Source of the DNA: a virus
Taxonomy: Duplodnaviria; Caudoviricetes
DNA length: 53,829 bases
Virus record (IMG/VR): IMGVR_UViG_3300046167_000114
Location: 1 to 53,829 of that record
Strand: one strand, 5' to 3'
The position numbers and the translations under genes were made by a program. The first letter of the stretch is position 1; the number at the start of each line of letters is the position of its first letter. The notes beneath the pieces were generated by a model. That model searched no databases. It worked only from the letters and a program-made list of their open reading frames with translations, and was not told where the DNA came from. Shown here piece by piece: positions 1 to 53,829 of this stretch.

Positions 1-223
1 CACGTACATCGTGGATGGGGGCACCGGCCCTCGCAGGGGGGTGGCATGATACCTTTTACCTTTTTTTGTGCTGATTTGTGCTGATTTCATTGCGTAAACC
101 ATTGAAAAGGCACGATTTTATAACTGATATGCAGTCCTTGAAATGCTGAAAACGTGAAATTTTAACGGCTTTTTTCATATGGGGCACGTTTCGCGGATTG
201 GATGCACAAAACCCCTACCCGTC

Positions 224-306
224 TCTTATTTGTGATCACAAAACAGCCACCCCTCTTTTAAATGTGATCACAAACCAGCAATCTCTTTTCATATGTGATC
301 ACAAAA
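224..306. repeat. Three phased copies of the perfect palindrome TGTGATCACA (231, 263, 294), each preceded by CTCTT and followed by AA
   Basis: Read directly; start-to-start spacing is 32 and 31 bp. Confidence 0.9.
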
Positions 307-312
307 GCGGCA

Positions 313-645
313 CCTATCCTTAACCTATCCCTTCGGATATAACATCTATCCTTTAGCCGGGGGAGCTATACTTTAGCCTGGTTGCGCTATACCGATGGAT
401 ATACGAGTGGCACAACGGGTTAGCTAAGGCTATATCCGCTGGTATATATAGCGCTCAGAGCCGCTCTAGAGGGGTCCACAGCGTCGAAAGCGCTTTCCCT
501 TATCCCGATACCTTAAAAAGCTTTAACCCCAAAAACATACCTATCGGATATACAAACTATCCTTTGGTATAGTGCTATATCCTTTTGGTTATAACGTTAT
601 ATCCTTTAGCCGGGCGGCAGCTATCCGTGCGCTACCCAAAGGTGT
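313..645. repeat. Array of degenerate TAT(A/T)CC-N3/4-GG(A/T)TA quasi-palindromes and TATCCTTTAG half-sites in the left non-coding end
   Basis: Copies near 326, 388, 431, 537, 557 and 576; the 15-mer TATCCTTTAGCCGGG is repeated exactly at 347 and 600. Confidence 0.75.
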
Positions 646-771
646 TGGCTTAGGTAATTGCGTATATAAAGCAAGGACAGGCGTATAGTTTGGCATTAGG
701 TGGGCTGGACAATGGCGCAAAACGGCGCAAATAATTCGGGACAATTTAACTTAAACAAGAGGAAAAACAAA

Positions 772-1683
772 ATGCTTATTTCAAAATTGACTAAAGGTTT
801 TAACGTAAACGGCTTCACTTCAAAAGCCGCAGCAATCCGCTATTTGAAAAGCAAGGGGCACAATATTTGCACCTTACTGGCGCAACCCGAAAGCAATCCA
901 AAAGTTGCAAAAAATGGCAAGGTTGTTGAGGTAATGACATGCGCCTTGCACCTTGCGCCGTTTAATTTGTCGGGTTTCCAAGTATGCGCCAAAGCTTCAC
1001 AAGGCTGCGCTGCAGCGTGTCTACATACTGCAGGAAACCCCGCATATATGGATCAGAAAGAGAAAAGCCGCATTGCTAAAACCCGCGCCTATTTTTTAGA
1101 GCGTGATGCATTTATGGCCGTTTTGTTCTTTGAAATGCTGGCCCACTATCGCAAGTATTTTGTGAAACAAGGCGTTGAAATTGCTTTTAGATTAAACGCC
1201 ACAAGTGATCTACCTTTTGAAAGCCGCAAGGTTACAATAGACGGTAAACCCGTTTTTCTCATGGAAGCTTTTGGCAAAATTCAATTCTATGATTATACGG
1301 CTTTTGATAAACGCGCTATTAAATTTGCAAAAGGTGACATGCCAAAAAACTATCATATTACGTTCAGCAAAAAAGAGGACAATGATCAAGAGGTTGCGCG
1401 GGTTCTTTGGCATGGTGGCAATGTTGCAATGGTGGCAACAAAAGAGGTCTATAAGCACGTTTTAGAGCAAGGTTATATTTCATTGCCAAGCCCAACGGGT
1501 GCCCCGATTAAATACAAAGCCGTTGACGGTGACGCGCATGATTTTCGCCCTATTGATCCAAGCAATAGCGTGATCATTTTAAAAGCAAAAGGTGACGCTA
1601 AAACCGACACAACGGGCTTCACTGTTCGCAAGCTTTACACCGGCAAAGCACAAACCCTAAGCGCTGCAATTGCTGCAGCGTAA
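772..1683 (+). CDS. GP88-like protein (atypical radical-SAM-like Cys motif), first early gene
   Basis: CAKASQGCAAACLHTAG (CX6CX3C), RLNATSD, FYDYT, YHITFS and DGDAHDFR motifs as in phage gp88-family proteins; strong RBS AAGAGG before ATG 772. Confidence 0.7.
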   Translation: MLISKLTKGFNVNGFTSKAAAIRYLKSKGHNICTLLAQPESNPKVAKNGKVVEVMTCALHLAPFNLSGFQVCAKASQGCAAACLHTAGNPAYMDQKEKSRIAKTRAYFLERDAFMAVLFFEMLAHYRKYFVKQGVEIAFRLNATSDLPFESRKVTIDGKPVFLMEAFGKIQFYDYTAFDKRAIKFAKGDMPKNYHITFSKKEDNDQEVARVLWHGGNVAMVATKEVYKHVLEQGYISLPSPTGAPIKYKAVDGDAHDFRPIDPSNSVIILKAKGDAKTDTTGFTVRKLYTGKAQTLSAAIAAA

Positions 1684-1709
1684 ACCTTAACTTAGCAAAG
1701 GAAAAAATC

Positions 1710-1919
1710 ATGGATCTAACATTTTCAACATATTGCCATATTGAGCGCCGCGCAGGTGGCGTGGGGCAACCTCCAAAGCGCTTTATTGAAGCCGTGCACG
1801 ATTGCTTAAAACCTCATAGAAAAACGCGGGTTGCGCGTGATCAACGTCATGAATTTATACGCGCCGTATTAGAAAAGCGCGAGCAATTGCTTGGCATGTA
1901 TGTCGACAATAGATTTTAG
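1710..1919 (+). CDS. Small basic early hypothetical protein
   Basis: ORF with AAAGGA RBS, tightly packed in the early operon. Confidence 0.75.
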   Translation: MDLTFSTYCHIERRAGGVGQPPKRFIEAVHDCLKPHRKTRVARDQRHEFIRAVLEKREQLLGMYVDNRF

Positions 1920-1937
1920 AATAAGAGGAAAAACAAA

Positions 1938-2221
1938 ATGCAAGTAGCGTTTAGAATAACCGGCTTATCAAACCGCGAAACCACGCGCGATGAAAAAATA
2001 GAATTTGCTAAGATAATTGCGTTCAAGCTTAGGTGCCCCGAGAAAAGTTTTCACACAAGCGCCCGCTTAAACGTGGTTCGCATAGTATCACACAAAAAAG
2101 CTTGGGTGATTTATTGGCGGCTTTTCCTGAAATGGATTTTGTGGCGCGTACAATTGAGGCGCATGAAATAAGCTTGAACGGCTTAGTGACGTTTAAGCTT
2201 GCAACAATGGGGGCAGAATAA
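1938..2221 (+). CDS. Early hypothetical protein (probably one gene split by an indel near 2070)
   Basis: RBS identical to gene 1; overlapping ORFs 1938-2171 and 2033-2221, the latter abutting the next ATG. Confidence 0.6.
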
Positions 2222-2440
2222 ATGCAAAATTTAACCATATACTTGCACAAGCAATTTGAGCATGGCAAAGCGCTTGCAATATTGGGCAGCAATATAAGCG
2301 CATATAATAAGCTTAAAGAGGCTAAACAATTAGCGCGAAAACTTGATTGCGTTATTGTCGGACGTGATTGCTTAGGCGGGTTGCGCTTTGAGATAAACCT
2401 AAACGCCCCGCGCCCGCATCAAGTTAAGGTGACAAAATGA
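2222..2440 (+). CDS. Early hypothetical protein
   Basis: Coupled TAAATG start and ATGA overlap with the next gene. Confidence 0.7.
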   Translation: MQNLTIYLHKQFEHGKALAILGSNISAYNKLKEAKQLARKLDCVIVGRDCLGGLRFEINLNAPRPHQVKVTK

Positions 2441-2658
2441 AAACCCCATTAAAAGCAATCCGCAAGGCGCAAGCATTAGAGCAATCGCTTGATCGTCAAG
2501 AGACAATGCTGCATTTATGGCGGTATAAAAAGCAAAAGAGGCGGGCGCGTTTAGCGCTTCGCTTCACCGATAAACCAAAAAAATATGGTGGGCATCTTGG
2601 TCTGTCATATGGATTGATGCGGCAACAAACAGGAGAAATAAAAGATGCAATACTTTAA
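2437..2658 (+). CDS. Small basic early hypothetical protein
   Basis: ATGA coupling; K/R-rich. Confidence 0.7.
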   Translation: MKTPLKAIRKAQALEQSLDRQETMLHLWRYKKQKRRARLALRFTDKPKKYGGHLGLSYGLMRQQTGEIKDAIL

Positions 2659-3097
2659 GAGAAAATATTTAATGCAAACGTCAAATAATCCTGACAATCC
2701 GCGCAAGAATATTTGCGGCTTGGCTATAGCTAAGATTTTAGGCGTCGAAGAAAAAACGCTTTACCTTCACACATGGCCGGATCTTAAACGTGCTATTGGA
2801 TCTTTGTATGGTTTCCGCAGCGTAAAGACTGCAGTGCATTGCAAAAAAGATAGTACGGTAGGAAGCTTGCGCGGCAAGATTGAAGAGCATTTCAAAACGC
2901 ACGGTGATGTAGTGCTTTATGTCGTGCGCGTTGAGGGCCATGTATTAGCGCTGGGGCCGCAAGGTCAAACGTGGGTGGATACTGCGAAGCGCAAACGTGA
3001 CAGGCGCAAGGTTCTAGACGTTTATGGCGTGTATTTGCCGGTTGGCAACGAAAAGAAATTGGCTGAAATTGCTAAAAGATGGGGCATGGATAGATGA
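2645..3097 (+). CDS. Early hypothetical protein (basic)
   Basis: AGGAG RBS; 150 aa ORF. Confidence 0.75.
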   Translation: MQYFKRKYLMQTSNNPDNPRKNICGLAIAKILGVEEKTLYLHTWPDLKRAIGSLYGFRSVKTAVHCKKDSTVGSLRGKIEEHFKTHGDVVLYVVRVEGHVLALGPQGQTWVDTAKRKRDRRKVLDVYGVYLPVGNEKKLAEIAKRWGMDR

Positions 3098-3315
3098 AAA
3101 CATTTACTTTTGAACAAGCCAAAGCTGCTTACTTTAATGAAGACGCAGCGGAGCTATCACTTGCCAGTGAACAGATGATTGATGATCTAGCTGTTTGGCT
3201 TGAGGATAATGGGTATGACAGCGAATACGTTTATCGGCTGCATGATTATGGGCTAGAGGAAATGCGCTGCTTGATGGCAGAGGCAGCGATAGAGTTTGCG
3301 GAGCATTTGAAATGA
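3094..3315 (+). CDS. Small acidic early protein
   Basis: ATGA coupling; 17 D/E vs 5 K/R. Confidence 0.75.
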   Translation: MKTFTFEQAKAAYFNEDAAELSLASEQMIDDLAVWLEDNGYDSEYVYRLHDYGLEEMRCLMAEAAIEFAEHLK

Positions 3316-3485
3316 GATTGACAGGTAAAAGCATGTGGTACGTTGCAACCACCAATGTTGCAAATGAGCAACACAATCAGAGCTGGTATCTTGATGTTGA
3401 ATTAGCGCTTGATCGTGTCAAAGAATTGGCCCTAAGTGGCTACAGGGTTATTATTGAAGAGGAGATTAACCATGTCGAATATTAA
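3312..3485 (+). CDS. Small hypothetical protein (57 aa, not in the ORF track)
   Basis: Hand-translated MRLTGKSMWYVATT...NHVEY*; ATGA-coupled and fills the gap. Confidence 0.6.
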   Translation: MRLTGKSMWYVATTNVANEQHNQSWYLDVELALDRVKELALSGYRVIIEEEINHVEY

Positions 3486-4197
3486 TGTAGATAAGTATGT
3501 CATCAGCCTGTACGATTACACAGGCGAGGCTCTCAAGCCGTGGGCAGAAGCAGGGTATAGCTGCCTTGCCTTTGATATACAGCACGACGATACAGTCACA
3601 GATGTGTATGGCAGCGGTGGCAGCATCAAGTATGTCAAAGCAGATCTGCATGACCAGAATGTGCTCAACAATATTGCTGTCAACCTGCAGTTTGAAAACG
3701 TTGTCTTTGGCATGGCCTTCCCTGTCTGTACAGATCTGGCTGTATCAGGTGCAGCACACTTCAAGCGCAAAGCAGAGAAAGACCCCGACTTTCAGATCAA
3801 AGCATCAAACTATGCAAAGATGTGTGCACAGCTATTTAATGAGCTTGGGGTGCCTTTCTTTATTGAGAACCCTGTCTCTAGATTGGCAACGCTGTGGCGC
3901 AAACCTGACCACTGCTTTCACCCGTATGAGTATGGTGGATACATCTGCAAGAGCAATGCTGAGCACCCAACATGGCCTGAGTATATTGCACCCCGTGATG
4001 CTTATCCTAAAAAGACATGCCTATGGACAGGTAATGGCTTTACTATGCCATACCGCTTACCAGTAGAGCCAGAGCAGGGCTACAGCAAGCAACATCGTAA
4101 GCTTGGCGGTAAATCAATGAAGACTAAGAACATACGCAGCGCAACGCCCCGTGGTTTTGCTAGTGCAGTGTATTATGCAAATGGAGTAACGGTATAA
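3472..4197 (+). CDS. Phage-type DNA (cytosine-5) methyltransferase-like protein (Dcm-like)
   Basis: Motif I-like SLYDYTG, catalytic-like FPVCT, motif VI IENPV, KKTCLW and RSATPRGF; GAGGAG RBS before ATG 3472. Confidence 0.75.
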   Translation: MSNINVDKYVISLYDYTGEALKPWAEAGYSCLAFDIQHDDTVTDVYGSGGSIKYVKADLHDQNVLNNIAVNLQFENVVFGMAFPVCTDLAVSGAAHFKRKAEKDPDFQIKASNYAKMCAQLFNELGVPFFIENPVSRLATLWRKPDHCFHPYEYGGYICKSNAEHPTWPEYIAPRDAYPKKTCLWTGNGFTMPYRLPVEPEQGYSKQHRKLGGKSMKTKNIRSATPRGFASAVYYANGVTV

Positions 4198-4400
4198 TGA
4201 ACATATCTAATGAAACATTTCTTGAGCTATCTGCAGAGATTGCAGAAGCATGGATGAATGACGCATACCTTGATGACATCTATGTTGAGGATGAGAACGG
4301 TGATGAGCGCTACACAGAAGAGGCGCAGGATCGGTTCAACGATATCTTAGATGAAGTGCAAGCCATCTTAGAGGGCTATGTAAGAGGGGTGACAGCATGA
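4197..4400 (+). CDS. Very acidic small protein (DNA-mimic candidate)
   Basis: 19 D/E, 3 R and 0 K in 67 aa. Confidence 0.75.
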   Translation: MNISNETFLELSAEIAEAWMNDAYLDDIYVEDENGDERYTEEAQDRFNDILDEVQAILEGYVRGVTA

Positions 4401-4579
4401 GATTAAATGAGCTTACAAGAGCCTTAGCTGCAGGTCTTAATGTGCGTTGGGCTAGTGATGGTTATAAAGTATACTGGCAAGATGACGTTATCTATGTCAC
4501 GTATGAACCTAACGGTTTCACTGGTGCCTTAGCTATAAGTGAAATAGAAGATTGCTATGTAAAAGAGGTGACAGCATGA
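4397..4579 (+). CDS. Small hypothetical protein flanked by duplicated junction sequences
   Basis: ATGA coupling at both ends. Confidence 0.7.
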   Translation: MRLNELTRALAAGLNVRWASDGYKVYWQDDVIYVTYEPNGFTGALAISEIEDCYVKEVTA

Positions 4580-4752
4580 AGGATCACTGGGTTATTAGAT
4601 ATGATGGCTTGTGTTGTGGTGAATGGGAGACAACATGGGAAGGGCATACTGATCTACATGATGCCGTTCAACATTTGAAAGAGCTAACAAAGGCTGGATG
4701 GCGTAATGTTTTTATGGAATATGATCCAGAACCAGAGGAGTATGAAGAATGA
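4576..4752 (+). CDS. Small acidic hypothetical protein
   Basis: Likely start MKDHW after the GAGGTG RBS. Confidence 0.65.
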   Translation: MKDHWVIRYDGLCCGEWETTWEGHTDLHDAVQHLKELTKAGWRNVFMEYDPEPEEYEE

Positions 4753-4961
4753 AAACCTATGATCTTAAATTGACGCATGAACAAGTGAGAACACTTCAAA
4801 CAATTCTTAATCAGGATATTGAAGATACTATGATTGCAGAGCCAGAGATTGAAGATTTTCACTGTACCCGTACAATGAGGTATTGGCTGCACAGAGCAGA
4901 AGTATTAGATGCACTCAATCAATTGCGTAAGCAAATAAGAGATGAGATCATTGATGCATAG
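4749..4961 (+). CDS. Hypothetical protein
   Basis: GAGGAG RBS; ATGA coupling. Confidence 0.7.
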   Translation: MKTYDLKLTHEQVRTLQTILNQDIEDTMIAEPEIEDFHCTRTMRYWLHRAEVLDALNQLRKQIRDEIIDA

Positions 4962-5166
4962 TTATTTGTATAGACTAGGCATTGCCACCTCTGTCTGGTT
5001 TAACGTACTGCTAGGCGGTTCATCGAACCAAACTTTCAGTGCACGTAACTATCAGTGGCAAAAAGATCACAGGTTTAACTTGGTATTTTTGATCGACTTG
5101 ATCTGTGGAAAAGGACATTGTATGACATGTTGGTCATATTGGATGATTAGAAAAGGAAAATGGTAA
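4954..5166 (+). CDS. Hypothetical protein (FNVLLGG..NQTFSARN...HC type phage family)
   Basis: ORF in the operon; motif resembles a common small phage protein; start uncertain. Confidence 0.6.
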   Translation: MHSYLYRLGIATSVWFNVLLGGSSNQTFSARNYQWQKDHRFNLVFLIDLICGKGHCMTCWSYWMIRKGKW

Positions 5167-5378
5167 TGACTAATCAAAAACAAACTATCTTGAAGCACCT
5201 TAAAACTGCAGGTTCAATCACAGTGCGTGAAGCGCTTATTGAATACAGCATCAGCAGCTTGACCAAGCGTATTCAAGAGATGCGTGAAGAGGGCTACGAC
5301 ATTCTATCTATGAAGAAGTGGCACCCTGTCACCAATCAACGGTATGTGCGTTACTACCTACAAGGTTCACCTAAATGA
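5160..5378 (+). CDS. Winged helix-turn-helix protein
   Basis: QxxxILxHL..GSITxxEA..Y.I..L..RI.E.R..GY.I pattern typical of small phage wHTH proteins. Confidence 0.75.
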   Translation: MVMTNQKQTILKHLKTAGSITVREALIEYSISSLTKRIQEMREEGYDILSMKKWHPVTNQRYVRYYLQGSPK

Positions 5379-5539
5379 CCTATCGTGTATGGCTTAGTGA
5401 TGCTAAAGGTTTTGACTTCTGTTACATCAGCACAAAGAACCGACTTGAAGTAGATAAATTATTGGAGAAGTATTCTAGATGGGAAAACGTCAAAGCAAGG
5501 GTGGAGAAGTATATACCCCGCGAAACTGCATATCAGTGA
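5375..5539 (+). CDS. Small hypothetical protein (54 aa, not in the ORF track)
   Basis: Hand-translated MTYRVWLSDAKG...ETAYQ*; ATGA-coupled. Confidence 0.55.
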   Translation: MTYRVWLSDAKGFDFCYISTKNRLEVDKLLEKYSRWENVKARVEKYIPRETAYQ

Positions 5540-5547
5540 GGAAGCTT

Positions 5548-5682
5548 ATGTATTCTCTGAAAAGGCAGATAGATGATCTAGAGTGGGAAGGTGACTTTAA
5601 GCGCGCTGATTTCCTACGCAAAGATCTTGCCCATGTAACTGAGTTAGATAAGAAAGGTGATGTATGGTTCCCTTCATTTTAA
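5548..5682 (+). CDS. Small hypothetical protein
   Basis: GAGGA RBS before ATG 5548 (MYSLKRQIDDLEWEG...). Confidence 0.6.
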   Translation: MYSLKRQIDDLEWEGDFKRADFLRKDLAHVTELDKKGDVWFPSF

Positions 5683-5792
5683 AGTATAGCATCGTGTTAT
5701 TAATCTGTGCTGCTTACATAATTGGTTTTGTTGCTTTGATGTTTACTAGCCATGAGGAGCTAAGCAGTGCAAAGCGAAAAGGATTGCGATAA
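5664..5792 (+). CDS. Small single-pass membrane protein (42 aa)
   Basis: Hand-translated MVPFILKYSIVLLICAAYIIGFVALMF...; AAGGTG RBS. Confidence 0.5.
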   Translation: MVPFILKYSIVLLICAAYIIGFVALMFTSHEELSSAKRKGLR

Positions 5793-5857
5793 CCCTCACG
5801 ATGATGCATCACATTGGGCGGGCAACATGCCCCCCAGTAAAAAAGGAGACAAGGATA

Positions 5858-6766
5858 ATGAGAAAAGTAAAGATCCCAAAGGCGACAGAAAAGGTAAGTA
5901 AACTTATTGACTACTACCTGCACAGCCCTGCCTTTGCTAAGCTCAGCCCTCGCAGCCAGAAAGATTATGAGTATCACTTGGCTAGAGTTAATAAATCTAT
6001 TGGCAGTAAGGCTATCGAAGATGTTACAGCCGGTATGCTAAACAAATCCTATGAGAAGTGGGAACAAGATCACGGCATACGCACAGCTAATTACACAAAG
6101 TCTGTACTGTCTAGGGCATGGAAGTACAGCATGTCCAAGGATGTCATGCGACATAACCCTGTGAGTCTCATAGAGACTAGCACAGAACGTAAAACAAAGA
6201 CCAAGTGGGATCGGGCATCTGTAAAGACCTTCCTCACTACAGCGTACAGCCAGTGGCGTTGGCGCAGCATTGGGTTGATTGTTCACATGGCATATGATTG
6301 GGGTCAACGTACTGGTGACATGCGTACCCTGACATGGGATGCATTAGATCTGGATCAATGCCGCATGGATCTAACACAATCTAAGCGGGGCGCAGATGTG
6401 CACCTGCCTATCAGTCAGAACCTCTGCAAGATGTTACGTGAGCAACACAAAGATTTTGGCTTTCAAGATTACGTTGCACCAAAGGTATCACTGGATCGTG
6501 GGCAGGTTAGACGCTACGGCTTGAATGAAATAGCGCCTCTTATCAATGAGGTACTGGACGAAGCTAATCTACCTAGAGAGCTTACAGCTATGTCGCTGCG
6601 CCGTACTGCCGTTACTGAAATGATGGAAGCAGGGGTTGACCTAGTGGGTATCATGCAAGTAACAGGGCATGTGAACCCTGCATCATTGAAGCCTTACATG
6701 GTCAATACATTCAGTGGTGCAAGCAGAGCTTTAGCAGCAAGAGGTAACGATGATGAAGATTCGTAA
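5858..6766 (+). CDS. Tyrosine recombinase/integrase-family protein
   Basis: GQR, QSK, (M)SLRRT, TGH and KPY catalytic-motif positions; N-terminal core-binding region. Confidence 0.85.
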   Translation: MRKVKIPKATEKVSKLIDYYLHSPAFAKLSPRSQKDYEYHLARVNKSIGSKAIEDVTAGMLNKSYEKWEQDHGIRTANYTKSVLSRAWKYSMSKDVMRHNPVSLIETSTERKTKTKWDRASVKTFLTTAYSQWRWRSIGLIVHMAYDWGQRTGDMRTLTWDALDLDQCRMDLTQSKRGADVHLPISQNLCKMLREQHKDFGFQDYVAPKVSLDRGQVRRYGLNEIAPLINEVLDEANLPRELTAMSLRRTAVTEMMEAGVDLVGIMQVTGHVNPASLKPYMVNTFSGASRALAARGNDDEDS

Positions 6767-7544
6767 ATATGTAGGTGATCTATGCCTGACTACGGGTGAG
6801 AACCATCGTGGTAACTGTCCTGTGTGTGGTGGGCGTAATACGTTCACTGCAACCAACGACAATGGTGTAGTAAAATATAACTGCTACAAAAATACCTGCA
6901 CTATCGGTGGTTTTATCCACACTGATTTGACTGCTGCAGAAATAATGATGATTATGCGACAAACTGCAGAGCAAAAACGACATAGGGAGAAAGAGACTAT
7001 GGAGATACCACAGTATGTGGTGAAGCCTATGCCTACGCATCTAAAGTTTAACAGGTTTGTAAGGCGCTGGGGTTTAGCGATAGATAATTTACTTTATGAT
7101 GTTAAGGATGAGCGTGTTGTATTTCCGATACACCACAAGGGGCGCATGGTAGACGCTATCGGTAGGGCTGTAGGTAACACGCAGCACCCTAAATGGTATC
7201 GCTACACTGGCAAAGCTGACTACTACACGATAGGTACAGGGTCTGTCCTATTTATTGTTGAAGATGTTGTGTCAGCTATCGTTGCATACCAAGAGTTTCC
7301 ACATATAACTAGCATGGCTATTCTTGGTACTCAATTAACAGACAAACATATGGAGAAGATAGGTGAATATAATAGGGTTGTTATTGCTCTTGATCCTGAC
7401 GCTATAGATAAGACTATCAAGTACAGGTCAGAGATACAGGCATGGACAGGGCTACGCACTATGGCTTACATGCTAAACGACGATGTTAAATACAGAGTAG
7501 AAGATGACATGGAAAAGTTAGAAGGAATGTTGAACAATGATTAA
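6750..7544 (+). CDS. DNA primase (Zn ribbon + TOPRIM)
   Basis: CPVC...CYKNTC; VED and ALDPDA TOPRIM acidic motifs. Confidence 0.85.
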   Translation: MMKIRKYVGDLCLTTGENHRGNCPVCGGRNTFTATNDNGVVKYNCYKNTCTIGGFIHTDLTAAEIMMIMRQTAEQKRHREKETMEIPQYVVKPMPTHLKFNRFVRRWGLAIDNLLYDVKDERVVFPIHHKGRMVDAIGRAVGNTQHPKWYRYTGKADYYTIGTGSVLFIVEDVVSAIVAYQEFPHITSMAILGTQLTDKHMEKIGEYNRVVIALDPDAIDKTIKYRSEIQAWTGLRTMAYMLNDDVKYRVEDDMEKLEGMLNND

Positions 7545-8133
7545 ACCAGCGGTATTACCTCAAGGCTACACAAAGAATGTAGCAATGCACAAAGGTCAGT
7601 GGTGGTATGTTATGAATGGTGTACTGAAACAGCCTATAGTACAGTGTGAAGAGCGCAACAAAGGAAGGATGTTTGTACGAGAAGAAATGACTGCAGATAA
7701 TCCTCAAGGCTACATACATAAAGGTAAGGGTAAAAAACCACCACACCCTTATGTGTTGCTTGGATACCACACTCCAGGAGTATTTAAAACTTGGGATGAG
7801 GCATTAAATAAAATTAACTCTGAGTCTTTTGAGAAGGGTAAGAGCACAGAAGGTTACGTGTATGTTATAAATTGTGAGGGTGCGTATGACGGTTGGTTAA
7901 AAATAGGATGCACTAGATTTATAGAAAGAAGACTTAGCGCATTAAATACAGGATCTCCCTTTAGAGATTATAAGTGTTTACATATGAAATTCTTTTCTGA
8001 TAGGCACTTCGCAGAAGGTAAAGCGCATAAAGCAGCTAAGCTTATCTTTACAGATCACGACAAACAAAATGGTGAATGGTTTAAGGTGTCAATAGAACAA
8101 GCCATAGATATTATTGATAGGATAGAAGAATGA
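7537..8133 (+). CDS. GIY-YIG superfamily (T5orf172/MUG113-like) domain protein
   Basis: GYVYVI...KIG...RL..LNTGSP...GEWF. Confidence 0.75.
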   Translation: MIKPAVLPQGYTKNVAMHKGQWWYVMNGVLKQPIVQCEERNKGRMFVREEMTADNPQGYIHKGKGKKPPHPYVLLGYHTPGVFKTWDEALNKINSESFEKGKSTEGYVYVINCEGAYDGWLKIGCTRFIERRLSALNTGSPFRDYKCLHMKFFSDRHFAEGKAHKAAKLIFTDHDKQNGEWFKVSIEQAIDIIDRIEE

Positions 8134-8216
8134 TTGAAGCGGTAACAGGTGCATCTATACTTGCGTTCTTAATTATTGGTTTTGTATGTATCATATTGAG
8201 TGAGGTAAATAAATGA
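8130..8216 (+). CDS. Small membrane peptide (28 aa)
   Basis: MIEAVTGASILAFLIIGFVCIILSEVNK; ATGA-coupled on both sides. Confidence 0.5.
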   Translation: MIEAVTGASILAFLIIGFVCIILSEVNK

Positions 8217-8868
8217 TTGAAGTAACTTTTAAAGCCAGCATGGGTAATGACCTTACGGTCTGTAACGCTGCCCGTGTTTCATTCGGTAAAGAAACTGAGT
8301 GGGATTACGAAGAGTCAGATGCTTACAGCTTTAAGCAACACCTTAAAACAAAAGATAGGAAGCTTATACAATACCTAGCCAAACACAATCACATCAGCCC
8401 CTTTGGGCATTGCTTTGCCAGCTTTCACATCAAAGCACCCGTCTTTGTAGCTAGGCAACTTGTGAAGCATAAGTTTCTACGGTGGAATGAGATTAGCCGC
8501 AGATACGTGGACAATGAGCCTGAGTTTTACGTACCTGATACATATCGTGGGCGTAGTCTTGATAAGAAGCAAGGTAGCGCAGGTAAAGTAACTGTATCTG
8601 ACAACGGCTTTAACGAGATTGCATTGACAGAGTATGAGTACCTACTAGACTTAGGTGTCTGCCCAGAGCAAGCACGTATGGTGTCTACCACAGAGCTATG
8701 ATGACTGAGTGGTACTGGTCAGGTAGCTTGGATGCGTTTGCTGATATGTGTAAGCTTCGCTGTGCGCCTGACACACAAGCAGAGACAGCAGAGGTAGCGT
8801 GGGGAATTGATCGCATTATGGTTGACCTGTTCCCTGTGTCGTGGAGAGCATTAAGGGAGAATGGATGA
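8213..8868 (+). CDS. thyX: FAD-dependent thymidylate synthase (apparent indels ~8684-8698)
   Basis: HISPFGH, ARQLVKH, NEISRRY and EQARMV; the continuation MTEWYWSGSL...DTQAE lies in another frame. Confidence 0.9.
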
Positions 8869-9023
8869 TGAGAGGTAATATTAACGGTGCAATCAAGGCG
8901 TCAGCTATTGTAGCTTTACTGATAGCTGCGCCACCTGTGTTGATAGCTATGACGTATGACGAATACCCTAAGTACTGCAAGCTATCAATATTGCTACCAT
9001 GTATAGGAGTAAGTGATGAATGA
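8865..9023 (+). CDS. Small membrane protein
   Basis: Hydrophobic stretch SAIVALLIAAPPVLIAM. Confidence 0.55.
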   Translation: MMRGNINGAIKASAIVALLIAAPPVLIAMTYDEYPKYCKLSILLPCIGVSDE

Positions 9024-9231
9024 CATTAAAGTAACAGATGTAGAAGAGCACCGTGATGGTAGCGCTACACTACAAGTAGAGTGTGCCCCTGAGATATTCG
9101 CAGCCATCTTTAACGTAGGGTTTGTAGCTCTTATAAAGAGAGGCTTAGAAAGTGAGAAGTGGCAGACATGTGTAAGCTGTGGTGGCCCCGCTCAGAATGA
9201 TATGTGTGGCTTTTGCTTAGAGGAAGAATGA
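9013..9231 (+). CDS. Hypothetical protein with a C-terminal Zn ribbon
   Basis: CVSC...CGFC; AGGAG RBS. Confidence 0.7.
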   Translation: MMNDIKVTDVEEHRDGSATLQVECAPEIFAAIFNVGFVALIKRGLESEKWQTCVSCGGPAQNDMCGFCLEEE

Positions 9232-9232
9232 T

Positions 9233-9607
9233 ATGGCAGAACAAAAATTTGAAGATGCAAAAAGTGAAGGTTGGCTTTATGCAGGAAGAAACTCAAAAGG
9301 TGAAATTAAGTTTAGAAAGTACACAAACCAAGATCTGAATTATGTAAAAAAGTATCTTGATGATAAAGGTTTGGCATACTACGTACATGAGAAGGCTAAA
9401 TTAGTTTTTATATATAAAGATCCTGAGCCTGAAAGTCAGTACAGTGCTAGGTATGCTTACTACTATACTACTGGTATGTGGGGTAATGACAAAAGGAAGA
9501 AACATTACCATTCCAATGGTATAGAAGATTTTATAGATAGATTCTTTACAACTAAAGAAGAGAACAAGAAATATTGGGATGAAAAAAATAAGAAAGAAAA
9601 GACATGA
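9233..9607 (+). CDS. Hypothetical protein (AT-rich, Tyr/Lys-rich)
   Basis: 124 aa ORF with GAGGA RBS. Confidence 0.7.
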   Translation: MAEQKFEDAKSEGWLYAGRNSKGEIKFRKYTNQDLNYVKKYLDDKGLAYYVHEKAKLVFIYKDPEPESQYSARYAYYYTTGMWGNDKRKKHYHSNGIEDFIDRFFTTKEENKKYWDEKNKKEKT

Positions 9608-9765
9608 GTATGGCTGGAACAATAGAAGACATGCGTTGGGAAATAAAACTGTTGAAAGATGAAAACAGTAGGCTTAGACGTTTCATTAAGGATCACAAAC
9701 TGATTCGTGAGTTTGACGATGAAGAACGTAAGAGAGCCTTAGAGAGAGCAAGAATAAATAAATAA
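9604..9765 (+). CDS. Small coiled-coil-like protein (53 aa, not in the ORF track)
   Basis: Hand-translated MSMAGTIEDMRWEIKLLKDEN...RINK*. Confidence 0.55.
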   Translation: MSMAGTIEDMRWEIKLLKDENSRLRRFIKDHKLIREFDDEERKRALERARINK

Positions 9766-9786
9766 CTACACTTGTAGGAGACAAGG

Positions 9787-11014
9787 ATGATTGAATTAGC
9801 ATTACTAAAAACTCTACTTAATAAAGAGTTTTACGATCAACACAAAGGCATACGCTGCCCTGATAAGATCTTTACGAAAGACACACGTAAGATCAAACAG
9901 GCGTTAGATACGGCAATGCAGACGTATGAAGAAGATATGTCTGTGTCAGATCTTGAGGCTGTGTTCATGGGGCTTAATCAGACCATGACAACCGCTACGA
10001 AATCTGCATTCCAGGATTTGTTTCAGCGTTTAGAAAAGGCTGAACCTATTAAGAAAGACATTGCAGAAGATACCTTGAGTCACCTGTTTCAACAGTACGT
10101 TGGAGAGCAGGTTGCCAATCTAGGTTTCGACTTTGTTAATGGTAGCCAGAGTAGTCTAGAGCCATTACGCCGCTTACTAGAGGATTACAAAGATGATTTT
10201 ACTCCTAATCTCCGTATTGACTGGGATGATATTGACATTGACACATTGCTTGCTGCGAATAACCTTGAAACGCAGTGGAAGTTTAACATACCAAGTCTCC
10301 GTAGGAAGGTGGAAGGCGTTAGCAGTGGTCATCTTCTTGTGGTTGGCGCTAGGCCTAATACTGGCAAAACTTCTTTCCATGCCTCTCTGGTAGCAGGTAC
10401 GGATGGCTGGGCGTCACAGGGTGCTAAGTGCATTGTACTGTGTAACGAAGAAAGCTACGAGCGTGTAGGTGCACGTTACCTAAGTGCTGCAACCAACATG
10501 AGTATGGATGAAGTTAAAGAGAATGTATCTCTAGCACGTAAGCGCTACGATCCAGTAAAACAAAACATCCGTATCAAAGATAGCACAAACAAAGATATGA
10601 AATGGGTTGAGGCGGTAGTAAAGAATGAAAAGCCTGACATTGTTGTGTTGGATATGGGGGACAAGTTTGCAACCAAGAATAGCGATAAGTCAGACATATA
10701 CCTCAAGGATGCAGCCATCCATGCACGTAACATTGCAAAGCAGTATAACTGCTTGTGTGATCTGGATGTCTCAGCTATCTGCTGTTGCAGAAGGAAAGGT
10801 CTACGTTGATCAGTCCATGATGGAAGGGTCTAAGACAGGTAAGGCAGCGGAAGCAGATCTTATGGTTTTAATCTCTAAAGATCCTATCGTAGAAGGGCAG
10901 TCAGAAGAGTCAACACGGCGGCACCTGAACATTGCTAAGAACAAACTAAAGGGTGGGTGGCATGGTGTTGTCCATTGTGAATTAGATGGTGAGCGTTCAC
11001 TCTACACCGCTTAG
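9787..11014 (+). CDS. DnaB-like replicative helicase (apparent indel ~10750)
   Basis: Walker A GARPNTGKT, Walker B VVLD, SQLS and NIAKNK; the C-terminus is in ORF 10625-11014. Confidence 0.9.
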
Positions 11015-11022
11015 GAGAATAG

Positions 11023-13087
11023 ATGAGACTTGTATTAGATGTAGAGAACAGCATCACATGGCGTGATGGTAAGACGTTCATTGACCCCGTACGAGGTAGG
11101 CAACCACCTTGTTCAGGTAGGCATGGTAAATGCTGATAACAAAGAAGAGATTATGCTTGTTACCTTAGATCACAATGAGCATAAGGATTCAGATGGTCAA
11201 GGTAGAGCCTTGATACAGAAGTTACTTGATAAGACTACACTGCTTATCATGCACAATGCCAAGCATGATCTTATGTGGCTATGGGCCAGTGGCTTTACGT
11301 ATGATGGTGACATCTATGATACCCTGCTGGCAGAGTACATATTGTGCAGAGGGCAGAAGCCCAAAGAAGGTATCAGCCTATCAGCCTGTGCTATTAGAAG
11401 AGGCTTAGCAGAGCAGAAGGAAGACTACCTTACTGCCTGTATAAAGAAAGGAATAAACACCCATGAGACGGATCTCGACTCTCTTAGCATTTATCTTCGG
11501 GCTGACATCCTCACAACTTGTGAGTTGTTCCACAGCATCGAAGCAGACTACGCAACCCCAGAATCCAGATCCCTTCATGCAGTCAGAACCGTCACCTTTC
11601 AAACATGCAGAACCCTCACCGAAATGTACATGTCAGGACTAAAGGTAGACCTTGATGTATTGGAGCAGGTTAAGGAAGAGTTTGAGCTTGAACAGGCGCA
11701 GATAGAAGAGCGTCTACAGAGCCAAGTGCGGGATCTTATGGGTGATACACCTATCAACTTAAACTCACCTGAACAGCTATCTCAGGTTATCTTCTCACGT
11801 AAGCCTAACGATAAGAAAGAGTGGGCAGACATATTTGAGTTTGTAAAAGATAAGGCTGAGTTTAAAGGCTGCAGTCAATGCTAACTCTAAGATGCTGTTT
11901 AAGACAACAGCTTTTCACGTGCCCTACATGTAATGGGGCTGGACATACATACAAGACAAAGAAAGACGGTACACGTTACGCTAGGACCAAACAAGTGCAC
12001 TACCTGTGACTCAAGAGGCTATGGCTTGAAAGAGTCAAAGCAAATGGCCGGGCTTGGGCTTTAGTGCACCAAACAAGAAGTGGATCGCTCATAGTGGCTT
12101 TGGCACAGGAAAGGATAACTTAGATGCACTGGTGGCAACAGCTAGGAACAATAACATGGAAGCTGCGGCAAGCTTTATTCTGGATGTTAAGCGCCTTAAT
12201 GCTATCACTAGCTACCTTTCTAGCTTTGTTAACGGCATATCTGTGCATACTAAGTCTAACGGATACCTTCACGCAACTCTTAGCCAGCACATAACAGCTA
12301 CAGGTAGGTTTAGCAGTAAAAACCCTAACATGCAGAACATGCCTCGCGGTGGTACATTCCCTGTTAAGAAAGTCTTTGTGTCACGTTGGGAAGGCGGGAA
12401 AATTTTAGAGGCCGACTTTGCCCAGCTTGAATTTAGAGCGGCTGCGTTCTTAGCTCAAGATGAGGTTGCTATGAGAGAAGGTTGAGACAGGCTTTGACGT
12501 ACATGCTTACACTGCAAAGGTTATCTCTGATGCAGGTCAACCTACCGCTAGACAGGCAGCAAAGGAGCACACTTTTGCCCCGCTATTCGGCGCTACTGGA
12601 TATGGGCCGTAGCAACGCTGAGAAGGCTTACTATGAGCACTTCAATGATAAGTACAAGAGGTATAGCACAGTGGCAACAAAACTTAGCTGACGAAGCAAT
12701 GCGCTTCAATAAGATTACCAATATCAGTGGTAGACAGTATGCTTTCCCTGACATTGAGCGCAGAGCTAATGGTAGTGTCACACACTTTACTATGATAAAG
12801 AATTATCCTGTACAGGGCTTTCGCTACGGGTGATGTTACCCCTGCTGTACTTAATGAGTTTCACAAAAGATTGAAGCCACTAAAAGTCTGTGCTGATCAA
12901 TACAGTACATGACTCAGCGGTGGCTGACATACACCCTGACGAAGAAAAAGAGGTATTACAAATAGTTGCAGATCTTAATGACAATCTTGTAGATCTGATA
13001 GAAGATGTATACAGAGTACGTATGAATGTACCATTATTATTAGAGGCAAAAATAGGCCCAAACTGGCTTGACACAAAAGACGTATAA
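11023..13087 (+). CDS. polA: Family A DNA polymerase with 3'-5' exonuclease and DnaJ-like Zn-finger insert (several apparent indels)
   Basis: LDVEN, HNAKHD, TGRFSS.NPNMQN, motif A DFAQLEFR, motif B RQAAKEHTFAPLFG, NYPVQG, motif C TVHDS; insert CPTCNGAG...CTTCDSRG at ~11919-12021. Confidence 0.92.
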
Positions 13088-13097
13088 TGTATAACTA
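13068..13097 (+). promoter_or_regulatory. Putative promoter TTGACA-N16-TATAACTA
   Basis: The same geometry recurs at 43377-43406 and 51877-51906 on the - strand. Confidence 0.65.
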
Positions 13098-13131
13098 CAA
13101 TTTCCTGAAACGCTCATCGAAAGGAAACGAT

Positions 13132-13995
13132 ATGAGCCAAGAATTAGCAGTAGCACTAGACCGTGGACAATCAATGGCAGAGCTTATGGGCGTGTCTAAC
13201 AGCACACCACAGAGCGCAACGCCTAGCGTATCACGGCTTAACGTCAACCAAGAGATCCTAGAGAAAGAGGTATCTATGGATGGCGAAACATTTATGAAAC
13301 CAACCGTACCAAAAGGGGCGTACAAACTAACTACAGGTGATGATGTAGTATACAGTAAGACGGTAACTGTACGTGTCTTTGCTGTACGCCAACAGTGGCA
13401 GCGCTGGAATGGTGACACTACTGAGATGGAGAAAAGCGTTTTGGCTAACAGCCTTAACAAGGATCTCAAAGATAACTTAGGTGGCTATAACTTAGGTAGG
13501 CCATCAGGTTATATCGAAGACTTCAATGCACTTTCAGAAGCAACAAAGTCTCTCATTCGTAGCGTAAAGAGAGTTAAGGTATTCTTTGGTTTGGTAACAC
13601 TAGATAGCCCTACAGATGCTATGGGTGAAAAAGTAGACGGTGATTTCACGGACATCCCTTTTGTGTTTGACGTTAAGAACCGTGACTCACTAAAATCATT
13701 GGACGGTGTACTGGCGCAGATCAACAAGAAGAATCTCCTGCCACCTATGTCTACTATCAAGCTATCTCCTGCTGTAGGTAAGATCCCTACGGGTGCTACC
13801 TTTGGTTATGTTACTGCAGCAATCGGTGATAAGGTTGAGCTATCTGATGATGACAATGATGTACTGGGTAACTTCCTAGACTTCATTGAATACATCAATG
13901 GTTCACTCTTAGATAAACATGAAGAGCGTAGCTCTGATGGTCTGTCACACGCCGACAAAGAGATTGTAGCTTCAATCGTAGAAGTGGAAGAGTAA
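13132..13995 (+). CDS. Putative ssDNA-binding/replication protein
   Basis: Located between polymerase and exonuclease, acidic C-terminus, AAAGGA RBS; function inferred from synteny. Confidence 0.55.
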   Translation: MSQELAVALDRGQSMAELMGVSNSTPQSATPSVSRLNVNQEILEKEVSMDGETFMKPTVPKGAYKLTTGDDVVYSKTVTVRVFAVRQQWQRWNGDTTEMEKSVLANSLNKDLKDNLGGYNLGRPSGYIEDFNALSEATKSLIRSVKRVKVFFGLVTLDSPTDAMGEKVDGDFTDIPFVFDVKNRDSLKSLDGVLAQINKKNLLPPMSTIKLSPAVGKIPTGATFGYVTAAIGDKVELSDDDNDVLGNFLDFIEYINGSLLDKHEERSSDGLSHADKEIVASIVEVEE

Positions 13996-14841
13996 TGGAA
14001 CACCCTGCTGAATTAGCAATCTTCTCTTACTTACAGAAGGCTATGGCAGGTGAGGCATCAATGTCAAAAGAGGTGGCTTCTAAAGTCGCCTCTGATGTTG
14101 AGGCTGCTATGCTAAAGCAGTTTGCTAGTGGGCCGCGTGACGAGTTTCGTATGCGTATGTCCTAATCTTGGTAAGCCTAAGTGTCAGTTGTGGTATGAGA
14201 AGAATGACCCAAAGGATAAGACCCCTTTTCCACCACACTTCTTGATGAACATGATCTTAGGTGACATTGTTGAAGCTGTATTTAAGGGCGTCATGCGTTC
14301 TGCTGGTATAGACTTTAAGGACAATGATAAAGTCACACTAAAGCTACCTCACGGTCAGGATATCAACGGTGAGTATGACATGGAGTTGGACGGTAAGATT
14401 GACGATGTTAAGTCTGCATCTCCTTGGTCATACCAGAACAAGTTTGCTTCATTTGATGCACTAGAGAGTGGTGATAGCTTTGGTTACATCCCACAGCTTG
14501 TAGGCTACGCAGAGGGTGCAGGTAAAGGTGTTGGCGGCTGGTGGGTTATCAATAAAGCTAACGGTGAGTTTAAGTATGTCTCAGCCTCTGAGGTAGACAA
14601 ACAATCTGTGCTAGATGATATCCAAGATACGGTTGATTATATAGATCAAGACCAGCCTTTCGAGCGTTGCTTTGAGCCAATTGAAGAAACATTCTACAAG
14701 AAGAAGACAGGGCATAAGAAGTTAGGTACTGAGTGTGGTTTTTGTGCATTTAAACATAAGTGCTGGCCCAACCTGAGTACAGAACCTGCTAGATCATCAA
14801 AAGCTAAGAATCCAAAAATGGTAGATTACATTGATGCCTAA
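13995..14841 (+). CDS. PD-(D/E)xK (Cas4/RecB-like) exonuclease (apparent indel ~14160)
   Basis: RMS-NLGKPKCQLW, GDIVE, EYD..DDVKSAS, QLVGY and CGFC...C. Confidence 0.85.
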
Positions 14842-15268
14842 AAAACATAATACCAGAAGGTATCGTAGTGGCCTTGAAAGAGAGGCCGCTGCATTTCTAA
14901 AGGTAAACCAAAAGAAGGTGTTGTATGAAAAGATAAAGATAGAATGGGAAGACCTACGCTATCGGACATACACACCTGACTTTGAGTTAGACAATGGTAT
15001 CTTTATTGAAACTAAAGGTATCTTTGACAACGAAGATAGACGTAAGCATCTAGCAATAAAGGAGCAACATCCAGAGTTAGACATACGCTTTGTATTTAGT
15101 AACGCTAATGCCAAGCTATATAAAGGTGCCAAATCTCGCTATTATAACTGGTGTGATAAAAATGGCTTTCTGTGGTCACACAGGTTAATACCTGTAGAGT
15201 GGCTAAAAGAAAAAGGTAGACGGTGTAAGCTTGAAAGAGTGGCACTAAAAACACAAAGGAAGAAGTGA
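14831..15268 (+). CDS. T7 endonuclease I-like Holliday junction resolvase
   Basis: YRSGLE, YTPDF, IETKG and DIRFVF. Confidence 0.9.
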   Translation: MMPKKHNTRRYRSGLEREAAAFLKVNQKKVLYEKIKIEWEDLRYRTYTPDFELDNGIFIETKGIFDNEDRRKHLAIKEQHPELDIRFVFSNANAKLYKGAKSRYYNWCDKNGFLWSHRLIPVEWLKEKGRRCKLERVALKTQRKK

Positions 15269-15639
15269 TGTCTTACAAAGTAAAAAATGATGAAGTTGCT
15301 GTTATTATAAAGCCTGTTATGGATGAAGAGGGTAATTGGACACTTGAGTTAGCTACAGGTTTAGCCTTTGGTGAGGTCATAGATGCGCCTATGCCCGCAG
15401 CACATGCAGCTTTTGAGGCTGCGCTTTCTATGGCAGCGTCTTTAACCTTTCTAGCAGATTACCCTGAGTTTGAGGAAGAGCTTGTCGAATATAAACAGGA
15501 AATGCTAAAAGATATATTTCCTGAGCAATATGCTGCTGCTGAAAAAGAGTTATCAGATGCAGAAAAAGAAGAGGTTTACAGCAAGAAAGGTAACGTATAT
15601 ACACTTAATGCGTTCACTAAAACACAAGGAAGTGCTTAA
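15265..15639 (+). CDS. Hypothetical protein
   Basis: Coupled ORF in the replication operon. Confidence 0.7.
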   Translation: MMSYKVKNDEVAVIIKPVMDEEGNWTLELATGLAFGEVIDAPMPAAHAAFEAALSMAASLTFLADYPEFEEELVEYKQEMLKDIFPEQYAAAEKELSDAEKEEVYSKKGNVYTLNAFTKTQGSA

Positions 15640-15866
15640 TGGTAGATCCTGTAAATAAACCCGTACACTATAATCAAGCTGGGATAGAGTGTATAGAAGC
15701 TATACGTGCTATGACATGTAAGATGGATGGTACAAGTGCGTACATGGCTGGTAATGTATTGAAATACGTTTGGCGTCACGAGTATAAGAATGGTCTGGAA
15801 GACTTAGAGAAGGCGCAGGTATACTTAGGTTGGCTAATAGATAACTACAAAGAGAATCACAAATGA
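15639..15866 (+). CDS. DUF3310 (T7 gp1.7-like nucleotide kinase family) protein
   Basis: DPVNKPVHY, IECIEAI, GNVLKYVWR..KNGLEDLEKA..YL. Confidence 0.85.
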   Translation: MVDPVNKPVHYNQAGIECIEAIRAMTCKMDGTSAYMAGNVLKYVWRHEYKNGLEDLEKAQVYLGWLIDNYKENHK

Positions 15867-16036
15867 ACACCAAGACATTTAGTGTTATGTTTATGTTAAA
15901 CGTAGAGGAAGAAAACAACATTCTATCATCGTCTGATGAGCACCATCAGGAAGATGTTTATGACCTAATAACAAATGTTATGTATGATGTTGATGATGTA
16001 AAAATACGAAATTTAATAGTTAAGGAGCGGCAATGA
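15863..16036 (+). CDS. Small acidic hypothetical protein (57 aa, not in the ORF track)
   Basis: Hand-translated MNTKTFSVMF...VKERQ*; ATGA-coupled at both ends. Confidence 0.6.
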   Translation: MNTKTFSVMFMLNVEEENNILSSSDEHHQEDVYDLITNVMYDVDDVKIRNLIVKERQ

Positions 16037-16419
16037 TTAATGAGACAGACTTAGAAGCATTTGGTTACTTTGACATGTTTCAGAACAGCCCTGATTGGGA
16101 TAATGACCCACTACGTTTTTATAGCCAGTTTGTAGAAGATAAAGTTTTTACTAAGGGGCGAGAACGATTAGTAGAAAACACTTTGGGTCTTGTAGGAGAA
16201 TCAGGAGAGGTTGCGGAAAAGATAAAGAAACTATTTCGTGACAAAGGAAAGTTTAGTGATGAAGATGTACTGAAAGAGTTAGGGGATGTGTTGTTCTACG
16301 TTGTTGCATTATCAAACATCTTTGGCGGTAACTTAAAGAAGACTATGGAAATGAATATGGCAAAGCTGGATGACAGAGAGCAGCGCGGAAAATTAAAGGG
16401 TTCAGGAGACAATAGATGA
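16033..16419 (+). CDS. mazG: MazG-like nucleotide pyrophosphohydrolase
   Basis: LGLVGESGEVAEKIKK, ELGDVLFY and GSGDNR. Confidence 0.88.
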   Translation: MINETDLEAFGYFDMFQNSPDWDNDPLRFYSQFVEDKVFTKGRERLVENTLGLVGESGEVAEKIKKLFRDKGKFSDEDVLKELGDVLFYVVALSNIFGGNLKKTMEMNMAKLDDREQRGKLKGSGDNR

Positions 16420-18311
16420 GCAACCTACTACCAACAGACTATCAGACATTTATTCACAAATCACGTTATGCCAAATACTATGACGGTTACGGGCGTGAGT
16501 TTTGGACAGACACAGTAGAGCGCTACATGATCAATGTAGTTAATTCACTGCTAGACCCTAAGATTTGTAGAGAGATTGAGTCTGCTATACTTAGCACAGA
16601 CATCATGCCCTCTATGCGAGCGTTGATGACTGCTGGCCCTGCTTTAGACAGAGACAATACTGCTGGCTATAACTGTAGCTACTTACCCGTAGATGACCCT
16701 AAGTCCTTCGATGAGGCTATGTACATCCTCTTGTGCGGTACTGGTGTTGGTTTCAGCGTCGAGAGGCAGTATGTTAGCAAGCTCCCTGAAATACCTCAAC
16801 TCTTCGATAGTGAGACTACAATCGTTGTCAAGGACAGTAAGGAAGGTTGGGCTAAAGCTTTCAGACAATTGTTGGCACTCCTTTGGGCTGGTGAAATCCC
16901 TCAGTGGGATATTGGTTTGGTACGCCCTGCAGGTGCTAGGCTCAAGACGTTTGGTGGTAGAGCAAGTGGCCCAGCGCCTCTAGTTGAATTGTTTAACTTT
17001 GCTATCACAACCTTCAAGGCTGCACAAGGACGCAAGCTATCTAGCATTGAGTGCCATGATCTTATGTGCTTCATTGGTCAGATTGTTGTAGTTGGTGGTG
17101 TACGCCGTAGTGCTATGATTAGTTTGTCTAACTTGAGTGATGACCGTATGCGACACGCTAAGTCAGGCCAGTGGTGGGAAACAGCCCCGTGGAGAGCCTT
17201 AGCTAACAACAGCGTAGGGTACACAGAGAAGCCTGACATGGAGACATTCATGCGTGAGTGGACAGCCCTTGTTGCATCTAAATCAGGTGAGCGTGGAGTG
17301 TTCAACCGTCAAGCTTGTATCGATCTAGCAGTTAAGCATGGACGCCGTGATCCTAACCATGAGTTTGGTTGCAACCCCTGTTCTGAAATCAGCTTGCGCC
17401 CGTACCAATTCTGTAACTTAACGGAAGTTGTTGTACGTGCTACAGATACTATTGATGACCTAGAACGTAAGGTACGTCTGGCTACTATTCTTGGCACAGT
17501 ACAGTCTACGTATACTAAGTTTCCTTACTTGCGTAAAGTATGGCAGAAGAACACAGAAGAAGAGCGCTTACTTGGCGTATCACTTACAGGTGTTATGGAT
17601 AACCCTCTAATGACGCCTAAGAATCAAGGATTGGAGCAGACTCTTGAGCACCTACGTAGTGTGGCTGTCAATACTAACGCTGAATTTGCTGGTATGCTTA
17701 ATATACCTGTATCTGCAGCAATTACGTGCATTAAACCATCGGGTACCGTCTCGCAATTGGTGGATAGCGCCAGTGGCATACATGCTCGCCACAGTGCCTA
17801 TTATATCCGTACTGTGCGCGGTGATAATAAAGATCCGCTAACACAGTTTATGAAAGACAAAGGCATCCCTAATGAGCCTTGTGTAATGAAGGGTGACACA
17901 ACCACAGTGTTTAGTTTTCCTGTAAAGTCACCTGATAATGCGGTTACACGTAATGATATGACAGCCATTGAGCAGCTAGAGTTGTGGCTTACTTATCAGC
18001 GACATTGGTGTGAACATAAGCCAAGTGTGACAATCTCAGTGCGGGATGCTGAATGGATGGAAGTGGGTGCATTTGTTTACAGGCACTTTGATGAAATGTC
18101 TGGTGTATCATTCTTACCTCATACAGATCACACGTATCAGCAAGCGCCTTATCAGGATTGTACTAAGGAAGAGTACGAAGAGCTTTTAGCTAAGATGCCT
18201 ATCAGCATTGCTTGGTCAGAGCTTACTGAGTACGAAAGCGAAGACAATACTGCAGGTAGTCAGACTATGGCATGTACAGGAGATTCCTGTGAGTTGGTAG
18301 ATCTGACATGA
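16416..18311 (+). CDS. nrdJ: Class II (adenosylcobalamin-dependent) ribonucleotide reductase
   Basis: PSMRAL, YNC, NPCSEI, FCNLTE, KPSGTVSQL and C-terminal CTGDSC; no beta subunit nearby. Confidence 0.92.
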   Translation: MSNLLPTDYQTFIHKSRYAKYYDGYGREFWTDTVERYMINVVNSLLDPKICREIESAILSTDIMPSMRALMTAGPALDRDNTAGYNCSYLPVDDPKSFDEAMYILLCGTGVGFSVERQYVSKLPEIPQLFDSETTIVVKDSKEGWAKAFRQLLALLWAGEIPQWDIGLVRPAGARLKTFGGRASGPAPLVELFNFAITTFKAAQGRKLSSIECHDLMCFIGQIVVVGGVRRSAMISLSNLSDDRMRHAKSGQWWETAPWRALANNSVGYTEKPDMETFMREWTALVASKSGERGVFNRQACIDLAVKHGRRDPNHEFGCNPCSEISLRPYQFCNLTEVVVRATDTIDDLERKVRLATILGTVQSTYTKFPYLRKVWQKNTEEERLLGVSLTGVMDNPLMTPKNQGLEQTLEHLRSVAVNTNAEFAGMLNIPVSAAITCIKPSGTVSQLVDSASGIHARHSAYYIRTVRGDNKDPLTQFMKDKGIPNEPCVMKGDTTTVFSFPVKSPDNAVTRNDMTAIEQLELWLTYQRHWCEHKPSVTISVRDAEWMEVGAFVYRHFDEMSGVSFLPHTDHTYQQAPYQDCTKEEYEELLAKMPISIAWSELTEYESEDNTAGSQTMACTGDSCELVDLT

Positions 18312-18538
18312 GTGTATACACATTAGTGGGGCGGCTTGACTGCCCTCACTGCTCCAAAGCTATGGGGTTGTTGAGAGATAGCGGCCTTTCTGCTCAGTAC
18401 TACTCTCTCAATGACTCCAAGTGGTTACTTGACTTATTTAAGAAGTCAGGTATAAAGACTGTACCCCAAATATGGGATATAGAAGGTAATCACATAGGTG
18501 GTTACACAGACCTGAAAAAACTCTTGAAAGGAGAATGA
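18308..18538 (+). CDS. Glutaredoxin
   Basis: CPHC, TVPQI and IGGY; follows the RNR. Confidence 0.88.
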   Translation: MSVYTLVGRLDCPHCSKAMGLLRDSGLSAQYYSLNDSKWLLDLFKKSGIKTVPQIWDIEGNHIGGYTDLKKLLKGE

Positions 18539-18539
18539 C

Positions 18540-18659
18540 ATGACAGGTTTTGAATTTATGGCAGTTGCAACTATTGGTATGGTTGCTGTCGGTGAAGTTG
18601 TTGCTCTTACTGCAGAGTATGGCCCTGCACTTGTTGATCAAGTTAAAGGCTGGTTCTAA
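18540..18659 (+). CDS. Small membrane peptide (39 aa)
   Basis: MTGFEFMAVATIGMVAVGEVV...KGWF*; AAGGAG RBS. Confidence 0.55.
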   Translation: MTGFEFMAVATIGMVAVGEVVALTAEYGPALVDQVKGWF

Positions 18660-18847
18660 TGTATATTTTAGTCCTAATAATGTTTCATGAGGCAGCTTAT
18701 AAGCTACAAGCTCACGATGTATTTTTTAATAGCTACAAAGAGTGTAATCAGTTTGCTGAGCCAATTAAAGAAAGATTAATTAGGACTAAACCTTCACCTT
18801 CTTCTGATGTGAAATACTACTGCTTTCAAGTACCAGAAAGTACATAA
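18659..18847 (+). CDS. Small hypothetical protein (hydrophobic N-terminus, two Cys)
   Basis: TAATG coupling. Confidence 0.6.
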   Translation: MYILVLIMFHEAAYKLQAHDVFFNSYKECNQFAEPIKERLIRTKPSPSSDVKYYCFQVPEST

Positions 18848-18856
18848 GGAATACCC

Positions 18857-19060
18857 GTGAAACTAGAACGAGAAGCCAAGGCATACATGGACACAAAGAC
18901 TAATCTTTTTAAGGCCGATCTAATAACACAGGCAACAGGCTTAGAAGTGCACTACAATAGAAACCTACAAAACTGTGATGAAAAGGAGAACGCTTTAGAG
19001 CGACTTACTGAGTCACAGATGTGGGCTAAGCTCGCTGCTGAAAAGTATGGTATTAAATAA
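18857..19060 (+). CDS. Small helical protein, possible Acb2/Tad1-like hairpin
   Basis: EKENALERLTESQMWA resembles the E(K/R)xxAxxKLxExxMWA pattern; AAGGA RBS with GTG start. Confidence 0.45.
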   Translation: MKLEREAKAYMDTKTNLFKADLITQATGLEVHYNRNLQNCDEKENALERLTESQMWAKLAAEKYGIK

Positions 19061-19089
19061 AGAAAGGGGCGCTTAGTGCGCCCCCTCTG
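19061..19089. terminator. Intrinsic terminator between the converging arms
   Basis: Stem GGGGCGC-TTAGT-GCGCCCC; T-rich tail on the - strand. Confidence 0.8.
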
Positions 19090-22000
19090 CTATTCTTTGT
19101 AGACTTGATCGTGGTAGTCTAGGTAGTTTAGATACATGTACAATTCATTGTAATTCATGTCTCTGATATTTGTTGTAGCTCCCTTGTTCTTCATAAACCT
19201 CTTTGCTTCTGCTTTAGAGTTTCTATTGCCAGTAGCTGATGCTTTCCTGCGTAAACTCTGTATGATGGTATCAGAGTCTGAGCTTGCCTCTAAGTAAGAT
19301 TTTACATCTGCACGTACCTTAGTCAGCCTGTCAGATACCATAGTACGTCTTTGCTGTAAGTTAGCCCTCTTAAACTTAGGATCAGCTAACAACATTTTTG
19401 ACTCCCTCTCTAATAGAGGTGCAAATACTTTGTTAAAGACCTTATCGTACCCAGCAATCTCAGATCTCTCCCCTGCAGTCCAAGGTGCCATCTCAGCCAC
19501 AGAGTATAACTCTTCTGCTGCAGTACGAGTTTGCTTAATAGTCACACCTAAAACTTTAGCGAGCGGGTTGGGGTCATAGACCTCACCTTCACGTATACCT
19601 ACACGTAGCTCTTCACCTGTAAGGGTATTCTTTGTTTTATCGTTGAGATCGCCTTTAGCAGTATCAATGGCATCAATAAATACTTCTGCTAAGTTATCAA
19701 CATATTTAAGCGAAGACTGTGACAGCGTATCTATACCCTGAGACTGACGTACATCTTTAGCTGTGTCTGTTTCAGTTGCAAAGCCTACAAGTTTGTTTAG
19801 TGTGTCTAGTGGGCGGGTGTAACCCGATAAGTAATTACCACCTGCTTTAGTTATCCCTGATCCAAACCCAGCCTTCAAGTAATCTACATCACCTTCCATG
19901 TTAAGGAAGAAGTCTACAATAGAGTTAAGATCATTACCAAACTGTGCATCAGAAGCAAACTGACCTACTGCCATCTGCTTACCTAATTCTGTAACTAGCT
20001 CTGATGGTACAACGTCTCCGTCTTTTCTGATACCAAGTATACGCCCAGCCAGTAGAAACATAGAAGCCGGGAATTGGCTCTTCATGTCAATTACATTACC
20101 TGCGCCTGACTCAACTTCGTAAACGCCTAAGCCTTTCTTTCTACGCTCTTCATCATAAGCTATAGCTAGACCTACAGTAGAGTATGCAACCAGCGTTCTA
20201 GAAAACGCTTCTGTGGGCTTGAGCATGTCTACGTCTTCGCCCTTCTTAGCGGCACCACGTACCAGAGCGCTTGCCATATCAATGGCTCCACCTGCTGACC
20301 ACTGATAGCCTGTAGCTATAACGTTATTAAAGAATCGCCCAAAGGGTAGGATAGTACCTACTACAGGGATGTTAGAAAGCTTCTCAATTTGCCCTGCCGC
20401 TAAACCTAAGAAGTTTTCCTGCGCTGTGTAATCTTTAGAGAAAACTGATCGTAGTGTTTGATCCAAAGCACCACCAATAACGTCATTATCAATAAGATCA
20501 ATATCACCTTCTTTAAGAACAGTCATAAGATCTTTGTCATGCTTGAGCCGTACATACTTATCTAGCTCACCCATAAACATCTGTGACTTAGTGAAGCTAT
20601 CTTGAATACGTACACCCGATATCTTTGTTGCGGCATCTGCAATAGTCTCAAGCTTCTTGGCTACACCTTTAGATGTGTCTATGCCATAGCGTTTGCCTGT
20701 ACGCTCTACACCACCTGATACCGTTTCAAAGAGTATCTTGCTTACGTCTTTGTGTTGACCAAGAAAAGCCATGTATGCGTCATGTGTAGTGTAGGGATCT
20801 AACAAGTTACGCATCTTCTGTGCTTGCATATCTAGGTATACTCTACCGCGTCTACGTGTCTCAACAGCTTTCTGCCCCTTCTGTGTCATGCTCAAAGCAA
20901 TGTGACCATAACCATTAAGAACATCAGCTAGAGTTGAAACAGTAGCGTACTGTGCAAAGCCAGCAACGTTGACTGCAGTTGTAGATGTTGATGATACAAG
21001 CATTCTACGCCATAGGTTTTGACCATAAGCGAAAGGCTGTGCACGTTTAGCTTTCTCAGCTTCCTTCTTTAAGATCTCACCTGATGCTTCACTTATAATA
21101 GTTTCACCGTGCAGGAGAGTACCATTTACTACCTTAGCTGCCTGACTCATCACGTTAAGCGTAGAGCCACCACGACTTGCTTCAAACGCTACTAAGTCTT
21201 GCAGGTTCTTCTGTGAGCTAGTGGCATCACCTAATGTAATACCTGTAATCTTTAACAGTTTATTTATCTCTGTTAGCTCATCTTCTGGAAGCTGTGGCAC
21301 AATGTTACTTAGGGCGTCAGATATAGTAACGTTATTGGGTAGCTTGTGCCCAGACTTAGCTAACTGAAAAGCCAAGCCATCTACTGTACCTTTACCATTA
21401 GAGCCTAAGATAATCTGGGAGAATACATCTGTGTCTGTAATGTTTCTACTGAACATGTCTCTGCCAGCTTCAACTTTCTCTTTCCAGCTACGAACATTCT
21501 TTTTGATGTCTGCTGTTACGTCATCTATTTGAGAGTTAGTTAGCTTTATTGTCACTGGCTTAGTGCGTTTCTCACGCATAGCAGCTAACTCACCTTCTAA
21601 TCCTAGATCTGCGTAACCAGACTTACCCTTCATTTTACCTGCAACTATTTGGGCACCAGGAGCAGCCACACCAAAGAGAGAGCTAAAACCTGTTTGTAAC
21701 AAGCTGTACTCATCCTGTGACTCTACATCAATCATAAGATTCTGAATCTGTAGATCCTGCAATACTGCTAGTGATGTGTCTGTTGCTGCTGTAGCGTACA
21801 AAGACTTCTTAGCTGCGCCTTCTGTTATCTCTTGCTTAGCTTGCTGTCGAGCCTGTAGCCTAGCACGGCGTAGGGCAAGATCTCTCTCCCGTCTTGCTGT
21901 CTCCCGCATAATCTTTTTAGCTGCAGGGTTCTTAGCCCCTATAGACAGAGCATGATTTAAAGCAGCCTCTCCCGCCTCTTTACCAATCTTCTCTGCTGCT

Positions 22001-22626
22001 TCACGAGAAGCACCTTTTTTGAGTGCTTCCTGTGTAGCCTTAGCTACGGATAGCTTAACTGCTTGCTTTCCCCCTTGGGTGATTCCAAAGCCAGCCGCTT
22101 TAGATATACCACCTGTCAATAAACCAAGATAGTTTGACGGGTCTTTAGCTGCAGCAAAGATATAATCCTTTATACCATCTACAGCCCCAAGTACCCCATC
22201 ATTTACAAACACACTACCTGTTTGATCATACAGATCGTATGCTTGCTTTGCTTTTACTTTATCTAACTCTGTTGCCTTAGATACAAATCTAGCCTCGCTT
22301 GCAGTAGATACAACGTTTGTATTGAACGCTCGCATATGATCAAAAAACTGTTCTACAAGTTTATCATCAGTATACTCACCGCCATCACGGTACTGATACC
22401 CAAACCTAGACATCATGTAGTCACGTATCTTTGCAGCATTGGCAGACTTTTTTAGATCGTCTTTCTTTAGTTTGCCTTGCTTGACGTTTGTATCTTGAGC
22501 GGCATCTCTTCTAGCGAGAATATCCTCTAAAGAAACGCCTTCTCGCTTAGGCTCTACAGCAGTAGTAGCAGTGGTAGCCTCTTCTTTTTTCTGCCTATCT
22601 AGTATATCCTGTAAAGAAACACTCAT
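19090..22626 (-). CDS. Large internal virion/ejection protein (1178 aa)
   Basis: Size, helical Ala/Gly/Lys-rich composition, last gene of the structural arm. Confidence 0.65.
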   Translation of the reverse strand: MSVSLQDILDRQKKEEATTATTAVEPKREGVSLEDILARRDAAQDTNVKQGKLKKDDLKKSANAAKIRDYMMSRFGYQYRDGGEYTDDKLVEQFFDHMRAFNTNVVSTASEARFVSKATELDKVKAKQAYDLYDQTGSVFVNDGVLGAVDGIKDYIFAAAKDPSNYLGLLTGGISKAAGFGITQGGKQAVKLSVAKATQEALKKGASREAAEKIGKEAGEAALNHALSIGAKNPAAKKIMRETARRERDLALRRARLQARQQAKQEITEGAAKKSLYATAATDTSLAVLQDLQIQNLMIDVESQDEYSLLQTGFSSLFGVAAPGAQIVAGKMKGKSGYADLGLEGELAAMREKRTKPVTIKLTNSQIDDVTADIKKNVRSWKEKVEAGRDMFSRNITDTDVFSQIILGSNGKGTVDGLAFQLAKSGHKLPNNVTISDALSNIVPQLPEDELTEINKLLKITGITLGDATSSQKNLQDLVAFEASRGGSTLNVMSQAAKVVNGTLLHGETIISEASGEILKKEAEKAKRAQPFAYGQNLWRRMLVSSTSTTAVNVAGFAQYATVSTLADVLNGYGHIALSMTQKGQKAVETRRRGRVYLDMQAQKMRNLLDPYTTHDAYMAFLGQHKDVSKILFETVSGGVERTGKRYGIDTSKGVAKKLETIADAATKISGVRIQDSFTKSQMFMGELDKYVRLKHDKDLMTVLKEGDIDLIDNDVIGGALDQTLRSVFSKDYTAQENFLGLAAGQIEKLSNIPVVGTILPFGRFFNNVIATGYQWSAGGAIDMASALVRGAAKKGEDVDMLKPTEAFSRTLVAYSTVGLAIAYDEERRKKGLGVYEVESGAGNVIDMKSQFPASMFLLAGRILGIRKDGDVVPSELVTELGKQMAVGQFASDAQFGNDLNSIVDFFLNMEGDVDYLKAGFGSGITKAGGNYLSGYTRPLDTLNKLVGFATETDTAKDVRQSQGIDTLSQSSLKYVDNLAEVFIDAIDTAKGDLNDKTKNTLTGEELRVGIREGEVYDPNPLAKVLGVTIKQTRTAAEELYSVAEMAPWTAGERSEIAGYDKVFNKVFAPLLERESKMLLADPKFKRANLQQRRTMVSDRLTKVRADVKSYLEASSDSDTIIQSLRRKASATGNRNSKAEAKRFMKNKGATTNIRDMNYNELYMYLNYLDYHDQVYKE

Positions 22627-22627
22627 A

Positions 22628-24686
22628 TTACTCTTCCATCATATTAAGGGCTTGCAAAATAATACTGGCAGCGTTGTCTAGATCCATGTAAGTAGAGTCA
22701 GCTACAAGCTCTGAGTTACCTGAGTTTTCTTCAAACCAAGCAGCTAGTGCTTCTTTAACTTCTGAAATAGGATCGTCTTTCGTGATACCAAACTCTTCCA
22801 TAGCTTCTAGCATTTGATCGTCATACTTCATAAAGAAGCCCATTTTATCCCTGACAGGTGATGAAGTGGATACGTCAGGATCATCAAAACCTGCTTTAGG
22901 TTTCCTTGGCCTATCACCTAAACCTTGTAGTGGCGTACTGGGTGGCTTTGCATTTGGTACATCCAAAGGATCTGATGCAATAACTCTAGCCTCTTCTTCT
23001 GCAGGATTTATTACATCGGGTTGCACTACATCTTTAAATGCCCCTGCCCCTACAGACCACATATCAAGAGGGCGTGGTGGTAGACCTGCAGCTACACGCT
23101 CCTTACGAGACATTTCTTTCCACTCTGCCAGAGTAACATCTGACATAGACTTTTTCCAGTTGTTGACTTTAGTGATGTTGATAGCTGCTGTATCACGAGG
23201 GCTAGTACCTCTGTCACTTAGGTTTATAGGTTGCTCTACAAACGCTTTGCTCTCTAAGATAGGCTTTAGCATCAGGGTTTGTTTGTATCTCTTGCTGAAT
23301 TTCTGGAGAAGCTAAGACATAATCTGACATAGGTACGCTAAGGGTTTCATCTGTCTTATGGTTAAACACCCGCATATTACCGTCACCATCTTCAAAGATA
23401 GTTACTGGGTGATTTATAATAGAATCAGTGTCTACAGTAAATGTTACTGCGTCAGGCTCTAACGAGAAGGGTAAGCCTTCTATGTCCTTTGTTTGTACAG
23501 GGATAGGAGCGTTGTTTTGATTAACAATCTTAACAGTCTCTACTGGTTGATCCGCTGCAGGGGCTGGAACAGAAGGCACTGTAGGTGCTTTAGGTTGATC
23601 TGTATTAGTTTGAATCCCAGTAGGAGAGCTAGCATCACTCAGGCTTTCTGTACTAGGTCTAGCTCTAGGACGTAAAGAATTTTGGGGAGCTAAATTAGAA
23701 GAAGGTTCTTCCTCTATTGCGCCACCTAAAGTCGCTGCAGTCCATCCCGGAACACCAACGATGTTGTCGTACTGACTACCCATTCGCTTCACAAAAGTTT
23801 CACCATAGTAAGCTGCAGCTTGGTCTTGCACATAGGGTACAAACTGCTCATTTAAAACTTGTAGTTTTTTCTTTTCTGCTTTTTCTAATTTATCTTGGGC
23901 CATTAGAAGATCAGACTGTGCACCGTCTACACCACGTTCTACTGCCTTTTTATGTGTAATAATTTCTTCTTCTATAGTCTCTATCTCACCCTGCACTAAT
24001 TGAAAGGCATCATTAGCATTTACTGTAGACTGAAAATCTATACGTGCACTAGATACATCATTCTCACCAAATAAGTTAGGAGACAGGTAAGTAAGGTAAG
24101 AGTTACCGCCTACTTTATTGTACGCAGAGGATGATGCCATTTGCTTTAGGTCAAACAAGCTCATACCTTCATAGACTTCTTCTTGGTCTAGCTTGAAGCG
24201 AACATCGTCCATAGCAGTACGCCCAGTTGTACGATCCCACCAGTTAGACTCAGGGCGTTTGTAATCTCCTGTGGTGTACTTACCAATGCCAAAACCTTCA
24301 TCAAGCATGTCTTGTATAGTCACACCCGTCATAGCAGGATCAAGAGTAGTGGCAGCAAATATATCAGCGTTGTTCTTCACAAAGTCTATACCTTGACTTG
24401 CTACACCTTTAGACAGAACACCATCTAAAGTAGACAACCCATCTAAGCCATTCTCTGCATAAGCAGCCTTGACCATTTCTTTTGTGCCGCCCTTACTAAT
24501 GATTTTCTGTGTAAGGGTTTCAGCATTATTACGTGCTTTAATCTTCAAGTCAGCTTTAGCTTGATACGCAGCCTGATTCTCACGAAGATCATCCATGTAA
24601 TCTTCTGCTTTTTTCTTACGTCTTTGAATGTTCTCTGCAGATGTCTTAAAAAACCCTGTCAGAAATGCCTGTGCTGCTTCACTCAT
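22628..24686 (-). CDS. Putative internal virion protein (one gene with an apparent indel ~23275)
   Basis: ORFs 23214-24686 and 22628-23272 overlap and join with one indel; contains SLRPRARP. Confidence 0.6.
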
Positions 24687-24688
24687 AT

Positions 24689-25261
24689 CTATTGCCCTCG
24701 CGCCATAAGACCTTGCGGTGTTTCACCTTCAACCATAGGCTCCTCTGGAGCTTCATCCATAGGCTGTTCTATTGCTGCTGCTTCTGGTTCTTCGTCTATA
24801 GCATCCTGCATACCACGAAGCATCTCTGTTCCTTCATCCTCGCCAGACTTAACGCTCTTCTCTATGGCGTCTGCAATGATTACATCTAGGCGACGCTTCT
24901 CACGCGCTGTGCGTAGCTTATCTGGGTCTACTGCTGTCTCAGGTGTATCAACACCATAGGGCACCATAGCGGCCTTTATATAAGCTCCTACGATAGGTGC
25001 AGCCAGCATCTGTACATCAACGGTGTGCAACCCTTTCATAGTACCCATGATCATCAGGGTTTCTGTAACGTCCTGTATGTTAGCTCCAAGGTCAAACAAT
25101 AGGGCCAGATCATCCATAGAGTCTTCATCAGAAAGCTTATCAATATAGTACATGACAGCTTCTTCCATTGTATCCATCTCAGGTGGGTTTTCCCATGCAT
25201 GGTTACGTGGTTCATCTGTTAGAGATTGACCGGGAATTGGGCCTTGAAATAAGTTTGTCAT
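24689..25261 (-). CDS. Conserved hypothetical virion-associated protein
   Basis: PIPGQSLT..P....WENPP N-terminus; C-terminal GLMAR. Confidence 0.6.
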   Translation of the reverse strand: MTNLFQGPIPGQSLTDEPRNHAWENPPEMDTMEEAVMYYIDKLSDEDSMDDLALLFDLGANIQDVTETLMIMGTMKGLHTVDVQMLAAPIVGAYIKAAMVPYGVDTPETAVDPDKLRTAREKRRLDVIIADAIEKSVKSGEDEGTEMLRGMQDAIDEEPEAAAIEQPMDEAPEEPMVEGETPQGLMARGQ

Positions 25262-25270
25262 CTTTATGCC

Positions 25271-25714
25271 TTACTTTGTAAATCCTGCGCCAAAGTATAA
25301 TCCTACGATGGCCGATACGATGTGTGTGTCTAAGGGGGTTATTACGAATCCGTTAGCGTACTTCCATTGGGTTGCTTCTGCAGGGCCAAACAGCCAGTTA
25401 AGGAAGCCGCCCTGTACTTCTGTGTACCCTACAATAACGCTTACATCAGGATACCATACTGCCACCAGCTTAGGCAACACTATAATAGAGAACACAGCAG
25501 ATAGAGCAATGATTCTACGTGTCCATGCAAAGTGCTTATCTGTCTTACCTGCATCCCTAGCGCGGTTGACTTGATCTGCATTAAACTGAGCATTAGCAAG
25601 CATCATCTTATTCTGCTCTTGCTTGTTCTTCATGCTCTGACCCCATATAGACATTACTCCCCCCAACACTGTTGAGAAGAGCATAGTCAGTAATTCTAGG
25701 GGTAAGCCAAACAT
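25271..25714 (-). CDS. Membrane protein, holin-like
   Basis: Multiple hydrophobic segments; adjacent to the GH19 gene. Confidence 0.5.
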   Translation of the reverse strand: MFGLPLELLTMLFSTVLGGVMSIWGQSMKNKQEQNKMMLANAQFNADQVNRARDAGKTDKHFAWTRRIIALSAVFSIIVLPKLVAVWYPDVSVIVGYTEVQGGFLNWLFGPAEATQWKYANGFVITPLDTHIVSAIVGLYFGAGFTK

Positions 25715-27348
25715 TATTTAGATGCTACTCTTGTGTCGGGTCTTGCGCGAGGGCGTAGTGAAGTTTGAGGTGCATTGAATTTGTACTTGCTAAACAATTC
25801 TATTCGATCATCTAAGCCGTTTAAGCCGCCATTTACTATTTGGGTTACGCGTGTTGTATTAGTGTAATCAGGCTCTTCTGATCTAACGTTTCTTTTCCAC
25901 CAAGCTACTGTTGCTTTTCTGGCTATTTCAGGGTCTAACATTAATTCTGGGTTATTCTCTAGATCAATGCCTATATCTTCACCTATTTGTCTATAGTTTG
26001 CCCTGCCCGTTAGTTGAATGTAACCTCTACCTTTGTAGCGGCTACCGTCACCAGAAGCAAAATCACCGTTGCCAAGTCTTCCTGCATACATAGAGTTAAA
26101 CACATTTGCACCAGAGTAATTTTGCAGAGCGCCCTCAGAATTTGTAACACCGTCTCTAACAAACCTACGTCTATTAATGTTTTTAAACTTTCCTATCATA
26201 GGATCACCAGCCCTTAACGGCTCCTTATTATAGATATCACCTTCTTTAAAACGTTCAGTAGAGATGTTATTTACATTTCCTTCCGTATAACCTTTCTCTT
26301 GCATTCTACCAAATCTATTTGACTCATGTGCGGTTTGTGCCATAAATGAACGTAATTCATCTCCCTTGATGCCCTGTTCATATGCGTACTGATACATAAC
26401 TCTTTCAGCTTTTCCTGCAGAAGTGTTTTCTGCCTTAACAAATTTTATACCAGGCGGTACTGTTTTCTCTAACCCATCAGCTATAGCATCTTCTCTTGCA
26501 GATCCTTTATCTTCTACTACTGGAGTAGTATCTTCTGCAGTTTCTACCTCTACCTCTGGTCTAGCCTTTGGTCTTACACGCCCTAATGGGTCATCCTCAT
26601 TTAAGCCTGTAGCTGCCATGTCTACTCTAGGGTCAGAAGTAACAGGAGACATAATACCTTGAGGTGCACCTTTAGATTGTGTGATACCTTTCTTAGCTCT
26701 CTCCCTTGCTGCCTCTACAGCGCTTTTCTTAGCTTCTTCTTCCATGTCAACCACAGGTAAGCCCATCTCAGCAGCTTCTTTCCTCATGGTTTGACCAGCC
26801 ATCATTCTAGCTAGATCCATATCTTCTACAGATAAAGAACCTGCACTAGCCATCTGTACACCTTCACCTACAAAAGACGAACCTTTGTTAGCGCGGTTAC
26901 GTAGGTATGAGCCTAAACTAGAAGATAACTCATCTACCATAACATCTGGTTGCTTAGGTATAGTGATACCGTCTGGTGCATCTTTAATAGTCATTGAGTT
27001 ATCATCAGATGGCGTACCGGGATTATACATGCCGGTAGCTTCAAGTAAGGCATCTTCAATACCGCTAGAGCCTTTTACCTTGTCAACGTAGGATCGTAGC
27101 TCAGAGATATCAGGCTTAGGGCGATTCTTAGACATAAACGTTTGTTTAAACTTATCATCGTCCTTAAAGGAATCACGTAGGTTTTGATAGAAGCGCTCTA
27201 AAAAGTCGCCACCTGTACCTGATGCATCTGTATCAACCTGCCTATTACGAGACATGATAGAAGAGCTTGTATCTTCTGTTGACACATTGTTTTGTTCATC
27301 ATTCTCAAAGACACTAAAGTCAGGTAGAAAGCGGTATTGATTAGCCAT
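25714..27348 (-). CDS. Glycoside hydrolase family 19 lysin with a long low-complexity N-terminus (likely virion-associated)
   Basis: AQTAHES, YKGRGYIQLTGRANY and VNGGLNGLDDR; likely start MANQYRF after the AAGGA RBS. Confidence 0.85.
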   Translation of the reverse strand: MANQYRFLPDFSVFENDEQNNVSTEDTSSSIMSRNRQVDTDASGTGGDFLERFYQNLRDSFKDDDKFKQTFMSKNRPKPDISELRSYVDKVKGSSGIEDALLEATGMYNPGTPSDDNSMTIKDAPDGITIPKQPDVMVDELSSSLGSYLRNRANKGSSFVGEGVQMASAGSLSVEDMDLARMMAGQTMRKEAAEMGLPVVDMEEEAKKSAVEAARERAKKGITQSKGAPQGIMSPVTSDPRVDMAATGLNEDDPLGRVRPKARPEVEVETAEDTTPVVEDKGSAREDAIADGLEKTVPPGIKFVKAENTSAGKAERVMYQYAYEQGIKGDELRSFMAQTAHESNRFGRMQEKGYTEGNVNNISTERFKEGDIYNKEPLRAGDPMIGKFKNINRRRFVRDGVTNSEGALQNYSGANVFNSMYAGRLGNGDFASGDGSRYKGRGYIQLTGRANYRQIGEDIGIDLENNPELMLDPEIARKATVAWWKRNVRSEEPDYTNTTRVTQIVNGGLNGLDDRIELFSKYKFNAPQTSLRPRARPDTRVASK

Positions 27349-27358
27349 TATATTATCC

Positions 27359-29716
27359 TTATCCGAATGCGCTACCAGCCCAAGCACCAACAGCGCCCCA
27401 GAAACCAGAAGTCTTTTCCGCTGCCGCTGTTGACGCTGCCGCCTGTGCTGCTTTATCTGCACCATACTTTGCTGCATCTGCTTGTATCTTAGCCACCATA
27501 ATTGAAGTAGCACGATCTGCATCATTGTTTGCTGTAGTATTAGCGAAACTCATCAAATCACGATACGTTTGAATTGTAGCATTATACGCATTCAATGTCA
27601 TCTGCCCCTGACGCTGTGCATCTAAACGGTTTGCTTCATTTTGTGCTGCATTATCTGCTGTTGTGTATGCCTGTGCCCATTGAGCGTTAGCCTGTGCTAC
27701 CACTAAACGGTTTGTAGCGTTAAACTGCTCACGCTGATTAGCCTGTGCTGTGTTAAACTGTGATAAGGCATTAGCCTCACCTGCATTGAATCGTGACATA
27801 GCATTAGCTTGGTCAGCATTAGCGAGTTGTACCCGTGCTCCTAGATCAGCAAAGAATTGATTTACTTGGTTCTCACTAGAGGCGTTAAACTGTCTGGCAG
27901 CATTCTCTGCAGCCTGATCAGAAAGCATGGCATTAATCTGCGCCTGTGCTGCAAACATTGTAGTCTGCTGCTCATTGGACAGGTTAGCCATATCCATCTG
28001 CAGGAAAGCATTAGCAGCCTGTACATTAGCTTGCTGGCGGTTGTTTAGGTTAGCCAAATCAACTTGTGTCATAGATGCAGCATCTGCCATAACCTTAGCA
28101 TTTTTAGCGTTGAGGTTTGTTATGTCAACCGTCTGAGCCATACGAGCATTCTCTAGTGCAATCTGTTGCTCTGCAGTAAAATTCATATTGGCAACATCAG
28201 AGATCTTAGCTGCATTAGTTACACGAGCCTGAAACTCTTGGTTAAACTCTAGCCCTAGAAACGTAGCGCGTTGCTGTGCAGCGAACATAGCTGATTGCTG
28301 CTTGTTAGACAGGTTCTGCATTTCAAAGCTTGCAACAGTCTTGGCATCCTGAGAAGCGATAGGGATAGCGCTCTCCATTGCCGCCTGTACAATAGCCTGA
28401 CCAGCCATAGATGATGATGACAGTCCACGACTAGCCATCTGTGCAGCAGCAGCCCTCATAGCACCTGCAGCCCATGCCGGGGGAGCAGCACCCTCAAAGT
28501 CTTCCATCAAACCAGTTAGCTGCCCTTGTACAGTAGCATCAGTTGATGGTGCACCTGTAGCTGCCTCAAAGTTTACTTCTTTCTTTACACGCTCCATATC
28601 TACTGTGGAGCCTTCAATCATCTCACCAGCTTCTACCTTACGAGTAGGCGCACCTTCTACACGCCGAGCTTGTTCAATCTGTTCAACAGTAAGACCTAAA
28701 CTTTTTAGCTTCTCTGGTGACATTGTAGCAGCTTCTGCTAATGCATCAGAGCTTGGCTTACCTGTAGCAGCCTCTAGCTTCTTGAGTGTATCACTTACTT
28801 CTGCAGAAACAGTCTCAGGAAGAACAGTAGCAGCAGGTGTTTTTACAGGTGCTGTAACTGCAGCAGCAGGTGTAGCAACAGTAGCAGCAGCTTCATCTAC
28901 AGTAGCAGCCTCACCTGTGCCTTCTGCAATTTCACCAGCTTTCTTTTGTTCTTCTGTAGTCTCTTTAACTTCTGTATCTTTTACTAAAGTCTCAGGGCTT
29001 TCTAGTGCAGTTTTAGTTAGCCCAGCAGCAGCCTTACCTGCCTCAGACATTGGGTCAGGCTTATTCTCTTTATCGTCATCTGCACCAGATGTATCGCCAC
29101 CTTCTGCAAAACCATATCTCATTGTAAGGGCTTCTTGAAGCGCATCCTTCTTAGTCTGTGCTTCCATATCAATCTGAGCAAAACCCATGTCTAGCTCTTT
29201 TTGCTTTTCAAAAACAGACTTTAAATCCTGTGGTTGCTGATTAGGTGCAGGGTTATTACCACCAGATAAATCGCCGCTTGGTAGAACCTCACCGCCGCCA
29301 CCGTGTGAGTGAGGTGGTACACCTGCTGAAATAGGTGCGTCTGTAGGTAGTTGTGTAGGTAATTGACCTATACCTATTGCAGGACGAAGCGCGTCTGCTA
29401 GATATCCAGATCCCGGTCTAGGGGTTATACCGTCTGGTCTTTGAAAAGGGTCTTGTACCAAGTATTGCTGTGGTGGCACCTGCCCAGCACCTGAGAAACC
29501 CCTACGTTGGGCACTTAAACGCGATTCCAGATCAACAAATCCACCCTCTGCCATGCCTATACGCTTTTGTGCCATCTGTGTCATTTTACCTACACGGGCT
29601 GCTAAGGCAGGGTTAGCTGCAATAATCTTTTCTTGCTCATCAGACTGCATACCTTTAAGGCTAGGATCAATTTTACCTAGCTGCTCTGGTGTAAATCCTG
29701 CAAAACGTTTAGCCAT
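27359..29716 (-). CDS. Internal virion/ejection protein with Q/A/N-rich coiled region
   Basis: Long NAxxQ-rich helical C-terminal half, hydrophobic Gly-rich tip, two AEGG motifs. Confidence 0.65.
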   Translation of the reverse strand: MAKRFAGFTPEQLGKIDPSLKGMQSDEQEKIIAANPALAARVGKMTQMAQKRIGMAEGGFVDLESRLSAQRRGFSGAGQVPPQQYLVQDPFQRPDGITPRPGSGYLADALRPAIGIGQLPTQLPTDAPISAGVPPHSHGGGGEVLPSGDLSGGNNPAPNQQPQDLKSVFEKQKELDMGFAQIDMEAQTKKDALQEALTMRYGFAEGGDTSGADDDKENKPDPMSEAGKAAAGLTKTALESPETLVKDTEVKETTEEQKKAGEIAEGTGEAATVDEAAATVATPAAAVTAPVKTPAATVLPETVSAEVSDTLKKLEAATGKPSSDALAEAATMSPEKLKSLGLTVEQIEQARRVEGAPTRKVEAGEMIEGSTVDMERVKKEVNFEAATGAPSTDATVQGQLTGLMEDFEGAAPPAWAAGAMRAAAAQMASRGLSSSSMAGQAIVQAAMESAIPIASQDAKTVASFEMQNLSNKQQSAMFAAQQRATFLGLEFNQEFQARVTNAAKISDVANMNFTAEQQIALENARMAQTVDITNLNAKNAKVMADAASMTQVDLANLNNRQQANVQAANAFLQMDMANLSNEQQTTMFAAQAQINAMLSDQAAENAARQFNASSENQVNQFFADLGARVQLANADQANAMSRFNAGEANALSQFNTAQANQREQFNATNRLVVAQANAQWAQAYTTADNAAQNEANRLDAQRQGQMTLNAYNATIQTYRDLMSFANTTANNDADRATSIMVAKIQADAAKYGADKAAQAAASTAAAEKTSGFWGAVGAWAGSAFG

Positions 29717-29727
29717 CTATCTTATCC

Positions 29728-29976
29728 TTACTTGCCTACTTGCATCCACACAGCAGTAGCTATGAATGTCAGTACTGCAACTGTACCTAATTGTACGAGT
29801 GTTTTCCATATACTTTTCTTTGTATCACGCCATGAGTCTAATAGACTACGTAATTCTTTAATATCAGTAGCTGCATCTAAGTCAGCTAATCCTAAGTCAC
29901 ACAAGGCTTGCCTAGCACCCTTCTTAGCGGCCCTATCCATCATAGCTTCTAGTTGTTCTGGTGTAAGCTGGGTCAT
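29728..29976 (-). CDS. DUF6127-like small membrane protein (holin-like)
   Basis: GARQAL.DLGL.D..A..DI.ELR.LLD.WR plus a C-terminal TM helix. Confidence 0.65.
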   Translation of the reverse strand: MTQLTPEQLEAMMDRAAKKGARQALCDLGLADLDAATDIKELRSLLDSWRDTKKSIWKTLVQLGTVAVLTFIATAVWMQVGK

Positions 29977-30752
29977 GTTACTTGTGGCACGGCTTCGTAT
30001 ATTATAGTCAGATTACCGCTACCGCCAGCACCGCCATAAGAATTGCCCGGAGTGTTTCCGCCCCCCGTATAAACTGCTGGTCCAGCCGCTCCAGCAGTAC
30101 CCCGTAAAGCCCCTGTAGGGCCGGAGGTATATTCCCCAGAGTAGTAACTAGCAATAGAAGACGTAATATTTATACCCGTATCTGCTCCTGTATTGCCCGG
30201 ATCTTTAACACCAGAACCACTAGGACCGCCAAGGCCACCACTGCCCGCAGCGGCGGTTACGTTACCATAACTGAAAGTGCTGGTTCCACCAGTACTACCC
30301 CTACGTGATATGCCGCTTGATCCCGGAGTACCTCCCGTATTTGAACCACCGCCGCCATACCCCGCGACAAAGGAAGCACCTATTAAATCTGTTACATCAC
30401 TGACAAATAAGCCATGAACACCACCAGAACCGCCAGAAGCACCAGATCCCGACCCTGTGTTGCCAAATAGTACACCAGCACCGCCGCCGCCACCTCCAGA
30501 TACTCCAACCCAAGCAGCACCGCTTCCATTTATATCATTAGCAGTAAGAGTTATTGAGCTAGTAAAATAATCTGCGGTAAGAACAAAAACATTTTCTTTA
30601 CCACGAAAATTATCGATAGATAGGGCACCACTTGAAGGTATACCAGAAGGGTTTGATTGTAGGTCATAGTACTCTGACATAGATATAGGGTTTGAGCCAC
30701 CAAACTCAGTCTGTATATCGCTTAGACTTGCTGTTCCACTTGGTACTGACAT
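29973..30752 (-). CDS. Gly-rich tail fibre tip/adhesin-like protein
   Basis: SLSDIQTEFGGSNPISMSEYY N-terminus typical of fibre-tip proteins; GGGGGG/GAGG repeats. Confidence 0.65.
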   Translation of the reverse strand: MSVPSGTASLSDIQTEFGGSNPISMSEYYDLQSNPSGIPSSGALSIDNFRGKENVFVLTADYFTSSITLTANDINGSGAAWVGVSGGGGGGAGVLFGNTGSGSGASGGSGGVHGLFVSDVTDLIGASFVAGYGGGGSNTGGTPGSSGISRRGSTGGTSTFSYGNVTAAAGSGGLGGPSGSGVKDPGNTGADTGINITSSIASYYSGEYTSGPTGALRGTAGAAGPAVYTGGGNTPGNSYGGAGGSGNLTIIYEAVPQVT

Positions 30753-30767
30753 GATTTAATATCCTCT

Positions 30768-32445
30768 TTATGCGCTACCAAATGCTGTTACATCGTTTTC
30801 TACTGTAAGCGCACCTGCACTCGTTAGTTTAAGCCTATCTGTGCCTTGATAAGCAAACTTTAAATCAGAGCCAGATTGAGTAATTGTCCAATCACCTAAA
30901 TCAATAGTGGATGCTTGGAATGATTGTGAAGAGCTACCTGCAAGGGCTGCTTTACCATCCAATGCAGTCTGTAAGCCATCGACATTTGATATAACATGGT
31001 TATGGCTGTCATCCGCTACAGTTGCAGTAATAGTAGCATTAGCTGTACCGTTAAAAGAAGCGCTACCTGATACATCACCTGTAAGACTAATAGTACGTGA
31101 TGTAGCTAAAGCTGTAGCAGTAGAAGCGTTACCTGTTACAGCACCTGTATGTGTACCTGCTGTGTTACCTGTTACATTGCCTGTAAGGTTGCCTTCAAAC
31201 GTACCCGCTACAAACGTCTCACTTCCTACAGTCCACTTATCACTTGTTTCATTCCATACAAGGGTTTTGTTAGCAGATGTACCACGTTCAATCTCAATAC
31301 CGCCATTCTGTGAAGGAGTACCCGTTTCATTAGAATTTAATAAGATCTGGTTATCAGCTAAGTTAATAGTCTCAGTGTTTACTGTAGTAGTGGTGCCTGA
31401 TACAGTTAAGTTTCCTCCAACAATAACATTACCTGATGTATTAAGGCTACCTACTGTAACTGCGCTAGGTAAACCAATTTGAATCTGGTTGTTGCTTACT
31501 GCAGTCTCAATTTCATTAGCAGTACCAGCAAAGTTTAAAGTGTCTGTAGCTAGAGCTACACTATCGTTAGAACCACTATCAGCGCCCACAGTTAATGCGG
31601 TAGTGATATTAGCAGTGCTTACACCCGTAACTAAACCCTTACCATTTACAGTAACAACAGGAATAGCTGTAGAGCTACCAAACGAGCCTACATTAGAGTT
31701 TACTGTATCCAAAGTTGTTGTAAGGGTAATGTTGCCTGTACCATCAAAATTTGTAGCACTAGCATCTACATCGCCATCAATAGTAATGCTTCTTGCAGTT
31801 TGTAATGCAGTTGCAGTAGATGCATTACCTGTTACAGCACCTGTATGTGTACCTGCTGTGTTACCAGTTACATTACCCGTTACATTACCTGTAATCTGGC
31901 CCGTTACGCCAAGAGTACCACCAATGGTACTATTACCAGTAACACCAAGAGTACCGCCTACTGTAGCATTATTTGTAACTGCAGCACTAGGCTAACGTAG
32001 ATGCTCCTGTTACACCTAATGTACCACCTACTGTAGTGTTACCTGTAATGGCGGCTGTACTAGATAGTGTTGTTGCCCCTGTAACGCCTAATGTACCACC
32101 TACAGTAGCATTACCAGTGAGAACAGAACCACCCGTTACAGCAAGGTCTTCTGAGGTTACTGTACCTGTAAAAAAAGCATCCTTAAATTTAGCACCAGAA
32201 GAAGAGCCTAAGTCTAGCGTGTCTGTAGTCTTTGGTAAAACGCTACTAGATGAAACGATAAGGTCTTGGCTTGGGCCAACCTTAGTAATAGGCGAGCCTT
32301 CACCTGCAGTACCATCGTGCTTGTGCCCTGTAGAGGCGTTAAATGCCCCTTCTACAGCATTGTATTCTGCGTCAAAATCATCTGCATCAATAACGTTACC
32401 GTTGGCAATGTTGTTTGCAGTATCCTGTCTTGTATAACCTGCCAT
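30768..32445 (-). CDS. Tail fibre protein (apparent indel ~31990)
   Basis: MAGYTRQ...GHKHDG anchor; GxLGVTG and GNVTGN repeats; 41-bp duplication at 31129 and 31825. Confidence 0.8.
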
Positions 32446-32454
32446 GTCGTTTCC

Positions 32455-34001
32455 TTATTGTCTATCTTCTTGGCTGTATTCTAACAGAGCCGTGTCGAGT
32501 GTAAAGGTGGGATTAGTTGAAAGATCTTCTAATCTTAATGCAATTGTTTTACCTGAACCAATAACATTAGTGTCATATATTTTATCAAGCTCACCACCAA
32601 ATGTAGCTGTATCAAATACAGCATTAGATGCACCAAATAAAAACACAGATGCCCCTGTACCAGAAATCTGCTGTGTAGCTGGCTGCACTACTTTGGTATT
32701 AGAAGCAGAAGCAAAGTCGTACTTTAGGTTTAAGTCTAGACTCATACTACCTGTAGGTTCAGCGTACAGAGTCATCTTGTAGAAAGTCTTACGTACCTGT
32801 GGGTCACTTATAGGCATGAAAGGAGATTCGTAGATAGCTTCTATAGCAGCACCATCGAAGTCTGAACCTGTATCCATAGTATAGACGTAACCATCCTCAT
32901 TAGCAAAAGCTATTGTCTCTGACGTTCCTGTGTATCTGCTATCTGCTACAAATGCTTTAATACCCTTGGTGGTTGACCAAGCCATACCTGCAGCACCTTG
33001 AGATATAAATTTAGTAGCAATTAAACCTTTAGCAGCCTCAGATTGCTCTGATAGTACATATGAAAAAACCCTGTATTGAGCCTTCTCTTTTAATGTAACA
33101 GAGCAAAAGTTAGCTGACTGACTAAGAAAAGTATTGGCATCTTTAGCTATTTGATCAGAAGCTACATCCAAAGCAAAGTCACCAATACGATCAGTAGCAC
33201 TTAATAGCCTAATACCATCAGGGGCGAGGTACATAATGTCACCGCCAACCTCTTGAATGGTATCTCCATTAATACAACCAATACGGTCTGTGATGGGTGA
33301 TACAGTAAAATCAGCAGAGCTACTACCTGTTAGGCGCTTAATTGTATCAGAAGTAAAGATAATAAGCTGGTCACGAAAGGTTGCTAAACCTGTAATGTCA
33401 TTCGCTACGTTAATAGAACCTGCACCATTAGCGACACTGAAATCATCTACAGTAAAAGGGGCAGTAAAAAATATGTTATTTCCTTTAGCGTAAAAGGCAG
33501 TATTTTAAATACAGCTACGTGTTCTGCACCCAACACATCTGTGCTATTAGAGGATGTCATAAAGGTAGTAGCATTTCCAGATGTGTTATATATAGCAGGG
33601 TAGTTAGTACCATCAACAAATATAACTTTATCATCACCCTCTAAGTTATATAAAATGTGCCTAGCTTTACCGCCATTAGTACCAACGCTAGTAGCCATAC
33701 TGGTCCAAGAAGACCCTGTACTGTAGTAATACTGTGTTTGATTGCTACCATTCTTACGTGCAGCTATAACCCTACCAGAGCTAATAACTTTAAGTGCTAA
33801 TACAGGGCCAGATCCAGGTACAGTTGTTGTACTATATTTGGCATAACCTCTTATCTTAGAGTAGCCGCCCTCTTTATTGGCTTCAAAGTTTTGTAATATA
33901 GTGGCAGACCCGACAGCATTTGTACCATGCTGCAACGGGCTGAGATTAGAGATAAGACCACCTCTAAACTCTATAGGGAATGTCTGCCATTGTGTTGCCA
34001 T
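32455..34001 (-). CDS. Tail nozzle/tubular protein B-like (apparent indels ~33380 and ~33505)
   Basis: F.GGL N-terminus, beta-propeller-like composition, follows the adaptor gene. Confidence 0.65.
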
Positions 34002-34690
34002 TAGAAGTGCACTCTTGTATCGCGGATATATTCTGTACGGTTTATGTGTATACTACGTAATTGTTTGATGCCTTGCTCAAACTTCTGCATCGCCATTTGT
34101 GCTGCTTGCATGTCACCTCTAAATTGGTAGACATAGTACATAGCACCATCAACTATTACGTATTTGTACATTTCTGGGAGGTTTGGTACATCTGAATGTA
34201 ACTCTAAATCAAAACCAATTGTGTAATATTCATAAATTAATTCGTAGGCCTTATCGGGGGCAGGTACTACCAAAAGCTCCCTACTAGGCGCTCTTACAAT
34301 AAAATGAGGTACTGTTCTACCACTTGTGCTAGAGTTATACTCATAGTCAGCATACTTGTCAAGATATTCTTCATAGCTAAGTACTTTAAGTTTAACAGTA
34401 TCTACGCCTAAACTGTCATTTCTCTTGATACGAAAGCTATTCATATTGATAGTCTTAGCATCATAAGGGAAGCTATAGCGAACCTCACCAGCAAGTAATA
34501 CTTCTTCTTGCTCTACGTGATTCCAAGGCCACTCGTATTCTTCCTGTTGTATATGGCGAATAGAAGAGTTTACTGCATCTTTAGCAAAACTATAAAAACC
34601 TGTAGTAGAAGCAAAGTTAGAAGATGTTAATTCTACTTCATTAAGCCTACGATTTACGTCATTAACTAATCCAAGATAATCGTATGCCAT
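34001..34690 (-). CDS. Head-tail adaptor/tail tubular protein A-like
   Basis: YLxLVNxVxxRLNE N-terminus, WPW and PAPDKAY; podoviral synteny. Confidence 0.65.
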   Translation of the reverse strand: MAYDYLGLVNDVNRRLNEVELTSSNFASTTGFYSFAKDAVNSSIRHIQQEEYEWPWNHVEQEEVLLAGEVRYSFPYDAKTINMNSFRIKRNDSLGVDTVKLKVLSYEEYLDKYADYEYNSSTSGRTVPHFIVRAPSRELLVVPAPDKAYELIYEYYTIGFDLELHSDVPNLPEMYKYVIVDGAMYYVYQFRGDMQAAQMAMQKFEQGIKQLRSIHINRTEYIRDTRVHF

Positions 34691-34691
34691 A

Positions 34692-35009
34692 TTACTTCTC
34701 CCTCACGCGCAATAGTACAGAGCGCTCATACTGTAGCGCACCTAAAGTAGTTATCTTACACGTAATTTTATATCTTTTATTATTAGTACCTAAGCTCAAC
34801 CTAATAGTGGCAACTGTGTTTGTGTAAGTGGTTTGTACAAACTGTAAGCCATCTACTACTTGTGAATTGCTTACTTCTGTTTTAACACCGTCTGCATCAT
34901 CAATAAACCAAGTAACTGCAGAAATAGTATCTGCGCCTAAGAAACGTGACCAGTCAATATTGTAGTCAAGCAATTCATCTTTATCTTTATCAGGCCACTT
35001 ATATGACAT
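34692..35009 (-). CDS. Small structural (fibre adaptor-like) protein
   Basis: WPDKDKDELLDYNIDWSRFL motif. Confidence 0.6.
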   Translation of the reverse strand: MSYKWPDKDKDELLDYNIDWSRFLGADTISAVTWFIDDADGVKTEVSNSQVVDGLQFVQTTYTNTVATIRLSLGTNNKRYKITCKITTLGALQYERSVLLRVREK

Positions 35010-35019
35010 TTGTTATCCT

Positions 35020-35884
35020 TTAGGCTGCAACTCTAATTGTTTGATTAATCCTACTTATTTCATTAATCACAATGGTTCTATTATCTGGTCTAATATGTAC
35101 TACGTTTTCTCTTGGTACTGCTACTGCATAAATAACTCTATCTTTATCAAATGCGTTTATATCAAACTGGGAAGGTAACGCCTGTAGCAACTACGCTTCC
35201 TACATTTGTATTAGCAGCTACACTATTAAGTATCTCTGTTATATTTGCTTTTACATTTGCTACTGCACCTGTAGCCGAAACAGATAATACTTTTTCAGAT
35301 ACATCAATCTCAAAGCCATCAAAACTAACAGCTTCAACTGCGCCAGATGCTGATACACCTACAAGTGTTTGATTAGCATCGCTAGATGGTATTACGTTTG
35401 TTATTGTACCTGTAGCAGTTACGCTATTTAATAACTCAGATACATTAAGTGTTAAGCTACCTACTGCACCTGTAGCTGAAACAGATAGTAAGTTTTCAGA
35501 TACGTCAACTTCAAAACCACCGACAGAAACAGGTTCAATAGACCCTGTAGCACTTACTGATGCTAGTGTATGATTACCTTTAGCATCAAACCCTACAGTT
35601 ACTACTGTACCTGTGGCTGCTACACTAGCAAGTAATTCAGAAATATTTACAGTTACTGTGCCTACGGCTGTTGTAGCACTTACAGAGTTTGTAACTTCGT
35701 CAGGGTTTATAGAAGGTGTGCCTACCGCACCTGTAGCAGATACACTAGCAAGGCGCTCAGTAACATGTTCTACAACAGTAGAGACTGCACCCGTTGCAAC
35801 TATACCTGTAACAGGTACTTCTGCAGAAACACCTGATACAGATGATGCTAGAGTAGTAGTTGCTAGTGGTGTAAAACCAAACAT
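35020..35884 (-). CDS. Repetitive structural protein (SVSATGAVG repeats; apparent indel ~35170)
   Basis: About ten xVxATGxV repeats; the reading frame continues to the stop at 35020 after one indel. Confidence 0.65.
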
Positions 35885-35904
35885 GTTTTATAATTACCTT
35901 AAAT

Positions 35905-36105
35905 TTACTCTGGCTTAGTCGGCCAGTCGCTATCGGCAACAGCGGGCCAATCGGAATGACTTGGAAGGTCACGCAGCGCCTGTCTATAGGCTAACTGTTC
36001 AGCCGTTGCAGGATAATCGGCAAGACCCCAAACATCTGTCTCTTTTAATTTTTCATTTCGCTGCGCCCTAAAGAAAGCGGCGGGAGACGTATCTATACCT
36101 GTCAT
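35905..36105 (-). CDS. Tail fibre assembly chaperone
   Basis: RAQRNEKLKETD...YRQALRDLP...WPTKP. Confidence 0.8.
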   Translation of the reverse strand: MTGIDTSPAAFFRAQRNEKLKETDVWGLADYPATAEQLAYRQALRDLPSHSDWPAVADSDWPTKPE

Positions 36106-36121
36106 ATCTTACCTTTCCGTT

Positions 36122-38362
36122 TTATGGGTACTGGGTTCCGCTGCCCGTAGTTTCAGTTGAGGCTGCTTTTTTTGTTAATCTAAACCCAAAACTCACGCCC
36201 GAATTTAGTCTGTATGTGCCAGCACCGCCAAAATTTGTTACTGCTGATGACATATTAAAAGTTGAGGGCATTCCATAAGCGCCCAGCATAATACGAATGG
36301 TAAAACTTGATGATACTGTGAATTCTTGGTTTGGCCCGTTTGCATCAGAATTTAATCCGTATGTAATAAGACTGTTCATCAAATCAGCGCCAGACCCATT
36401 TAAAGTATGTGTACCCCAAATCGTATAATAGTTGCCACCATAATAGACATAATAACCAACACCCTGACCCATATAATTTCCACCGGCATAGAAACTCGTC
36501 TGACCAGCAAAAGTAGCATAAGTGTTGCTACCTTTACTCCAATACGGGGAATTATCACCGAGATTATCAAGAGTGTATGTACCCGCCGCTATTGTGCCTG
36601 TTTCATATAAAACTGTACCATTTATAGTGGAATTAGGGTTAATTGTGTTAGACGCGCTGGTGGTTGTGCCAGAATACACCGTAACCTCTGGGGCATTAGC
36701 AGTAATAATTACACTTTTTGTAGTAGCGTCTACACTGGCAATATTCTGCAATTGCCGACTAGAGCTAATGACATCGGTTCCCTGAATTTCAAGGCTGTCA
36801 ACATTAACAACACCGCTGCGAACCTCTAGGCTCTCATTACCCCCAGCTACTACCCGCCATTGATTGCCTGAGTGAAACTGCATGTAGGTATCAGTATCGC
36901 CAGTTGAACGCACATAATCATCAACCGTAATTCCTTGGACATCTGTGATGTAGTTATTTCCAAGACTTACGTTACCTGTAAACGTACCGCCACCAAAGGG
37001 ATTACCAGAAGGTCCAGTTGGTCCAGTCGGTCCAGTTGGGCCTGTTGAGCCAGTATTACCTGTTGGACCTTGTGGCCCCGTAGGTCCAGTGACAGAGTTT
37101 CCTTGTGGTCCTGTCGGGCCAGTTGGTCCAGTACCACCGTTATTACCCGCTGGCCCCGTTGGACCCGTTGGACCCGTAGGTCCAGTAGCTCCATCATCAC
37201 CATCTGAACCTGTTGGGCCTGTTGGACCCGTAGAACCTTGTGGGCCTGTAGGTCCAGTAGCACCCGTAGGACCAGTCGGGCCTGTAGGTCCAACCAAAGC
37301 TGCATTAGCTATAGTCTGCTTTTCCCATCTGCTTGCACTAACGTCATACACTGGAATTAAATCACTAGATACTGCATCTGTATTAGTAGGAAAACCTGTA
37401 AGAGATGAACCTACATTAGCACTATCTGTAACATTAGCAGACGCTTCAATTCCATTTAGTTTACTATGATCTGCATTAGTAAATACATTACTATCAGATG
37501 CACTTTCCACTAATGCTCTTATTTCTGCAGCGCTTTGGTCAGCAGTAGCACCGCTTTCTATGCCATCCAGCTTTGCACCATCTACAGATAAGTCTCTACC
37601 GTCTACAGTTTGTGATCCTGACATAGTAATGTTACCAGTCATTTGACCACCAGACTTAGGTAGTTTTTCTCCTAAGCTAGTTGCTGTAGTTGTAGCAAAG
37701 TTAGCATCGTCACCTAATGCTGCAGCTAATTCGTTAAGTGTGTTAAGTGCAGCAGGTGCTGAGTCAACTACGTTAGCTGCAGCCGTATTTGCATATGACT
37801 GATACTCAGATTCAATAGTAGCTAGTTGCTTACCATCTAAAGTATCTGCATCAATGTTTAGTGCATCAATGTCAGCTTTAGTCTGGTCAGCAGTAGCACC
37901 TGCTTCTATAGCATTTAGCTTAGAGTGATCTGCGTCAGTAAATACGTTAGAATCTGTAGCAGCCTCTACAGCCGCTCTAATCTCAGCATTTGTTTGGTCA
38001 GCAGTAGCACCCGCCTCAATAGCGTTAAGCTTTGTATGGTCAGCATCAGTAAAGACATTACTATCTGTAGCTGCTTCTACTGCTGCCCTTATCTCAGCAT
38101 CTGTTTGGTCAGCAGTTGCCCCACTTTCAATACCATCTAGCTTAGTATGATCAGCGTCAGTAAATACGTTAGTATCACTACCAGCAACAATTAACGCACG
38201 AATCTCTGAGTGCGTTTGATCTGCAGTAGCATTAGCTTCAATACCGTCTAACTTAGTACCATCATTACTCAAGTTACGACCTTGTGTAGTCCTACCTGAT
38301 TTTGTTTTAATGTTACCGCTAGAATCTAAAAGATCTGCTAACTCTCTTGCTTTACTGGTCAT
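36122..38362 (-). CDS. Tail fibre with 37-aa repeats and Gly-Pro-Thr collagen-like segment (fibre B)
   Basis: KLxxIExGATADQT...VFTDADH repeats, [18 protein letters not shown] and (GPT)n. Confidence 0.85.
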
Positions 38363-38379
38363 CTACGTATCCTATTTAG

Positions 38380-38922
38380 TTAAACCCATTTTGGGCCTTC
38401 AAACCAAGCTACTAAACTTCTTCGTGTCCCACTCGTTACGGGTTGTACTGCATGTTGTAAGTACGAAGGAAACACTAATACTGTGCCTTTTTGCTTACTT
38501 ATTACTGGGTCAGGTGATGTGCACTCGCTAAAAGAAAAGTCACCGCCTTCATATTCATCTACATGAGAGAGTTGTACAGTTACAGATAGCTTACGATCTA
38601 AACCATCATTGCGGTTCCAATCAATATCGTGGTGCCAAGAGTAATGACCGCCCTCTGAGCCTAAGTATTCTGTAAACTGGATGTCAGCTTTTTTATGAAT
38701 ATGAGCGTTAAAAGCATTTCTATTTGCTATGTCTACAAAGTCATACAAAAGATCCAAAACAGACTTGTTGTTCGTAAGCCATGCAACTCGGCTTTTACGA
38801 ACATCCGACCCACCTTCATTAAAGGTTGATGCTTCCGTTGTATCTCCAGCCAACTTAACTATTTGGTCAACCGTATGTTCAGGGATTGCTCCAGAAAACA
38901 TCTGCCAGTTTTGACGCGTCAT
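38380..38922 (-). CDS. 2OG-Fe(II) oxygenase (prolyl-4-hydroxylase/PKHD-like)
   Basis: HxD (WHHD), RKLS, YEGG, FPSYLQHAV.PV..GTR.SLV.W. Confidence 0.9.
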   Translation of the reverse strand: MTRQNWQMFSGAIPEHTVDQIVKLAGDTTEASTFNEGGSDVRKSRVAWLTNNKSVLDLLYDFVDIANRNAFNAHIHKKADIQFTEYLGSEGGHYSWHHDIDWNRNDGLDRKLSVTVQLSHVDEYEGGDFSFSECTSPDPVISKQKGTVLVFPSYLQHAVQPVTSGTRRSLVAWFEGPKWV

Positions 38923-39209
38923 GGTTTAGTCGGCCAAGTTACATCATTTGGAAACCCAGCTTGCTGGGGAACATTTAATAAATCTGTTCTGTACTGCGTC
39001 CACGCTGCACGTTGTACATCTGTAAAATCATTCCATCTCAAGACATTACTAACAATAGGATCAACATCCATTTGTAGCCTCAAGTCACGATCAGATCTTA
39101 TTGCACTGGGGAGGTTAGCCTCCAACGCTGCTATTTCCTCTTCTGTGTAAGCTCGCACAGTTACTTCGCCAGTAACAGCATTTGTTATTGCTTCAACATA
39201 TTCTGTCAT
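38919..39209 (-). CDS. Tail fibre assembly chaperone
   Basis: R..RD..L...W..YRTDLLNVPQQAGFP..VTWPTKP. Confidence 0.8.
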   Translation of the reverse strand: MTEYVEAITNAVTGEVTVRAYTEEEIAALEANLPSAIRSDRDLRLQMDVDPIVSNVLRWNDFTDVQRAAWTQYRTDLLNVPQQAGFPNDVTWPTKP

Positions 39210-41582
39210 TTACTTAACCCCATAAAATTTAATACTGCCTTTAGCCAAAAAAGTACCCGTTGAACCAAAGTAACTAGCATAAAAAGTTATCGATGTTGTA
39301 GATGTGGTAATCCCGTAGTCTGCAGGGCCACCCTGTGTCACGTTATATGAGTAACGCGTCAAATTGGTTTGAAGAGTTGATGCTATTCCAGTAAATCCGT
39401 AGCCAGTAGATAAATCAATTTCTGTACTTGTGTTATTGAGAAATTGAGACCCATATTGGCTTATCATAAATTGTCCACGGGTACTATTTTGCTGCAAATA
39501 AACATATGCATTGTTATTTTGTAAGCCTAATCCTATAGCATATATTTTAAGAAATTTGTAACTACTCAGGTTTAAGCTACTAAGTGTAATACTAGAACCG
39601 GAAGTAACAGTTAAGGTTCCTAATAAGGTAGTTTCACCAGATGCGCCAGTTGGCCCCGTTGGCCCCGTGCTTCCCGTGCTTCCCTGCGGCCCCGTTGGGC
39701 CTGTGCTTCCCGTTGGGCCGGTGACAGAGTTGCCTTGTGGTCCTGTTGGCCCAGTTGGACCTGTAGGACCAGTTGGGCCCGTAGGGCCAGTAGCACCATC
39801 ATCACCGTCAGCACCCGCTGGACCCGTAGGGCCAGTTGGCCCCGTAGAGCCATTAGAACCATTAGATCCTGCTGGACCCGTTGGACCTGTAGGGCCAGTT
39901 GGACCTTGCAATGCCGCATTGGTAATTGTTTGCTTTTCCCATCTACTAGCAGACACATCATATACAGGAATAAGATCTGAACCTGTTGCGTCCGTATTGG
40001 TAGGGAAACCAGTAAGAGAAGTGCCTACGTTTGCACTATCCGTAACATTAGCAGAAGCCTCAATACCATCCAGCTTCGTGCCATCCGCTGCAACGTCACG
40101 ACCATCGACGGTTCCGCTTGCTGCAATATTACCTGTGACCTGTATGCCTGTGCTGGTGGTGGCGAGTTTTTCAGAGCCGTTGTGATATAAAGACACTGCA
40201 CCATTGTCTCGTCCATCAAACATAATTGTTCCGTCAACATCTGTTAAAAGTAAGTTTGAGGCTCTTATTTGTAAATCACCAGTGCCACTGTCTCTAATAT
40301 AGCTAGTAGACCCATCGTGCCAAATCTGTAGGTCAGACCCAGCACCAAAGATGGCTTTGTCGTTGTCTCCTAAATTAATATTACCCGTCATAGTGCCGCC
40401 AGCTTTAGGCAGTGCGGCATCAGCAGTAGTACCCTGTGCGGCTGTAGCGTAGTCGGAGCTATTAAATGCTTTAACTTGTGCTAGGTTAGTAACCTCGCTA
40501 TCCATTAAGGCACCAGCAGCAGTTACATTAGTAGTATCTGTTACATCTGCACTAGCTTCAATACCATTCAGCTTTGTATGGTCTGCATCTGTAAACACAT
40601 TACTGTCAGTAGCGGCTTCTACCGCCGCCCTGATTTCAGCGTTAGTTTGATCGCCAGTTGCTCCTGCTTCAATAGCGTTAAGCTTAGTATGATCAGCGTC
40701 AGTGAAGACGTTACTGTCTGTAGCAGACTCTACAAGAGTGCGTATCTCAGCCGCAGTCTGGTCTGCTGTGGCACCTGTTTCAATACCTGACAGTTTAGTA
40801 TCTTTAGCATCTGTGTAAGCATTAGCTTCTGCTTCATACAAAGTTTTTATTTCTGCGCCTGTCTGATCTGCCGTAGCAGATGCTTCTATACCATCTAGCT
40901 TAGTACCGTCTGCAGCTACATCTCTTCCATCTACAGTACCAGTAACAGTAATGTTACCTGTAACGTCAATACCTGCAGCAAAGTCTACATTAGCATCAAA
41001 CTGCCCACCAGTAGATTTAGGTACAGCATCAGCTACAGTAAAGGACTTAAACGCTACAATATTTAACTCATCTGAAACAGTAGCACCTGTACTTAGAGTA
41101 ACAGTATTTCCACCTGAAACACTATAGTCTGTACCACCACCTTCTAAGACAATACCGTTAAGAAATACTAATACGTTATCTTCAAAAAATGCTAGTTGGT
41201 TGCTATTGTCATCATTACCAGTAAACGCTGTTTGACCAGATGTAGCAGTAAAGTAAAAGTAATCAATAGAGCGATTACCTAAGTTTTCAATATCAGTAGC
41301 AGACGTAGTAATAAATACTTCTGACTCAGCTACTAAATTAAGTAAAGACCCTGTAGAGCTTTCCTCATAGGATCTTGACATAGTGGTTCCGCTATGAGTG
41401 TAGACTCCTGTGCCTACTTCCCAGTTGTTACCATTAATAATTGTGTAGCGTACTGAGTTACCATTAAGGATACCACCTTGAGCAAAAGTTTGAAATCCTC
41501 CTACAGCAGAACCAAGGGTAATAGTACCTGTTCCTGTAGTAGACGTATTTACTTTTACACGATTTGCAAACTTAATTGTCAT
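39210..41582 (-). CDS. Tail fibre with 37-aa repeats and Gly-Pro-Thr collagen-like segment (fibre A)
   Basis: [18 protein letters not shown]-terminus, FTATSGQT.F domain, the same repeats as fibre B, (GPT)n. Confidence 0.85.
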
Positions 41583-41604
41583 GGATAGGTATCCTTAAAG
41601 TATC

Positions 41605-42042
41605 TTATGCAATACGAATTACTGCTGTACCTGCTGCTGCCGCAGGAAACTCAATAGTTAAATCACCTGCTGTTGCACTAACTGTACCACCAAAGTCAAT
41701 AACTGCTATTGCTTTGTTAGCCTGTGCAGTATTGTAAATAATACAACCATCTGTAGAGATAGTTACATTTTGAAATACCTCATCAGTAAAGTCAACAATA
41801 GCTGTGCTACCAGCTAAAGTAATAGCAGCGCCATCTAGTACTTGACCACCTGCAGTGTAATTTGTTCCTGATGCTTCATCTGAGTTACCAGTAACATTTG
41901 AGTAGTTAGTAGTAGCTGCACCATACGTACCTGATGGTGAAGCTTTAATTAGAGCCAATTTTAGTGTGTGAGTATCAAGATCGTGAACACCGCCAAGTAG
42001 CTCTTGCTTAAACGTGTTGCACATTGCTGTAGTAATAGCCAT
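41605..42042 (-). CDS. Structural protein downstream of the capsid gene
   Basis: AITTAMCNTFKQELL.G.H..., YTAGG and VIDFGG; common virion protein pattern. Confidence 0.65.
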   Translation of the reverse strand: MAITTAMCNTFKQELLGGVHDLDTHTLKLALIKASPSGTYGAATTNYSNVTGNSDEASGTNYTAGGQVLDGAAITLAGSTAIVDFTDEVFQNVTISTDGCIIYNTAQANKAIAVIDFGGTVSATAGDLTIEFPAAAAGTAVIRIA

Positions 42043-42063
42043 TGAGGGTATCCCTTATAATAA

Positions 42064-42093
42064 GCACAAAGGGGCCAGCATGTAGCCAGCCCC
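42064..42093 (-). terminator. Probable terminator after the major capsid gene
   Basis: GGGGCTGGC-TACAT-GCTGGCCCC-TTTGT on the - strand. Confidence 0.7.
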
Positions 42094-42108
42094 TAAGTAT
42101 AACATCAA

Positions 42109-43176
42109 TTAAGCAGCGTTGTATGCTGCTGTGACCAACGCTTGTGGGCGAAGAATTTTGCGACCGTAAAGGTGCATACCGCGCACGATGTCAGCGAATG
42201 AATCTGGATCACGATAGTTTTCCACGTTGTTGATCTGCTCAGCAGAAGCAACAGCATCATCCTGACCACCCAAGATAACACCAAAGTTGGCGTCTTGAGC
42301 CAAAGCACCAGAAGTGCCAGCGCCAGTACCCTTAGCAGGTAATGCGTTTGAAACATATACACGGAAGCCGTGCAAGTTGTTCAACACAAGACCGTTTTGC
42401 AAGCCAGCACCACCGTAATCGGCGTTCAACATGCGACTGTCTTCGTCTTTGAGCATCTCTACGAACACCGGGTCAACAACCAGCCATCTTCCTCGTGACT
42501 CAACGTTAGCTGTGTCCATCTGACGAGCCATACGCGCAATCACTGTCAAAGGTGAGACAGTTGCGGTTGACAAGGCAGTTGCACCGGGCAAACGTGGGGC
42601 CAATGGAATTGAGTCACCAGTTGCATAGGCTGTTGAAGCTGAGTCAGCAGAACCTAATGAGCCAAAGTCAGTAGCGTCCAAGTGATTCACTTTCAAAAAT
42701 TCACCGTCAAGCTGGTTGGCTGTTGGGTGCTGTGCATCACCAGAAGTAGATGTAATCAACGCACCTGCAGAGGTGAAACCTGACATGTATGACAGTACGT
42801 CTGTATCCATTGAGTCAGCCATTTTATAAGCTGCACGATCAGATGCTAAACGAACAAAGTCTACATTGGCGAATTGCTCTTCAATGTCATCCATCTTGAA
42901 GGCAAAGTAGTTTGCTTTGTCGATGGTCAATGAAAAGTCAGAGTCATCAAGCTTCTCAACAGAGATGTTTGTATGACGTTGCAGAGCGTTGACGGTTACG
43001 TCTGGCTCTTTTTGGATGCGAACAGTGTCGCCTTGGTTTGCAATCTCACCAAAATATGAGTTGTTGGTAATTGCGTTAGTGACAGCAGAGCGCCGTAGAG
43101 CAATCTGTGCCTGTTTTGAGTAGATAATCGGAGAGAAGTTTCCGTTAAATCCACCTGATGCGGATGTAATAGCCAT
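42109..43176 (-). CDS. Major capsid protein
   Basis: F.P.IYSK, GEI...GDTVRI, L.ID.A.YFAF..DDIE and FADIVRGMHLYGRKILRP; follows the scaffold; GC-richer third positions. Confidence 0.9.
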   Translation of the reverse strand: MAITSASGGFNGNFSPIIYSKQAQIALRRSAVTNAITNNSYFGEIANQGDTVRIQKEPDVTVNALQRHTNISVEKLDDSDFSLTIDKANYFAFKMDDIEEQFANVDFVRLASDRAAYKMADSMDTDVLSYMSGFTSAGALITSTSGDAQHPTANQLDGEFLKVNHLDATDFGSLGSADSASTAYATGDSIPLAPRLPGATALSTATVSPLTVIARMARQMDTANVESRGRWLVVDPVFVEMLKDEDSRMLNADYGGAGLQNGLVLNNLHGFRVYVSNALPAKGTGAGTSGALAQDANFGVILGGQDDAVASAEQINNVENYRDPDSFADIVRGMHLYGRKILRPQALVTAAYNAA

Positions 43177-43376
43177 AATGGTTTCCTTTCAATGATATGG
43201 CGTTGATAGTAACACTATACCCACTTGAAAGAGGCCTTCTGTAATAGGGTAGTCAGCTTTGCTTTAGAGATGCCTCTCTGTAAGCGCTGGGCCTATACGT
43301 CAGGGTGAGTCTTATATTTGTGGCGATTGTGCTTTTTATAAAGCATACACACACTTTAATATATGTGTATATGCTA
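43177..43376 (-). promoter_or_regulatory. Structured ~200-nt 5' leader of the capsid gene
   Basis: 12-bp hairpin at 43342-43375; nested stems ATAGG/CCTAT, CAGC/GCTG, GCTT/AAGC and AGAGA-GGCA-TCTCT. Confidence 0.6.
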
Positions 43377-43406
43377 TAGTTTTATCTATGATAATGTTAA
43401 TGTCAA
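43377..43406 (-). promoter_or_regulatory. Putative promoter TTGACA-N16-TAAAACTA for the capsid gene
   Basis: Matches the 13068 element. Confidence 0.65.
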
Positions 43407-44366
43407 CTACTTCTTTGACATATCATAAATAAATTTACCAGAGCGCTGAGCATCTAAGATCTCTTCCATGCGCTTCTCGTATTCTTTGATAGACATTTTA
43501 GCTACCATAGACTCACTAATATAGTTAGATGAATCGTCTGGGTTAGGTGTAGATACCTTCTTAGCTTTTACAGAAGAAGCAGCATTCTTATCACTGCTAG
43601 ACTGCTTCATTGTCTTGATGCCTTTATCTACCTTGTATAGATCTAATACACGAGCTACTGATTTAGCATCATCGGTGTTCTCATACAAAGCATCCTGTAC
43701 CCATTTAGGCTGTTCTTCTGCCCATGTATGGAATGCATCATCTTCGCGGATCTGTGCGAAGTCAGGGTGTATGTTAAGTAGCTCTACCTCTGCCTTTTCT
43801 TTCTTGGCTTGAGTACGCATACTTTCTATTTCTTGTAAGCGACTATCTAGATCAGAAGCACGTTCATTAGCCTTCTTATCCGCAATAGCTTCAATGATAC
43901 CAGCTACGTCAGGGTACTTCTTAGTCCAAGCATCAATCTCTTCTTCTGACTTAGGTAGTACAAGCTCATTCTTAGCAGCTAAGTCTAGTTGACCTTTTAA
44001 CTTGTCTAACTCCGCTTTATACTCTGCATCTTTCTCTTGCATGTACTTACGGATATCAGAGTATCGCTTTTTAAAGCTCTTCTCTTCTGCACTCAGATCA
44101 GCATCATCCTTTGCGGGTGCTTCTGCTTCCTCTGAGGCTTCTTCTTGTTTGGTATCACTTTTTGTCTGTACTTCGGGTTCGACAGACTCTGAGCTACTGG
44201 GTTCCTCTTGAGTAGCTTCTTCTGTTGAGGCTTCTTGCTCTTCATCGTCCTGTTTTATGCCAGCATCTTTTAAAAGCTGAGCTAACTCCTGTTCATCTCT
44301 CTGTACACGAGACATATTACGCATGTGTGATGCAGATTCAACTGCAATAGTTTGGGCTTCCGACAT
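43407..44366 (-). CDS. Capsid scaffolding protein
   Basis: Acidic low-complexity N-terminus, FKKRYSD coiled coil and HPDF; immediately upstream of MCP. Confidence 0.8.
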   Translation of the reverse strand: MSEAQTIAVESASHMRNMSRVQRDEQELAQLLKDAGIKQDDEEQEASTEEATQEEPSSSESVEPEVQTKSDTKQEEASEEAEAPAKDDADLSAEEKSFKKRYSDIRKYMQEKDAEYKAELDKLKGQLDLAAKNELVLPKSEEEIDAWTKKYPDVAGIIEAIADKKANERASDLDSRLQEIESMRTQAKKEKAEVELLNIHPDFAQIREDDAFHTWAEEQPKWVQDALYENTDDAKSVARVLDLYKVDKGIKTMKQSSSDKNAASSVKAKKVSTPNPDDSSNYISESMVAKMSIKEYEKRMEEILDAQRSGKFIYDMSKK

Positions 44367-44435
44367 TTCTTACTCCTTTATGTTGGGGCCAGCCTAAGCT
44401 GGGTAGCCTTATAGTTATTTATTGTCGTTTATTTA

Positions 44436-47288
44436 TTACTTCTTTTTCTTCTTCATTAAGCCGCCTTCGGCTCTTTTGTTAGGATTATTGTCTTGTGCAG
44501 TGCCGCCTGATGGACGCCTAGAAGGCCTAATAGATGTCTTAGGTGCAGTACTACCTTTTCTAGTTGCTTTACCCTCTTTAGCAAGCCTTTCTGCAAAAGA
44601 AGATCTATCATCTTGTTTGCTACCACTTGCAGTCGTTGCTTTAGCAGGTTTATGATCAACTAAACTCTTCTTTGCCTTCGTTCCTGTGCCACCTGTACGT
44701 CTTGCACCATGAAAGCTATCACTTAATGATGGCCCTTCATAGCTATCATCAATCTGATCTCCTGCCCATGTATCTAAGAAATTAACTACGCCATCATTAT
44801 TCATGTCATTAAGAATACCGCCGCCGCCTAATACACCGCCACCGCCTAGAATACCCTGACCTTCATCTTTTCCGCGTCTAGTTACACCATCAAATAGCTT
44901 TTGTATCTTAGCTTTTTGTGCATCATCATCTGTTGCTCTGTAGCGTTTTTCTAGCTCTCTAGCTACTGCAAAACCTGTGGCACGTTTACCTATTTGTGCT
45001 ATAAGTCCTACAGGACCAGCAAAAGTACTAAGACCAGCAAAAGCTTTGTTTATCTTTGGGCTACCTAAATTAGTAGCTAACTCAAAAAGCTCTACATCTT
45101 CATAGTCTTCAAATTGTTTTGCTGCTTTATTAACGTTCTCTAACTCTCGACTGGCTTTATTTTGCTCTTCATTTGCTCTGATGTTAGTGGACTCACCTGT
45201 TTCAGGGTTTTGCACAGTTATCTCTGGGGAAGGGTTGTAACTGTCAGATGTAGTATACCCTGCGTCAATCATAGCTTGGGCTGCTGCATCTGGTTTTCCA
45301 TCAACAAAGCGCAAGGAAAATGCCGCCCCTGTTTTTGGGTCACGATATTCTCTATACTCGATATTGTCAGCCATAAAGTTTGTTTCAAATATAGAAGAAA
45401 CGTCAGGTATAGCAGGTGTAGTTACGTCTCCACCCTCATTGTAGCCTTTTAAGTACCCTCCATCCTTCATATTTACCATAGGCTGATCTTCTGCGACTGT
45501 CTGTAGCTCAGAGATGTCAAACGGGAAGTCTTCATCCTCTGGCTCAACCATTTCCATGCCCTCTGGTGGTATTGGCTCACCACCGATACGACCATTGGCT
45601 TCCATATCAGCAAAGCCTTCTTTGGCTTGTGTACGTAGGTCTTCAAAGAATTTAACACCATAAAAGCGTACAACGTCAGCAGGTACAACATACTCGCCTT
45701 CACTTAGTTGTGCAGGTATATCATCACGTACCTCTTCGGGTAGTGAACCTGTAGGTACTTCATTACCTGATACAGGATCTACATCTTCTACTGAGCCACC
45801 AAGCGCAAAGGCCATTTGAGTCTGTTCTTCCATAGCCATTCCACCTTCGTTAAAATTCGCTTTAACACCTGTGACTTTATTCTCAAACTCAAATTGAGGA
45901 TCGTCAGGTGTTGTCTTTTTTGCCTTTTTAGCAAATACTAATGGGCCTACTTGCATTACTTGCTCAGCAGAAACAACAGGCATACCATCAGCTTTATCAT
46001 AGAAGTATGAAGCTCTATAAGGATTCATACCTACCTGTACCCACTCAGGATCATCAAACAGATTTTCTACTGTTTTATAAACCTCTTCTGGGTCCATATT
46101 CTGCCACTCACCCTGCATTCTAGCAATAGTAGTTTTTGCTGAACCTGTAGCAATCTTTGAAGCTGCTAAGGGGTTAGAGGTGAAGCTTACATTATTAAGC
46201 ACAGCAGACTGTCCATAACCTACGGTTTTACCATCTTTTACAGAGCCATCATGTAAAGATACAACCCAAGTGTCTGAATTATTATAAGCAGGTATATCTA
46301 ACCTAGAAGAAATAGGTGTACCATCTTTAATACTCTTATTTACTCCTAAAACACCCTTCTTTGTTTTCCTTGGGTCTGTAGCGTGTAAAGACTTTACAAC
46401 CTCTTCTTTTGTTGGAAACTTTGGCATCTCCGTAATAGGCTTGATAGGTTGCCTCTCATCTGATAGCTTTCTAAACTCTTCTGATGTTATTTTACCCTCA
46501 CGAAGATTGGTAGCTGCAGCAGCCATTTCATCGTCTGGCGGTATTCTAAACTTATCTTTTGCGTAGTTTTCTACCTTCCAATCAGCTAGGTCTTTTTCGG
46601 AAAAACCTAAATCATCTACAGCGTCAGATGTAGCGTCTAAAGTAAGTGGTCTAGGCTTTGAGGGTACTACTGTAAAATCGTCACTACCTACTCTGTCTTT
46701 TAATTCAGTATAAACTTGCATTGGCGAAAAAGTTTTATCTCCTGCAGCAATACTATTCTCAGCAGCAACTTTCTGTAACTTTTCAGCAAAACCTTCTCCA
46801 AAAGCAGGTTCGTTCATAAGATCAACAGCAGACTGCGTTACTGTTTTATTATCTAATCCTGCAGGGGTATCTGCAATCATGTTTACTTTTGGTATGCCTG
46901 TTCCGACCTCACCCTTTAACCTAATATTACCACCCATACTGCCAAGTGCATTAGGATCAACCTCAACACGCTTTACAGTCTCTGCAGCCTTTTTAGCACC
47001 AGCCCTTATCGCATTAGCTGCAGCATCACCCAATCCCGGAACAAGCCCTACAAGAGCAGCCCCGCCTAGTGCACCCGCGAGAAAGTAATTAGGATCTTCT
47101 TTGTTTAATTCATCATATACTTCTTTAGCTGCCATAGCATCACCAATTACAGGTGTAGCTGATGCAATAAAAGTAGCAGCGTCTCTAAAGGATAAGTCAG
47201 TATTGACTTGTGGGGCATCTTCAACAGCTTTAGCAGCCTCTGCTGCCCAGCCTAGTGCCTCATCAGTCTGCTTACTTACTAAATCCAT
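44436..47288 (-). CDS. Multidomain putative virion-packaged protein (950 aa)
   Basis: TPVIGD...GLVPGLGD N-terminus, a central globular domain, DDIPAQLSEGEYVVPADVV core and five xxxGG motifs; lies between portal and scaffold. Confidence 0.65.
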   Translation of the reverse strand: MDLVSKQTDEALGWAAEAAKAVEDAPQVNTDLSFRDAATFIASATPVIGDAMAAKEVYDELNKEDPNYFLAGALGGAALVGLVPGLGDAAANAIRAGAKKAAETVKRVEVDPNALGSMGGNIRLKGEVGTGIPKVNMIADTPAGLDNKTVTQSAVDLMNEPAFGEGFAEKLQKVAAENSIAAGDKTFSPMQVYTELKDRVGSDDFTVVPSKPRPLTLDATSDAVDDLGFSEKDLADWKVENYAKDKFRIPPDDEMAAAATNLREGKITSEEFRKLSDERQPIKPITEMPKFPTKEEVVKSLHATDPRKTKKGVLGVNKSIKDGTPISSRLDIPAYNNSDTWVVSLHDGSVKDGKTVGYGQSAVLNNVSFTSNPLAASKIATGSAKTTIARMQGEWQNMDPEEVYKTVENLFDDPEWVQVGMNPYRASYFYDKADGMPVVSAEQVMQVGPLVFAKKAKKTTPDDPQFEFENKVTGVKANFNEGGMAMEEQTQMAFALGGSVEDVDPVSGNEVPTGSLPEEVRDDIPAQLSEGEYVVPADVVRFYGVKFFEDLRTQAKEGFADMEANGRIGGEPIPPEGMEMVEPEDEDFPFDISELQTVAEDQPMVNMKDGGYLKGYNEGGDVTTPAIPDVSSIFETNFMADNIEYREYRDPKTGAAFSLRFVDGKPDAAAQAMIDAGYTTSDSYNPSPEITVQNPETGESTNIRANEEQNKASRELENVNKAAKQFEDYEDVELFELATNLGSPKINKAFAGLSTFAGPVGLIAQIGKRATGFAVARELEKRYRATDDDAQKAKIQKLFDGVTRRGKDEGQGILGGGGVLGGGGILNDMNNDGVVNFLDTWAGDQIDDSYEGPSLSDSFHGARRTGGTGTKAKKSLVDHKPAKATTASGSKQDDRSSFAERLAKEGKATRKGSTAPKTSIRPSRRPSGGTAQDNNPNKRAEGGLMKKKKK

Positions 47289-47469
47289 TGACTGTCTCCC
47301 TGAGTAGCTTTAATCGTCTAAGCACACTAATTGCACCCTGTGCTCTGTGTACTTCTACAGGTGTATCTGCACTTTCAATGATTCTATGCTGTATAGTGAC
47401 TAGATCATCTATGTGTGCATAAAATTCTTCGATAGCTTGCTTGTTATTTACAAACTGTTTAAGCGACAT
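47272..47469 (-). CDS. Small conserved protein downstream of the portal
   Basis: HRAQGAI..LRRL..LRE.V; likely start MSLKQF. Confidence 0.65.
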   Translation of the reverse strand: MSLKQFVNNKQAIEEFYAHIDDLVTIQHRIIESADTPVEVHRAQGAISVLRRLKLLRETVNGFSK

Positions 47470-49588
47470 TACCAGTAAACCCTTGTTCATCTGGTGTAGG
47501 GGCTGTTCCTATACCCATCTGTGAACCACCGCCACCAGACGTATCAGCTACGCCCTGTGGGCCTTGTCCTTGAGGTGGAGCACCCTCTGGTGCTGCAACA
47601 CCTTCTGGCCCTGCAGGGGGCTGTGCTGGCTGCTGAAAGCCCTTCAAGATCTCAGCTTGAATAGCCGCATCCTGCATGGAGTTAGTAACCTTGTCTGGGT
47701 CAAGATCCATAGACTTAGCAATCTCACGAATTATGTAGTCCATCTTAGCAAAAGGTGCCAGTACTGGATTCTGTGCAACCTGTAAGAATTGCATCAAACG
47801 CTGTGACCGTACTTCGTTAGCCATCAAGCTTTCTGTACCAGACGCACGTACCTCTAGATCACCCTTTATTGTCTCATCAAAGTCAAACTGCATGTTGAAT
47901 GCAAAGAATGCCTTACCTAGAGGGCGAATCAAGTAGTCATCCACGTTCTTTACTACAGTACGGATAGAGCCGTTGGCAGCAGACATAAGCATACTAATAC
48001 CAGAAGCAGTACGACCCACTCCAGATACGCCTGTCTGACCGTGAGCAAAAGAAGGGAAACCAGTGCTTTCATCTGCTAAAACTCTAGCCTTATCAAATAG
48101 TTGCATGTTTTCTTGTGCTACATTAGGAAACTTGGTGCCAAAGATGCTCTGCCCCATTGCACCCCCCTGACGCCTAAACACTTTTCCAGGGTACACAGAT
48201 AAATCTTGGCCCGGAACCATGTTTGTTTCGTCAACTTCAATGATCAAGTTTCCACTCAAGTGCAGCGTTATCAATAGCCATACGCATAAAGCCATTCATA
48301 AGCGTTTGAGTATCATCCATATTCTCTGCAATACCTACACCAAAGAAGCTGTAGGGGTTATGCTCATATGGGGTAGCATAGTAAGGTATACGTGATGGCT
48401 TGAACGGGTTTAGTACCATACGCAGTACTTCACCATTACAGATCCACACGTTAGCACTTACTTCATCTAAGTCTTTCATAGAAGTAGGTATCTTAATACC
48501 GTGCTCTTCTAAATAGCAGTGTCTACAAAGCCCCAAAACTCTAACACTTCCCAACGCTCAGACTCAGCATGAACCTGATTGTCTTCCATAGTCATTTCCC
48601 AGTGCTTCTGCACATAGTCTGGGCCTTTAGCTACTGCCATATCAATAGCATCATCCATAAAGTATGGGCGTGTCTTGAGGGAGCGTAGCTGTGTACGTGA
48701 CATCTTGTGACGCTCAATAGTGTACTCAGCATCATCCATAGACGTAGCTTCTGGGTCAGGGTAGAAATTCCAGACACTTACGTGGTTGCACTCAGGTACA
48801 GTCTTTATAAGAGGATCATACTCACCTTGATCATTCCAGTTAGGGTACTCTTTATCTACAGCAAATGGGCCTTTCATAACACCCATACCAAGTAGAGCCA
48901 TCTCAAATGCCATAGAGCGTAAATGCAAAGAAGCGCCAGACTCATTTAGCTGGTCATGTATCTTCTTTTCCATTCGTTTAGCTGCAACCATAGCAGGGTG
49001 AAATGTAACAGTGGTAGGCGTTGTGCCATCACCTTCGACAACCTTTTCTGATACGGATGCTAACTTGTCGCTAAGTGGCCCTAAACGTTGCTTTAGATCT
49101 GCTAACGTCTCTCCGGGTTTTAGCTTCTCATTACCGTCAAGTAAGTAGGGCCGTGAAGGCTTGTCTTGTGTTACACTTTTGAGTGCTTCACCAGCGGCTG
49201 CGGCATTAGGGTCAATGTTGATGTGTACTGATTCAGCAACGCCATCTGGTAAAATAGATGGATCTACTGACATAGGAAACTTATTGTTACCAAACAGTAC
49301 GTCAACAATCTGCCCATATGCAGCTAAGGTCTTAGTCTTCGTGACTTTAACGAATACACGAGACTTTTCTGTGTCTGTAAACTTTACATCAGGCCCGTAC
49401 AAACCACGATAGTTGCGGTAAGCACGTAACCATCTATCTTCGTCACTTCTTCGAGCATCTTCTGCTCTGCTAAAGCGTTCATCAACAAAGGATACAATAC
49501 TAGATTTAGCTTCAAAGATGCTATCCTCTGCGTCCTCTGCAGCTACAACTTCATCTGTATCAAAGGTTACTTCGTCAATATCTGCCAT
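47459..49588 (-). CDS. Portal protein (apparent indels ~48255 and ~48510)
   Basis: W..AYRNYRG, TKTKTLAAY, FYPDP, FFGVG.AE and RTASG.SML; three overlapping ORFs. Confidence 0.88.
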
Positions 49589-49591
49589 GTT

Positions 49592-51182
49592 TTAGTATCC
49601 AAATGTTGTGTCTTGTGCTTGAAAGCCCTGATTTGGTTTGTCAGGCGTGAAATCCCATATACTTCTACTACGGGGTCTTGTCATAACGCCATAGCGTAGG
49701 GCATCATATAGGTGGTCTTCTGCTTTAGTGTCTACATCCTCTGGGTTCTTTTTATCTAGAGGAATAATAGGTATTTGCGATAGGTGTTAGTACAGTTACT
49801 CATAAAAGCAAGTCTTGGTTTCTCAGTAAACTCATCTACCTGCAGACGCCTATGTATTTCGTTCTTACCAGCTACACGAGAGCCTCTAGATCTATCAGAA
49901 GGACGCCAACGGCAACCCTTCATGTTCATCTGTTCAGCCAGTGATGGCCCAGTATCACCACGGTTATGCCATAAACTAGAATCCAGAACACCATATCGCA
50001 TACCACCATCATTAGCTTCCGCTTCCAGTATCATATCAGCTAAATCAGAAGCTGTAACTTTAGAACAATAAAGCTCCCTGTAGACGATAAGCTGTTCGTC
50101 GGGAGCGACAGTAAACCATAAAACTCCTGTATAACTACCGTAGCCGTAGTCGCAAGCTCTAAACTTAACCCAGTTGTCTGGGATTTCAAAAGGGTCAATG
50201 ACATGAATGGATCTATTAAACTCTGGGAAAGCTGCTCCTTCATTGACATCCCAATTACCCTCTAACAGTTGTTTTCTTTGATGCTCTGGTAAAGACAAAA
50301 GCATAGCTTCGTAGTCACCAGTATCGGCTAGGTATGGGTTGTCAAACAGACTAGCAGGTATAAACCTACGCTTAAACAGAGGTTGACCCTCTTTGCTGTG
50401 ACCTTTAGGGAATGTAATAGTATCCCCTGTTTCTATGTTAGTTGCCCAGAAAGGTTTATTAGATGGTGCAGGGTCAATAAACATCTTTTTAACCCAAGAG
50501 TGCCCGCTGCCACCTGGGTTTGTAGTAGCACGAATGTACAATCCTAAGTCTGTACTATGGGCAGACCTCAAGCGACTTCGCATATAATCAAACGCATAAG
50601 GGGTAGGCCACTGAGTTAGCTCGTCGAATCCGATCCAGTTAAACGCTTGACCTTGGTAACGAGTAACGTCCATATCTTTATCAAGATACGACATCCAGAG
50701 CCTACCGCCTTTCGGAGTAGTCCACTGACTTTTACGCTCAGACCACTTAATGCCCGGAACAGCTTTAGGATAAAGCTCTTGGCTTTTTTGATAAGCTCAC
50801 GTAATTCCTCCGTAGTATGTCGTACAAGTAACCCACTAAAGTTTGGATCATTTAAACCATGTAAAGGGTCAGCAAGCATTGCGTAACTCTTACCACCACC
50901 TGCTGCACCGCCGTATAGTACCTCACGTTCAGATGCGCTTAGAAAGTCTGTCTGAGGGCCGGGATTAGGCTTGAACACTACGTCCTGTGCCGCCTCAACG
51001 TCAAACTCTGCAGGTGCTACTTGTGCAGGTACAGTCTCTTTCGGGGCGATAACTATATTATCACTCTTCTGAGTACGCTCCGATACAGCCTTTTTCGAGC
51101 CTCTCGATTTCGGATAACGCCGTTTCGAGCCGCTTGGCAAGGTTCCGTTTAATTGTAGCAGCTTTTTTACGTCTTCGCTCAA
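49592..51182 (-). CDS. terL: Terminase large subunit (apparent indels ~50790 and ~49780; start uncertain)
   Basis: YGGAAGGGKS Walker A, IGFDELTQW Walker B, TTNPGG, DYGY and EDHLYDALRY. Confidence 0.92.
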
Positions 51183-51459
51183 TATCTATTCTCTGTCTAA
51201 GACCTGCATGTGATATGCTACGTCCAGTTTGTTTTGTGAGCCAATTAGCTACATCTCTGTAACTATACTGTTGAAGATGCCGCTTTGCAAGCTCTAAGGC
51301 TTCTAACTCAAGCGGTATAGGCTGTAACAAATTTTCATTGTCAGGGTGTATTGAATAACCAAAAGGCGGCTTCTTAGTTAGCTTGGCTATAACGTGCCAC
51401 TCTCTCTCTTTACCGCGTTTTGGTTTAGGTAGCTCCCAATACTCTAAGTCTCTGCTTAT
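51061..51459 (-). CDS. HTH-like protein between TerS and TerL (frame open upstream of the TTG call)
   Basis: PPFGY and YSYRDVANWL...GRSISHAGL; the frame is open back to the TerS stop with no ATG. Confidence 0.6.
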   Translation of the reverse strand: MSRDLEYWELPKPKRGKEREWHVIAKLTKKPPFGYSIHPDNENLLQPIPLELEALELAKRHLQQYSYRDVANWLTKQTGRSISHAGLRQRIDIERRRKKAATIKRNLAKRLETALSEIERLEKGCIGAYSEE

Positions 51460-51474
51460 GTGCTTTCGGTCTTA

Positions 51475-51843
51475 CTATTCGTTATTACCTTCTTTTGGTG
51501 GTAGATAAAAGACGCCACCTGTTGAGGTAACATCAACTTTATCTACTTTACCAAGTCCAGCCCGATCAAGCAAGTCTTTAGCGGCACTCATCTTATCTTT
51601 TATCCCAAGCTCTGTAGGGTCAGACAAAGCCTGTACCATAGCCATTGCAGCTTTAGGCGCTGTACGGGCGAAATAAGATCTTGTAGCTTCTCCAATTTCA
51701 TCTTTAAGTGCCTCCACTATAATGCGAGTCGGTGTGCCGTTACTATAACCTGCCAACTTCTTGGCAAGCACAACATCACCACCAGCATCATCGAAGAGTA
51801 CTTCTAGAAACTTTTGTTGGTTTTCTGTGAGGTTTCTTGCCAT
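51475..51843 (-). CDS. terS: Probable terminase small subunit
   Basis: LTENQQKFL...AKKLAGY, AAKDLLDRAG and LPPK; upstream of TerL. Confidence 0.7.
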   Translation of the reverse strand: MARNLTENQQKFLEVLFDDAGGDVVLAKKLAGYSNGTPTRIIVEALKDEIGEATRSYFARTAPKAAMAMVQALSDPTELGIKDKMSAAKDLLDRAGLGKVDKVDVTSTGGVFYLPPKEGNNE

Positions 51844-51876
51844 ATGAAGTTGTCCTTTATAGATAGGCTTGCCTTA

Positions 51877-51906
51877 TAGTTTTATGAAGTTTTACTACAA
51901 AAGCAA
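51877..51906 (-). promoter_or_regulatory. Putative promoter TTGCTT-N16-TAAAACTA upstream of terS
   Basis: Same spacing and -10-like box as the two other sites. Confidence 0.55.
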
Positions 51907-51929
51907 GCTTTATTTTTATTTAAGCCTCT

Positions 51930-52023
51930 GTTAAGACCAGAACCTGTCTGCCTATCTGTATCACCAGATGATACGTGAGTAAAAACTGTAAGGCTAAGAA
52001 TAACAGGAATGCTGTTTCTTAAC
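51930..52023. ncRNA. Candidate structured RNA element 3' of the DUF1127 gene
   Basis: Nested pairings GTTAAGA/TCTTAAC, CAG/CTG, CCTGT/ACAGG, GCCT/AGGC and GTATCA/TGATAC. Confidence 0.4.
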
Positions 52024-52024
52024 C

Positions 52025-52174
52025 TCACTTATACTCACCGTATACACGGTTGTATATCTCACCACGAGAAATACCTATATCGTGTAGCTCTTTATTAGAC
52101 ATATTCTTTAAAACCCAGTAGTCTGCTCTACGCTGCTGGTGATTTTGAATACGTGTCAGTAAATTCTTAAACAT
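52025..52174 (-). CDS. DUF1127 (YjiS-like) small protein, 49 aa (not in the ORF track)
   Basis: MFKNLLTRIQNHQQRRADYWVLKNMSNKELHDIGISRGEIYNRVYGEYK; L..MS...L.DIGISR.EI signature; AAGGAG RBS. Confidence 0.8.
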   Translation of the reverse strand: MFKNLLTRIQNHQQRRADYWVLKNMSNKELHDIGISRGEIYNRVYGEYK

Positions 52175-52255
52175 TGCACTATCTCCTTATGTTACGTGCG
52201 GAGATAGTTATACTTATATCTTAGCGCTATAGTAGATACATAATGTGCATACCCG

Positions 52256-52615
52256 TTACCCTACAGGCACAAAGGTTTCTGTAACTGTTAATATCGTATC
52301 TATATGCCCAGAACCTGTAGGGGTAACTCTTATTTGATCATTAGGTTGTAGTACTAAATCTATCTGATTGAAGCTTATGTAATCACCCCCACCTAGAGAT
52401 TTAGCACTTAAAAATTTAGAAACATAGTTAGCTGCTGATACATACCAACCTACTTCTACTGTATTAGTAGAACCACCACCATTAACTACATGAATAAAAG
52501 TAATCTCAGCAGTACAGTTTGCAGGACATGTATAGACATTCTCTGTAGTCGTACCTGTATTATGCCCATAAACAGACTTAATACGTGCTGGCTTACCTTG
52601 ATTCACAAAAGACAT
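52256..52615 (-). CDS. Hypothetical beta-rich structural protein
   Basis: VYTCPAN and LVLQPND.I.V pattern. Confidence 0.6.
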   Translation of the reverse strand: MSFVNQGKPARIKSVYGHNTGTTTENVYTCPANCTAEITFIHVVNGGGSTNTVEVGWYVSAANYVSKFLSAKSLGGGDYISFNQIDLVLQPNDQIRVTPTGSGHIDTILTVTETFVPVG

Positions 52616-52848
52616 TAAGCTTCTTTCTTAGTTTTTGGCTTAATAGCCTTCTTTACTTTGTTAAATATACCTGATGACTCTGCATCCATACAGATCTGAG
52701 TAACGTTAGGGTCTTTACTTTGCACGTTACCAAAACGATCCTCACCTGCAGCTTGGTTGCCATTAGCATCCCACACCATGCCATCACCATCAATAGTGTA
52801 ACCTGCAGCATTAAGCTGCTTCTTATACTTATCGTAGTACTTAGCCAT
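52615..52848 (-). CDS. Hypothetical protein
   Basis: TAATG-coupled ORF. Confidence 0.65.
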   Translation of the reverse strand: MAKYYDKYKKQLNAAGYTIDGDGMVWDANGNQAAGEDRFGNVQSKDPNVTQICMDAESSGIFNKVKKAIKPKTKKEA

Positions 52849-53312
52849 TATGATTTACCACGCCTAATAGGGTTCTTTGCTGGATTAGATGCACCACACG
52901 CTAAACCACCGTGCTTAAAACCCTTCTTAGCCATACCACCATACATGTAGCCCATCTTAGCTGCTACCTTTGGTGCTTTTTTCTTTAGTGCTGCCATACC
53001 AGCATTCATGGGTTTTTTCTTACCGACATCACCGCCAGCACTCATATTCAAAGCGTTAGAAATATCATTCAGAGCTTCTTTTGCTTTTTTCTTTTTACCG
53101 GCAGTCAATACAGCCTCAGAATTAGGTGTGTCTCTGTATCCAACATCATACTGTTTAGTTGCACCTCGGATACCTGCCTTTTTTTGTTCTTTCTTAGTCA
53201 TTGGTTTCTTACCCATATCACCACCCTTTGCCATTCCTGTTTTGTGATAACCTGTACCCCCACAATGAGAGCACCCTTTTCCTTTACACTTTGGACACAC
53301 TTTCTTTGCCAT
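52848..53312 (-). CDS. Lys-rich protein with a DnaJ-type Zn finger and four xxxGG motifs
   Basis: CPKCKGKGCSHCGGTG; MAKGG, MSAGG, YMYGG and FKHGG. Confidence 0.7.
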   Translation of the reverse strand: MAKKVCPKCKGKGCSHCGGTGYHKTGMAKGGDMGKKPMTKKEQKKAGIRGATKQYDVGYRDTPNSEAVLTAGKKKKAKEALNDISNALNMSAGGDVGKKKPMNAGMAALKKKAPKVAAKMGYMYGGMAKKGFKHGGLACGASNPAKNPIRRGKS

Positions 53313-53596
53313 TACGCATTCCTCTTTCTACCTGATGCTGTCGTTGACCACTTCACTTTTTTAGGGCCAGTCTTTTTAGCAGCTTCTTTCTTACTAATCT
53401 TACTAGCTACAGCTTTAGGTCTACATGCAGGGTAAGGCCTACCTGAGTCTTTACTACCTGAGCGGCCACATTCTTTGCCTGTCTTTACATCTGTCCACTC
53501 TTCACCAAACCACTTACCTAAACCACCCTTAGAGTAACCCCTACGGCTTTGTATTAGGTGGGCAGTCTTACGTGACTTTGTTTTTGCTTGAGCCAC
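53312..53596 (-). CDS. Basic protein (DUF5872-like GGLxKWFxExW...CGR...YPACRP)
   Basis: Motif recognition only. Confidence 0.6.
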   Translation of the reverse strand: MAQAKTKSRKTAHLIQSRRGYSKGGLGKWFGEEWTDVKTGKECGRSGSKDSGRPYPACRPKAVASKISKKEAAKKTGPKKVKWSTTASGRKRNA

Positions 53597-53729
53597 TATA
53601 TTTGCCTCCCCTACGTTTGTACTCCTTAACTAACCATGCTGACCCATAAGCGCTAGGCCAAGTTTTAAACTTCTTTTTAGCTGCTGCCTTTACAGACGCA
53701 TAGAGTTTCTTGTTAGTCGGTGTAGCCAT
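53568..53729 (-). CDS. Small basic protein (53 aa, WPSAY...YKRRGGKY; not in the ORF track)
   Basis: Hand-translated MATPTNKKLYASVKAAAKKKFKTWPSAYGSAWLVKEYKRRGGKYSG... Confidence 0.7.
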   Translation of the reverse strand: MATPTNKKLYASVKAAAKKKFKTWPSAYGSAWLVKEYKRRGGKYSGSSKNKVT

Positions 53730-53730
53730 G

Positions 53731-53829
53731 TTATATCTTTCCCATGTATTTCAGTAGGATTAGTAACGCAAAACCACAAATAAATAAAAGTATTAGACCT
53801 ATACCACCATAAATAAGTATATTCTCTAC
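53731..53829 (-). CDS. Partial membrane protein (C-terminus, runs off the window)
   Basis: ...LIYGGIGLILLFICGFALLILLKYMGKI*. Confidence 0.55.
   Translation of the reverse strand, partial: VENILIYGGIGLILLFICGFALLILLKYMGKI

Follow-up and report, generated by a model that had tools for sequence, protein, structure and literature searches.

The DNA analysed here (the window) is a viral stretch of 53,829 nt, and it raises the question of why GANTC, the word recognized by CcrM- and HinfI-type enzymes, is missing from its first 6 kb.

GANTC Content of the Window

Computational counting located 88 GANTC sites across the window, the first of them at position 6163 and hence none in 1–6162, as the initial annotation had claimed. 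On a circular map, the site-free arc runs from 53445 to 6163 (6547 bp), the next longest gaps being 3242 and 2404 bp. The initial annotation had rightly named 6163 as the first site, but its list of early sites overlooked those at 9540 and 10077. Its figure of roughly 20 sites expected in 6 kb agreed with base composition, from which 22.8 are predicted in 1–6162. It had also raised the possibility that codon or dinucleotide usage accounts for the gap, and the gap persisted when such null models were run. Dinucleotide-preserving shuffles of 1–6162 gave 13.1 sites (sd 3.5), zero being reached in none of 2000 shuffles, and Markov-2 and Markov-3 models gave 10.0 and 5.2 sites, respectively. Synonymous-codon shuffles, which left all proteins and the codon usage of the region unchanged, gave 7.3 sites (sd 2.4), with zero in one of 1000. 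The site rate of the rest of the window predicts 11.4 sites (Poisson P 1.1e-5).

Downstream of the gap, codon shuffles predicted 30.5 sites in 6163–19060 (25 observed), 30.8 in 19–36 kb (28 observed) and 47.5 in 36–53.8 kb (35 observed). Sites had been described as sparse until about 11 kb, which did not hold: 6163–11000 contains 8 sites vs. 9.6 expected, and 323 of 1000 codon shuffles were equal or lower. The change in the window is a step near 6.2 kb, with no gradient beyond chance. Many words differ between the first 6 kb and the rest (CTAC/GTAG, 20 vs. 79 expected from the rest rate), and in this crude comparison GANTC is just the seventh of 136 XYNZW words; its specificity is visible only with region-specific nulls and across relatives.

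Phage Identity and Gene Content of the GANTC-Free Block

Judged from its proteins and gene order, the window is a near-complete genome of an HMO-2011-type podophage, a group described as dominant and widely distributed among marine viruses (PMC9038755), and its nearest relatives are the Roseobacter phages CRP-2, CRP-603, and CRP-207. The major capsid protein is 80–82% identical to those of these three phages and 58% to that of HMO-2011, and helicase identity to relatives is 69–71%. The hallmarks of the type are present, namely a convergent two-arm gene order and an integrase upstream of the replication module. The tyrosine integrase (5801..6766, plus strand; Pfam PF00589, E 3e-17) contains the first GANTC, which bounds the free zone on the right. 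The replication and nucleotide-metabolism module (6163..19060, plus strand, assigned with Pfam), where GANTC is near expectation, served as internal control, and the structural and lysis arm (19090..53312, minus strand) is read leftward from the right end.

Position 1 had been taken as the genome end that enters first. In each of the four runs compared, contigs extend beyond it (in three of them by roughly 1.4 kb), and the genomes of five complete relatives are circularly permuted with respect to each other; position 1 is therefore an assembly break, and the window ends are not physical genome ends. The HMO-2011 record is likewise circular, and for the distant relative PhiM6 packaging from a pac site with terminal redundancy (headful) has been predicted (PMC6256558).

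The gap corresponds to a block of small putative early ORFs upstream of the integrase. It starts with a non-coding control region (1..699, no ORF of at least 60 aa) that contains three TGTGATCACA-centred repeats at 228–321 and many TATCC-type repeats at about 320–620; the control region itself is free of GANTC, and one site lies at 53445. This region heads 15 rightward, mostly small ORFs (700..5682, plus strand), which are called early from their position and gene type. They include genes for a GP88-like protein (700–1683), a winged-helix protein (5160–5378) and two very acidic small proteins of pI 4.2 (3094–3315) and pI 4.1 (4197–4400), all on the plus strand. Nine of these ORFs lack homologues in nine related isolates, and no known anti-restriction family was found among the 15 with Pfam and PHROGs. 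Candidates for a protective early function are the two acidic ORFs and a DNA methyltransferase-like gene (3436..4197, plus strand; PHROG 757, E 2.4e-72).

The product of this last gene is probably a cytosine-C5 methyltransferase, and its true start is likely the ATG at residue 13. Its CRP-2 homologue is annotated as a Dcm methylase, its closest Atlas clusters bear the name cytosine methyltransferase, and the protein has invariant FPVCTD and ENPVS stretches, which we take to be the PC and ENV motifs. No match to PF00145 was obtained in Pfam even at E 10, nor any in NCBIfam or among PDB sequences. Since its assignment is based on PHROG 757, the annotation of relatives and Atlas neighbours without a Pfam match, the gene is referred to only as methyltransferase-like. 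In phages with a cytosine methyltransferase, GANTC reaches 0.70–0.96 of expectation in eight of ten and 0.42–0.44 in the other two, vs. 0.17–0.51 in six of seven phages without one, a comparison confounded by phylogeny. CcrM-type (N6_N4) methylases (PF01555) are absent from the window (0/1) and from five complete relatives (0/5).

The G+C content of the block equals that of the remaining genome. Early blocks have a dinucleotide style of their own, with lower TA and AG/CT in all nine complete genomes and higher CG in eight of them. Some words purged elsewhere are kept in these blocks: CCTAGG occurs 9 times vs. 7.2 expected (9 vs. 90 elsewhere), and CGCG occurs 21 times vs. 19.7 expected in the early block of the window (27 vs. 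48 elsewhere).

The GANTC Gap in Related Phages

The polarity proposed for related phages was found in a family-wide count over 14 non-redundant lineages, the early block being defined as the 4 kb upstream of the integrase. Early blocks contain 17 GANTC vs. 106.6 expected (0.16), and replication modules 140 vs. 202.2 (0.69). Overall, observed/expected ratios are 0.16–0.18 for the early block and, for the remainder, 0.69–0.77 with Markov-2 and 0.8–0.9 with codon shuffles of the window. Codon shuffles of individual early blocks gave the same picture: 0 sites vs. 8.8 in CRP-345 (0 of 1000 shuffles as low), 1 vs. 8.1 in CRP-603 (2 of 1000), 3 vs. 9.4 in CRP-2 (2 of 1000), 2 vs. 7.5 in CRP-207 (5 of 1000), and 2 vs. 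11.7 in CRP-1 (0 of 1000). An upstream ratio of at most 0.45 was obtained for 27 of the 28 genomes or loci that have an integrase preceded by 2.5 kb or more of sequence.

On circular maps, the largest GANTC-free arc lies on the early block in eight of nine complete genomes, and in six of these nine genomes its left edge falls at the control region. Free runs of 2.1–8.5 kb occur in 13 of the 14 lineages. Of the 17 residual early-block sites, eight fall within the kb immediately preceding the integrase and four form one iteron cluster at the far edge. The purge is all-or-none, as would be expected for a lethal single cut. In the G001/G002 lineage the free arc reaches 3.2–3.4 kb past the integrase start, spanning an integrase–helicase stretch that carries GANTC in the window, CRP-2, CRP-603, and CRP-207. 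Shared ancestry of the sequence cannot explain the gap, because the early gene content has turned over. The polarity is common to phages from four different host strains. In some relatives, repeated CGAATCAC sites of the control region, immediately upstream of the free block, contain GANTC (six in CRP-207, three in L073, one in L037). Whole-genome GANTC ratios to Markov-2 were 0.33 in CRP-3, 0.20 in CRP-738, 0.44 in SIO1, and 0.17 in Rhizobium phage RHEph21.

Motif Specificity

Over the 14 lineages, GANTC ranks first for early-block depletion among 2675 words of 4–6 letters (P 5e-27); it also ranks first among 96 palindromes, and all four central bases are affected (GAWTC 0.18, GASTC 0.11). 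The same polarity was found for GGWCC, with 4 sites vs. 34.2 expected in early blocks and 220 vs. 360 elsewhere. Restriction pressure on these phages is evident: 6-bp palindromes have observed/expected ratios of 0.59–0.67 vs. 1.01 for non-palindromes, and some are removed genome-wide (GCATGC, 1 vs. 63 expected; TGGCCA, 0 vs. 36). The purge first noticed in the window is thus real, motif-specific, limited to the early block and conserved among relatives.

Discussion

What is shown here is that the purge exists, that it is specific in motif and position, and that it has been conserved while genes turned over; we tentatively explain this (probability about 0.4) by a restriction-type avoidance of GANTC limited to the DNA that would act before phage counter-measures, as in the first-step-transfer region of T5. 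Position-specific selection would strip every GANTC between the control region and roughly the integrase. A host nuclease would read unmethylated GANTC, and the early block, presumably exposed first, would have to stay intact and be expressed before host nucleases are neutralized, so that it could afford no recognition site. Elsewhere, sites would be tolerated under the protection of an early function or of methylation at a later stage. GGWCC, as a second restriction-type palindrome with equal polarity, fits a defence reading. T7 combines ocr with slow entry, and T7-like leading regions follow a similar logic. Some points speak against restriction. Among them are the assembly-break ends of the window, the circular HMO-2011 record and the predicted pac/headful packaging of PhiM6, which count against a first-entering early block, and the lack of any known anti-restriction family in that block by Pfam and PHROGs. 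We know of no GANTC-cutting enzyme of roseobacters, and no nuclease of theirs that reads GANTC was found in the literature consulted; on the host side, a genome scan returned two mis-binned phage contigs only. The early-block dinucleotide style and the unpurged CCTAGG fit a separate gene history. CcrM is described as an orphan methylase and marine methylases as mostly lacking partner nucleases (PMC9516812); the same source reports methylated GANTC in marine Caudovirales MAGs, so virion DNA may already be protected. Host genomes also under-represent GANTC, and the available text of the papers describing this invokes no nuclease (PMC3973325; PMC8919816).

Known systems provide partial parallels. 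T5-like phages are reported to be restricted only when sites lie in the first-step-transfer region (PMC10644984, citing Davison and Brunel, 1979). In both cases sites are absent from a pre-early or early block and present and tolerated elsewhere, and the block varies and is rich in small genes of unknown function. However, in T5 two-step entry, fixed ends and sensitivity to added sites are all proven, whereas in the roseophage such properties would be putative; it is an integrase-bearing HMO-2011-type podovirus whose motif is the cell-cycle methylation word of the host. Marinomonas podophages (Murciavirus, Autographiviridae) are described as escaping the Type I system Mme2I when their first-injected region lacks the motif (PMC12455610). 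These are marine podoviruses too, in which sensitivity depends on a motif in the leading region, copies elsewhere doing no harm; there, the restriction system and entry polarity are known and the motif is a bipartite Type I one, whereas here it is a 5-bp palindrome with a putative reader. Genome-wide GANTC depletion has been reported in pelagiphages and a Pelagibacter prophage (Seong et al., 2022; PMC9516812), which share with the present phages the motif, CcrM-bearing marine alphaproteobacterial hosts and a depletion that tracks phage lineage, but there whole genomes are depleted, and here one block, the rest being near neutral. As in CcrM-bearing Alphaproteobacteria, where GANTC is selected against in coding DNA of methylating hosts (PMC3973325; PMC8919816), the word is avoided in genes; hosts show a genome-wide bias with intergenic enrichment, in contrast to the sharp local void of the window, where intergenic enrichment is lacking.

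A rather unlikely alternative is that the reader of GANTC is the CcrM/GcrA methylation system of the host, with no nuclease involved. Early genes would use unmodified host RNA polymerase, and a lack of GANTC would make their expression independent of the methylation state of incoming or prophage DNA, or of the cell cycle, the word losing importance after takeover. That phages of four different host strains share the purge fits a host factor of universal occurrence more readily than a restriction system found only sporadically, and the GANTC in the repeated control-region sites of CRP-207, L073, and L037 looks like deliberate use. Rhodobacterales are reported to methylate GANTC (PMC8919816), and CcrM-bearing Alphaproteobacteria, Rhodobacterales among them, under-represent methylated GANTC in coding DNA (PMC3973325; PMC8919816). 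Yet GGWCC, which is not a CcrM site, has equal polarity. Known CcrM/GcrA effects act at promoters, whereas the purge is total over several kb of coding sequence, and GANTC is not enriched between genes in the window (8 of 88 sites outside ORFs vs. 9.1 expected). Late genes keep GANTC near expectation though they too would be read by the host enzyme, since no phage RNA polymerase gene was found among the ORFs scanned.

It is unlikely that the gap reflects provenance instead of positional selection, the early genes coming from a mobile accessory pool in GANTC-poor alphaproteobacterial phages and prophages. This would agree with the near-complete turnover of early gene content, the distinct dinucleotide signature of the block in all nine complete genomes and an avoidance spectrum that differs both ways (CGCG and CCTAGG being unpurged in the block), as well as with the genome-wide depletion in the neighbours CRP-3, CRP-738, SIO1, and RHEph21 and in about half of 33 pelagiphages (PMC9516812). 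But the free arc is continuous and in six of nine complete genomes has its start at the control region, in G001/G002 it runs past the integrase into a stretch with GANTC in other phages, and the G+C of the block is that of the rest; moreover, a mosaic origin merely shifts the problem of what drives selection against GANTC. That small early genes lack GANTC by chance, or simply through their codon and dinucleotide usage, is extremely improbable. Richer nulls do lower the expectation from 22.8 to 5.2–7.3, and many other words differ between the block and the rest, but zero sites occurred in just one of 1000 codon shuffles, the same null was rejected in each of five further isolates, and GANTC tops 2675 words over 14 lineages; on these grounds chance was rejected.

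A broader and more doubtful proposal is that roseobacters, perhaps many Alphaproteobacteria, use the CcrM mark as a self-marker for a putative GANTC-directed nuclease or defence, which HMO-2011-type roseophages would answer with GANTC-free first-acting DNA and early-block protection, the latter perhaps supplied by the recurrent cytosine methyltransferase. Why alphaproteobacterial phages shed GANTC is a question that the available text of PMC9516812 raises for whole genomes only. A sharp, conserved and position-limited void offers a direct handle on it, as it predicts where a single site would hurt and where it would not, and CRP-1, CRP-2, CRP-207, CRP-345, and CRP-603 have cultured hosts. For the prediction of restriction escape from phage genomes, the position of a motif, and not its count alone, has to be weighed. 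With a nuclease as the reader, the orphan methylase of the cell cycle would also serve as a self-marker in immunity; with CcrM/GcrA as the reader, the phage would be shielding its first genes from epigenetic control by the host.

A GANTC-Free Stretch at the Left End of the Window

A pattern search located 88 GANTC sites in the 53,829-base window, the leftmost at 6163, which bore out the claim of the initial annotation that positions 1–6162 are free of this CcrM/HinfI-type word. The later sites which that annotation had listed were correctly placed, although those at 9540 and 10077 had been left out. The GANTC-free stretch is about twice the size of the next gaps (3242 and 2404 bp). The number of sites expected in 1–6162 was 22.8 from base composition, 13.1 (sd 3.5) from dinucleotide shuffles of the region, 10.0 under a Markov-2 model, 5.2 under a Markov-3 model, and 7.3 (sd 2.4) from synonymous-codon shuffles, in which the proteins and the region's own codon usage were held constant. 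Zero sites were reached in none of 2000 dinucleotide shuffles and in one of 1000 codon shuffles, so that the void persisted under both nulls that the initial annotation had named as possible explanations for it.

Outside this stretch the observed counts lay near the codon-shuffle expectation: 8 vs 9.6 in 6163–11000, 17 vs 20.9 in 11001–19060, 28 vs 30.8 in 19090–36000, and 35 vs 47.5 in 36001–53829 (as low in 2/1000 shuffles). These values indicated a step near 6.2 kb, and the proposal that sites remain sparse out to ~11 kb was therefore rejected. Many other words also differ between the first 6 kb and the rest (e.g., CTAC/GTAG, 20 vs 79 expected from the rest), and GANTC would consequently not stand out if the rest of the genome were the only standard of comparison.

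Gene Content of the GANTC-Free Stretch

The window, classed in IMG/VR as linear and 98% complete, is an HMO-2011-type podophage. In the major capsid protein it shares 80–82% identity with Roseobacter phages CRP-2, CRP-603, and CRP-207, and 58% with Puniceispirillum phage HMO-2011. The rightward arm (700 to ~19 kb, plus strand) contains 15 mostly small ORFs, a tyrosine integrase gene (5801–6766, plus strand), and then the replication genes, also on the plus strand, in the order primase, T5orf172-domain gene, ThyX, helicase, family-A DNA polymerase, endonuclease I, MazG, and ribonucleotide reductase. The leftward arm (~53.3 kb to 19 kb, minus strand) codes for terminase, portal, capsid, fibres, and large virion proteins. 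From this gene map, the void corresponds to a non-coding control region plus a presumed early-gene block upstream of the integrase gene (together, the early block).

The early block includes a methyltransferase-like gene (3436–4197, plus strand; PHROG 757, E 2e-72), a gene for a winged-helix protein, and genes for two small, very acidic proteins. The methyltransferase-like protein gave nothing useful in Pfam (to E 10), NCBIfam, or PDB by sequence or profile. CRP-603, CRP-9, and the complete IMG/VR relative G004 carry another, longer cytosine-5 methyltransferase at the equivalent position; the predicted function recurs while the gene itself is swapped among relatives. No anti-restriction or DNA-mimic family of Pfam or PHROGs was matched by the 15 early ORFs. 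A promoter and terminator scan of positions 1–9000 produced hits no commoner than in shuffles, and therefore no transcription-unit boundary was derived from it. The control region contains three 31-nt repeats around the palindrome TGTGATCACA at 228–321, with a spacing of 31–32 nt, followed at ~320–620 by many TATCC(T)TT-type repeats; the elements at 228–620 resemble operators or iterons heading the early genes.

Several further features of the sequence were recorded. Public runs contain strain variants: a 284-bp deletion within 1935–2220 removes the ORF at 1938–2171 in two viral-metagenome runs, and contigs from all four public runs have 47 additional letters at 5502/5503. The T5orf172/MUG113-domain gene (7537–8133), of the homing-endonuclease kind, lies between those for primase and ThyX; CRP-2 and CRP-603 have instead an HNH endonuclease gene between integrase and primase. 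The fibre genes 36122–38362 and 39210–41582 are paralogues with collagen-like 9-nt periodic repeats and 111-nt tandem repeats (37005–37285, 39637–39845, 37432–38283, and 40438–40905). Several genes are broken into at least two ORFs each (9787–13100, 47459–51182, and 32455–34001), namely those for helicase, DNA polymerase, the terminase large subunit, portal, and amidase. The window differs from four close IMG/VR relatives by 11–13 single-base gaps in 3.3 kb, and the helicase, 340 aa in the window, is intact at 408 aa in two relative loci (L021 and L023). The split ORFs are probably assembly indel errors, though some contigs seem to have the same helicase frame.

As regards the ends of the molecule, and with them the proposal of the initial annotation that the void is the DNA to enter first, assembled contigs of all four public runs pass position 1, by ~1.4 kb in three of them; the five complete IMG/VR relatives (G001–G005) have five different start points on one circular map, and the HMO-2011 record is circular. 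No terminal repeats were found in the window. The termini of the CRP phages are not mentioned in the two publications describing them, and for the distant relative PhiM6 pac-site packaging with terminal redundancy is given as a prediction (PMC6256558). The large virion proteins of the structural arm, one of them with a cell-wall hydrolase domain, would be compatible with a T7-like ejection apparatus. When reference genomes were searched for prophages or hosts, the only hits were two contigs of phage origin that had been binned in a MAG.

The Void Is Conserved in a Set of Related Lineages

The three closest isolates, for which complete records exist, likewise have their longest GANTC-free stretch at the left end: 1–4147 in CRP-2, 1–4785 in CRP-603, and 1–3928 in CRP-207. 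Among more distant isolates, GANTC is also absent from 1–6497 of CRP-345, and the first 5.3 kb of CRP-1 contain a single site. Codon shuffles of the early blocks as annotated gave 0 observed vs 8.8 expected in CRP-345 (as low in 0/1000), 1 vs 8.1 in CRP-603 (2/1000), 3 vs 9.4 in CRP-2 (2/1000), 2 vs 7.5 in CRP-207 (5/1000), and 2 vs 11.7 in CRP-1 (0/1000). HMO-2011, which infects a SAR116 host and has 9 sites within its first 3.4 kb, showed a mild deficit (9 vs 14.1; 25/1000).

The comparison was extended through an IMG/VR search by helicase, which returned 80 loci, to which isolates were added; 28 sources contained the integrase gene and at least 2.5 kb upstream of it, and clustering at 90% identity grouped them into 15 lineages. 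The observed/expected ratio (O/E, Markov-2) of GANTC was 0.45 or lower in 27 of the 28 sources, the exception being HMO-2011. Over the 4 kb preceding the integrase gene, 14 lineages (HMO-2011 left out) had 17 sites vs 106.6 expected (0.16), and all 15 had 24 vs 116.3; over the 8 kb that begin with the helicase gene, the 11 lineages having that DNA contained 140 vs 202.2 (0.69). Eight of the 17 residual sites lie in the final kb before the integrase gene, and four form a single repeat cluster at the far edge. On the circular maps of nine complete genomes, the early block carries the largest GANTC-free arc in eight and the third largest in G003. The left edge of the arc is at the control region, 4.8–6.2 kb before the integrase gene, in 6/9 genomes, and its right edge ranges from 1.2 kb before to 3.4 kb after the integrase start.

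A polar void is not a trait of all relatives: the deficit is mild in HMO-2011 and weak in CRP-9, and neither SIO1 nor RHEph21, a T7-like phage of Rhizobium, is polar. The polar form is accordingly a trait of the lineages of CRP-1, -2, -207, -345, and -603 and of their IMG/VR relatives, so that the polarity proposed by the initial annotation extended to these relatives and was missing from CRP-3, CRP-738, SIO1, and RHEph21. These four, all phages of Alphaproteobacteria, are depleted genome-wide without polarity (Markov-2 O/E of 0.33, 0.20, 0.44, and 0.17, respectively), CRP-3 and CRP-738 being GANTC-poor throughout and without a comparable left block.

For 9 of the window's 15 early ORFs, nine related isolates contained no homologue at E 1e-4; recurrence was limited to the methyltransferase gene, the gene for the winged-helix protein, and a handful of small ORFs. 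At the DNA level, the three closest records showed similarity over 6–24% of positions 1–8000. These results indicated that the void is kept while the underlying genes get replaced, and this turnover ruled out the void as inherited sequence.

In some relatives, CGAATCAC-type repeats with one GANTC per copy occur in the non-coding control region directly upstream of the GANTC-free block: six copies in CRP-207 (54220–54410), three in locus L073 (1084–1125), and one in locus L037 (174). None was found in the window. They look like putative binding sites able to sense CcrM methylation.

Specificity of the Purge and Other Avoided Words

In four early blocks, GANTC was the most depleted of 96 palindromic words (6 vs 38.3), and it was outside the top twelve in the rest of the same genomes. 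An unbiased scan was carried out on 2675 strand-symmetric words (4-mers, 5-mers, XYNZW words, and 6-mers, at a pooled expectation of 8 or more), pooled over 14 lineages. GANTC ranked 1/2675 for early-block depletion (P 5e-27), the lowest early/replication ratios were headed by its sub-words, and the purge covered all four central bases.

Palindromes are strongly counter-selected in these genomes (6-bp palindromes, O/E 0.59–0.67; non-palindromes, 1.01). A stronger general palindrome purge in the early block was ruled out, since the 6-bp O/E was 0.67 there vs 0.59 elsewhere. Some words are removed genome-wide, namely GCATGC (1 of 63 expected), GGTACC (2 of 63), TGGCCA (0 of 36), GAGCTC (0 of 35), CGTACG (1 of 44), and also CCWGG (0.24–0.32), and others are lost in certain lineages only (CAGCTG, counts of 0, 0, 0, and 44; CGCG, 26, 0, 0, and 34; AGATCT, 27, 0, 0, and 17). 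The near-absent palindromes of the window, CRP-2, CRP-603, CRP-207, and G001–G005 are a classic signature of lineage-specific restriction avoidance. In nine complete genomes GANTC is mainly early-purged (16 vs 87.5 in early blocks; 792 vs 1024 elsewhere), and GGWCC shows the same polarity (4 vs 34.2; 220 vs 360). AGTACT (3 vs 11.1; 192 vs 204) is perhaps a third such word.

Discussion

We are confident that in the lineages of CRP-1, -2, -207, -345, and -603, and in their kin, GANTC has been specifically selected out of the early block. As to what reads the word, we favour a nuclease, at a probability of roughly 40%, on the grounds of an all-or-none purge, the parallel behaviour of GGWCC, and the heavy restriction signature of the genomes. 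Insulation of the early genes from CcrM/GcrA would share with the nuclease reading the logic that the DNA acts before takeover; we consider it less likely, since a second polar word favours a restriction-type cause over one tied to CcrM alone. Less probable again is that the early genes were drawn from a GANTC-poor source pool. In each of the nine complete genomes the early block is distinct in its dinucleotide usage, and it keeps words avoided elsewhere (CCTAGG, and CGCG in the window), which fits a separate history of its genes and counts against a restriction-type cause, including the nuclease that we prefer.

Genomes with an early-block cytosine methyltransferase tended to retain more GANTC outside that block, in a small sample confounded by phylogeny and with exceptions, G003 and G005 being low despite having the gene and HMO-2011 high despite lacking it; this association is a lead only.

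Polar site avoidance is described as established for T5-like phages (PMC10644984) and, against a Type I system, for marine Autographiviridae (PMC12455610). GANTC is reported as under-represented in CcrM-bearing Alphaproteobacteria (PMC3973325; PMC8919816) and as depleted over the whole genome in about half of 33 pelagiphages, whose authors raised a defence role of the mark, without evidence (PMC9516812). We found no literature report of a GANTC void confined to the early block of HMO-2011-type phages, and the main paper on this group has no mention of restriction, methylase, methyltransferase, or early. The void is a real, conserved, and motif-specific feature. What is new would be site avoidance of a putative leading-region type acting on the host's cell-cycle methylation word, in which the DNA needed in the host before takeover may be kept clear of a word read by the host.
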